Assembly (NCBI GenBank): GCA_045643025.1
Contig: JAZUJZ010000066.1
Coordinates: 1-36,725, forward strand
Direction of reading: 5' to 3'
Source of the DNA: Alphaproteobacteria bacterium
GTDB lineage: Bacteria; Pseudomonadota; Alphaproteobacteria; CAAHEQ01; UBA3637
Length of the DNA: 36,725 nucleotides
Shown here: positions 1 through 36,725 of the stretch, piece after piece
Layout of the letters: each line of letters begins with the position of its first letter
Position numbering within the stretch: the first letter of the stretch is position 1
Notes under the pieces: model-generated
Seen by the model: the letters and a program-made list of their open reading frames with translations, nothing else
Database searches by the model: none
What the model was told of the DNA's origin: nothing
Position numbers and translations under genes: made by a program

Positions 1-356
1 AATTCCACCAATCGATGGTTAAGTTTTGGATCTACATTAATACCATCTCCTTGAAAATTAACCACGGTATCATAACGACTTTCTTGTGGGTCAATTTCTT
101 TCATTGCGGCCACAATCCGATCCGTTCCGGATGGTAAAGAAGGATCTGTTAAAACGGCCTGAGCCCCAAAAGAATGGGCAACATCCACAATTTGTTGATC
201 CCCCGCCGCAATATAAATGTCTTCTTTGGGATGAACGGCTAAAGCATGCTCATACACATGTTGAATCAAAGGTTTCCCGTTAATCAAAGCCAAAGGTTTA
301 TTAGGTAAACGCGTGGATTTCAAACGAGTGGGAATTAAAACAGCAACTTTTGACAT
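1..356 (-). CDS. kdsB: 3-deoxy-manno-octulosonate cytidylyltransferase (CMP-KDO synthetase), N-terminal part; the gene runs off the window edge
   Basis: Missing from the ORF track because it is open to the window edge. My minus-strand translation from ATG (356-354) reads MSKVAVLIPTRLKSTRLPNKPLALINGKPLIQHVYE...PSGTDRIVAAM...VVNFQGDG. This matches the KdsB N-terminal signature (IPAR..STRLPGKPL, INGKP, SGT-E/D-R, QGD). Confidence 0.8.
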   Translation of the reverse strand, partial: MSKVAVLIPTRLKSTRLPNKPLALINGKPLIQHVYEHALAVHPKEDIYIAAGDQQIVDVAHSFGAQAVLTDPSLPSGTDRIVAAMKEIDPQESRYDTVVNFQGDGINVDPKLNHRLVE

Positions 357-370
357 TTTTCTGTCCTTAG

Positions 371-1666
371 TTAAATGTGTGTTGAATTAGAAAAAGGATT
401 TTGTCCTTCCTGTGTTCCAGATGACACCGGAACATTCGGTTGTTGACTCTGTGTCACAGGTGCAACAGGCACTGTATTTTCTGAAACAGGAACTGAAGTG
501 TTGGTTGAAACGGTATTTTGTGGAAATTGTTCATGTATCCGAAAATCGGCACCAATCAATTTATCCAAAGACGGATATCCTTTTTCCGTCATCAATTTCA
601 ATAACCCTTTTTGTAAAGAAAACACCAAACTGGGACTATAATAAATAAGGGCAGATTCATCCATCTGGATTAAAGAGGCCCCCGCACTTAAATTATTAAA
701 GGCATCCTGAGCAGAAAAAACCCCGCCACAAGAAACAATAGGCAATTTTCCTCGGGATAATTGATAAATATGACGGATAGTATCCAACACTTTATCTTTT
801 CCGGGTTCACCATAAACCATCGTAATCCGTGCATTTAATTTAGAATCCATTGAATCAACCATAGAATTACGTGCCGCCGATAAAGGTCCGGACACAATTA
901 CCCCATCACACTCTGCATCCATTAAAGATTGCACAATAGCCGGCATTTCATTGACAGGGATATCGGCCGGTAATTTTAACAAAACAGGCGGTGTTTGAAT
1001 AGGAGCAGCCAAATGCACTGCTTCCTTCACTGATTTAATAATCGGTATTAAGGTAAAAATAGCCCCGTCAATAACTAAACTTGCCAATTCAGAATTGGGA
1101 TGCGACATATTCAAAACGATATAATCACAATAGGGGGCAACCTTTTGGGCCATATACACAAATTCTTCCTCATAGGTAAAGTGACGACCCTGTTTGATAT
1201 TTTGTGCTTCTGATTCGGCGGGAATTGCCAAATTAATTCCGACATAATGTGGTAAATAACGACGTTTAACCAAACCGGACAAAATTTTATTGATACCCGG
1301 ATTACGATAACCGTAACATTGAACCAAAATGGCCTTTTTAGATTTTAAGAAAAAACGTTTAATTTCGGGCATTTCTTTTTCCAAGGTATAAGGACCAAAT
1401 TCACCATAGGAAAACCCCGTATAAATCAAATTATCCAACACATTTCCCTTTTTATCAATTCCTTCTCCCACCCCAAATGGTGTCGGAAAAGCATGTCCCC
1501 AAAGGGTAGAAGCCAATTGTTGTTCATGAACGGTCTGTCGTGGGAAAGCACCATCTCTGAGTCCCCAATACATCAAACGATGGGCCCAATTCAAATTAAT
1601 ACGTTGCATCAACCACCAAAAAATACGAAATAAAATATTTCCCATACTGGATTGACTACTGGCCAT
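371..1666 (-). CDS. Divergent class-2 dihydroorotate dehydrogenase-like protein (PyrD fold, key catalytic positions substituted) with a low-complexity Q/P/V/T/S-rich C-terminal tail
   Basis: ORF 371..1681. Colinear by eye with E. coli PyrD: GVGEGIDKKG (cf LAAGLDKDG), YIVLNMSHPNS (cf YIAINISSPNT), LLKLPAD (cf AVKIAPD), LPIVSCGGV (cf LPIIGVGGI), GASLIQ. Start moved to ATG at 1666 (MASSQSS) because GGAGG (reverse complement of 1673-1677) lies 6 nt upstream. Overlaps the metG stop by 11 nt. Confidence 0.65.
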   Translation of the reverse strand: MASSQSSMGNILFRIFWWLMQRINLNWAHRLMYWGLRDGAFPRQTVHEQQLASTLWGHAFPTPFGVGEGIDKKGNVLDNLIYTGFSYGEFGPYTLEKEMPEIKRFFLKSKKAILVQCYGYRNPGINKILSGLVKRRYLPHYVGINLAIPAESEAQNIKQGRHFTYEEEFVYMAQKVAPYCDYIVLNMSHPNSELASLVIDGAIFTLIPIIKSVKEAVHLAAPIQTPPVLLKLPADIPVNEMPAIVQSLMDAECDGVIVSGPLSAARNSMVDSMDSKLNARITMVYGEPGKDKVLDTIRHIYQLSRGKLPIVSCGGVFSAQDAFNNLSAGASLIQMDESALIYYSPSLVFSLQKGLLKLMTEKGYPSLDKLIGADFRIHEQFPQNTVSTNTSVPVSENTVPVAPVTQSQQPNVPVSSGTQEGQNPFSNSTHI

Positions 1667-3359
1667 TTTGAACCTCCCCATATTTAACTTTCAACATCTC
1701 TTTTTGTTCCGGTAAAATTTTCTGGAATAAAGGCGCACAAGGTGTAAAGGCCTGTCCACTTGCTATAACAGAAAGTAATTCTTTTGCCGGACGATTAGGC
1801 CATACAAACTGGATTTGTTCCTGAACAATACCGAGCATCTCTTTTGCTTTAGCAGGCATTACGGGAAATGTCAACTGGGCAAATAAATAAATCAAATTCA
1901 AGGCAATTGCTAAAATTGTTCCCGCCCGTTCTTTATCCGTCTTCACCACTTTCCATGGCTCACATTGGGCAATATAATTATTACCTGTGGTCCAAATTTC
2001 TCGTAAATCTGCCAAGGCCTTACGAATTTCAATATCTTCCATATGTTGGGTATACTGGGCTATTAATCTATCCAACGTTGCATACAATTCCGTTTCTGCC
2101 GGTGTATCGGGGCCTCTTACAGGAACTTGAGTCCCAAAATCTTTTTGTGTCATTTTGAGGACCCGATTCACAAAATTACCCAATACATCATTCAGATCTT
2201 TATTAATAACAGAAGCAAAAGTTTCAAACGAAAAAACAGCATCATCTGACTCAGGTGCATTAGCCAATAACCAATAACGCCAATAATCAGCGGAAAATTC
2301 ACCCAAAGCATCATCCAAGAAAATACCACGATGTGCTGATTTAGAAAATTTTCCACCGGCAAAATTTAACCAATTCATCCCCTTTAAGAAACTCACCTCT
2401 GTCCAAGATTCCCCTGTTCCACGCAAAGTAGCAGGGAATGTAATGGAATGGAAAGGAATATTATCTTTACCCATAAATTCTGTATGTAAGACATTTTCAG
2501 GATTCAACCACCAATCTTCCCAAGAACGATTATTCGGATCTTTATCCGCCCATTCTTTGGTAATACCGATATAACCGATAGGTGCATCAAACCATACATA
2601 AAAGACTTTATCTTCAAAACCTTCTTTGGGAACGCTAAATCCCCATTTTAAATCACGCGTAATTCCCCTTTCCTGCAACCCTTCTTTTAACCATTTTTTA
2701 GCCACAGAATATGCAATATCCGGCCATATACCTTTTTTAGTTTCAATCCAAGTATTTAATTCTTTTTCCAATTTTGGCAGATTCAAAAACAAATGTTTTG
2801 TTTCTTTGATTTGAATATCACTGCTTCCTGAAATAGCACTTTTTGGGTTAATCAAATCGGTTGGATCCAATAATTTTGTACAATTTTCACATTGATCACC
2901 CTTGGCTCTTTCATAGCCACAATAAGGACAAGTACCAATCACATAACTGTCCGGTAAATAGCGATTATCAGCAGGGGAATAGACTTGTTTCGTCATTTTC
3001 TCCTCAATTAAACCATTTTTATCCAAGGCATGAAAAATACGATAGGTAATCTCTTTATTTTGCTCTGAACTGGTCCGACCAAAATAATCAAAGGACAGGT
3101 TAAAACCTTGATAAATTTGCGCATGTAAATCATGATATTTTTTGCAATATTCATCTACAGACATATTCTCTTTAGCTGCGCCTACTTCGGAAGGTGTCCC
3201 ATGTTCATCTGTTCCACAGATACATAAAACATCTTTTCCTTGTCCCCGTAAAAAACGTGCATAAACGTCCGCAGGCAATAAGCACCCGACCAAATGTCCC
3301 AAATGAGGCAATCCATTTACATAGGGTAAAGCGCTTGTAATTAAATATTTTTTTGTCAT
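1656..3359 (-). CDS. metG: Methionyl-tRNA synthetase
   Basis: 567-aa ORF. HIGH-type motif LPHLGHLVG, KMSKS-type motif GGKFSKSA, Zn knuckle CPYCGYERAKGDQCENC. Full-length colinearity with MetRS. Confidence 0.95.
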   Translation of the reverse strand: MTKKYLITSALPYVNGLPHLGHLVGCLLPADVYARFLRGQGKDVLCICGTDEHGTPSEVGAAKENMSVDEYCKKYHDLHAQIYQGFNLSFDYFGRTSSEQNKEITYRIFHALDKNGLIEEKMTKQVYSPADNRYLPDSYVIGTCPYCGYERAKGDQCENCTKLLDPTDLINPKSAISGSSDIQIKETKHLFLNLPKLEKELNTWIETKKGIWPDIAYSVAKKWLKEGLQERGITRDLKWGFSVPKEGFEDKVFYVWFDAPIGYIGITKEWADKDPNNRSWEDWWLNPENVLHTEFMGKDNIPFHSITFPATLRGTGESWTEVSFLKGMNWLNFAGGKFSKSAHRGIFLDDALGEFSADYWRYWLLANAPESDDAVFSFETFASVINKDLNDVLGNFVNRVLKMTQKDFGTQVPVRGPDTPAETELYATLDRLIAQYTQHMEDIEIRKALADLREIWTTGNNYIAQCEPWKVVKTDKERAGTILAIALNLIYLFAQLTFPVMPAKAKEMLGIVQEQIQFVWPNRPAKELLSVIASGQAFTPCAPLFQKILPEQKEMLKVKYGEVQNGQ

Positions 3360-3440
3360 TCTGATACCTCTTTTGTATTTTATTTTGCTTTATTTTACCC
3401 AAAACCAAAACAAAGTGCAAGGCACTTTTTAATAAAAGTC

Positions 3441-3469
3441 TTGATTTTTGACAAAAAAATGTGTATAAT
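3441..3469 (+). promoter_or_regulatory. Candidate sigma70-type promoter for rpoZ-spoT-acpS
   Basis: TTGATT (3441-3446), 17-nt spacer, TATAAT (3464-3469), about 33 nt upstream of the rpoZ ATG. AT-rich context, so a chance match is possible. Confidence 0.4.
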
Positions 3470-3501
3470 TTGTTTCAGTTTGATTTTTGAAAGGATGAAA
3501 A

Positions 3502-3870
3502 ATGGCTCGTGTCACTGTTGAAGAATGTATTCAAAGAGTTCCCAATCGTTTTGATTTGGTATTATTAGCAACCGGTCGAACAAAAGCACTGGAATCCGGA
3601 TTGGCTTCTGCGCTGGACAGGGAAGAAGATAAAAACACGGTTCTTTCTCTACGTGAAATTGAGGCCAATACCGTAGATACGAATCAGTTACGGGAAAATG
3701 TCATTACCAATATGCAACGCTATGCTTCTGCCCAAGAAGAACAGATTGAAGCACAAGATTTAAAAGAAGTAGAGGCAGAAATTGCCGGTGAATCCCCTAT
3801 GTATGCTGATACAGAATTTGTGGGATCAGATTCATTCCAAGTCGTGGCTGACCACGAAGTAGATGCCTAA
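3502..3870 (+). CDS. rpoZ: DNA-directed RNA polymerase omega subunit
   Basis: N-terminus MARVTVEECIQRVPNRFDLVLLATGRTKAL is the canonical RpoZ signature. Lies upstream of spoT, as in many proteobacteria. Confidence 0.9.
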   Translation: MARVTVEECIQRVPNRFDLVLLATGRTKALESGLASALDREEDKNTVLSLREIEANTVDTNQLRENVITNMQRYASAQEEQIEAQDLKEVEAEIAGESPMYADTEFVGSDSFQVVADHEVDA

Positions 3871-3899
3871 AATTCACCTGACGCAAAAGGGGGGAAAAT

Positions 3900-6029
3900 A
3901 TGCGTCAATATGAACTCATTGAACGAGTAAAGGCCTATCAACCCAATGCAGATGAAAATGCATTGGTGCGTGCCTATGTTTTAGCCAGCAAAGTCCATTA
4001 TGATCAACGCCGAGAATCAGGTGAACCCTACTTTAATCATCCGACTTCGGTTGCACAAATTTTGGTGGACTATAAAATGGATACAGACACAATTGTGGCT
4101 GCCCTGTTACACGATACGGTAGAAGATACCCCCACTGCTTATCATGACTTGGAAACATTATTCGGACACGATGTTGCTGAATTGGTTGAGGGTGTCACAA
4201 AACTGAATAAAATTCAATTACAAGACGAAACAGAAAAACAGGCCCAAAACTTTCAAGAATTAGTTTTGGCCACCAGTAAAGATATCCGCATTTTAATGAT
4301 TAAAATGGCTGATCGCTTACACAATATGCGCACTCTGTGTAAATGTAAATCTCCCGAAAAAAGACACCGTATTGCTATGGAAACTTTATCCATCTATGTG
4401 CCGTTGGCAGAAAGAATCGGACTGCATAAAATTAAAATAGAAATGGAAGATTTATGTTTTCAAAACCTCTATCCAGAGGCCTATCAAGATATTACCAATA
4501 AACTGAATGACTTTGTGTCAAAGGGGAAAAATACCCTGGCCTCTCTTTTGAGAACATTCAAACGATTAATGACGGAAAATCATATCAAGGCAGAGGTTCT
4601 GGCACGTCAAAAAACCCCCTATTCCATCTGGAAAAAATTACAAACACATGATTATTTGATGGAGGAGATTTTTGACCTAATCGGAATCAGAATCTTGGTT
4701 AAATCCATACCGGATTGCTATAAAGTTTTGGGGGTGATTCATACCCATTTTCATGCTATTCCCGGTTCACGATTCAAAGACTATATTTCCAACCCGAAGG
4801 ACAGTGGTTATAAATCATTACACACCTGTATCATTGGCCCCCACGAACAACGATTGGAAATCCAAATTCGGACATTTGACATGGATCAAGAGGCCAATTA
4901 CGGTGTGGTTGCCCATTGGCAATATAAACAAGGGTTTCATATTGATGCCAAACAATATGAATGGATGCAAGAATTATTACAACTGATCAAAACGTCAAAA
5001 GATCCCAAAGAATTTTTGGAACATACCAAAATGGCCCTTTATCAGGATAAAATTTTCCTTTTTACCGAAAAGGGGAAATTATATTCTTTGAAAAAAGGGG
5101 CAACAATTTTGGATTTTGCCTATTTACAAAACACATCCTGGGGACATACTTGCGTGGGGGCCTATGTGAACGGACATAAAGAAACAGAAACTTATGCCCT
5201 GAAAAATGGTCAAAGTGTGCGTTTAATCTTAAATAAGAAAAAAGAAATCACCACCGATACATTACAGAATGTCACAACAGCCCAAGCCCGTTCCAAAATT
5301 TTATCTTACTTAAGACAGCGGGACAATAACATTAAAATTCAAGGTGTTTTAACAAAAATTCAAAAAACGATTGATAATCACCATCTCACTTTTCATACAG
5401 CCGAACTGGAAAGAGTTGTTAAAGAATTAAAATATAAAAATCTGGACACCATGTTATTAGATATCAATAAAGGGAAAATAACGATCAAAAAAATTATGAC
5501 ATTAATGTATCCGAATATGAAATCATCCCTGTATCAACGGACTTTGGATATTATCCATCATTGGTCTAATAAACCTAAGACAGCCCCGATTTTAGGTCTT
5601 AAATCAAACGATAACTTTCAGTTGGCCTCATGTTGTCACCCTGTGGTCGGAGATGCAATTGTTGCCATTCAAAACAAGCAAAACCAATATACCATTCATA
5701 CGAGAGACTGTGCTTCATTGGCCAAATTCAAAAAAAATCCGGAAAAGTGGGTGGCTGTGGAATGGAATTTATCAAATAATAAAAATAAATATCCCGCTCG
5801 GTTAAAAATTACCTGGAAAACAGGACCGGCCACAATGGGACAAATTATTTCTTTATTAAATAAGAAAAAGGCCCAAATTGTTCATATGAACACCACCGAT
5901 CAAAATGATAAATTCACAGAAATTATGGCTGATTTACAGGTCAAAAATGCCCGCCATTTAGATTTGGTCATTCAGGCATTGAAGGCCCATTCTAAAATTA
6001 TTCAAGTTCAAAGGGAAACAGGATCATGA
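3900..6029 (+). CDS. spoT: Bifunctional (p)ppGpp synthetase/hydrolase (RSH family)
   Basis: 709 aa. HD hydrolase motif LLHDTVEDT. Synthetase motifs RQKTPYSIWKKL, DLIGIRILV, YKSLHT, EIQIRTFDMDQEANYGVVAHWQYK. TGS-like and C-terminal ACT-like regions present. Confidence 0.92.
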   Translation: MRQYELIERVKAYQPNADENALVRAYVLASKVHYDQRRESGEPYFNHPTSVAQILVDYKMDTDTIVAALLHDTVEDTPTAYHDLETLFGHDVAELVEGVTKLNKIQLQDETEKQAQNFQELVLATSKDIRILMIKMADRLHNMRTLCKCKSPEKRHRIAMETLSIYVPLAERIGLHKIKIEMEDLCFQNLYPEAYQDITNKLNDFVSKGKNTLASLLRTFKRLMTENHIKAEVLARQKTPYSIWKKLQTHDYLMEEIFDLIGIRILVKSIPDCYKVLGVIHTHFHAIPGSRFKDYISNPKDSGYKSLHTCIIGPHEQRLEIQIRTFDMDQEANYGVVAHWQYKQGFHIDAKQYEWMQELLQLIKTSKDPKEFLEHTKMALYQDKIFLFTEKGKLYSLKKGATILDFAYLQNTSWGHTCVGAYVNGHKETETYALKNGQSVRLILNKKKEITTDTLQNVTTAQARSKILSYLRQRDNNIKIQGVLTKIQKTIDNHHLTFHTAELERVVKELKYKNLDTMLLDINKGKITIKKIMTLMYPNMKSSLYQRTLDIIHHWSNKPKTAPILGLKSNDNFQLASCCHPVVGDAIVAIQNKQNQYTIHTRDCASLAKFKKNPEKWVAVEWNLSNNKNKYPARLKITWKTGPATMGQIISLLNKKKAQIVHMNTTDQNDKFTEIMADLQVKNARHLDLVIQALKAHSKIIQVQRETGS

Positions 6030-6406
6030 TTTTGGGAATCGGTATTGATATCGTTCATATTCAACGTTTTGGAAAAAAAATAACTCAAACGCCCGGCATG
6101 ATTCAGCGTCTTTTTACCCCTACAGAACAACAAAAAGCCCCAAAAAATAAAGCAAAAATCGGCTATTTTGCAAAACGCTTTGCGGCCAAAGAAGCTATGG
6201 CTAAGGCCTGTGGAACGGGTATTGGAAAAAAATTAAATTGGCAAGATATGGAAATTTTGAATGATGAATGTGGCAAACCCGTCCTCACTCTGACAGAAAA
6301 AGCCCGCCGTTTAATTTATCATCAATTTCATACTCAAAAATTCAACATACATCTCAGCTTGGCGGACGATCAAAACGCCATTGCTTGTGTGATTTTGGAA
6401 AAATAA
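6026..6406 (+). CDS. acpS: Holo-[acyl-carrier-protein] synthase
   Basis: MILGIGIDIVHIQRF and FAAKEAMAKA motifs, 126 aa. ATGA overlap with the spoT stop. Confidence 0.88.
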   Translation: MILGIGIDIVHIQRFGKKITQTPGMIQRLFTPTEQQKAPKNKAKIGYFAKRFAAKEAMAKACGTGIGKKLNWQDMEILNDECGKPVLTLTEKARRLIYHQFHTQKFNIHLSLADDQNAIACVILEK

Positions 6407-6802
6407 TTACTCGGCTGTTTCTGCGACAGGTGGTAAAACAGCAGGATCAATCGTTTCAATTTTTTCTTCGGGCGCAACGGGATTTTCTTCGTTTTCCACC
6501 TCTACAGGAACAGTCACTGTTTTTGATTTTAAAATCTGTTCGTTTTCAATGGCAATCGCTTGCAATCTCAAATAATGGTCAGCGTATTGTTGGCAAGTTT
6601 GCATCAAAACATCATCCCCTTGCATACTGGCATCTTTTGCCCCTGCTTGATACTTTTCGGCCAATTGTAAAGGCGTTCCACGTAATTTTCCCAAAGGCCC
6701 CGATGAATCCAAATTGGTATAACGATAAATTTGTTGGGGTTGCATACTGCGACCGGAGCGATTATTACTGTGGCGTCTGACACGATTATACTGTTGTTTC
6801 AT
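6407..6802 (-). CDS. DUF4167-family protein (conserved alphaproteobacterial protein of unknown function)
   Basis: Basic N-terminus, then LDSSGPLGKLRGTPLQLAEKYQAGAKDASMQGDDVLMQTCQQYADHYLRL. This fits my recollection of the DUF4167 core (SnGP..KiRG...i.EKY..LArDA...GD....E...QhAeHY.R). Its stop codon abuts the acpS stop with zero spacer. Confidence 0.75.
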   Translation of the reverse strand: MKQQYNRVRRHSNNRSGRSMQPQQIYRYTNLDSSGPLGKLRGTPLQLAEKYQAGAKDASMQGDDVLMQTCQQYADHYLRLQAIAIENEQILKSKTVTVPVEVENEENPVAPEEKIETIDPAVLPPVAETAE

Positions 6803-6905
6803 AAAACCTCTGAAAAAATGGAGTTAATATAACGGGAAAAATCACCCTGTTTCAAAAACAAGGATATTTTATCAAACTTTTTTTCATTTGTAAAGTAAAA
6901 TTTTA

Positions 6906-6934
6906 TTGACAAACAAAAATAAATTGATTATAAT
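6906..6934 (+). promoter_or_regulatory. Candidate sigma70 promoter for the rimP-nusA-ylxR-infB operon (perfect consensus)
   Basis: TTGACA (6906-6911), exactly 17 nt, TATAAT (6929-6934), about 70 nt upstream of the rimP ATG. Confidence 0.55.
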
Positions 6935-6959
6935 AGGCTCAGCTTTCTTAAAAAAATAA

Positions 6960-6990
6960 GGGGCGGGACTTGAAAAAGCCCCGCTTTTTT
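6960..6990 (+). promoter_or_regulatory. Possible leader hairpin plus T-tract (attenuator candidate) between the promoter and rimP
   Basis: GGGGC (6960-6964) can pair with GCCCC (6978-6982); alternatively GCGGG (6963-6967) pairs with CCCGC (6980-6984). TTTTTT follows at 6985-6990. The stem is short and the loop is 12-13 nt, so this is weak. Confidence 0.3.
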
Positions 6991-7005
6991 AACAGGGAAA
7001 ACAAA

Positions 7006-7488
7006 ATGGAACTGACAGACAAAGTATTAACAACCATTGAACCAAGCATTAACGATATGGGATATGATATCGTTCGTGTTTCTGTTCAGGGTAATGAATT
7101 AAAGACTCTGCAAATTATGGCTGAACGCCAAGATCATCAGGACATGACAGTCAATGATTGTTCAAAAATCAGCCAAACGGCCAGCGCTTTATTGGATATT
7201 ACCGACCCGTTTCCGGGGAAATGGGTTTTAGAGGTATCTTCACCGGGAATTGACAGACCTTTGGTTAAATTGTCCGATTATGACCGCTTCAAGGGACAAA
7301 ATGCCAAAATTGAATTGGCCAAAGACCTCAACGGTCGTCGTCGATTTAAAGGGATTTTGAAGGGAACAGATGGAGAAAATATTCTATTGGACTTTGAAGG
7401 ACAAATCCTCACTTTAGACTTTCACAACATTGACAAGGCAAAATTAACTTTGCCCGAAGAAATTTTTAATCACAAAAAAGGAGTATAA
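7006..7488 (+). CDS. rimP: Ribosome maturation factor RimP
   Basis: LEVSSPGIDRPL motif and position directly upstream of nusA. The ORF track starts at TTG 6970; I prefer ATG 7006 (MELTDKVL), which excludes the hairpin/T-tract. Confidence 0.85.
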   Translation: MELTDKVLTTIEPSINDMGYDIVRVSVQGNELKTLQIMAERQDHQDMTVNDCSKISQTASALLDITDPFPGKWVLEVSSPGIDRPLVKLSDYDRFKGQNAKIELAKDLNGRRRFKGILKGTDGENILLDFEGQILTLDFHNIDKAKLTLPEEIFNHKKGV

Positions 7489-7489
7489 C

Positions 7490-9007
7490 ATGCAAAACGC
7501 AACTTTACCCAGACCAGAACTGATTCAAATGGCTGATTTATTGGCTCATGAAAAAGGCATTGATAAACTCGCTGTTCTTCATGCCATGGAAGAAGGTATT
7601 TCCAAGGCAGGTCGTTCCAAATATGGTCCGGAATATGATATACGTACCCACATTAATCCATCAGATGGTTCCATTGAAATGGCCCGTTACATGACGATTG
7701 TGGAAGAGACAGAAGATGAATTTACACAAATTTCGTTAACAGAAGCACGTAAATCAAATAAGTTTGCCAAAGTCGGTGAAGAAATCGTGGATCCTTTACC
7801 CCCGATGGATTTTGGACGTATTGCCGCCCAAACAGCCCGACAAGTCATTATGCAAAAAGTGCGTGATGCCGAACGCAATCAACAATATGAAGAAATGAAG
7901 GATAAAAAAGGTCAAATCGTTCACGGTATTGTGAAACGGGTTGAAGCTGGTAATTTAGTTGTTGAAATCGGCCATACAGAGGCCATGTTACGTCGTGACG
8001 AATTAATTCCCCGGGAATTATATCGGGTGGGGGATCGAGTTCGTGCCCTGGTGTTAGATGTTCGTCAAGAAACAAAAGGACCTCAAATTTTCTTAACACG
8101 TTCACATCCGGATTTTGTGGCAGCTCTATTTAAGGCAGAAGTCCCCGAAGTCTATGATGGAACGATTGAAATTAAATCCGTTTCTCGGGACGCCGGCTCT
8201 CGCAGTAAGATTGCTGTCTATTCTTCAGATTCTACTGTGGATGCACGGGGGGCTTGTATCGGTATGCGGGGTATTCGTGTTCAGGCAGTTTCCACCGAAT
8301 TACAGGGTGAAAAAATTGATGTTGTCAATTGGTCTGCCGATCCGGCAACATTTATCATTAATGCATTGGCTCCCAATGAAGTCTTAAAGATTGTCATTGA
8401 TGAAGAAGCCAAAAACGTGGAAGTGGTCATGAATGAAGATCAATTATCCTTAGCCATCGGTCGCCGTGGACAAAACATTCGTTTGGTCAGTCAATTGACC
8501 GGTTGGCATATTGACATGATGACAGAAGCACAAGAAGCCGAACATCGTCAAAATGAAACAAAAGAAAGAGTTGAATTATTTATGACATCTTTGGATATTG
8601 ACGATATGATGGCCCACTTGCTGATTCAAGAAGGATTTGCTTCGGTGGAAGATATCGCCTATATTGCTTTGGATGAACTCGCCTCTATTGAGGGTTTTGA
8701 TGAAAATTTGGCAACAGAATTACAAAATCGTGCCAAAGCATATTTGGTTGCTAAAGAAACAAAAATTGCCAACCGTTTAAAAGAATTAAAATTAGCCAAA
8801 GATTTAACAGACTTTGAAGGATTGGATAAAGAATTATTGGTCAAATTAGGTGATCAAGGTATCAAATGCTTGGATGATTTGGCAGATTTGGCCAGTGATG
8901 AATTGAAAGAAATCGCCGGTTCAAAAATGACAGAAAAACAGGCAGATGAGATCATTATGAAAGCTAGGGAGCATTGGTTTAGTGAAACACAACAACCACA
9001 AAAATAA
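7490..9007 (+). CDS. nusA: Transcription termination/antitermination factor NusA
   Basis: 505 aa. S1 domain (GQIVHGIVKRVEAGNLVVEIG), KH motifs (GACIGMRGIRVQAV, AIGRRGQNIRL), C-terminal HhH-like repeats. Confidence 0.95.
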   Translation: MQNATLPRPELIQMADLLAHEKGIDKLAVLHAMEEGISKAGRSKYGPEYDIRTHINPSDGSIEMARYMTIVEETEDEFTQISLTEARKSNKFAKVGEEIVDPLPPMDFGRIAAQTARQVIMQKVRDAERNQQYEEMKDKKGQIVHGIVKRVEAGNLVVEIGHTEAMLRRDELIPRELYRVGDRVRALVLDVRQETKGPQIFLTRSHPDFVAALFKAEVPEVYDGTIEIKSVSRDAGSRSKIAVYSSDSTVDARGACIGMRGIRVQAVSTELQGEKIDVVNWSADPATFIINALAPNEVLKIVIDEEAKNVEVVMNEDQLSLAIGRRGQNIRLVSQLTGWHIDMMTEAQEAEHRQNETKERVELFMTSLDIDDMMAHLLIQEGFASVEDIAYIALDELASIEGFDENLATELQNRAKAYLVAKETKIANRLKELKLAKDLTDFEGLDKELLVKLGDQGIKCLDDLADLASDELKEIAGSKMTEKQADEIIMKAREHWFSETQQPQK

Positions 9008-9323
9008 TCATTCTGAAAGCACAAAAGGGCTGAAAACTTGTTTTGTTTGTAAAACAACCGGCCCACGCAGTGAAATGATGCGCTTTGTCGGGAAACCCGG
9101 GCAACAAATTTGTTTTGATGCTCAAGAGGTTTTACCCGGCAGAGGAATGTGGTTACACGCTAATTCAATGTGTCTGGAACAGGCAATCAATAAGCGTATT
9201 TTTAATAAAGCGGCAAAGGGAACCGTTCAAATTCCAGATAATTTTATGGAAGTGGTCAAAGCGCAATTGACCCGATATCCGGAAAAATTACGTCTATTTA
9301 ATCAAGGAGGAATCCATGAGTGA
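8982..9323 (+). CDS. ylxR: YlxR/DUF448-family RNA-binding protein
   Basis: KTCFVCKTTGPRSEMMRFV...LPGRGMWLH...C fits the YlxR pattern (R.C..C......L.R.V....GRG.y). Lies between nusA and infB. No alternative start downstream of the nusA stop, so a 26-nt overlap is retained. Confidence 0.7.
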   Translation: MKHNNHKNNHSESTKGLKTCFVCKTTGPRSEMMRFVGKPGQQICFDAQEVLPGRGMWLHANSMCLEQAINKRIFNKAAKGTVQIPDNFMEVVKAQLTRYPEKLRLFNQGGIHE

Positions 9324-11697
9324 AAAATTAACTTTATCGGGAAAAACATTATCTCTGGGGGGGACTCTACGTCCCAATTTGGGAAATCATACCGGCGTTC
9401 AGGTTGAGGTCAGAAAACAACGTCGTATTATCAGTCCCGACCAAAAACCCACTCTACTCAGTGAAAATGCCGCCCAAAAAATTAAACTTTTACAAGAAGC
9501 ACAAAAAGTCGCCGAACACGCCAAACAATTAGAGGCAGAACGTAAAGCCAAAGAAGAAAAAGAACGTCAAGAGGCAGAACGCAAAGCCATTGCAGAAGCC
9601 AAAAGACAGGCTGAATTGGCAGAAAAAATCGCCCGTGAATCCGAAAATCAAGCCAATCGTCAAGACAGAAAAAAAACAGAAGAGAATGAATTTTCAAAAA
9701 AACAAAAAGAATTTGAAATGCCCCAAAGTCCAAAAAATACTTTTGAACAAAGACGGGCTGGCAAAGTAAATTTGAATGCCTATAAACAATATCAACCCTC
9801 TGAAGATGAAGATAACGAAGATGAAAATGGTCCCCATCATCACAGACGGTCTTTGGCTTCCATTAAACGGGCCAGAGAAAAACAATATCAAAAATTCTTA
9901 AACGCCCAAAAAGGCCCCGCCGAAAAGGTGATTCATGATGTGATTATTCCGGAGACAATTACTGTTCAGGAATTGGCATCACGTATGGCGGAAAAAGGGG
10001 CTGATGTTGTAAAAACTTTAATGAAATTGGGAATGATGGTAACCATTACTCAAACGATTGATGCAGATACCGCAGAATTGGTTGTTACGGAAATGGGCCA
10101 TCGTGTCAAACAAAGGGTTTCTGAATCCGATGTGGAAAATGTATTAAAGCACGAAGAGGTTTCCATAGAACATTACCTACCCCGTCCTCCTGTTGTAACG
10201 GTGATGGGACACGTGGATCATGGGAAAACATCTTTGTTGGATGCCTTACGTTCCACTCATGTGGCAACCGGTGAAGCCGGAGGAATTACCCAACATATCG
10301 GTGCCTATCAAGTAGTATTAGCCAATAAACAAAAAATTACCTTTATTGATACCCCGGGACATGAGGCCTTTACGGCAATGCGTGCACGTGGGGCACAAAT
10401 AACGGATATCGTTATTCTGGTGGTGGCCGCTAATGATAGTGTTATGCCCCAAACAATTGAAGCAATTCACCATGCCCAAGCAGCCAAGGTTCCCTTGATT
10501 GTGGCTATCAATAAAATTGACGTTCCGGGGGCCAATCCGCAAAAAGTCCGCACGGATTTATTGCAATATGGTGTGGCTGTTGAATCAATGGGAGGCGATG
10601 TCTTAGAGGTAGAAGTTTCCGCCAAACAAAAGAAAAACTTGGATAAATTGGTTGAGGCCGTTTTATTACAGGCCGAAATGTTGGACTTAAAGTCCCCCCA
10701 GATTGGACCGGCAGAAGGTATTGTTGTTGAGGCCCGCATGGATAAAGGACGTGGTTCTGTTGCCACTGTGTTAATGCGCCGTGGAACTTTACATATCGGT
10801 GATATTTTCGTCACGGGTCAACAATGGGGACGGGTTCGCTCCATGACAAATGCCAAGGAAGAAAAACTCTTAACAGCCGTTCCTGCCCAACCGGTGGAAG
10901 TCGTCGGTTTAAACGGAACACCTTCGGCAGGGGATGATTTTGTGGTTGTCAAAGACGAAAACACAGCCCGTGAAATTTCATCTTATCGTGAAAGAAAAGC
11001 CCGTGAATTACTAAATGTGAAACGGATTGGTGGCACAGAGGGATTATTAGCCAAAATTAAAGCCGGTGAAATAAAAGAAGTTCCTGTGTTAATTAAAGCA
11101 GACGTGCAAGGTTCTGTTGAGGCGTTGAATGGTATTTTATCCAAAATTAAAAATGATGAAGTCAAAGTCAATATTATGCATTCGGCCGTTGGGGCGATTA
11201 ATGAAACAGATATTACCTTAGCCAGAGCCAGTCATGCGATTGTTATCGGATTTAATGTCCGTGCCAATCCCGGTGCCAGAGATATGGCCAAGCGAGATGG
11301 TGTAGATATTCGTTATTACTCCATCATCTATGATGTGGCCGATGATATGAAAAAAGCCGTTGAAGGTTTATTAACACCTGAAGAACATGAAAAATTATTG
11401 GGTCATGCGGAAATCAGACAAGTCATCAGCATTTCCAAGGTCGGTAAAATTGCGGGTTGTATGGTCACAGATGGTTTAATTAAACGAGGATCAAAAGTCC
11501 GTTTATTACGTGACAACGTGGTAATATTTACGGGAGATTTGGAACAATTGAAACGCATGAAAGATGACGTCAAAGAAGTTAAGGAAGGTTTTGAATGCGG
11601 TGTCAAATTGGCCAAATACGATGATATTAAAGTGGATGATGTTATTGAATCTTTTGAAATGGAACAAACCGCCGTTAAATTTGTTGCAAAAGAATAA
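9316..11697 (+). CDS. infB: Translation initiation factor IF-2
   Basis: 793 aa. GTPase motifs [21 protein letters not shown]. Charged K/E-rich N-terminal region. GGAGGA Shine-Dalgarno 5 nt upstream of the ATG. Confidence 0.96.
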
Positions 11698-11699
11698 AA

Positions 11700-12533
11700 A
11701 TGTCCAGAATTGAATGTCTGACACCTCGGGGATTTTGCTTTGGCGTTCAGCATGCATTAAATTTGCTCAATGCTGTTATAACACAACGCCCTTTTGTTCT
11801 TCACGAGATTGTGCATAACACGCAAGTTGTGAATGAATATAAAAATCAGGGGGTCGTATTTGTTCAAAATATCCATGAAATTCCAGATGGAGCAACGTGT
11901 GTCATTTCCGCACATGGCGCTGATTTAACAACATTTCAACAGGCCAAAGAAAAAAATTTAAATCTCATTGACGCAACTTGTCCTTTGGTTCAAAAAGTCC
12001 ATCAGCAGGCCATCTCTTTAGCCCGTCAAAAAAGAGCCATCGTTTTAATTGGCACCCCCAATCATGATGAAGTGATAGGAACTTTAGGTCACCTCCCACC
12101 CGACACACCCACATATTTAATTCATACCATTCAAGATGTTCAAAAAATTCCCAATATTCCTTTGGGAATTATCACGCAAACAACCTGGAATGAAGAGAAA
12201 ATACAACCTATTTTAACGGAAATTCAAAAGCATTGTTCTGATGTCATTTATCAAAAGGGAATTTGTCAAGCCACCACCGAAAGACAAAAAGCCGTTAAAG
12301 AGGCCTGTAAATGGGCCGATACCCTGTTAGTCATCGGGGACGAAAAATCCGCCAATGCGCAACAACTGAAAAAAATTGCTCTTGAAAGAAATAAAAGGGC
12401 CTATATTCTGCAAACACAAAAAGATCTAGAGGGAAAAGAAATCCAGGGAAATATTGCCATTACGGCAGCCGCATCTGCCCCAGAAAAAATTGTTCAAAGC
12501 GTATTCAAAAATCTGAAAACAAAAAATCGATAA
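11700..12533 (+). CDS. ispH: 4-hydroxy-3-methylbut-2-enyl diphosphate reductase (MEP pathway)
   Basis: GFCFGVQHAL, HEIVHN, SAHG, ATCPLVQKVH, NHDEVIG, GICQATTERQ. The three Fe-S cysteines appear present. Short at 277 aa. ATG lies 2 nt after the infB stop. Confidence 0.88.
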   Translation: MSRIECLTPRGFCFGVQHALNLLNAVITQRPFVLHEIVHNTQVVNEYKNQGVVFVQNIHEIPDGATCVISAHGADLTTFQQAKEKNLNLIDATCPLVQKVHQQAISLARQKRAIVLIGTPNHDEVIGTLGHLPPDTPTYLIHTIQDVQKIPNIPLGIITQTTWNEEKIQPILTEIQKHCSDVIYQKGICQATTERQKAVKEACKWADTLLVIGDEKSANAQQLKKIALERNKRAYILQTQKDLEGKEIQGNIAITAAASAPEKIVQSVFKNLKTKNR

Positions 12534-12546
12534 AATATGATATTTT

Positions 12547-12576
12547 AAAAGCCCCAAGATGGGGCTTTTTTATTTT
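12547..12576. terminator. Bidirectional Rho-independent terminator between convergent ispH and the orphan gene
   Basis: AAAA-GCCCCA(12551-12556)-AGA-TGGGGC(12560-12565)-TTTTTTATTTTT. Perfect 6-bp GC-rich stem, 3-nt loop, A-run upstream and T-run downstream. Confidence 0.75.
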
Positions 12577-12579
12577 TGT

Positions 12580-13623
12580 TTATCCACGTCCTGATTTTTT
12601 AACAGGTTTTATCAATCGTGTTTTGGGTGTTTTTTTATCCTCAAGAACGATTACTTCACCCGCTTTTGCTTTTTCTTCCAAAGCTTTTTGCATTTCACGG
12701 ACAGACATTTGATGGATTCTTTGAATGGCCTTTGAAATACTTTTTTTCTCGGGTTTTTCTTTCAATTTACCTTCCGAGAATAATTCTTTAGATTCATCAT
12801 AAAATTCTTTACCAAAACCAGCACCATAGGCATCAAATCCATGTAATAACAAAGTTTTTCTCATATTCGGCCATTCCCAGGTGTAAGATCCACCATCACC
12901 ATGTCCAAACACACCACGAAAATGCTTGTAATCAAATTTATCCATATCAAAAGCAGCACTTTCTAATGCCGTATCCAAGAAAGGACGAAGCGCTTTTAAT
13001 GCCCCAAAATACCCAATCAATGGATTTTTGCCATGTGGAAGGTAAGAGGTAAGATCCACTTTCGGACCATTTTTCCCCTTGGTATTCAAAATAATTTTAA
13101 ATGCTTTACGATAGAAATCTTGATCCTTTTTATGTATATCCTTCTCATAAAAACCTTGTAAAAACTCATCCATCAAACAATGACGACTGTCTATTTTTTC
13201 TCCCCGCATAATATCCACAGAATCTGATTGCATTAATTCTGATAAGGTTTTCAAAACTTTTTCTTGATCTTGCGGCAAAATATCATCATTCACTATATGG
13301 GCTAAATATTTTGCCATTTGTTTTTGTTGAGGTAGATCCTTAAAGTTGTCTTGCAACTGCCATCCTTCTTCGGTCAGTTCTTGCCGCATTTGTTCTCGCC
13401 CGACACGAACACCCCCTTTATAGGCATTATTAGCTCCTTTTATATGGGCCGCTTTTAAGGCGACATTTTTCGTTTCTAATGTTTCTGTCTTTTTTTGTAA
13501 GGTTGCATTTTCAGTCTTTAATTCAGCCAATTGTTCTTTCAAAACTTGGGCATCTTGTGCTTGTTTTTTTCGTTCTTCTGCTGTTTTACCAATTAAACCA
13601 AACCACATATCTTTTAATCCCAT
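12580..13623 (-). CDS. Hypothetical protein: N-terminal coiled coil, unrecognised central domain, Lys/Arg-rich C-terminus
   Basis: 347-aa ORF with its own terminator and upstream intergenic region. Heptad-like KEQLAELKTENATLQKKTETLETKNVALK. C-terminal KKTPKTRLIKPVKKSGRG. I recognise no family. Confidence 0.6.
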   Translation of the reverse strand: MGLKDMWFGLIGKTAEERKKQAQDAQVLKEQLAELKTENATLQKKTETLETKNVALKAAHIKGANNAYKGGVRVGREQMRQELTEEGWQLQDNFKDLPQQKQMAKYLAHIVNDDILPQDQEKVLKTLSELMQSDSVDIMRGEKIDSRHCLMDEFLQGFYEKDIHKKDQDFYRKAFKIILNTKGKNGPKVDLTSYLPHGKNPLIGYFGALKALRPFLDTALESAAFDMDKFDYKHFRGVFGHGDGGSYTWEWPNMRKTLLLHGFDAYGAGFGKEFYDESKELFSEGKLKEKPEKKSISKAIQRIHQMSVREMQKALEEKAKAGEVIVLEDKKTPKTRLIKPVKKSGRG

Positions 13624-13698
13624 TTTAAATCCTTTCTTTTATGGTTATATTCCTTTACTAGCATAAAACAAACACCAATGCAACATATAATTTCATTC

Positions 13699-13727
13699 TT
13701 TACATTTATTGAATTTTATGTTAAAAT
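13699..13727 (+). promoter_or_regulatory. Candidate sigma70 promoter (extended -10) for typA
   Basis: TTTACA (13699-13704), 17 nt, TAAAAT (13722-13727) preceded by TGT (extended -10 TGn). About 35 nt upstream of the typA ATG. Confidence 0.4.
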
Positions 13728-13762
13728 AGCGCATTGTTTTTTAAGTTTGAAAGAGGAAAAAA

Positions 13763-15580
13763 ATGAGTTTAAATATGCGTAATATCGCCATTATTGCCCA
13801 CGTGGATCATGGGAAAACAACTTTTGTGGATGCTTTTTTACGTCAATCGGGGGCTTTTCGTGAAAATCAACAGGTTGAAACCCGGGCCTTGGATTCCGGC
13901 GAATTGGAACGTGAACGTGGAATTACCATTTTAGCTAAATGCACCTCGGTGGAATGGCATAACTATCGTATTAACATCGTTGATACCCCCGGACACGCCG
14001 ACTTTGGTGGCGAAGTAGAACGCATTTTGTCCATGGTAGATGGCGTTATTTTATTGGTTGATGCGGCAGAAGGACCTCTCCCCCAAACGAAATTCGTATT
14101 GGGAAAGGCCTTAAAATTAGGTTTGCGTCCTATTGTGGTTATCAATAAAATTGACCGCCCGGATGCCCGTCCCATTGAAGTCAATAATGAAGTCTTTGAT
14201 TTATTTGCCAACTTGGGTGCCACCGATGAACAATTGGATTACCCCGTTTTATTTGCCAGCGGTCGTGAAGGATGGGCCATTGAAAATCTGAATGACGAAC
14301 ACATTAACATTGAACCATTATTTCAAAAAATTATTGACCACGTTCCCGCACCGCAAAGTGATGCCAAAGCACCTTTTAAGATGTTAGTCACGACTTTACA
14401 TATGGATCCCTTTGTAGGACGTGTTTTGACGGGTCGTATCACGTCAGGCAGTATCAAAACAAATCAAATGATTAAAGCCCTTTCCCGTGATGGTCAAACC
14501 GTTGAAACTGCTCGTGTCAGTAAAATTTTGGCCTTCCGAGGACTTAAAAACCAAGCGATTGAAGAAGGATTGGCCGGTGATATTGTCAGCATTTCCGGTT
14601 TCCAAAAGGCGACTGTGGCCGATACTTTATGCGACCAAGTGGTCACTGATGCAATTCAGGCACAACCCATTGATCCACCGACATTGGCGATGACATTCTC
14701 AATTAATACCTCTCCATTGGCAGGGCAAGATGGCGACAAAGTCACCAGTCGTATGATTTGGGATAGATTAGTCAAAGAAGCCGAAGGAAATGTGGCCCTC
14801 AAAATTTCCAGAACAGATTCAACGGATGCTTTTGAGGTAGCGGGTCGTGGTGAACTTCAATTGGGAATTCTCATTGAAACCATGCGTCGTGAAGGATACG
14901 AATTATCCGTCTCACGTCCCCGTGTCGTCTTTCAAGAAGAAAACGGACAAAAAATGGAACCGATGGAAGAAGTCGTTATTGATGTAGATGATGCTTACAC
15001 CGGTGTTGTGGTGGAAAAGATGGCTTTGCGTAAAGCTGAAATGACGGAAATGACTCCCTCTGGTGGGGGTAAGACACGTTTGATTTTCCATGCACCTTCC
15101 CGTGGTTTAATTGGTTACCACAGTGAATTTTTAACAGATACCTGTGGAACGGGTGTGATGAATCGAATTTTCCATAGTTATATTCCCTATAAGGGGGAAA
15201 TTCAAGCCCGCAGAAATGGTGTTTTAATTTCCACCGAAAATGGTAAATCTGTGGCCTATGCCCTGTGGTATATTCAAGAACGGGGTCCTCTTTTCATCGG
15301 TGCCGGTGTGGATGTGTATCCGGGAATGATTATCGGTGGTAATGCAAAACAAGGTGACATTGAGGTTAACCCTATTAAAGGAAAGAAATTGACCAATATG
15401 CGTGCAGCAGGTAAAGACGAAGCGGTTGTTTTAATTCCACCGACACAGATGCCGTTAGAGGCAGCCCTTTCCTATATTGCAGATGACGAATTGGTAGAAG
15501 TCACACCAAAACATATTCGCTTACGTAAAAAATATCTGGATTCCAACGAACGCCGTAAATTTGAACGGGGTCGTTTATAA
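13763..15580 (+). CDS. typA: Translational GTPase TypA/BipA
   Basis: 605 aa. [35 protein letters not shown]. Full-length BipA colinearity. Confidence 0.95.
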
Positions 15581-15598
15581 ACATATAAGAAGGGGCAT

Positions 15599-17383
15599 AT
15601 GCCAAAAAAAGAAATATCCTTTCTGGTTTTTATCAAAGAATTATTTCATATTTGTTGGAATGCCCCTCGTCATGTCAAACGTGGCCTGTTGTTATGCTGT
15701 TTATTCACGGGAATCAGTTCGTTGTTTTCTGCGTTGATTCCTGTCCTAATGGGACAAACATTAAATACATTACAAAACGCCATTCCAAAACATATTTTAA
15801 CGGGAATCGTGGTATTCTGGACTATTTTATATGTCTTTTCCGGTAAAATCGGACAATTGTTTGATGATATTACAAATAAATTTTCTGTCTGTGTTTATCA
15901 ACGTTATAATGTTTTGTTTCGCTTGGAAAAACTGAAATCATGTTTTGCGATGCCGGCTTTGGCTGCCTCAACAGAATTCAAACAAAAAATGGTGGCCTCT
16001 ATTCCGAAATTGGGTCTGCTGGGCGAAAACACAATTTACAGTTTAATTTGGAACATTTTTCATCAATTAAAATTTTTATGTTCCTATATAACACTTTTTG
16101 TTCTGACACCATTATATTCTCTGCTTATTCTATGCATTTCCATTTTACAAGGTTGGTTCACCATTTGGATTAACACCCGTTTAAAAGAAAAATCCGAAGA
16201 ACTGACACAACAGGAAACACAAAATAACACCTATCAGCAAGACGCATTAGAGAATATAGAAAACATCCAAATGTTGGGGATTGAGCATCAAATTTTAGAT
16301 GAATTAACCCAAGCACAAGTGGGCTATTTTGATAAATTAAAACATTATCAAATCAAAGAAATTTGGATGGGGTTAATTCCACATACTTTGAGTTTTATCA
16401 ATCAATGTCTCTTTGTTTATTTAGCATTAAAAGTGGCTTTTACACAAAACAATATCGGCTTATATATTATGCTCAGCGGATTGGCCACAGATGTTTTACG
16501 AGAAGTGGATGCGGTTTTGGGGCGATATAAATGGTTACACCAATTTTCAATTCAATATATGACCCTCAATAAAGAATTAACGGTCAATATGAATCTCACA
16601 CCTCGTTCAGGGAAAAAAGTCCTCAAAAGTAATGGAGATATTATTTTAAAAAATGTATCCTTCACCTATCCCAATGAGCGAAACGCCATATTAAACAACT
16701 TATCCTTAAAAATAAAAAGAGGGACTCGTATCGCTATTATTGGAGATAGCGGAATGGGAAAATCTACGTTGATTAATGTGATTCGTCATGCCTATGAAAT
16801 ACAAAAAGGTTCCGTTTATATTGGTTCCGATAACATCAGAACTTTTTCCAATAAATCTTTACATCAGATGATTACCTTTATTCATCAACACCCCACATTC
16901 TGGAATCAAAAAAACATCCGTGAAAATTTATTAATGTTCTATCGTGCTGCCACAGACAAAGATTTATATCAAGCATTAGAATCAGCCAATCTGTTAAATG
17001 AAATAATGAAAAAAAATCAAAAATTACAGGCACGTATTTCTGCCCTGTCGGCCGGACAAAAACAACGTTTGGCACTGGCACGTGCTTTTTTAAGGAAGAC
17101 ACCCCTCATTATCATGGATGAACCAACCGCCAATTTAGATACACACGCACAACAAAAAGTATTATTGGCTCTGCAAAATTTATCTAAAATAAAAGGACAT
17201 CATCCGACGGTGATCTTTGCCTCTAATGTTCCGGCCGAAATTGCCAGCGCTCAACGGATTCTGCTGTTGGAAAACGGAAAGATTATTGAAGATGGAGATC
17301 CAAAAAAATTAATGGCAAATCCAAATACAAAAGTATATAATCGTCTGAAGAAGTATCAATCATTATTTTTACCCGAAACATAA
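15599..17383 (+). CDS. ABC exporter, fused transmembrane and ATP-binding domains (MsbA-like architecture)
   Basis: 594 aa. N-terminal multi-TM half. Walker A GDSGMGKST, Q-loop FIHQHP, signature LSAGQKQRLALARAF, Walker B LIIMDEPTANLD. Confidence 0.85.
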   Translation: MPKKEISFLVFIKELFHICWNAPRHVKRGLLLCCLFTGISSLFSALIPVLMGQTLNTLQNAIPKHILTGIVVFWTILYVFSGKIGQLFDDITNKFSVCVYQRYNVLFRLEKLKSCFAMPALAASTEFKQKMVASIPKLGLLGENTIYSLIWNIFHQLKFLCSYITLFVLTPLYSLLILCISILQGWFTIWINTRLKEKSEELTQQETQNNTYQQDALENIENIQMLGIEHQILDELTQAQVGYFDKLKHYQIKEIWMGLIPHTLSFINQCLFVYLALKVAFTQNNIGLYIMLSGLATDVLREVDAVLGRYKWLHQFSIQYMTLNKELTVNMNLTPRSGKKVLKSNGDIILKNVSFTYPNERNAILNNLSLKIKRGTRIAIIGDSGMGKSTLINVIRHAYEIQKGSVYIGSDNIRTFSNKSLHQMITFIHQHPTFWNQKNIRENLLMFYRAATDKDLYQALESANLLNEIMKKNQKLQARISALSAGQKQRLALARAFLRKTPLIIMDEPTANLDTHAQQKVLLALQNLSKIKGHHPTVIFASNVPAEIASAQRILLLENGKIIEDGDPKKLMANPNTKVYNRLKKYQSLFLPET

Positions 17384-17394
17384 AAGGAGAAAAA

Positions 17395-18615
17395 ATGTCC
17401 CAAAAATTTACATCACAAATCTTGGCCTATATCGGATTGGGATTAGCCAGTCAAGCCCCCGTTAATTTAATCGGCGGAACATTGAAATACTGGTTTGCCA
17501 CATTAGATATTGATTTAGCCAAAATCGGATTGTTCGGATTGGTATTGCTCCCCTATACATTAAAATTTTTATGGGCTCCCTTTATTGACTCAGTCAACTT
17601 ACCGTGGGCAAAATATGTTGGACGTAAAAAAGCATGGGGATTATTGGTGCAACTGTTTATGATGCTTTTTTTATTTTTATTGTCTTTGGCCGATCCGGTT
17701 CAACATTTAATGTATGTTTTTACCCTCTGCTTGGGAATTGCCTTTATGACCGCTACCCAAGATATCGTCATTGATGCATTAAGAATTGATCTGTTTGAAG
17801 GAAAAAATCTCACCCGAGCTACTTCGTGTTATCAGTTGGGGGCCAGAATTGGAATGCTGTCTGCCGTCGCCGGAATGATTTTCTTATCGGCCCACATGGC
17901 GTGGCAATATGCCTATCAAATTTCTATTGCATTAATTTTTATCGGTTTTATTTCTATGTGGTGTTTAAAAGAACACAACACAGAAAAGACCCCCGCCAAC
18001 TTCTCCGAATTAGTCATTACCCCTTTTAAAGATCTTTTGCGACATGAAAAATTATGGATATTGGCCATTTTTGTCATTGCCTATAAACTGTGTAATGGTG
18101 TTTTGGGACCAATGGCCTATCCCTTTTATTATCAAGTCGGATTTACGGCAGAACAAATCTCCTTTATGTCCGGCACTTTAGGGGTCTTTATTACCATGTT
18201 GGGAATTTTTCTCGGGGGATTTTTAGCCATGGAAAAAAAGATTCGGGGCATTTTATTTGTCCTGGGCTTTATTGAAATCTTTACCTCGTTTGCCTTTGCA
18301 CAATTGGCCGAAATAGGCCCCAGCATGACCGCATTTTTTTGGGTTATCCTCTTTGATAATATTATCGGTGGAATCGGCACCGTCGCATGGGTTTCCTATC
18401 TGTCCAGTCTGTGCAACAAACGTTTTTCGGGAACCCAATATGCCTTTTTCACTGCATTAAATATGATTCCTTTGTCCTGCATTGCCAGTTCAGGGGGATT
18501 TTTGGCGGCCCATATGGGGTGGCCTTTATTCTTTGTGATGACAGGTATGCTCATGGTTCCTGCCCTATTCATGATTTTGTTCTGTAAAACTCTCTTCCAT
18601 ACCCATGCAAGTTAA
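17395..18615 (+). CDS. ampG: AmpG-family MFS muropeptide permease
   Basis: 406 aa, about 12 TM segments. The N-terminal LGLASQAPVNLIGGTLKYWF...IGLFGLVLLPYTLKFLWAPFIDS matches the AmpG signature. Confidence 0.8.
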   Translation: MSQKFTSQILAYIGLGLASQAPVNLIGGTLKYWFATLDIDLAKIGLFGLVLLPYTLKFLWAPFIDSVNLPWAKYVGRKKAWGLLVQLFMMLFLFLLSLADPVQHLMYVFTLCLGIAFMTATQDIVIDALRIDLFEGKNLTRATSCYQLGARIGMLSAVAGMIFLSAHMAWQYAYQISIALIFIGFISMWCLKEHNTEKTPANFSELVITPFKDLLRHEKLWILAIFVIAYKLCNGVLGPMAYPFYYQVGFTAEQISFMSGTLGVFITMLGIFLGGFLAMEKKIRGILFVLGFIEIFTSFAFAQLAEIGPSMTAFFWVILFDNIIGGIGTVAWVSYLSSLCNKRFSGTQYAFFTALNMIPLSCIASSGGFLAAHMGWPLFFVMTGMLMVPALFMILFCKTLFHTHAS

Positions 18616-18684
18616 ATATATCGTTTATTACCCCGCCTATCGCAAGCCCCTAAAGTCGCCCTCTGGCTGACCAGTGATGGTTCA

Positions 18685-18990
18685 ATGACCCACACAAAAT
18701 ATGCAGAGGAACACCGTATTTTACCCCAACTTTTTTCATCCTTGGGATATGTACATTACTCACCTTTTTGGGGTAAATATAAATTAGAACATTACCAAGG
18801 CGATATTACTTCGTCAATTTCCGGTTGGATAAAAAGATTAAAAGAAGAAAGAAGAGATAAATTACTCATTTATCGTGAAATTCAACGAAACCCCATATTT
18901 AAAAATCCAAAAGTCATGCGGGGAACCTACTTGGATTTATTGGCATTTCAAAAAAGAATATGCGAACGATCAGGTCGTTTCATCCAATAA
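18685..18990 (+). CDS. Hypothetical protein (possibly the 3' part of a frameshifted gene)
   Basis: 101-aa ORF with no recognised motif. A 21-codon ORF (ATG 18605, MQVKYIVYYPAYRKPLKSPSG) ends at 18670 in another frame, and the frame of this ORF is open back to 18616. Overlaps the ftsB 3' end by 21 nt. Confidence 0.35.
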   Translation: MTHTKYAEEHRILPQLFSSLGYVHYSPFWGKYKLEHYQGDITSSISGWIKRLKEERRDKLLIYREIQRNPIFKNPKVMRGTYLDLLAFQKRICERSGRFIQ

Positions 18991-19251
18991 AATCACATCA
19001 TCCGGATGTCCCATATTAAGCACACGCATTAATTCTTCCTCAATCACATCTTTAGATTGATTTTTAATGGCCTCTACCTTTAATCGTAAATCTGCCACCT
19101 GCTGTTGTAAATTATCATTGGATTGAACGGCTTGAACATATTCCGTTTTAAGTTCGTGTAACCTTAAAATGCCCCGATGACCATAAATCCCATGATAAAC
19201 GAAATAGGAAGTAATGACGATGGATAAAAAGGGGATTAAAAAATGTTTCAT
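18970..19251 (-). CDS. ftsB: Septum formation initiator, FtsB/DivIC family
   Basis: 93 aa. N-terminal TM (FLIPFLSIVITSYFVYHGIYG), then a coiled coil and EEELMRVLNMGHPDDVILL, typical of FtsB/DivIC. Confidence 0.75.
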   Translation of the reverse strand: MKHFLIPFLSIVITSYFVYHGIYGHRGILRLHELKTEYVQAVQSNDNLQQQVADLRLKVEAIKNQSKDVIEEELMRVLNMGHPDDVILLDETT

Positions 19252-20813
19252 ACCGTTTTATCCGTTTCCAAAGAAAGATCGGGTGTATAAACATGGACTT
19301 GATTTCTTCCATGATCTTTAGAATAATACAGTGCCAAGTCTGCCTCTTTTGTTAAATCCAATAATTTTGTTGAATTTGTGGCCGTTAAACCGATACTGAT
19401 TGTAACCGGAATAGATTTTCCCTCGGTTGTAATAACCTTTTGTTCCACTGCCTGACGAAAATGTTCTGCAGCAACTTTTCCCCCTTCTAAATCCGTATTT
19501 GATAAAAAGACGATAAACTCTTCCCCACCAAAACGACCAATAATATCCGATGCACGAAATACTTTTTTGGCTGTATCTGCAACCGCTTTTAACACAACGT
19601 CTCCCACCTCATGTCCATAGGTATCATTTACGTTTTTAAAGTGGTCAATATCACTCATAATCACACAATAGGGAGTCTGATACCGTAACGCATTGGCCAT
19701 TGCTTGGTCAAACAACGATTCAAATTGCCGACGGTTATTAAGACCGGTCAAAGTATCCGTTGAGGCCTCTTGGAACAAACGTTCCTCGGTATTCTTTTGT
19801 TCTGTAATATTATGTAAATCAAGATACAGGGCCAATTCTCCATCCAACTCCACCACACGGGCCGACAAATTTAACCAGATAGACTCATCTTTTCGGGGAG
19901 ATTTCATCTGAACTTCAAAATTGTCAATAATCTTGTTTTGACGCACTTTTTGAACTAATTCACTCCGTTTTTCTTTATCCACAAAATAATCTGACAAATG
20001 GAATTGTGGCACATCTTCCGGCAGAATTTTCAAAACACCCCGCGCCATCGGATTAATATATAAAACAGAATCATCCAATAATTTGGAAACCAAAATCGGG
20101 AAAGGAGCAATATCCCAGAAAAAGGTCCGACGTTTTTTTTCGGCCTCCAATTGACTGTCCAATGTGGCACAATAGGCACGCATAAATTTGGCCTGAACAA
20201 TTAAAACAAATAAGCCGATACCCCCAAACAGATAAAGAGGCAACATCTCCATCGTTTGAAATAATCCGTGTTCTCTGGCCACATAATATAATCCCAATAA
20301 GACCAAAACATCCCCCAACATACTGAACAAAGCGGTACGTCCGGAAGATTCTACACGAATCAAACTGATTCCGACAATAAACCACGCTAAAGCCAACAGA
20401 TACGTTTCAATGGACAATTGAAAATACCCACATAAAAAGTAAAGTTCAACCAATTGACAGATAAAGCAAATGCTAAAAATAATTGAAATCTGACGACGCC
20501 CGTAGTGACGCATCAATAAACTCATCCACAAACAGGTTAATCCCAAACAAACAAAAACCATTTGTAACCATGATTGAATAGGGGCATAAATCTCAAATGC
20601 GGGATTGAGGGCAACCAAAGCCGGACAAAGAATCCTCAAAGTATTTCCAATGGTCCAAACATAACAAGACCGACTGATCCATTGGAAACGATATTTTTGC
20701 ATACTTTTGATATAAAATAAACCGAAACAAACCGCCATAATCAAATAACCGATTGTCTCCATTCCATATATATCAAATTGGTCACGTAAGATTTGCAAAA
20801 ACTGATTCCACAT
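19248..20813 (-). CDS. Membrane-bound PAS-GGDEF diguanylate cyclase
   Basis: 521 aa. About 6-7 N-terminal TM helices and a PAS-like segment. GGDEF domain with active site GGEEF and I-site RASD five residues upstream (RASDIIGRFGGEEF). Confidence 0.88.
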   Translation of the reverse strand: MWNQFLQILRDQFDIYGMETIGYLIMAVCFGLFYIKSMQKYRFQWISRSCYVWTIGNTLRILCPALVALNPAFEIYAPIQSWLQMVFVCLGLTCLWMSLLMRHYGRRQISIIFSICFICQLVELYFLCGYFQLSIETYLLALAWFIVGISLIRVESSGRTALFSMLGDVLVLLGLYYVAREHGLFQTMEMLPLYLFGGIGLFVLIVQAKFMRAYCATLDSQLEAEKKRRTFFWDIAPFPILVSKLLDDSVLYINPMARGVLKILPEDVPQFHLSDYFVDKEKRSELVQKVRQNKIIDNFEVQMKSPRKDESIWLNLSARVVELDGELALYLDLHNITEQKNTEERLFQEASTDTLTGLNNRRQFESLFDQAMANALRYQTPYCVIMSDIDHFKNVNDTYGHEVGDVVLKAVADTAKKVFRASDIIGRFGGEEFIVFLSNTDLEGGKVAAEHFRQAVEQKVITTEGKSIPVTISIGLTATNSTKLLDLTKEADLALYYSKDHGRNQVHVYTPDLSLETDKTV

Positions 20814-20886
20814 TACGAACTCCTCGTTTATCTGGAATATAGTTTAATAAAAAAAACAAAAAAATCAATAAAAATCATTTTTGGGT

Positions 20887-20915
20887 GTTGCAAAATACAA
20901 TTGTATGACCTATAT
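20887..20915 (+). promoter_or_regulatory. Candidate RpoH (sigma32)-type heat-shock promoter for dnaK
   Basis: GTTG (20887-20890), 18 nt, CCTATAT (20909-20915). Compare the alphaproteobacterial sigma32 consensus CTTG-N17/18-CYTATNT. About 30 nt upstream of the dnaK ATG. Confidence 0.35.
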
Positions 20916-20947
20916 ATTGACTACCAATAACAAAAAAGGAGAAAAAA

Positions 20948-22855
20948 ATGAGTAAAATTTTAGGTATTGACTTAGGTACAACAAACTCTTGTATGTGCAT
21001 TATGGACGGGAAAGACCCAAAGGTTTTGGAAAACCGTGAAGGCGCCAGAACGACTCCTTCTATTGTGGCCTTTACGTCAAAAGGAGAAAGATTGGTCGGG
21101 CAACCCGCCAAACGTCAAGCAGTCACCAATCCCCAAGGGACACTCTATTCTATTAAACGTTTAATTGGTCGTCGTTTTGATGATAAGATGGTTTCCAAAG
21201 ATAAAGGCATGGTTCCCTATAAAATTGTATCGGGAGATAACGGAGATGCTTGGGTTGAAGTGGAAGGTAAAAAATATGCCCCCAGCCAAGTATCCGCTTT
21301 CGTTTTACAAAAAATGAAGGAAGATGCCGAAAGTTATTTAGGCGAAAAAGTAACACAAGCCATTATTACGGTGCCTGCTTACTTTGATGACAGCCAACGT
21401 CAAGCCACAAAAGATGCCGGTAAAATTGCTGGCTTGGAAGTTTTACGTATTATCAACGAACCAACCGCTGCCGCTTTGGCCTATGGTATGGACCAAAAGA
21501 AATCCGGCACAATTGCTGTCTATGACTTAGGCGGCGGAACCTTTGATGTGTCCATTTTGGAAATCGGGGACGGTGTATTTGAGGTGAAATCCACCAACGG
21601 AGATACTTTCTTGGGTGGTGAAGACTTTGATGCCCGTATTATGGATTACCTGGCCGACGAATTCAAAAAGGAAAACGGCATTGATTTACGCCAAGATCGT
21701 ATGGCTTTACAGCGCCTCAAAGAAGCCGCTGAAAAAGCAAAAATTGAACTGTCCAGTTCCAATCAAACCGACATCAATTTACCTTTTATTACCGCCGATG
21801 CCACAGGTCCAAAGCATTTGAATGTGTCTATGACACGGGCCAAATTAGAGTCTTTGGTGGAAGATTTATTGGAACGCACCAAAAAGCCAATGGAAAAAGC
21901 CCTGAAAGATGCGGGACTCAGCAAAAATCAAATTGATGAAGTCATTTTGGTGGGTGGTATGACCCGTATGCCGGCCGTTCAACAATTGGTGAAAGACTTC
22001 TTCGGTAAAGATCCCCATAAAGGCGTGAACCCGGATGAAGTGGTGGCCACTGGTGCTGCAATTCAAGGTGGTGTCTTAAAGGGTGATGTCAAAGATGTTT
22101 TGTTATTGGATGTCACTCCTTTATCATTGGGTATTGAAACTTTGGGTGGTGTGTTTACACGTTTAATTGACCGCAATACCACCATTCCAACCAAGAAATC
22201 TCAAGTTTTCTCAACCGCTGAAGACGGACAAACTGCGGTAACGATCCGTGTATTCCAAGGCGAACGTGAAATCGCCCGTGATAATAAATTGTTGGGTCAA
22301 TTTGATTTAATGGGAATTCCACCTGCACCTCGTGGTATGCCACAAATTGAAGTCAGCTTTGATATTGGCGCCAACGGTATTGTGAATGTGTCGGCCAAGG
22401 ATAAAGCCACCGGTAAAGAACAATCTATCCGTATTCAATCTTCGGGTGGTCTGTCTGATGCCGATATTGAAAAGATGGTCAAAGATGCCGAAGCCCATGC
22501 CGAAGAAGATAAAAAATTTAAGGAAGCGGCTGACGCCAAAAATCATGCGGATGCCATGATTGCCAGCACGGAAAAAATGCTGAAAGAAAATGGCGATAAG
22601 ATTCAACCTGCCGATAAAGAAGCCATTGAAAAATGTGTGAAGGAATTAAAAGAGGCAAGTGAATCCAATGATACAGCCCGTATCAAAGAAAAAACCGAAG
22701 CCCTGCAAAACGCCAGCATGAAGATGGGTGAAGCTATGTATAAAGCCGCCCAAGCAGCCCAAGGTGAACAAGGTGAACAATCTTCTCAAAATGCTGAACA
22801 ACCCAAAGCCGATGAAAAGGTTGTGGATGCAGATTATGAAGAAGTGAAGAAATAA
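20948..22855 (+). CDS. dnaK: Molecular chaperone DnaK (Hsp70)
   Basis: 635 aa. [36 protein letters not shown] Shine-Dalgarno. Confidence 0.98.
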
Positions 22856-22868
22856 AAACTCAACTCTC

Positions 22869-22897
22869 AAGGGGTGGTCATCAGCCACCCTTTTTTT
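22869..22897 (+). terminator. Intercistronic hairpin plus T7 tract between dnaK and dnaJ (terminator/attenuator)
   Basis: GGGTGG (22872-22877), 7-nt loop, CCACCC (22885-22890), then TTTTTTT (22891-22897). Confidence 0.6.
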
Positions 22898-22925
22898 GAT
22901 ATTTTCTTGACATAAAGGAGTATGC

Positions 22926-24047
22926 GTGTCCGATTATTATGAGATATTAGGTGTCAATAAATCCGCTTCGTTTGACGAAATCAAACGGGCTTTTCGCGTT
23001 AAAGCGATGGCTTGCCATCCGGATAGACATCCCGGAGATAAAGAAGCCGAAAAGAAATTTAAGGAATTAGGGGAGGCCTATGAAGTTCTCAAAGATTCGG
23101 ATAAAAGAGCCAGTTATGACCAACTGGGGCATGAAGCTTTTAAAGCCGGCATGGGTCGTCAAAGTGGTTTTGGTGGCGGTTTTGGGGGCTTTGATTTTTC
23201 CGGCACCGGCTTTGAAGACATCTTTTCCGAAATGTTCGGTATGGGGGGGGGACATTCCCATACCAAAAAACACTCAGTCGGTGAAGACATACGAATGGAT
23301 TTAGAAATTACCTTAGAAGAAGCATTTCAAGGAATTAAAAAGGACATACAGGTAGAACATTTAGAACCCTGTTCGGAATGCGACGGTAAAGGAGGAAGTG
23401 GCATCCAAACCTGCAGCACTTGTCAGGGAACAGGTCGCATTAGACAGCGTCAAGGATTTTTTGTAATGGAAACAGTTTGTCCGACTTGTCAAGGATCCGG
23501 AGAAACCATTAAAAAACCATGTTCACATTGCCGTGGAACGGGACGTATAAAACAAAAAAAGACTTTACAGGTCAATATCCCTGCAGGCGTAGATACAGGT
23601 GTCAGAATGCGCCTATCGGGTGAAGGAAACGCTGCTGTTCGGGGTGGAATAGCGGGGGACCTCTATGTATTTATTTCAATCAAAGAACACCCCTTATTCC
23701 AACGTCGAGGGGATGATTTATTCTTAACAATGCCCATTCCTTTAACAACGGCTGTTTTTGGGGGCGAAATTGATATTCCAACCCTCAACGGTAAAATGCA
23801 ACGCCATACAGTCAAACCAGGGTTGCAATCCGGGGAAGAAAAATGTTTTGCCCATCTTGGAATGCCTAACTTACAAAATAAAGTGCGGGGTGATCTTTAC
23901 GTTCGTTTTCAGGTTGAAACTCCCATCAATTTAACCGCAGAACAAAAAACATTATGGGCCAGTTTTAATGGACAAAAAAACCAAAATCCCCTGTGTGAGA
24001 AATTCAAAAAAATGACCCAATCTCTCTTTGGCTCAATCAATCAATGA
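22926..24047 (+). CDS. dnaJ: Co-chaperone DnaJ (Hsp40)
   Basis: GTG start. J-domain YYEILGV...HPD. G/F-rich linker. Four CxxCxGxG zinc-finger repeats ([32 protein letters not shown]). Confidence 0.96.
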
Positions 24048-24519
24048 TTTCATTCGGATCAATTCCCCACAGATTTTTCCGTAAAAACCATCCGTGATAT
24101 TTTTTGTCCCGATAATTCAGTTTTAAGTGGCAATACTCCCCTTTGGGACATTCTTCAATTTGTGCCACAACACCGGGCTGTAGAACAGCCATTATTTCAC
24201 TATCCAAACGGGGATGTTGAAGCAGGGAATCTTCTTCTCTGACCAAAGCATATCTTTTTTGGCTCAACATATTTTTATTCATCCAACCCGTTGTCCCATC
24301 TACTTCACGTACCTGCCGCCAAACCTCATAGGATTCCAGTATTTCCACAGGATAATTTTGTTCCTGATATACCCAATCAATCGGGAAACGTTCCCCCGGA
24401 CCTGTGCGCAAATTGACCTCATCATATTTCAGGGACATATATTCCTTGGCCTCAATCGGTAATCCAAATAAAATAATCAATAAGAAAACAAAATTATTCT
24501 TCACCGGATTCCCCTTCAC
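24037..24519 (-). CDS. Secreted tandem bacterial SH3 (SH3b/DUF1058-like) domain protein
   Basis: 160 aa. Signal peptide ([17 protein letters not shown]). Two SH3b-like units ([17 protein letters not shown]...[20 protein letters not shown] and [25 protein letters not shown]...[12 protein letters not shown]). The start overlaps the preceding gene by 26 nt. Confidence 0.65.
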
Positions 24520-25045
24520 TTTGAAAACGATGACGAATAGAATGGGCCTGACGTCTGGGAGATAAAGTCATAGCCGACTTGTCTTCCTCTCCCCCACCTG
24601 CATCTAAAACAACAGATGAAGAAGAGGTTTCCTCGTCAGAAATAGCCATATTTAACTCATTCCAACACACCTGAACAGCGGGAAAAATCAATAATTGGGC
24701 ACAAATCAATCCACGATGGACAATCACAGGATTATGCGATGTATTTTGGATTAAAATAAACAAAGCCCCCCGATCCGCCGGATGTAAAATCTGTGGAGCG
24801 CCCAAAACAATGACCCCTTGTTCTTTGGCTAAAGTAGGAACACTCACCACTTGACCACAATAGCCCTTTGGGATACCAATGGCAAACCCAACGGGAATAT
24901 AGGCCCGTTCCATCGCATTTAATCGTATAGGTGCAGAAATCGCCGCCTGTAAATTCAGGGCAATATGATGGGCAGAAGTATAACTGGGTAACGCTAATCC
25001 CGTCCCATCAGCAGTTCGTGCAATAAAAAGACGTGGTATTGTCAT
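24494..25045 (-). CDS. dUTPase-fold protein with degenerate catalytic motifs and an acidic/Ser-rich C-terminal tail
   Basis: Colinear with Dut over about 130 aa (LPSYTSAHHIALNL...IPVGFAIGIP...VLGAPQILHPADRGALFILIQN...HRGLICAQLLIFP), but motifs I, II, III and V are substituted or absent. Start set to ATG 25045 (MTIPRL), 10 nt after the virB11 stop, not the overlapping 25108. Confidence 0.6.
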   Translation of the reverse strand: MTIPRLFIARTADGTGLALPSYTSAHHIALNLQAAISAPIRLNAMERAYIPVGFAIGIPKGYCGQVVSVPTLAKEQGVIVLGAPQILHPADRGALFILIQNTSHNPVIVHRGLICAQLLIFPAVQVCWNELNMAISDEETSSSSVVLDAGGGEEDKSAMTLSPRRQAHSIRHRFQSEGESGEE

Positions 25046-25055
25046 CCTGTTCCCT

Positions 25056-26045
25056 CTATGTGATTTCCGTAATGGCCCGAATGTTTCCATCACGATTAAT
25101 TTGAACAACCCGCAATTTTTCCTTCATCTCTTTATACAACTTTTCTCGATCGGATGAAGGATAAGTATGCATAATACGACCAATAAAGGCCTTATAAGCC
25201 GCATCCGGATTTTCGGCATGAATCGTTGCAAAACAGTTATCGTGTCCTGATCCCATTAATTCCCAAATAGCCCCCGCATTAGAGGTTGAAATTTCTCCGC
25301 CTATAATCGCATCAGGAGTAAAACGCACCGCCAAATCAATCACGTTTTTATAGGTAAAAGTATTGGTTAATTCTGTTCGTGGCATAACAATATGAACCCG
25401 ATTTGGATGTTGCACAATTAATTCCCGGGTATCCTCAATCGTCAAAATACGTTTATGCTCATCCAATAATTTCAGCATATTGTTCAAAAAAGTTGTCTTT
25501 CCGGTGGCTGTCGCCCCGCTGACCAAAATATGATCCCCCCGTTGAATAGATAACAATAAACGTTCATAGGGATCATCCGGATCTTCAACATCCTTTAATT
25601 TATTGATTTGACGTAAACGTCCCCCTTTGACTAAGCCGAATTGTTCCATTTTGATATCCAAATCTTCACGATACACACGAATGGCCATTGCTATACCACC
25701 CGTCAAATCATCGTTATCATACATCACATTACGTCCGGCAATTCCCGAAAAACGATGTCCCCCGGGCAAAGTGGCAAAAACAACAGGCATTCCGGCTTGA
25801 GGATCAAAGGCCAAATCATACGTATTGGCAATAATATACATGATGTTATTCAAATATTCCCGTGTTAATTTCGGATCTTCATAATAATGCCATGGATAGG
25901 CGTGTTTTCCCCTCAAACGCAACCAAATACCACCGGGATTATCAACAGCTACTTCTTCTACATTATCTTGACTGTACCAATAGGATAAAGGACGTAAAGT
26001 CTGTTCCAAAACACGATATGTATCTGTAATTGAAAGATTTCCCAT
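25056..26045 (-). CDS. virB11: Type IV secretion ATPase VirB11
   Basis: 329 aa. Walker A VSGATATGKTT, Walker B/Asp box RILTIEDTRE, RFTPDAIIGGE, His box GHDNCFATIHA. AGGAGA Shine-Dalgarno. Lies downstream of virB10. Confidence 0.92.
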   Translation of the reverse strand: MGNLSITDTYRVLEQTLRPLSYWYSQDNVEEVAVDNPGGIWLRLRGKHAYPWHYYEDPKLTREYLNNIMYIIANTYDLAFDPQAGMPVVFATLPGGHRFSGIAGRNVMYDNDDLTGGIAMAIRVYREDLDIKMEQFGLVKGGRLRQINKLKDVEDPDDPYERLLLSIQRGDHILVSGATATGKTTFLNNMLKLLDEHKRILTIEDTRELIVQHPNRVHIVMPRTELTNTFTYKNVIDLAVRFTPDAIIGGEISTSNAGAIWELMGSGHDNCFATIHAENPDAAYKAFIGRIMHTYPSSDREKLYKEMKEKLRVVQINRDGNIRAITEIT

Positions 26046-26053
26046 ATTATCTC

Positions 26054-29000
26054 CTATAAAGGTTGTGTTTGTGTGTTTTGAACAGGTTGTACAACACGAT
26101 CATCTATATCTTCCGGCATATCCTCCGGACCATTATAAAGAGGTTCCGGTTCTGACTTTTTATTTTTATTTTTTCTGTTGTTCTCTTTGACTGTCGTCTT
26201 GACATCCTCTTTGGGTTGGGATTTTTTACGTAAATCTGCGGGTTCTACTGTCTTGGGTCTTTGGGCAGCCGTAGGACGTTCACCAAATTCATTGGCGACT
26301 TCTTTTTCATCATCTTCCACAGAACGCAACCACAAATCCTCACGGGCAAACACCACAAATTTCGTTCCGGCCGGCACATAAACAACCGGAGGAATCCCCT
26401 CAACTTCATCAATTAACTTCTGCATAATTTCATCACTTAAATCAATCCAGTTCTGACGTTTTTCCTGTCTGGCCGCCGCCTTTTCAGAGATTGTCCCCGT
26501 TGAGGCAGAAGAAGCCGCCACTTCACCATTACCCGTATTCAAATCAATAATCATATTCGTTGCCAAGGTATTTAAGAAGGGCATCCCATACTTATTCCAC
26601 AACTGTTTATCCAAATAGGCCGCAATTCCCCCACGTCCCATCACATCCCCAGAGGAAGACCCCTGTAAATTAAAGGCCACACCATCCGGACGAATCAAAC
26701 GGCTCCATTGAATATCAATCTTGGCCACACCATCCACACCGGCCCCACTGGAGAAACTGCCAATTAAACGAGAACCGGCCGGAATTAAAATATTTCTGCC
26801 CTCTTCTCCATACACATTGGATTCAACAATTCCCAAAGCCGGTGAATCCGAGTATCTGGAATCGATAGGACGAGCCAAAACCCCACGAATGGCTTTACCC
26901 TGTAAAATCACATTACTCATATCAACAGGCCAAGTGGAAATATTCGTTTTTTCAATACCCACTCTGGACCAATCTTGATCTTTTTTGGGCTTACTGCGTG
27001 CCTGTAATTCAGCCCCAGGAATCAATAAAGTTCCCTTTCCCAAACTTTCACGCATACTGGCCCGTTTTTGTCTGATAATATCATGTATGGCATCAATCTG
27101 TTCGGGATCAATCTTCATCGGTTTTGGTTCCGGTGGCCGCTCACGACCATTGACAGCTTCCGGAGATAAAGGTTTGCCGGATAAATCAAACAAACGTCCA
27201 TCTTTCCATGTTCCCACAATGTTATTATCCTCATCCAAAACCACACCATCCGGATCTACAACATAGGTTTGATTGCCCCAAACAATTGTCCGGCGTCCTG
27301 CTCCCCCAGCGGAATCAGCCAAACCACAATGCTTAAAACTCACACTAATCCCAATAAATTTACCCATAAAACTTCCATTCGGGGCAAAAATTTGTCCATC
27401 CGGTAATAAGCTGGCATATAATTCACCATCTGCCCCCAGCATTGTTCCATCGGCCTGAATTGAGGCAATTTTATCCCCGTCCAAACCAATTAAATCGCAT
27501 CCCTGTAAACATCCCAATCCTTGGGCATAAATCATGCTCGGACAAACTTGATTATCCAAAGTACGCACTTCACCATTTTGTAAATTGACATTAAACAAGA
27601 CATCCCCTTGGGCATTTTTCACTTCACCATTCAAACCCAATGTATAGGTCAAATGTCCCTTATCATCCAGAACTAATTCTTCCTCACGAGAAACAACCCG
27701 TCCCAACACATTTCCCAACGGATCAATCACTGTCCCTTTACCATCTCCCAGCACCGTACCAATGACTTTCTGATTCACATCCTTAACGGTTCCCAAAGAA
27801 GTACTGTACCCAATCATCGTTCCATCGGGCGCAAAAACAGGGGCGGCTTCAACCACATGCCCGATATCACGCCCATCAAAAGTTTCCACAGAACCATCAT
27901 TTTTGGCACACGCCATTTCTACGCCATTCACATCTACAACAGTTGAATCCGGTAAAGTGCGCCCTAAATACTCACCCCTAGGGGACATTACCGGTCCCGT
28001 CCGCACGGTGCGTCCGATTTCTTTTCCTTGGGCATCAACAACCCATTTATCGGGACGAATACGTCCCACAACAGACCCTTGGCCATTAATCACACGTCCA
28101 TCATAGGCCGTTTGTCCCACCACTTTACAATTATTGACAATTAAAGGTTCCGGCACCAAAGCCCCCAAATTCTTAAATTGATTATCCCCTTTAACTGCCC
28201 CGTTATTTGCAATAGGTCCAACAACATCTCCTTTATAGGATACCACTTCACCGGTATGAGAGAGTGACCCCAACACTTCTCCTTCATACCCCACAGCCGT
28301 CATAAAGGGCAAAACCACCCCCGATAAAGGTTGTTCTTTTCCCAAAATCAATCCCGTATCCAAAATACGATAAAGTTTTTGATTGGCACCATCTAACACA
28401 TCCCCCGAAATATTGGTCCGTCCCAAAACCTTTTTGTTATAACCATAGGGTAATCCCTGGGCCACAGTGTGTCCCCCATAAGGCATCGTATTCAAAATCC
28501 CCTTTTGGGCAACCTGTGCCATCGCACCATCGGGTAAAATTTGTCCGACAAAGGAACCATCCGTCTTAATTACAGACCCATCTGCTGTAATCACACCAAC
28601 CGGTTTGGCATCAATATCCACAACAGCCCCTGTCGGCATCACGTTTCCTAACCATTGAGAATCCGGTGATAAAGCCGATGCAAAGGCCAATTTATGCCCC
28701 ACCTGTTTACCTTGTACAAAAACACCGCTTGTTCCGCCGGTAGTTCCAGCGACAGATCCTTTCTTATCAATAATCACAGCGGGTTGATAAACACCCCCGA
28801 CAACTTCACCGTTAGAGGAATAAATAACGGTATTTCCGGCCACATTTCCCGTTAATTTACGATCACCAAACAGTTGGCCGTTAATTTTGGGAATTCCAAG
28901 AGCCCCCAACGTTGTGGCGGTCGCAATACCCATTGGAACAATTCCCCCTGTTATTTGGGCTGTATTATTTGCCACAAAAGTATTACTCATCGCCTGACCA

Positions 29001-32000
29001 TCTATTTTAGATTGTGCAAAAGACATCAATTGTCCCATATCGGACAACATTCCCAAAGTTTGACCATTATTCATATGTGTGGCAAATAACCCCAGTTCCA
29101 GAAAACGTCCCAAAGTACCATTTTTCAAGTGAGCAAAAGGATAAGTATCACTCCGTCCCACCACGACACCGGAAGCATCCTGTAATTCGCCGGCTTCATT
29201 AATCAATCCTGCCACTTTACCCATATCCGTAAAACCAACCATACCAATGGGTAAATAACGTCCAACCATCACACCGTTTTCATCAAAGACATGACCATCC
29301 AATCCAACCTGGCCAACAACCTTTGTTCCGTTTTCTATTTTTCCGTCATAACGTGTCCAGCCCATGACCTGACCATTATTATCTACAGCAATACCCGGAT
29401 CCAATAAACGTCCCATCAATATTCCTTGATCATCGTAGAGGAAAATTGAATCTCCCAAACGTGTCATTTTCTCACCTGTTTCGGAAAGAAATTCTCCACG
29501 ACTGGAAACAGTTCCCAAAAATTGTCCCACCGTATCCACCGCAATTTGATGTGAAACCACTCGTCCCAAGAATTCACGCCCAGACCCGACGGCCATACCG
29601 GAAGGAAGAATATTTGCAAAAGGTCGACCATCCGGATTATTCACACCCCCTACAAAATTTGCCCACCCAATTAAACGACTTTGTTCATCCATAAACACGT
29701 TCAAATCTACCAAATGCCCTTTAACAGAGTTATCTCCACCCAGGATTGCTCCACCGGCTGCGACCACTCCGACCAAATTCCCCTTGATATCATTGACTTG
29801 ACCTTGATAGGCAACAGACCCTTCTTTACCAACCTGTTGGGGCATCACAGATCCCAAAGAACCTTCAATAGAAACAGGAACTGCAATAGATGGGAACACC
29901 ATTCCCAATACCTTATTTTCTGTGGAAACAGCCAAGCCATTGGCCAAAACACGACCAATTTTCTGGGCTTTTTCATTCACAACTTCCGTATTATTTTTGG
30001 CCAATCCAACAAACTGACCGGCTGTATTGAGAACAGCCCCCGAACGCACCATGGCTCCCAAAATTTTACCTTCTGCATTTCTGACCAACCCATTGGCATA
30101 AACTTTTCCCTCAACAATTTGATTTTGATTAATCAAAGTGCCATCAGATTGCAAGGTTCCCAAAATCATACCATTCAAATCGACAAAAGTTGTCCCTGTT
30201 TCAATCAAAACACCCACAACTTCCGTTCCAGATTCATTGATGACGCTTTTACCGGGCAAAACACGTCCCAAAATTTCACCCGAAGTTTTCGTGGTCAAAC
30301 CACTCATTTGATCATAGGAACCAATCACATCCCCTTTATCCGTAAAAATAGGACCGCTGATTGGGACATAGCCCACCATTTGATGATTGGCACCGATCAC
30401 ATATCCATTGGAATACACATCTCCAATCCAATTACTGCTCGCATCAAAAACTTTTCCACCGACAAATGACCATCCCGTAGAACGCCCGTTTTCATCAATC
30501 ACCACCCCCCGATTTGACAGAACGGTTTGTATTTTCTTTGATGAATTGACACATCCTAAAACAGCCCCTTTAGAATCATAAATTTGTCCATCCAAAGCCA
30601 CACGACCAATTAATTTATTTTGATCGTCCATCATAATACCCATGGGGGTCACTTGACCAATAACCTCACCATTTGTGTTCATGACCTCTTTTGTCCGAGA
30701 GATACAACCCACTTGTAATGCCTCGGGTGATACCACAACCCCTTTCAAAGAGATTAATCCCAACAACTGACAATCCGGTGCAATGGCCGTTCCCGTAGGA
30801 GCAACCATCCCCAAATACTTTTTCTTATCATCCAAAACTTGAGCATCCGGATATACCCGTCCGACAACCTTAAACTCATCATCCATAACCTGTCCGTTGG
30901 GATAAACGGCCCCAACCTGACCACAGGCATCCCGAATCACCCGACCCACAGGCATAATGGCCCCCACAAATTTATCCTTTGCAAACACAGAACCATCCGG
31001 ATTAATACATCCAATTAACTCACCTTTGGCATTAACGGCTTTACCGGCGGAATTCACAAACCCGACCGGTTGTGCTTTACTATCAATCACCAACCCTTGA
31101 CGCACCACCGAGCCAATTTCATTGGATTGAGCATTCACAACAGTTTTATCCAGCAACACATGACCTACACTTTGGTTAAAGCCATCTTTGACCTGACCAT
31201 TCATGGAAATCATCCCATAGGATTTACAAGAGGAACCCACCACAACACCCCGAGGCACAACACCCCCCACTAATCCACCGTTTTTCGATAACGCCAACCC
31301 CATCGGTCGCATATAGGCCACCACTTTATTTTGGGAATCAATGACTTTTCCATCCGGACGAATTGCCCCCAAGATTTTACCTTGAAAATCCATCACCAAT
31401 CCCCACGGGCTTAAATATGCAATGTCTTTACCATCTAAATCCACAACCCGTCCATCAATCAAAGGACGACCAACCACCTTCTTTTTGCCATCCACCATAT
31501 AGACAGTCTTATCATTCAGATTCACTTCCATTTTGGCAATCACATCCCCTTTTTCTGTCATGGCAGGAACATGAGGAATGGCTTTACCAATAATCTCAAA
31601 TTTTTCATTCACAATGGTATCATCGCCCAATAGGTGACCAATTTTACTGCCGTTAAAATCCACCACATCACGATTATCCAACACAGAACCCAATAATTCA
31701 TTCTTTAAGGATAAAGGAACTGTTTCAGGTTGAACAACCGCAATAATCTTTTTTGTTTTAGGATCAATCACGACATTATCAACAGGTTCAATTTCTTGCC
31801 CATCAATAATAACTTTTCCTTTGGGGTTTACCTGAACCGGATCACCATTGATTTTAACGGCCTCAGACGGAATAGCAGGCGCCGATTTTTCATCACATTT
31901 ACAACAGGTACAATCCTTTGAATCCGAAGAATTTGCCGATAATTCAATGGCGGTATGCTCTTCACGAAAAACACGAGGATTATCTTCCATCCAACGCAAA

Positions 32001-32491
32001 TCCAAGGTATTATGTATGGAACGCACTTTTTCGGGCATCCAAGAAACAATCAAGGTGCAACTATGTCCCATTTCCAATAAATCTTTTTCCATACACTCAC
32101 CGGATAATTGAAAGTTATCCTCTTTTTCAATTTCCAATTTCTTACCCAATAATTTGACGGGGGCATTCTGTGCCCGTAAAGTAATGGGAAATTCATCCAC
32201 TTGTCCCACAACAACCTTATCCATAACCACTTTATTGGGCGTCACCAGTAATTGGGCAGATCCATCGGCAAAAACAGGGGTCGGATCCGGTTCAGGATCA
32301 GGAGCATCCAAACTTCCCCGAATAATTCCCCCTTCATTTCCAATGGGAGATGTTTCAACAACCTCTGTTTCATCCTGTAATTGACAAAGGGCCAATAAAA
32401 ACAACAATAACAGCAAAATCCCGATAATCAATAAAATTCGATTACCACGTTTTTGTGTTTTTTGTGAAAGACTTTCTCTATTGGCTGCCAT
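26054..32491 (-). CDS. virB10: Giant type IV secretion protein VirB10 (2145 aa): N-terminal TM and Pro-rich region, Ig-like module, about 1,560-aa 17-residue repeat array, TrbI/VirB10 C-terminal domain, charged tail
   Basis: Uninterrupted 6,435-nt ORF. TM helix ILLIIGILLLLLFLLALC. Pro-rich DAPDPEPDPTPVF. C-terminal domain at aa ~1840-2055 (nt 26327-26974): ILIPAGSRLIGSFSSG, DIQWSRLIRPDGVAF, GIPPVVYVPAGTKFVVF. Sits between virB9 and virB11. Confidence 0.9.
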   Translation of the reverse strand: MAANRESLSQKTQKRGNRILLIIGILLLLLFLLALCQLQDETEVVETSPIGNEGGIIRGSLDAPDPEPDPTPVFADGSAQLLVTPNKVVMDKVVVGQVDEFPITLRAQNAPVKLLGKKLEIEKEDNFQLSGECMEKDLLEMGHSCTLIVSWMPEKVRSIHNTLDLRWMEDNPRVFREEHTAIELSANSSDSKDCTCCKCDEKSAPAIPSEAVKINGDPVQVNPKGKVIIDGQEIEPVDNVVIDPKTKKIIAVVQPETVPLSLKNELLGSVLDNRDVVDFNGSKIGHLLGDDTIVNEKFEIIGKAIPHVPAMTEKGDVIAKMEVNLNDKTVYMVDGKKKVVGRPLIDGRVVDLDGKDIAYLSPWGLVMDFQGKILGAIRPDGKVIDSQNKVVAYMRPMGLALSKNGGLVGGVVPRGVVVGSSCKSYGMISMNGQVKDGFNQSVGHVLLDKTVVNAQSNEIGSVVRQGLVIDSKAQPVGFVNSAGKAVNAKGELIGCINPDGSVFAKDKFVGAIMPVGRVIRDACGQVGAVYPNGQVMDDEFKVVGRVYPDAQVLDDKKKYLGMVAPTGTAIAPDCQLLGLISLKGVVVSPEALQVGCISRTKEVMNTNGEVIGQVTPMGIMMDDQNKLIGRVALDGQIYDSKGAVLGCVNSSKKIQTVLSNRGVVIDENGRSTGWSFVGGKVFDASSNWIGDVYSNGYVIGANHQMVGYVPISGPIFTDKGDVIGSYDQMSGLTTKTSGEILGRVLPGKSVINESGTEVVGVLIETGTTFVDLNGMILGTLQSDGTLINQNQIVEGKVYANGLVRNAEGKILGAMVRSGAVLNTAGQFVGLAKNNTEVVNEKAQKIGRVLANGLAVSTENKVLGMVFPSIAVPVSIEGSLGSVMPQQVGKEGSVAYQGQVNDIKGNLVGVVAAGGAILGGDNSVKGHLVDLNVFMDEQSRLIGWANFVGGVNNPDGRPFANILPSGMAVGSGREFLGRVVSHQIAVDTVGQFLGTVSSRGEFLSETGEKMTRLGDSIFLYDDQGILMGRLLDPGIAVDNNGQVMGWTRYDGKIENGTKVVGQVGLDGHVFDENGVMVGRYLPIGMVGFTDMGKVAGLINEAGELQDASGVVVGRSDTYPFAHLKNGTLGRFLELGLFATHMNNGQTLGMLSDMGQLMSFAQSKIDGQAMSNTFVANNTAQITGGIVPMGIATATTLGALGIPKINGQLFGDRKLTGNVAGNTVIYSSNGEVVGGVYQPAVIIDKKGSVAGTTGGTSGVFVQGKQVGHKLAFASALSPDSQWLGNVMPTGAVVDIDAKPVGVITADGSVIKTDGSFVGQILPDGAMAQVAQKGILNTMPYGGHTVAQGLPYGYNKKVLGRTNISGDVLDGANQKLYRILDTGLILGKEQPLSGVVLPFMTAVGYEGEVLGSLSHTGEVVSYKGDVVGPIANNGAVKGDNQFKNLGALVPEPLIVNNCKVVGQTAYDGRVINGQGSVVGRIRPDKWVVDAQGKEIGRTVRTGPVMSPRGEYLGRTLPDSTVVDVNGVEMACAKNDGSVETFDGRDIGHVVEAAPVFAPDGTMIGYSTSLGTVKDVNQKVIGTVLGDGKGTVIDPLGNVLGRVVSREEELVLDDKGHLTYTLGLNGEVKNAQGDVLFNVNLQNGEVRTLDNQVCPSMIYAQGLGCLQGCDLIGLDGDKIASIQADGTMLGADGELYASLLPDGQIFAPNGSFMGKFIGISVSFKHCGLADSAGGAGRRTIVWGNQTYVVDPDGVVLDEDNNIVGTWKDGRLFDLSGKPLSPEAVNGRERPPEPKPMKIDPEQIDAIHDIIRQKRASMRESLGKGTLLIPGAELQARSKPKKDQDWSRVGIEKTNISTWPVDMSNVILQGKAIRGVLARPIDSRYSDSPALGIVESNVYGEEGRNILIPAGSRLIGSFSSGAGVDGVAKIDIQWSRLIRPDGVAFNLQGSSSGDVMGRGGIAAYLDKQLWNKYGMPFLNTLATNMIIDLNTGNGEVAASSASTGTISEKAAARQEKRQNWIDLSDEIMQKLIDEVEGIPPVVYVPAGTKFVVFAREDLWLRSVEDDEKEVANEFGERPTAAQRPKTVEPADLRKKSQPKEDVKTTVKENNRKNKNKKSEPEPLYNGPEDMPEDIDDRVVQPVQNTQTQPL
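27167..31858 (-). repeat. Protein-level tandem array inside virB10: about 90 degenerate copies of a 17-residue (51-nt) unit, roughly p-x-G-x-V-h-D-x-x-G-x-h-h-G-x-V-x
   Basis: Sixteen consecutive units stay in register in aa 378-649 (nt 30545-31360). Examples: PVGRVIRDACGQVGAVY, PNGQVMDDEFKVVGRVY, PDAQVLDDKKKYLGMVA, PTGTAIAPDCQLLGLIS, PMGIMMDDQNKLIGRVA, LDGQIYDSKGAVLGCVN. The same G..V.D..G..hG.V pattern recurs from aa ~212 to ~1775. I saw no long exact DNA repeats. Boundaries are approximate. Confidence 0.8.
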
Positions 32492-32502
32492 TCATATTTC
32501 CT

Positions 32503-34059
32503 TTATTGAATTTTCACCACGGAGCATGCAAATCCACGTTTACCGATTTTACGACAAATAGATTCGGCCGTTTGAACATCCTTCATCATACCTGCACGCA
32601 AACGGAACAACTCTAACACCTCACCATCGGCCGTTGCATCAACGGAATAATAAGGTTCATAACCGGATAAAATATCTTTATTTTTGGAAAAGACTTTATT
32701 CCACAGGTTTTCCAATTCTGACATTTTCGTGCTGGTTCCAAACTCCACAGCCACACTTTCCATTCCCAGAATCGGCACAATCTCATTCTTACCGGCGGCT
32801 TGCACCACATCTTGATTGGCTTTCATAATATTATCCGGAATAGATTTAATGGAAGCAAAGGTTGTATTATTGGCACATCGACCGGCCCCTGTTTCATCAT
32901 AACAATACGGTTGAGCACTATCGGCCGAGGAAGCATAATTTGTCTGTGTCCAAATAGCCGGCATATCTCCCATAAATTGTTGTGAAACAGATGCCATTCC
33001 ACCCACTCCTTGAGGAGCATAATCTGTATATTGCAAACCACTTTCAGGACTGCGACGTAACTTAATACAAATCACTTTCCGACCATTTCTTAAAACTAAA
33101 TCACCAATTCCTTCTACAACGATTAATCGGCTGTTCGGACCACGTGTCCGATACCCAACGGGAACTTCAGAATCTTGTTCCAACATAGAAACAACAGGAC
33201 GTTGTGTCATTGTCAGTGCTTTGGGCCCCAAATCAATATAGGTAAAGATATTATCACGCCAAACATTATCGGGCGCAATATCCACGTCTTCCGGATTCGG
33301 AATAAACATATCCAAATCAAACCGCACACTTTCCGGATCCATAGGAACTGTTTTTAACCAATCTTGAGGAGCTCCACCGGCAACCCCACCGGTTCCATTG
33401 GCACCGGAGAGCATATTGTTGTTCCCTGTTCCATTTTTTAACGGAGCCGCCGCCATAGATGTCACCCCGTTAGCTTCTCCCATTTGACCACCCGAACTGG
33501 CCGGTGTCCACCGAGGTCCAACCAATACATCTACCACAGATTGGGTTATTTTATCGGTATTAAATCCTTCACTGCGTAAATAAAATACATAACGATTTCC
33601 GCTATGACCAAAAATAATCATATTACTGTCTACCCCGATATAATTCGGATCCGCATATAACAATAAAGAATTGGAAGACACAATTTCTCCCCCAAAAGAT
33701 TCCGGTGAACCGATATGCACTTTTTCAATTAACTCCCATGCAGGTAAATTAATTAAAGTCATCATTCCTTCACGTAAACGAACCGGTAACACGGTATCCG
33801 GGGTCCAATTATATTTGGTATAGCCGGGCTTTGTCTGTCCTTCGCCCAAATGTTCCATAGGGTTATTCCATGCCTTTTGTTGCATGCCCAATGAATGGAT
33901 ATAACTGGTATCCACCTGATCAAATTCTCCGGCAGATTCATTAATTGCATCAACAACCATTGCTGTTTCTGTATCGGCAGGTGTTTGAACTTGCGCACCG
34001 ACAGGGAAAACAATCCCCGCCCCCAATAAAAAACAAATTATTTTTGTGTATAAATGCAT
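32503..34059 (-). CDS. virB9: Type IV secretion protein VirB9 with C-terminal SPOR domain
   Basis: Signal peptide MHLYTKIICFLLGAGIVFPVGAQV. VirB9/CagX-like N-domain (YTKYNWTPDTVLPVRLREGMMTLINLPAWELIEKVHIGS...NRYVFYLRS). C-domain (PDNVWRDNIFTYIDLG...PVVSML...LIVVEGIGDLVLRNGRKVICIKL). The last 83 aa fit SPOR. Start set to ATG 34059 because GGAGGA (reverse complement of 34065-34070) lies 5 nt upstream. Confidence 0.85.
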   Translation of the reverse strand: MHLYTKIICFLLGAGIVFPVGAQVQTPADTETAMVVDAINESAGEFDQVDTSYIHSLGMQQKAWNNPMEHLGEGQTKPGYTKYNWTPDTVLPVRLREGMMTLINLPAWELIEKVHIGSPESFGGEIVSSNSLLLYADPNYIGVDSNMIIFGHSGNRYVFYLRSEGFNTDKITQSVVDVLVGPRWTPASSGGQMGEANGVTSMAAAPLKNGTGNNNMLSGANGTGGVAGGAPQDWLKTVPMDPESVRFDLDMFIPNPEDVDIAPDNVWRDNIFTYIDLGPKALTMTQRPVVSMLEQDSEVPVGYRTRGPNSRLIVVEGIGDLVLRNGRKVICIKLRRSPESGLQYTDYAPQGVGGMASVSQQFMGDMPAIWTQTNYASSADSAQPYCYDETGAGRCANNTTFASIKSIPDNIMKANQDVVQAAGKNEIVPILGMESVAVEFGTSTKMSELENLWNKVFSKNKDILSGYEPYYSVDATADGEVLELFRLRAGMMKDVQTAESICRKIGKRGFACSVVKIQ

Positions 34060-34118
34060 CTCATTCCTCCAACTTTTTATCCATCTTACTGAAAATCTCA
34101 ACGAATGTCCATTAAAAT

Positions 34119-34799
34119 TTATTCGTTTGTTTTCGCTAAAACCTCCCGATCATAGTTTGTGACCGTAAAACCCAAAGGATTTTTTAACCTTTGTTCCCAA
34201 TTCATCCCTTTACGAACCGTTTGAAAATTCACCTCTAATTTGGCCTGCAAATTACGTATATCTTTTTCAGAAGAACGTTGACGTTTGGTTGTCAGTAAAA
34301 ATTTAACAATCCATTGATTTTTTGCATCATCTTTCAACGCAGATTGAATCATCACTTCACGCGTCATTCCTTCATCCTCGGCTAACCTCATCGCATCATT
34401 CATTTCTTGTGCGACAAAGGCCTCATAATAAGACCGTTGTGTCATTAAATCAATAATTCCACCTACCCCCCAACGCCTTTTTAACTCTTCCAAATCAGAT
34501 CCAATCGTATAACGAGCCAAAATATATTGGCGGACATAGGATTCCTCTAACTGCTTACGATTAAAATTTTCCAATTTCGGACGCACAATATCAATCACCT
34601 GTTGATCTTTATCCTGAATATTGATTAAAAAGGGCTGAATCCGTGTTAAAGGTTGTAACGATCCCAAGGCCACCAATAACAAAATATTAGCCAACAAAGC
34701 CAAAATACCCACCACACAAAACGCCCGACTCATCCACAGATAACGTTCGGTTTTGAGGGCTTCATAGGAAGATTCTTGATCTCTTTGTTCTGTTGGCAT
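34119..34799 (-). CDS. virB8: Type IV secretion protein VirB8
   Basis: 226 aa, bitopic (TM AFCVVGILALLANILLLVALG). Periplasmic NTF2-like domain with ESYVRQYILARY and the hallmark NPLGFTVTNY near the C-terminus. Confidence 0.9.
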   Translation of the reverse strand: MPTEQRDQESSYEALKTERYLWMSRAFCVVGILALLANILLLVALGSLQPLTRIQPFLINIQDKDQQVIDIVRPKLENFNRKQLEESYVRQYILARYTIGSDLEELKRRWGVGGIIDLMTQRSYYEAFVAQEMNDAMRLAEDEGMTREVMIQSALKDDAKNQWIVKFLLTTKRQRSSEKDIRNLQAKLEVNFQTVRKGMNWEQRLKNPLGFTVTNYDREVLAKTNE

Positions 34800-34812
34800 T
34801 TTTCCTTTAATC

Positions 34813-34998
34813 CTACGTTGTCATTAAAAAATCGGGTAATTTTTCTGTTTTTTTCAATTCCAGACAGGCACATGGTGATTTTTTGAGTTCTGAATATTCA
34901 CGTCCGATGCCGACGGGGGAATTTTCATAAATAGAACCACATGCCCCAAGAATAGCCAAAACACCGATAACAACACCTAAATACAACAGTTTTTTCAT
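34813..34998 (-). CDS. Small lipoprotein, VirB7-like by position
   Basis: Start at ATG 34998 (GGAGG 5 nt upstream). MKKLLYLGVVIGVLAILGAC has a lipobox (L-G-A-C). The mature peptide is about 42 aa. It lies between two virB8 paralogues, where rvh-type clusters place rvhB7. Confidence 0.6.
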   Translation of the reverse strand: MKKLLYLGVVIGVLAILGACGSIYENSPVGIGREYSELKKSPCACLELKKTEKLPDFLMTT

Positions 34999-35058
34999 AT
35001 AACCTCCTCTGTCATAGATGTAGTGTAGCACAGAAAATAAAAATATCCAATACTTTTT

Positions 35059-35703
35059 TTATTCTTTTCTATCTGTTTCCGAAAAAGTCCGAATCAAAGT
35101 CCCATAGGGATTGGAAAAATCCGTTCTGAATAATTTTCTTTTTAAGTTATGCGTAATTTTAATGGCGGCTGTCTTTTTTTGAATTCCCGCCACTTCCCCC
35201 GTCCGAGAGGTCGTATAAATATCAAAATCAATATAATATAAATTGGCATCTCGGGCATCTTGTTTCACCTGTAAAATATCCACCGTTACCACAGAACTGG
35301 GCAAATTTTTTAACCTTTTTTCCAACCCATTTGCAAAATCCGAATAAATCGCCGGTGTGGAAAGACGGGCCAAATAACTCCTGCCCCCCCAACGACGTGT
35401 CATTTCTGCAGAATCCGGAATGCTGCTGTATCGTGTTTCCACGTAATAACGCAAAAGCATTTCATCAATAAATCCCCGATTTAACCGAGAACTTTTCAGG
35501 GAATCTTCGGATTCAAAGGGCACCACCTCACTTTGTTGTTCTGATTTCATTGCCTGCTCGGTATAAAATTGAGCCAACACCCGTAAATCACGACTGTGTT
35601 GTACAAGAGTAAAAGTCAAAAAAAATGTCAGCGACAAAACCACAACCGATCCGATAAGGGAAATCTTAAAATAGAAAAATGCCTTATCGGATGTCATAGA
35701 CAA
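35059..35703 (-). CDS. Divergent VirB8-like paralogue
   Basis: 214 aa, same bitopic architecture (TM ISLIGSVVVLSLTFFLTFTLV). MLLRYYVETRY (cf YVRQYILARY) and a degenerate C-terminal FSNPYGTLIRTF (cf NPLGFTVTNY). Confidence 0.7.
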   Translation of the reverse strand: MSMTSDKAFFYFKISLIGSVVVLSLTFFLTFTLVQHSRDLRVLAQFYTEQAMKSEQQSEVVPFESEDSLKSSRLNRGFIDEMLLRYYVETRYSSIPDSAEMTRRWGGRSYLARLSTPAIYSDFANGLEKRLKNLPSSVVTVDILQVKQDARDANLYYIDFDIYTTSRTGEVAGIQKKTAAIKITHNLKRKLFRTDFSNPYGTLIRTFSETDRKE

Positions 35704-35712
35704 ATCCCTTCA

Positions 35713-36725
35713 TTAAAAAGGACAACTTTTGAATTTAGGTAACATATCCCCTTGTTGTTTCAAGGTGTCCCGTGTTTTTTGTTGTGCTTCGGCGATCAAC
35801 TTATTACTGGATTGACGTTCATGCATCAGTTGATCTACCTCCATCGCATTGGTTTCCGTTAAATGTACCAATCCGTTGGTATCTTTTTCCAAAGCAGCCA
35901 ATACCAACTTTTGTTGGGCCACAGGGGACATCTGACTCATCGGGATAATACCGTTATCCATTTTGCCCAAGGCTTGCTGGGCCTCCGGTGACAAACGAGA
36001 TTGGCGCACTTTTTGGGCCGCATTACGCTTAGCCAACAACTCAGGGCGTTGCACATCCTGTTGTTCCAACTTAGCTACATAGGCATAGGCCTGTTTCATA
36101 TACTCGGATTTTTTTGTTTTCAGTAATTTACTCAATTGACCAAATTGTCCGGATGAAGCCAAATCAATTCCCGTGGTGTCCACACCGGCTGCCTTCACCT
36201 TATCCAAATAATCTTGTGTCATTTGTTGCTGGGTTTCATCAATGGAAGCCGCCCCTTTTTGAACAGAATCCAAAGCCAAACGCATATCATATTCTTTTTC
36301 CAAATCTCCCTTAACCATTATATTGGAAAAACTGGCCGGTGTATTCACATTCCCATTTTCAAAGAAAGTAGCAAATTCCCCACCTGATTGGGCCAAAATC
36401 TGCTGATTTTTCTTATCTTTCCATAAAGCCGGCATTTCGGGATAAACCTTATTTGTCTGACCATCTGCAAAGGCAATATTATAGACATCAGGTAACGCCT
36501 CCGGTGCTTTTGGTGGATTAGACTTAAAATCTAATTTTTTTACTTTTTTCAACTGGGCTAAATAGGCCTGATGTGCCTGTAAAACCTGACTATATTTTTT
36601 GGGATTATGACGCACCTCATCCTCTACAGCGGGACGTCCTTTCAAAGCAACACCGAATTGACGATTCATATTTTCATAAAACTGATCCCACTGCTGATCA
36701 TAAATCGTGACTTGATCTTTCCATA
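35713..36725 (-). CDS. Hypothetical Gln/Lys-rich, probably helical protein; first gene of the T4SS cluster seen here; 5' end probably outside the window
   Basis: The ORF track gives 318 aa from ATG 36669. My translation shows the frame stays open upstream to the window edge (...WKDQVTIYDQQWDQFYENMNRQFG...). No recognised domain. Its stop lies 9 nt before the VirB8-like paralogue. Confidence 0.55.
   Translation of the reverse strand, partial: WKDQVTIYDQQWDQFYENMNRQFGVALKGRPAVEDEVRHNPKKYSQVLQAHQAYLAQLKKVKKLDFKSNPPKAPEALPDVYNIAFADGQTNKVYPEMPALWKDKKNQQILAQSGGEFATFFENGNVNTPASFSNIMVKGDLEKEYDMRLALDSVQKGAASIDETQQQMTQDYLDKVKAAGVDTTGIDLASSGQFGQLSKLLKTKKSEYMKQAYAYVAKLEQQDVQRPELLAKRNAAQKVRQSRLSPEAQQALGKMDNGIIPMSQMSPVAQQKLVLAALEKDTNGLVHLTETNAMEVDQLMHERQSSNKLIAEAQQKTRDTLKQQGDMLPKFKSCPF

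Follow-up and report, generated by a model that had tools for sequence, protein, structure and literature searches.

Repeat-rich middle regions are known from some VirB10 homologues of type IV secretion systems (T4SSs). DotG/IcmE, 1,000 to >1,500 residues long, has a middle rich in repeats, and a 13-fold periplasmic collar has been proposed for the repeat regions of both DotG and CagY. Recombination occurs in the DotG repeat regions and has been taken as a sign of host exposure; for the CagY repeats, surface exposure has reportedly been proposed as well. A first-pass annotation of the DNA studied here had considered CagY the only well-known giant VirB10 homologue, a place that DotG/IcmE, by its length and repeats, shares.

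Here we describe a genuine VirB10 of 2145 residues from an uncultured gut alphaproteobacterium, encoded in a window of 36,725 nt (the whole stretch of DNA analyzed). Functionally, its repeat array is proposed to correspond to the repeat-rich middle regions of those two proteins, CagY and DotG. At least 77 protein clusters carry such a giant VirB10, as do 80 species genomes kept from our scan, and all carriers are gut Alphaproteobacteria MAGs from human, ruminant, horse, or rabbit. The host clade is a large group of these uncultured MAGs; the first-pass annotation had suggested a comparison with Rickettsiales and Holosporales, and the genome is a known member of neither order. The initial caveat that the protein might belong to a common, characterized family proved half right: the family is common in metagenomes but uncharacterized, and our literature search found no paper describing a giant β-flower VirB10. 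Enlargement of the secretion machine by a repeat-bearing VirB10 is widespread, though undescribed.

Gene order and domain architecture

The complete virB10 ORF (26054..32491; all features given here lie on the minus strand) opens with ATG and encodes 2145 residues plus a stop in a reading frame without a break. It is the single uninterrupted ORF it had been taken for, and its orthologues, of matching architecture, are full length at 27–61% identity. Directly upstream lies a virB9/CagX-like gene (32503..34101; 532 aa; PF03524 CagX, 9.5e-15; TIGR02781; syntenic), whose product is larger owing to a G/A/N-rich linker and additional sequence at its C terminus, and directly downstream the gene for the VirB11 ATPase (25056..26045; TIGR02788 VirB11, 1e-40; T2SSE; syntenic in 10/10 loci examined). 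Beyond virB9 follow virB8 (34119..34799; PF04335, 4.6e-21), a small lipoprotein gene at the VirB7 position (34813..34998), with a lipobox read in MKKLLYLGVVIGVLAILGAC..., and a second, divergent virB8-like gene (35059..35703; 214 aa, with an N-terminal membrane segment). The lipoprotein, which 7 of the 10 examined loci retain with 49–65% identity, is by its position presumably VirB7. The second virB8-like ORF has no Pfam match; position and cross-matches among loci hint that it may be VirB8-like. A gene of 209–237 aa occupies this place in all 10 loci examined, and its best match in the window is VirB8 at L050, L055, and L071 and ORF 35059..35703 at the other seven. The order virB8-like, lipoprotein, virB8, virB9, virB10, virB11 is kept in 10/10 diverse loci examined and resembles that of the rickettsial rvh islet. 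The window contains no virB4, virB6, or virD4, nor does virD4 follow virB11.

Both ends of the protein are, as originally claimed, those of a normal VirB10, with one transmembrane (TM) helix, a Pro-rich stretch, and a TrbI domain. The first 40 residues (32372..32491) comprise a basic cytoplasmic tail (aa 1–17) and a single TM helix (aa 18–37), ILLIIGILLLLLFLLALCQL, the latter being the only Kyte-Doolittle 19-residue window >1.6 in the whole protein; its membrane topology is presumably that of its VirB10 homologues. The short Pro-rich stretch DAPDPEPDPTP (aa 62–72) precedes an Ig-like ASH/MSP-type domain (aa 75–200; 31892..32269), recognized by ASH PF15780, which 39 of 47 orthologues match (best E = 5.9e-8), and by conserved residues. 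C133, C145, W151, and W167 are invariant, and the domain has a C194-x-x-C197 motif; C133 and C145 co-vary. The Cep192_D4 and HYDIN/VesB Ig models match this region too.

On the far side of the array, a Pro/Lys-rich linker (aa 1786–1850; 26942..27136; PPEPKPMKIDPEQ...), which has low pLDDT at the end of the second AlphaFold2 (AF2) model, leads to the TrbI/VirB10 C-terminal β-barrel (aa 1861–2055; 26327..26911). Pfam TrbI (PF03743) matches this barrel with E = 1.6e-29 and 103.5 bits (cutoff 35), and the NCBIfam VirB10 and ComB10 domain models match it as well, while the NCBIfam VirB10 equivalog cutoff is missed (100 bits versus 220). The barrel includes a segment aligning with the ComB10 antenna region, and the solved structures nearest by sequence are ComB10 (2bhv, 1.2e-19), followed by TrwE, CagY, Xanthomonas VirB10, and TraF. 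The C-terminal tail (aa 2061–2145; 26054..26311) is charged, rich in Lys, Glu, and Pro, and poorly conserved, with a mean identity to orthologues of 0.17.

An array of 17-residue repeats

Between aa ~223 and ~1785 (27137..31825), Pfam matches, autocorrelation, profile tiling, and AF2 strands delineate an array of ~89 tandem 17-residue β-flower-type hairpins with the consensus P-D-G-t-V-y-D-x-n-G-k-v-I-G-x-V-x, obtained by wrap-around profile alignment. The first-pass annotation had proposed a ~1,560-residue insertion of ~90 degenerate 17-residue units in a VirB10 homologue, and both periodicity and tiling bear this out. BLOSUM62 autocorrelation of aa 212–1775, with z-scores computed against 200 shuffles, peaks at lags 17 (z = 17.4), 34 (13.2), and 51 (14.0), with z = 8.9 at lag 68 and 6.7 at lag 85; the family-wide autocorrelation of Gly frequency at lag 17 is 0.52. 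Wrap-around profile alignment tiles aa ~223–1785 as about 88 contiguous units, a few of which carry insertions of 5–16 residues, with a total score of 989 bits versus about −400 in shuffles. Unit-by-unit counting on the single sequence does not discriminate it from shuffles, so the number of units rests on the family profile and the AF2 strands. The copies in aa 378–649 had been described as staying in register, which holds throughout except for a one-residue slip at aa ~503. Unit-level super-periods in the array are not significant, the sole signal, at ~3 units, being marginal.

At the DNA level, TRF found no tandem repeats in the array, where the longest of the imperfect direct repeats measure ≤47 nt, with 66–72% identity, in agreement with the earlier reading that long exact repeats are lacking. 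The protein repeat had been left without a named family; the Pfam β-flower models PF21785 and PF21784 (clan CL0395) match it with 207 bits (cutoff 38), in 10 stretches, and 43.5 bits, respectively. Judged by sequence, the repeat belongs to this recently named family, whose hairpin-tip motif is [DNEQ]xxG (PMC10584680), present as D-x-x-G in the array units. PF21785 is a model of a closed 5-fold flower and PF21784 a 4-fold model; that the best match is to the closed form counts against a superhelical arrangement of the units.

Predicted structure of the array

The cleanest block of the array, 18 hairpins in aa 345–649 (30545..31459; 305 aa long in most orthologues), was modeled by AF2 with a pLDDT of 92.4 and a pTM of 0.86, and 1,151 aa of the array with 87.6 and 0.81, respectively. 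Long blocks are thus predicted to behave as one rigid body. In aa 345–1800, AF2 places 164 strands, forming 82 hairpins at a modal spacing of 17, and every unit modeled is a β-hairpin, as had been supposed.

Four cysteine pairs in the array co-vary perfectly, each at a spacing of exactly 73 residues, or 4 units + 5. Three of them are predicted disulfide staples between units i and i+4 (30551..31228): C422–C495 (both present in 67/77 orthologues, neither in 10), C523–C596 (both in 75/77, neither in 2), and C574–C647 (invariant across 77), the last two of which interleave. Co-occurrence in orthologues predicts a fourth such staple, C1455–C1528 (27908..28129; both in 75/77, neither in 2, one alone in 0). 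A distant class with a split gene shares the 73-residue spacing and the interleaving. The top mutual-information pairs in the array lie 3 or 4 units apart, the aggregated signal across the array being weak. These four pairs, two of them interleaved, favor a continuous hairpin superhelix and point to 3–5 hairpins per turn; hairpins per turn, overall shape, and Cys–Cys distances are what we infer.

The reading we prefer, with a probability of roughly 60%, is that of a VirB10 scaffold whose array forms a continuous, rigid hairpin superhelix and thereby a periplasmic collar, cage, or spacer of fixed size. The ORF would encode the TrbI-family VirB10 scaffold subunit of a chromosomal P-type T4SS with rvh-like gene order. 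Its N-terminal helix would anchor it in the inner membrane, followed by the Ig-like ASH domain, and by homology its TrbI barrel would join VirB9 and the VirB7-like lipoprotein in the outer-membrane core complex. The ~89 tandem hairpins would replace the usual short Pro-rich linker of VirB10 and pack at roughly 3–5 per turn, the tip of hairpin i touching the base of hairpin i+4, a contact that the conserved disulfides are predicted to staple in the periplasm. Each ring subunit, probably present in 13–14 copies, would contribute one 170-kDa array body, and these may together surround the secretion channel as such a collar, cage, or spacer.

Alternatively, the array could consist of independent β-flowers strung together, each closed and with 4, 5, or 6 petals, acting as a long flexible tether or as a multivalent binding module (e.g., for lipid or peptidoglycan) between inner-membrane anchor and outer-membrane barrel. 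The β-flowers so far described are all closed shallow barrels, some of them lipoproteins (PMC10584680); the strongest Pfam match, to the 5-fold model, falls into 10 separate stretches, the 4-fold model matches too, and the insertions in a few units could be domain breaks. We nevertheless regard this as unlikely: the two pTM values are too high for freely oriented domains, eighteen consecutive units follow one another without any linker, the interleaved pairs C523–C596 and C574–C647 cannot both close rings of separate 5-petal flowers, and no 68-, 85-, or 102-residue super-period rises beyond the decay of the 17-residue signal.

Location, conservation, and shape

Placed between an inner-membrane anchor and an outer-membrane domain, the array would by topology be periplasmic. 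Its conserved cysteine pairs fit an oxidizing compartment and support this location, as does the clade of L070 and L075, where a split divides the gene in two and the second part (hairpins and TrbI) carries a Sec-type signal peptide of its own. The repeat region is nonetheless evolving much faster than VirB11 (compared with L001, VirB10 is 59% identical and VirB11 97%), which could instead mean an exposed, host-facing role, the array serving as an adhesin, sheath, or host-contact fiber outside the outer membrane. Array and C-terminal tail also diverge faster than the TrbI barrel (mean identity to orthologues 0.38 for the repeats versus 0.51), the hosts are gut-associated, and the DotG recombination offers a precedent for such an interpretation. 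We rank this possibility below that of separate flowers. The array comes before the barrel in the polypeptide and is linked to the inner-membrane helix, and it is conserved about as well as the N-terminal domain (0.40). Nor does it show DNA repeats, a recombination cassette, or changes in unit number of the antigenic-variation type: its units are positionally orthologous, same-position units being 62% identical between orthologues versus 20% for different positions. Together with the lack of DNA repeats, this argues, as initially proposed, for an old structural array and not a recombination cassette. Over an identity range of 27–61%, 55 of the 77 orthologues have an array of 1,547–1,607 aa, which with the positional orthology indicates a structural constraint on size.

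The first-pass annotation had pictured a straight cross-β or β-solenoid fiber with one 0.48-nm rung per unit and a length >40 nm, requiring either a far wider periplasm or a spike outside the cell. The regular 17-residue period, the alternation of hydrophobic and Gly positions, and the rigidity of the array in AF2 would suit such a fiber, but we consider it very improbable. In the DSSP assignment each unit consists of a short strand followed, after a turn, by a long one, the pattern of antiparallel hairpins and of the β-flower family, and a disulfide from unit i to i+4 would need to bridge about 1.9 nm of cross-β stack, which is impossible. Foldseek with the array model found local similarity only, to the hairpin strips of Rhs/YD shells (E ~1e-26, TM ~0.08), so its global geometry has no confirmation from any solved fold. 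The 1,151-residue model superimposes on these compact shells with a Kabsch RMSD of ~30 Å over ~1,150 columns, which, with the Rhs core dimensions that we assume, would bound the radius of gyration of this 65-unit model to at most ~6–7 nm. A straight 31-nm rod would have ~9 nm, and the model thus appears too compact for a straight fiber; a length >40 nm is accordingly not established.

That the ORF is an assembly error, a chimera, or a gene in decay and never makes one protein is scarcely credible: although it comes from a metagenome-type contig, the only one with this exact protein, and a distant clade has a mid-gene stop codon, the 2145-residue protein can be aligned over its whole length with 76 orthologues (2063–2609 aa), these clusters and the 80 retained genomes stem from independent studies and share architecture and length, certain positions hold invariant Gly and Cys residues, and the distant clade splits the gene cleanly and adds a new signal peptide, unlike decay.

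A giant, divergent member of the VirB10 family

The ORF at positions 26054-32491 of the minus strand is a single frame of 2,145 codons that starts with ATG and runs without interruption, and its two ends are those of a VirB10. This confirms what the first-pass annotation had observed; its interpretation, as set out below, is supported in part. At the N-terminus, a basic tail of 17 residues precedes a hydrophobic segment (aa 18-37), which is followed by the short stretch DAPDPEPDPTP. The only 19-residue Kyte–Doolittle windows above 1.6 lie within aa 14-42, after the basic tail, in keeping with a bitopic topology. At the C-terminus, the Pfam TrbI family (PF03743) matches aa 1861-2055 over its full profile (positions 1-188) with E = 1.6e-29 and 103.5 bits against a cut-off of 35, and the NCBIfam domain models for VirB10 and ComB10 match in the same region. 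A comparison of the last 370 residues with the sequences in the PDB returned ComB10 (2bhv, 1.2e-19) and TrwE (4.6e-12), followed by CagY, Xanthomonas VirB10, and TraF; aa ~1960-2030 can be aligned with the helical region of ComB10. Because the protein misses the NCBIfam equivalog cut-offs, scoring 100.4 bits versus 220 for NF038091 (T4SS_VirB10), 16.2 versus 374 for NF010429, and 16.1 versus 400 for NF041422, we classify it on sequence grounds as a divergent VirB10 at the family level, and not as an equivalog.

Canonical VirB10 assembles as an approximately 14-meric ring with VirB7 and VirB9 in the outer-membrane core complex, where its antenna helices line the pore. [quoted passage not shown] Canonical members of the family in P-type T4SSs (VirB10, TrbI, TraF, TrwE, and ComB10; PF03743) likewise consist of a cytoplasmic tail, a single inner-membrane helix, and a C-terminal TrbI barrel, and are also encoded between virB9 and virB11. 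However, they comprise only about 350-630 residues, and in place of their short proline-rich linker, the giant protein carries an Ig-like domain and some 1,560 residues of β-hairpins.

The Ig-like domain occupies aa 75-200 (31892-32269, minus strand) and is of the ASH/MSP type, a family found mostly in eukaryotic ciliary and centrosomal proteins as well as in VesB-like bacterial proteins. It was recognized in 39 of 47 orthologues, with a best E of 5.9e-8, and contains an invariant C133/C145 pair in addition to a C194-x-x-C197 motif. A profile of this N-terminal domain gave no significant match among PDB sequences.

Operon and neighboring genes

The giant gene resides in a chromosomal region amid the housekeeping genes dnaK/dnaJ, infB, nusA, metG, spoT, ispH, and typA. 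In the direction of transcription on the minus strand, the operon comprises an ORF without assignment, a divergent VirB8-like ORF, a small lipoprotein gene at the virB7 position, and contiguous genes for VirB8, an enlarged VirB9, the giant VirB10, and VirB11, an order that is kept in 10 of 10 diverse loci. The VirB9/CagX homologue (32503-34101, minus strand) measures 532 residues, about twice the usual size, and its orthologues 495-609 residues. It contains a low-complexity linker rich in Gly, Ala, and Asn as well as an extra C-terminal region of ~150 residues, for which the sole hint was a non-significant SPOR match (E = 0.12). Of the 10 related loci examined, 7 contain the lipoprotein gene (34813-35031, minus strand), with the lipobox ...AILGAC, and all 10 contain a counterpart of the divergent VirB8-like ORF (35059-35703, minus strand), which lacks a Pfam match. 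Weak similarity and position suggest that these two represent VirB7 and a second VirB8 copy.

The first ORF of the operon (35713-36669, minus strand) encodes 318 residues compared with 387-534 in relatives and is probably cut by the end of the window. Pfam searches with the window's two upstream ORFs gave no matches, nor did searches with seven ORFs of a related locus (L001:29-5202), namely the two counterparts and five further co-oriented upstream ORFs of 259-642 residues. The ORF at 35713-36669 and these five may be unrecognized T4SS components. Downstream of virB11, a dUTPase/dCTP-deaminase-like gene and a gene for a bacterial SH3-domain protein (24037-25108, minus strand) form a pair that is syntenic in four related loci (L001, L003, L022, and L046).

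The arrangement resembles that of the Rickettsiales rvh system, which in R. typhi reads rvhB8-II / rvhB7-rvhB8-I-rvhB9-II-rvhB10-rvhB11 (PMC4676284). As in the rvh islet, VirB8 appears to be duplicated around a lipoprotein, VirB9, VirB10, and VirB11 follow, and the location is chromosomal. In contrast, the rvh islet has virD4 directly after virB11, where the window has the dUTPase-like and SH3 genes, and RvhB10 is of ordinary size. We looked for virB4, virB6, and virD4 within the window and found none; the rvh features of virD4 after virB11 and proliferated virB6 paralogues are thus both absent from it. Moreover, the rvh hosts are obligate intracellular Rickettsiales, whereas the hosts of the giant VirB10 are known from gut metagenome-assembled genomes (MAGs), none of them a known Rickettsiales.

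Divergence within the operon is uneven. Relative to L001, VirB11 (25056-26045, minus strand) is 97% identical and VirB9 78%, but the giant VirB10 only 59% and VirB8 54%. The fast divergence of VirB10 as compared to VirB11 lends some support to the possibility that the β-hairpin array is a fibre exposed at the cell surface. From the bitopic topology, together with the cysteine pairs and the split variant described below, we infer instead that the array is periplasmic.

The central region is an array of β-flower hairpins

Autocorrelation of aa 212-1775 using BLOSUM62 yielded z = 17.4 at a lag of 17 residues, with harmonics at 34, 51, 68, 85, 102, and 119, which bears out the 17-residue period proposed earlier. 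A short-repeat HMM used with hmmsearch and ungapped PSSM tiling both missed units and mixed registers, and we therefore aligned the region to a 17-column family profile with wrap-around. In this alignment, ~88 contiguous units tile aa ~223-1785, and insertions of at least 5 residues (5-16) occur in just six of them. The total score was 989 bits versus about −400 for shuffled sequences, far beyond chance. Unit counts from single sequences were not used because shuffles also yield 24-50 "units" at 8-12 bits, leaving the total score alone as informative. The consensus of the unit is P-D-G-t-V-y-D-x-n-G-k-v-I-G-x-V-x. Sixteen copies in aa 378-649 had been described as consecutive and in register; the register is indeed kept, save for one slip of a single residue.

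In the first-pass annotation, the repeat could not be assigned to a named family. However, Pfam PF21785 ("5-fold beta-flower") matches ten stretches of the protein with 207.2 bits against a cut-off of 38, and PF21784 ("4-fold beta-flower") reaches 43.5 bits, its cut-off being 25; DUF3659 falls slightly under its cut-off. The β-flower families, of clan CL0395, match all listed orthologues as well. They were created in 2023 for a fold first found in AlphaFold models, a shallow barrel whose petals are β-hairpins tipped by a semi-conserved [DNEQ]xxG motif (PMC10584680). In the 17-residue unit, this motif occupies columns 7-10, with D/N at column 7 and G (or C) at column 10.

Array conservation, distribution, and a split form

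From a search among 5.8 billion proteins, we obtained 99 clusters, 76 of which are further full-length orthologues of 2,063-2,609 residues with 27-61% identity and the identical Pfam architecture. Their names are at most "TrbI/VirB10 family protein", "DUF3659 domain-containing protein", or "hypothetical". In a scan of one genome per species, 328 genomes contained a relative; the best 80 of these 328 all carry the giant VirB10, a few as a fragment or split, and are nearly all MAGs of uncultured Alphaproteobacteria from the guts of humans (Hadza, Nepal), ruminants, horses, and rabbits. The literature search found no paper joining VirB10 with the β-flower, DUF3659, or these gut lineages. The protein could have turned out to belong to a common family that was already characterized; widespread in gut metagenomes it is, yet no account of a VirB10 with β-flowers was found. 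Three of the related loci (L029, L035, and L047) carry the alphaproteobacterial operon in records titled Holdemanella biformis or uncultured Lactobacillales, and are probably mis-binned contigs.

Within a single protein, units share ~20% identity with one another. Between the giant VirB10 and a 60%-identical orthologue, however, units of the same index share 62% identity versus 20% at other indices, indicative of positional orthology; in the most distant orthologue, the values are 27% and 22%. Gly is invariant across orthologues at specific positions in many columns. The length of the array ranges from 1,547 to 1,999 residues with a median of 1,585, and lies between 1,547 and 1,607 in 55 of 77 orthologues. 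When the C-terminal 360 residues were compared with 1.84 billion representatives, the closest ~60 clusters were giant, of ~1,400-1,650 residues, or fragments, whereas more distant VirB10 proteins returned to the usual 400-630 residues. Positional orthology, the narrow range of array lengths, and this length series together mean that the array is ancient, constrained in size, and limited to one large clade.

In a distant clade, represented by L070:10001-17827 and L075:9968-17860, virB10 is cleanly divided between two neighboring ORFs (protein classes P0094-P0099 and P0078-P0093). The first encodes the transmembrane helix, the ASH domain, and hairpins, and ends in ...QEVAKNRRN; the second has a Sec-type signal peptide of its own at the start (e.g. 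KKILKRFLVSMLGTVLALKTVSA/AEITAIDFNG), after which come hairpins and TrbI. The signal peptide suggests that the second half of the array would be exported to the periplasm by itself. Since the gene is split, a covalent link between the inner and outer membranes is dispensable, which favors an architectural, self-associating role over that of a purely mechanical tether.

Predicted structure and cysteine pairs

AlphaFold2 was run twice on alignments of orthologous segments, one of 37 sequences covering aa 345-649 and the other of 20 sequences covering aa 650-1800. The first model (18 units) reached a mean pLDDT of 92.4 and a pTM of 0.86, the second (1,151 residues) 87.6 and 0.81. In every unit, a short strand leads through a turn into a longer one; the models contain 164 strands over aa 345-1800, making 82 hairpins, for which the most frequent spacing is 17. 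At these pTM values, long stretches are predicted as single rigid bodies and not as beads on a string. A Foldseek search of the models against the PDB returned only other hairpin-strip proteins (Rhs/YD shells, teneurins, Tc toxin BC, and LytC choline-binding repeats), with E down to 2.7e-26 and probabilities up to 0.96, but with TM-scores of 0.06-0.12 and rmsd values of 20-36 Å. Strong local matches at such low TM-scores mean that the local building principle is common to hairpin strips while the global shape is distinct. A profile of a repeat block had no significant match among PDB sequences.

The alignment of 77 sequences contains four pairs of cysteines that are spaced by exactly 73 residues (4 units plus 5) and co-occur perfectly. 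C574/C647 is invariant, both C523/C596 and C1455/C1528 are complete in 75 sequences and lacking altogether in 2, and C422/C495 is complete in 67 and lacking in 10, never occurring singly. Each pair places column 10 of unit i, at the hairpin tip, opposite column 15 of unit i+4, on the second strand. A spacing of 73 residues also dominates, interleaving included, in a distant clade at ~25% identity. If these pairs form disulfides, hairpin i would contact hairpin i+4. APC-corrected mutual information pooled over units i and i+k gave a weak signal (effective sequence number 93), with the cysteine columns (10, 15) ranking first at k = 4, and the highest-scoring individual pairs were noisy. Fourier analysis of conservation, hydropathy, and charge was used to look for a super-period at the level of units; nothing survived multiple testing, a marginal cluster lying near 3.0-3.1 units, so that these two tests give at most hints at 3-4 units.

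These contacts offer a means of distinguishing between possible architectures. Because the known β-flowers are rings, the array could be a series of separate closed flowers, each stapled by a disulfide; however, the pairs 523-596 and 574-647 interleave and therefore cannot both close separate five-petal rings. A continuous "lock-washer" superhelix with ~3-5 hairpins per turn, an "extruded flower", would account for all pairs uniformly. The interleaved i-to-i+4 pairs, the lack of linkers, and the pTM values of 0.81-0.86 favor such an open and uninterrupted superhelix over separate closed rings.

A straight cross-β fibre, with one rung of 0.48 nm per unit as assumed in the first-pass annotation, would set units i and i+4 ~1.9 nm apart and is excluded by the cysteine pairs if these are disulfides. 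The models point the same way. The Kabsch rmsd between sets of points has a lower limit in the difference of their radii of gyration (Rg), and the 65-hairpin model differs from compact Rhs cores, whose Rg is roughly 3 nm, by an rmsd of ~30 Å across ~1,150 aligned columns. Its Rg would thus be about 6-7 nm or less, whereas a straight rod of 31 nm would have ~9 nm, which implies that the modelled body is curved, coiled, or folded back. The length of more than 40 nm proposed earlier for the array is consequently unestablished. That the ORF is an artefact is the weakest alternative, the frame being open throughout and its orthologues full-length.

Comparison with other repeat proteins

CagY (Cag7) of Helicobacter pylori, of about 1,927 residues, is likewise a VirB10 homologue of giant size, in which a long repeat region precedes TrbI, and its C-terminal domain aligns with that of the protein described here (E = 5.5e-8 to 3.9e-6). 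Its repeats are unrelated in sequence to the 17-residue units and nearly identical at the DNA level, where they recombine and change in number. In contrast, Tandem Repeats Finder detected no repeats in the array DNA, and the best direct repeats span at most 47 nt at 66-72% identity, just as the first-pass annotation had noticed the absence of long exact repeats; the units are dissimilar, positionally orthologous, and fixed in total length.

CagY, named in the first-pass annotation as the only well-known giant VirB10 homologue, is not the only one with repeats. DotG/IcmE, the type IVB VirB10 of Legionella and Coxiella, has 1,000 to >1,500 residues, with a TrbI C-terminus and a repeat-rich middle in which the repeats vary in number and recombine. 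According to a published proposal, this middle, and by extension that of CagY, makes up the 13-fold periplasmic collar observed by cryo-ET (bioRxiv 10.1101/2023.03.22.533729; PMC6761968). The DotG repeat is a 10-residue [KR]-x-A-G-[FY]-[STND]-x-x-x-[LI] unit, annotated as pentapeptide-like, for which confident structure predictions are lacking (bioRxiv 10.1101/2023.03.22.533729). The giant VirB10 shares the TrbI C-terminus and the large repeat-rich middle with DotG but differs in its 17-residue β-flower hairpins of fixed number, and belongs to a type IVA system with rvh-like gene order and not to a Dot/Icm system. The DotG-type repeat is absent from it, the period being 17 and neither 5 nor 10, with no Pentapeptide Pfam match at E ≤ 1.

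To our knowledge, repeat-inflated VirB10 proteins have been known from two lineages only, Cag and Dot/Icm. The giant VirB10 is a third, independent, and larger type, whose repeat differs from theirs and was named only recently; with 2,145 residues here and up to about 2,600 in relatives, it is the largest found so far.

The β-flowers described so far close into small barrels of about 96 residues, built from 8, 10, or 12 strands, and often contain a helix at the center or carry a lipoprotein signal (PMC10584680). The array has the same [DNEQ]xxG-tipped petals, short strands, and one longer and one shorter loop, but strings ~89 of these petals without a break inside a T4SS subunit. RHS/YD shells (T6SS Rhs effectors, Tc toxin BC, and teneurins) and the choline-binding/CROP hairpin solenoids also contain long runs of ~20-residue hairpins, in which a continuous antiparallel strip is wound into a superstructure, much as proposed for the array. 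However, the giant VirB10 lacks the YD motif, the encapsulated toxin, and the aspartyl protease plug of the RHS family, as well as the choline-binding aromatic pairs. RHS PF05593 gave no match in the window's protein at E ≤ 1, while precomputed matches to it exist for some orthologues only. A closed, Rhs-like cocoon was rejected on the basis of a TM-score of ~0.08.

A possible architecture

We propose that the array folds as a rigid hairpin superhelix stapled by the predicted disulfides, and that 13-14 copies per VirB10 ring would build a collar, cage, or spacer of fixed size around the channel. The precedent is found in DotG, with its repeat-rich middle, and by extension in CagY. In its fullest form, to which we would assign a probability of only about 0.3, this proposal has 13-14 subunits, each with a disulfide-stapled superhelix of 89 hairpins, standing side by side as a multi-megadalton, all-β periplasmic cylinder, to which VirB10 alone would contribute ~3 MDa. 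Such an assembly would be a new architectural class of T4SS, specific to a widespread clade of mammalian-gut Alphaproteobacteria, and the conserved number of units would set, like a molecular ruler, the size of the part that spans the envelope. The β-flower, a fold for which we know of no function, would thereby gain its first role, as an open-ended, "extruded" building material.

The protein places the β-flower fold within a defined molecular machine. It also draws attention to an unstudied secretion system of Alphaproteobacteria that are common gut inhabitants of ruminants, horses, rabbits, and non-industrialized human populations. Since its repeats, unlike those of DotG, are predicted confidently by AlphaFold2, and since predicted disulfides serve as landmarks and a natural split variant exists, the role of the repeat or collar region in giant VirB10 proteins becomes approachable.

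Composition of the array gene

A 262-aa ORF lies antisense, wholly within the repeat array, at 29681-30469 of the plus strand, and orthologues also contain long antisense ORFs, such as one of 1,026 aa in L075. These are probably no genes but a by-product of biased, Gly-rich codons. The GC skew between 26000 and 32500 is uniformly and strongly negative (−0.22 to −0.36), beyond that of the neighboring minus-strand genes, which fits the 15% Gly content of the giant protein, encoded by GGN codons on the coding strand.

What the first reader, a model, noticed from the sequence alone, without database searches (positions are those of the whole stretch)
32506..32754. SPOR (septal peptidoglycan-binding) domain fused to the C-terminus of VirB9
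Seen: after both VirB9 domains and a ~95-aa linker, the last 83 residues read VAVEFGTSTKMSELENLWNKVFSKNKDILSGYEPYYSVDATADGEVLELFRLRAGMMKDVQTAESICRKIGKRGFACSVVKIQ. This fits the SPOR pattern as I remember it from FtsN, DamX, DedD and RlpA: x-V-Q/E-h-G-x-h, then helix-A, then an RLR/RV-x-hG strand, then helix with A..hC..L, then G..C.VV. Established: SPOR domains bind denuded glycan strands, which are enriched at division septa. Canonical VirB9 proteins are about 270-300 aa and I know of no peptidoglycan-binding module in them. Inference: the fusion would tether the outer-membrane core complex to the sacculus. It could bias assembly toward septa or new poles, or substitute for a VirB1-type peptidoglycan-handling function. 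The protein also has a Gly/Asn-rich insert (GGQMGEANG...GNNNMLSGANGTGGVAGG) between its N- and C-domains.
Basis: partly seen in the sequence, partly recalled or inferred. Interest (0 to 1): 0.72.

Follow-up and report, generated by a model that had tools for sequence, protein, structure and literature searches.

The report
VirB9 with a SPOR cell-wall-binding tail
A core outer-membrane subunit (VirB9) of a chromosomal type IV secretion system in uncultured gut Alphaproteobacteria carries a real SPOR-type cell-wall-binding domain on a long flexible tether, a fusion we found in no paper, but its key sugar-contacting glutamine is replaced by a glutamate, so what it binds is still open.

Summary
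The gene lies on the minus strand (CDS 32503..34059, 518 aa from an ATG with a GGAGG ribosome-binding site; the 532-aa ORF is the TTG-extended frame). It encodes signal peptide, VirB9 N- and C-domains (Pfam CagX E 9.5e-15), a variable tether (about 100 aa here) and an 84-aa C-terminal domain (32506..32757).

That domain is a SPOR domain. Its own Pfam score is sub-threshold (15.2 bits against 21), but orthologous tails score 27-34 bits over almost the whole profile. AlphaFold gives a confident beta-alpha-beta-beta-alpha-beta fold (pLDDT 89), and its best PDB matches are the CwlC and RlpA SPOR domains (TM 0.7-0.8). A profile of the tails recovers bona fide SPOR proteins from 1.84 billion sequences.

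The fusion is fixed: 79 of 80 related loci have it (the other is cut by its contig end), at least 415 matching stretches in the GTDB species-genome collection encode a relative, and virB8-virB9-giant virB10-virB11 synteny is conserved.

Caveat: the signature Gln (FtsN Q251, RlpA Q270) is an invariant Glu, the FtsN Q251E substitution that weakens denuded-glycan binding. The Arg patch and a Cys pair are kept.

Most likely it is a multivalent peptidoglycan tether for the outer-membrane core complex. Septal or polar targeting is untested. New variant of a known kind.

The parts
32503..34059 (-). virB9-SPOR coding sequence (518 aa plus stop). The 532-aa ORF from TTG 34101 is the mechanical maximum.
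   Evidence: ORF list. GGAGG 6 nt upstream of the ATG at 34059. The database copy P0001 is 518 aa and 100% identical.
33991..34059 (-). Signal peptide, aa 1 to about 23 (MHLYTKIICFLLGAGIVFPVGAQ).
   Evidence: Hydrophobic segment at aa 2-20. Predicted helix 2-17. The cleavage site is inferred.
33061..33819 (-). VirB9/CagX region (aa 81-333 of the 518-aa protein). It holds the N-terminal beta-sandwich (about aa 89-164) and the C-terminal domain (about aa 240-333).
   Evidence: Pfam PF03524 E 9.5e-15, 55.4 bits against a cut-off of 34.2. Foldseek finds the TrwF/VirB9 N-terminal domain, 7o3t_B, E 5.4e-6. Column identity is 0.8-0.97 among 44 homologues.
33373..33492 (-). Gly/Asn-rich insert between the two VirB9 domains (aa 190-229).
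   Evidence: Read from the sequence. The segment is 41-59 aa long in homologues and poorly conserved, with pLDDT below 35.
32758..33060 (-). Flexible tether (aa 334-434) between the VirB9 C-terminal domain and the SPOR domain.
   Evidence: pLDDT is below 50 for all but a few residues of it. Column identity is 0.34-0.57 for most of it. The part between conserved Y347 and E434 is 72-164 aa long in 44 homologues.
32506..32757 (-). SPOR domain (aa 435-518), topology beta1-alpha1-beta2-beta3-alpha2-beta4.
   Evidence: AF2 on the tail alone gives pLDDT 89.1 and pTM 0.77. Foldseek best matches are CwlC SPOR 1x60 (E 2.4e-4) and RlpA SPOR 6i05/6i09 (TM 0.70/0.78-0.79, rmsd 2.1-2.2). Pfam SPOR scores 27-34 bits in orthologues. 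The reciprocal profile search recovers SPOR proteins.
32743..32745 (-). Glu439, in strand beta1, at the position of the signature Gln of SPOR domains (Pfam profile position 8; RlpA Q270, FtsN Q251).
   Evidence: Glu is invariant in 79/79 locus tails and is found in 17 of 19 VirB9-linked representatives with a residue there. The role of the Gln is described in PMC6895207, and the effect of Q251E.
32596..32604 (-). Arg486-Leu487-Arg488 in strand beta3 (motif L-F-R-L-R-x-G). This is the counterpart of RlpA L307/R309/R311 and FtsN R285, the basic glycan-binding patch.
   Evidence: F485, R486, L487, R488 and G490 are invariant in 44 homologues. R488 is invariant in all locus tails, and R486 becomes His in the most distant ones. 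The RlpA residues are taken from PMC6895207. The alignment to them is by motif and is inferred.
32524..32556 (-). Cys502 (helix alpha2) and Cys512 (start of beta4), a probable periplasmic disulfide.
   Evidence: Both are invariant in the homologues. The pair is present in 222 of 223 related SPOR domains. The disulfide itself is inferred, and no distance was measured.
34119..34799 (-). virB8, immediately upstream.
   Evidence: Pfam VirB8 E 4.6e-21. The synteny holds in nearly all 80 loci.
26054..32491 (-). Giant virB10 (2145 aa), immediately downstream. It has an N-terminal membrane segment, beta-flower repeats and a C-terminal TrbI/VirB10 domain.
   Evidence: Pfam TrbI E 1.6e-29 at aa 1861-2055, Bflower_2 E 4.7e-62 in 10 stretches. 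NCBIfam VirB10/ComB10. It follows virB9 in every locus that extends far enough.
25056..26045 (-). virB11 ATPase.
   Evidence: Pfam T2SSE. NCBIfam TIGR02788 VirB11 E 1e-40. 66-97% identical across the loci.
34813..34998 (-). Small lipoprotein (61 aa, lipobox LGAC) between a VirB8 paralogue and virB8. It is a VirB7-position candidate.
   Evidence: ORF found. Conserved in 76 of 80 loci, with an ELK[KR]SPCAC motif. No Pfam family matches it. The VirB7 role is inferred from size, lipobox and position only.

Best explanation
The last 84 residues of this VirB9 are a genuine, divergent SPOR domain: an RNP-like fold whose open beta-sheet face binds peptidoglycan glycan strands. It hangs from the VirB9 C-terminal domain on a tether that is about 100 aa here and whose variable part ranges from 72 to 164 aa among homologues.

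VirB9 builds the outer-membrane core complex in about 14 copies. An assembled machine would therefore carry a ring of about 14 SPOR domains able to reach back to the sacculus. These would clamp the core complex to the cell wall by avidity.

Two glycan-binding features are retained: the Leu-x-Arg-x-Arg strand and a basic alpha2-beta4 loop. The signature Gln is an invariant Glu. Each copy probably binds canonical denuded glycan weakly, or prefers a modified glycan. Firm attachment would then need the assembled multimer.

If the domain still prefers amidase-processed (septal) peptidoglycan, the system would be installed at division sites and inherited at new poles.

Shown here: domain identity, fold, fusion architecture, conservation and operon context. 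Inferred: peptidoglycan binding, avidity, disulfide, localisation.
For: Domain identity:
- Pfam SPOR is hit by all 43 orthologous tails, best E 2.8e-8.
- Tested tails score 27-34 bits against a cut-off of 21 and cover profile positions 4-76 of 76.
- AF2 on the tail gives pLDDT 89, pTM 0.77 and a beta-alpha-beta-beta-alpha-beta fold. The same fold appears in the full-length model.
- Foldseek puts the CwlC, RlpA and DedD SPOR structures on top. CwlC and RlpA reach TM 0.70-0.79, against TM 0.5 or less for the non-SPOR ferredoxin-like folds listed.
- The tail profile finds canonical SPOR proteins (Pfam SPOR E 1e-12 to 1e-29) at E 1e-14 to 1e-10 among 1.84 billion proteins.

The fusion is real and under selection:
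- 79 of 80 related loci keep the tail, down to 37% tail identity. The one exception is cut by its contig end.
- The tail is better conserved than the tether.

Binding face:
- L-F-R-L-R-x-G matches RlpA L307/R309/R311.

Context:
- The order virB8 - virB9 - virB10 - virB11 holds in all loci.
- The window is chromosomal, carrying dnaK, dnaJ, nusA, infB and metG.

Precedents:
- DotK, a peptidoglycan-binding core-complex subunit, is needed for polar Dot/Icm placement (PMC10266036).
- The PilQ AMIN domains recruit the type IVa pilus machine to midcell (PMC5285504).
Against: - The one highly conserved glycan-contacting side chain of SPOR domains (Gln) is an invariant Glu here. The same change in FtsN (Q251E) reduces denuded-glycan binding and septal localisation.
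- The window protein's own Pfam score is below threshold.
- No binding or localisation data exist for any member, and all members come from uncultured bacteria.
- The full-length model is poor (pLDDT 47), so the geometry relative to the core complex is unknown.
- The copy number of 14 is borrowed from other T4SSs.
Confidence: 0.62

Rival explanations
1. The tail is a SPOR-derived domain that has lost canonical glycan binding. It now serves as a protein-protein module, for example an extra periplasmic ring, a docking site for the giant VirB10 or the small lipoprotein, or a contact to a peptidoglycan synthase or hydrolase.
For: - An invariant Glu replaces the signature Gln, and Q251E weakens glycan binding in FtsN.
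- The system has unusual partners that could need extra contacts: a 2145-aa VirB10, a conserved small lipoprotein, and several secreted proteins of unknown function.
- The FtsN preprint notes possible SPOR interactions that are independent of glycan binding.
Against: - The Arg-x-Arg strand on the glycan-binding face is conserved, which fits retained binding of an acidic glycan.
- A long tether of variable length (variable part 72-164 aa) suits reaching a diffuse target such as the sacculus better than a fixed protein interface.
- Glu at this position also recurs in about 25 independent non-VirB9 SPOR domains of the same subfamily. It is therefore a tolerated natural variant and not a sign of decay.
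Confidence: 0.22
2. The tail binds peptidoglycan but has nothing to do with septa. It is a general wall anchor, or it recognises glycan ends or denuded strands produced locally when the wall is opened for T4SS insertion.
For: The fold and basic patch are the same as in the best explanation. No lytic transglycosylase domain was found among the T4SS genes examined in the window, nor in the flanking ORFs of locus L004 that were scanned, so how the wall is opened is unknown. Weak monovalent affinity together with avidity does not need a septal signal.
Against: All characterised SPOR domains are reported to bind denuded glycans and to target proteins to the division site (abstract of bioRxiv 10.1101/2022.07.01.498525; PMC6895207). 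Nothing in the sequence separates this reading from the septal one.
Confidence: 0.12
3. The resemblance to SPOR is a chance match of a generic ferredoxin-like fold, or the fusion is an assembly or annotation artefact.
For: The window protein's own Pfam hit is weak, E 0.028 over half the profile. phmmer and a profile search against PDB sequences gave nothing significant.
Against: - Orthologues pass the Pfam threshold over the full length.
- The profile search is reciprocal.
- SPOR structures clearly outrank other ferredoxin-like folds.
- The fusion is in one reading frame in 79 independent assemblies.
Confidence: 0.03

Closest known systems
SPOR domains of FtsN, DamX, DedD, RlpA (Proteobacteria) and CwlC (Bacillus), Pfam PF05036
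   Same: - About 80 aa with the beta-alpha-beta-beta-alpha-beta RNP-like fold.
- The V-x-h-G strand beta1, and the y-R-h-R-h-G strand beta3 carrying the basic patch (RlpA L307/R309/R311).
- C-terminal position behind a long disordered linker, as in FtsN, DamX and DedD.
- A Cys at the start of beta4, at the place of FtsN C312.
   Different: - The signature Gln (FtsN Q251, RlpA Q270, DamX Q351) is an invariant Glu.
- The Cys partner lies in helix alpha2, not in beta1.
- Helix alpha1 is longer and carries an invariant Trp.
- Strand beta2 carries a GYEPYYSVD motif.
- The carrier is a secretion-machine subunit, not a division protein or a wall hydrolase.
Canonical VirB9 proteins (A. tumefaciens VirB9, pKM101 TraO, R388 TrwF, H. 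pylori CagX)
   Same: - The Pfam CagX domain.
- The N-terminal domain model superposes on TrwF (Foldseek E 5.4e-6).
- The gene sits between virB8 and virB10.
- The protein has a signal peptide.
   Different: - About twice the usual length.
- A Gly/Asn-rich insert between the two domains.
- A conserved N-terminal extension.
- A roughly 100-aa tether plus a SPOR domain at the C-terminus.
- It falls far below NCBIfam's VirB9 equivalog cut-off (38.9 against 217.7 bits).
- No plasmid in PLSDB carries the tail.
DotK of the Legionella Dot/Icm (type IVB) core complex
   Same: It is a peptidoglycan-binding module that belongs to a T4SS outer-membrane core complex. DotK binds sacculi and is needed for polar placement of the machine (PMC10266036).
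   Different: DotK is a separate lipoprotein with an OmpA-like domain, which is thought to bind the peptide stem. Here the module is a SPOR fold, which binds the glycan backbone, and it is fused to VirB9 itself in a VirB-type system.
AMIN domains of the type IVa pilus secretin PilQ
   Same: A wall-binding domain built into the outer-membrane channel subunit. In P. aeruginosa it recruits the machine to future division sites so that it is pre-installed at new poles (PMC5285504).
   Different: A different fold (AMIN), at the N-terminus, on a different machine (a secretin).
Rickettsiales vir homologue (rvh) T4SS
   Same: An alphaproteobacterial, chromosomal, vertically inherited VirB-type system with a duplicated VirB8 (PMC2653234). 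Here a VirB8 paralogue precedes virB8.
   Different: The upstream ORF shows no VirB9 duplicate. virD4, virB4 and virB6 are absent from the sequence examined. rvh is not known to have a giant VirB10 or a SPOR tail (own knowledge, not tested).

Membership tests
SPOR domain (Pfam PF05036) | The window protein's own sequence reaches the Pfam gathering score. | tested here: not met
   15.2-15.4 bits against a cut-off of 21, E 0.024-0.028, profile positions 34/35-76 only.
SPOR domain (Pfam PF05036) | Orthologues that align column for column reach the gathering score over the full domain. | tested here: met
   Eight orthologous tails score 27.1-34.4 bits, four of them over profile positions 4/6/7-76 of 76. 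All 43 tails match at E <= 0.1.
SPOR domain (Pfam PF05036) | [quoted passage not shown] | tested here: met
   AF2 gives pLDDT 89.1 with elements E5-13, H16-29, E39-47, E51-62, H65-77, E83-87. Foldseek finds 1x60 at E 2.4e-4 and 6i05/6i09 at TM 0.70/0.78-0.79. The non-SPOR folds listed score TM 0.5 or less.
SPOR domain (Pfam PF05036) | A reciprocal profile search recovers recognised SPOR proteins. | tested here: met
   The tail profile gives 409 hits at E <= 1e-3. Seven of the ten representatives checked by Pfam lack a VirB9 domain, and all seven carry SPOR at E 1e-12 to 1e-29.
SPOR domain (Pfam PF05036) | The conserved Gln in beta1 that hydrogen-bonds NAM/NAG (RlpA Q270, FtsN Q251, DamX Q351). 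| tested here: not met
   Glu439 is at profile position 8 (register). It is invariant in 79/79 loci. Related non-VirB9 SPOR domains have Q 125 times and E about 25 times.
SPOR domain (Pfam PF05036) | A basic patch on the beta-sheet face (RlpA R309/R311, FtsN R285). | tested here: met
   R486 and R488 are invariant in 44 homologues, and L-F-R-L-R-x-G aligns with RlpA L307-x-R309-x-R311. This rests on sequence alignment, not on a measured surface.
SPOR domain (Pfam PF05036) | Binds denuded peptidoglycan glycans and localises to the septum. | not testable with these tools
   This needs sacculus pull-down, ITC, or a fluorescent fusion.
VirB9 / CagX / TrbG (Pfam PF03524) | Pfam CagX above the gathering score. 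| tested here: met
   55.4 bits against 34.2, E 9.5e-15, profile positions 4-196 of 198.
VirB9 / CagX / TrbG (Pfam PF03524) | NCBIfam VirB9 equivalog (TIGR02781) cut-off. | tested here: not met
   38.9 bits against 217.7. It is a divergent family member and not an equivalog of the Agrobacterium-type protein.
VirB9 / CagX / TrbG (Pfam PF03524) | Encoded between virB8 and virB10, with virB11 following. | tested here: met
   The order holds in every related locus that extends far enough.
VirB9 / CagX / TrbG (Pfam PF03524) | The N-terminal beta-sandwich resembles the solved VirB9 N-terminal domain. | tested here: inconclusive
   Foldseek finds 7o3t_B and 8rt6 (TrwF) at E 5e-6 to 3e-5, TM(target) 0.59-0.62. 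That part of the model has pLDDT of only 53-64.
OmpA-like or AMIN peptidoglycan-binding modules (DotK and PilQ type) | A Pfam match to OmpA or AMIN in the tail. | tested here: not met
   Only SPOR is reported for the tail at E <= 1. The analogy is functional only.

The most novel reading that the evidence does not exclude
The invariant Gln-to-Glu change is adaptive. On this reading the VirB9 SPOR domain reads a peptidoglycan state other than plain denuded glycan, for example de-N-acetylated or otherwise edited strands. Alternatively, it binds so weakly as a monomer that only the assembled ring of about 14 copies locks on. It would then work as an assembly checkpoint and place a chromosomal T4SS at division sites or new poles across a whole clade of gut Alphaproteobacteria. 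That would be the first case of a VirB-type core complex positioning itself through a wall-reading domain built into VirB9.
Probability: 0.2. Interest if true: 0.72.

Novelty: new variant of a known kind. Interest (0 to 1): 0.5.

Why it matters
How VirB-type secretion machines are fixed in the cell wall, and how they end up at particular places on the cell, is poorly understood. Known wall-binding helpers such as DotK and the PilQ AMIN domains belong to other machines or are separate subunits.

Here the wall-binding module is written into the core subunit itself and kept across hundreds of species. That gives a simple, testable handle:
- Swap or delete the tail.
- Mutate Glu439, Arg486 or Arg488.
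- Watch binding and localisation.

The natural Glu variant of the SPOR signature residue also offers a way to ask how SPOR specificity and affinity are tuned.

The hosts are uncultured gut and rumen Alphaproteobacteria whose biology is almost unknown. Their conserved chromosomal T4SS, with a 2145-aa VirB10, is probably central to how they interact with other cells.

Tried and rejected
- phmmer of the last 115 aa against PDB sequences gave only noise (Stu2 and an immune modulator, E about 0.8).
- A profile of 43 tails against PDB sequences gave only the CwlC SPOR domain at E 0.98. This is suggestive but not significant, so I moved to fold comparison.
- The full-length AF2 model was poor (pLDDT 47). 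It could not be used to place the tail relative to the VirB9 domains.
- I tested whether the upstream 318-aa ORF is a second VirB9, as in Rickettsiales. BLASTP found no similarity, so I rejected the idea. The 214-aa ORF, in contrast, is a VirB8 paralogue (E 1e-6).
- I tested whether the small lipoprotein belongs to a known VirB7 family. It has no Pfam match and remains a positional candidate only.
- I tested whether the upstream ORFs in locus L004 are VirB6-like. They have no Pfam or NCBIfam hit, carry signal peptides and lack multiple membrane segments, so I rejected this.
- The tail has no match in 72,556 plasmids.
- Literature searches found nothing: VirB9 with 'SPOR domain', 0 papers; RF32 with type IV secretion, 0 papers; 'SPOR domain' with secretion system and core complex, none of the 12 papers listed contained 'SPOR domain'. 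A 2025 T4SS review, searched for 'peptidoglycan' and 'VirB9', showed no wall-binding module on VirB9 in the 12 of 13 matching passages displayed.
- The cluster look-up for source names and accessions returned none.
- I looked for covariation between Glu at position 9 and Arg at positions 56 and 58 in related SPOR domains. There was no clear pattern.
Full report
**What is at the coordinates**

The finding's coordinates are right, but the gene is on the minus strand. The plus strand of the same bases is full of stop codons. The 532-aa ORF starts at a TTG. The ATG 14 codons in (34059) has a GGAGG six bases upstream. The only identical database protein (P0001) is 518 aa. The 518-aa product also starts with a signal-peptide-like hydrophobic segment. 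I therefore use CDS 32503..34059 and its numbering below.

**Anatomy of the protein**

- Pfam CagX (VirB9) covers aa 81-333 (E 9.5e-15, 55.4 bits against a cut-off of 34.2).
- In a full-length AlphaFold model the N-terminal beta-sandwich superposes on TrwF/VirB9 of R388 (Foldseek E 5.4e-6). That part of the model has only moderate confidence.
- After the C-terminal VirB9 domain comes a stretch (aa 334-434) that is poorly conserved, with column identity mostly 0.34-0.57. Its variable part is 72-164 aa long among 44 homologues, and it is predicted disordered.
- The last 84 residues (435-518; 32506..32757) are well conserved again.

**Is the tail a SPOR domain?**

On its own sequence the evidence is weak. 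Pfam SPOR scores 15.2 bits (cut-off 21), E 0.028, over the second half of the profile only. Sequence searches against the PDB were not significant. Four independent lines settle the question.

1. All 43 diverse orthologous tails (51-82% identical to this one, aligned without gaps) hit SPOR and essentially nothing else (one of the 43 also gave a marginal DUF7489 hit at E 0.099), best E 2.8e-8. Eight tested individually score 27-34 bits, four of them over profile positions 4-76 of 76.
2. AlphaFold on the tail alone gives pLDDT 89.1 and pTM 0.77, with the order beta-alpha-beta-beta-alpha-beta. The same fold appears in the full-length run.
3. Foldseek against the PDB ranks the CwlC SPOR domain first (E 2.4e-4, TM 0.70/0.77). 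The RlpA SPOR crystal structures follow at TM 0.70/0.78-0.79 with rmsd 2.1-2.2 A. The non-SPOR ferredoxin-like proteins listed stay at TM 0.5 or less.
4. A profile of the tails was searched against 1.84 billion representative proteins. After the VirB9-linked tails, it finds proteins that Pfam calls SPOR at E 1e-12 to 1e-29. These include multi-SPOR proteins and SPOR plus ankyrin or TPR.

The tail belongs to a recognisable SPOR subfamily. Its marks are a Trp in helix 1 (191 of 205 related domains with a residue there) and a Cys pair, one in helix 2 and one at the start of strand 4 (222 of 223).

**Is the fusion real and how common is it?**

Nearly all of the 80 kept loci come from uncultured Alphaproteobacteria of human, ruminant, rabbit or horse gut. 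Of those 80 loci, 79 carry the tail in frame at the end of virB9, down to 37% tail identity. The one exception is cut by its contig end. The gene order virB8 - virB9 - a 5.5-7.5 kb virB10 - virB11 holds in every locus that extends far enough.

The window is plainly chromosomal. It carries pyrD, metG, rpoZ, spoT, rimP-nusA-infB, ispH, typA and dnaK-dnaJ. None of 72,556 plasmids carries the tail. This is therefore an old, vertically inherited feature of a clade-wide chromosomal T4SS, and neither a one-off nor a mobile-element curiosity. The sources name these proteins only 'TrbG/VirB9 family'. 25 of the 120 listed homologues already carry a precomputed PF05036+PF03524 label. I found no paper that mentions the combination.

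The Pfam matches that include strand 1 put tail residue n at profile position n-1. Glu439 therefore falls on profile position 8. Alcorlo et al. single out that position as the only highly conserved side chain in SPOR domains. In RlpA it is Q270, whose amide hydrogen-bonds the lactyl group of NAM and the N-acetyl of NAG. It corresponds to FtsN Q251 and DamX Q351 (PMC6895207).

In this family the position is Glu in 79 of 79 loci. Among 50%-identity representatives with a residue there, 17 of 19 VirB9-linked tails have Glu, one has Gln (P0150) and one has Asp (P0226). Related non-VirB9 SPOR domains have Gln 125 times and Glu about 25 times. In E. coli FtsN, Q251E is the mutation used to reduce denuded-glycan binding and septal localisation (bioRxiv 10.1101/2024.05.13.594014).

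Against that, the beta3 motif L-F-R-L-R-x-G reproduces RlpA's L307, R309 and R311, the hydrophobic contact and two of the three arginines of the basic patch. R488 is invariant and R486 is Arg or His. The alpha2-beta4 loop is also strongly basic (CRKxGRRGF). The binding face is therefore kept in part, with one key contact changed in a fixed way.

**Most likely mechanism**

VirB9 forms the outer ring of the outer-membrane core complex in about 14 copies (review PMC12857230). Its C-terminal domain sits under the outer membrane. From my own estimate, a disordered tether of about 100 residues is long enough to reach the peptidoglycan layer a few nanometres below. FtsN, DamX and DedD carry their SPOR domains on comparable linkers.

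I therefore read the tail as a wall tether. About 14 copies per machine would give strong attachment by avidity even if each Glu-variant domain binds weakly. Weak monovalent binding would also keep unassembled subunits from being trapped. The invariant Cys pair in a periplasmic domain probably forms a disulfide. FtsN has a disulfide that also involves the strand-4 Cys. I could not measure the distance in the model.

Whether the domain still prefers amidase-processed, septal peptidoglycan, and so pre-installs the machine at future poles, is open. Two precedents make this reasonable. DotK, an OmpA-like core-complex lipoprotein, binds sacculi and is required for polar Dot/Icm placement (PMC10266036). 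The AMIN domains of PilQ recruit the type IVa pilus machine to midcell (PMC5285504). It is still true that no lytic transglycosylase domain was found among the T4SS genes examined in the window, nor in the flanking ORFs of locus L004 that were scanned.

**Rivals**

- The Glu may mark loss of glycan binding and a new protein-protein role (confidence about 0.2).
- The domain may bind the wall without any septal preference (about 0.1).
- A chance resemblance or an assembly artefact is excluded by the evidence above.

**Verdict**

The architecture is a new variant of two known things: VirB9 and SPOR. It is undescribed in the literature I could search and is fixed across a large uncultured clade. 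The functional reading (tethering, septal bias) is plausible but untested, and it must take account of the Gln-to-Glu change.

Interest is moderate. The principle of a wall-binding module on a secretion machine is already known from DotK, PilQ and others. The specific fusion and the natural signature-residue variant do give clean experiments.

Noticed in passing
window 26054-32491 (-): A giant VirB10 of 2145 aa. It has an N-terminal membrane segment and about 1800 aa of beta-flower repeats (Pfam Bflower_2 E 4.7e-62 in 10 stretches, plus Bflower and DUF3659). A normal TrbI/VirB10 domain follows at aa 1861-2055. A virB10 of 5.5-7.5 kb follows virB9 in every related locus that extends far enough. 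This is arguably stranger than the SPOR tail.
   Followed up: partly
window 34813-34998 (-): A small lipoprotein (61 aa, lipobox LGAC, motif EPVGIG...ELK[KR]SPCAC) lies between a VirB8 paralogue and virB8. It is conserved in 76 of 80 loci and has no Pfam family. It is a candidate VirB7 by position and size only.
   Followed up: partly
window 35059-35703 (-): This 214-aa ORF has no Pfam or NCBIfam hit but is a divergent VirB8 paralogue (BLASTP E 1e-6, 22% identity over 138 aa). A duplicated VirB8 recalls the Rickettsiales rvh system.
   Followed up: partly
window 35713-36725 (-); L004 242-8323: The 318-aa ORF at the window's end matches the C-terminal part of a 518-aa ORF in locus L004, so it is probably cut by the window end. 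In L004 six consecutive ORFs (973, 304, 297, 281, 316 and 518 aa) precede the virB8 genes. They have N-terminal signal-like sequences, no Pfam family above threshold and no multiple membrane segments. They may be system-specific periplasmic or surface components, or substrates.
   Followed up: partly
window 24037-25108 (-): A dUTPase/dCTP-deaminase-like gene and a small bacterial SH3 (SH3_4/SH3_3) protein follow virB11. They keep that position in the closer relatives. Some bacterial SH3 domains bind cell wall (own knowledge). Any link to the T4SS is unknown.
   Followed up: no
representatives P0150 and P0226: Two distant VirB9-SPOR representatives differ at the signature position. P0150 (493 aa) keeps Gln (AVQLGS) and P0226 (463 aa) has Asp. 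They may bracket the Gln-to-Glu switch.
   Followed up: partly
representatives P0151-P0270: The nearest non-VirB9 relatives form a SPOR subfamily with an invariant Cys pair and a helix-1 Trp. They often have two or three SPOR copies per protein, and some are combined with ankyrin or TPR repeats. Where Glu replaces Gln in these proteins, it is mostly in the first of two copies.
   Followed up: partly
L037 and L052: Two records that carry this alphaproteobacterial T4SS locus are titled 'Holdemanella biformis' and 'uncultured Lactobacillales'. These are probably binning or labelling errors in the source assemblies.
   Followed up: no
window 19248-20813 (-): A PAS-GGDEF diguanylate cyclase lies next to dnaK-dnaJ, a few kb from the T4SS genes. 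No link to the T4SS was examined.
   Followed up: no
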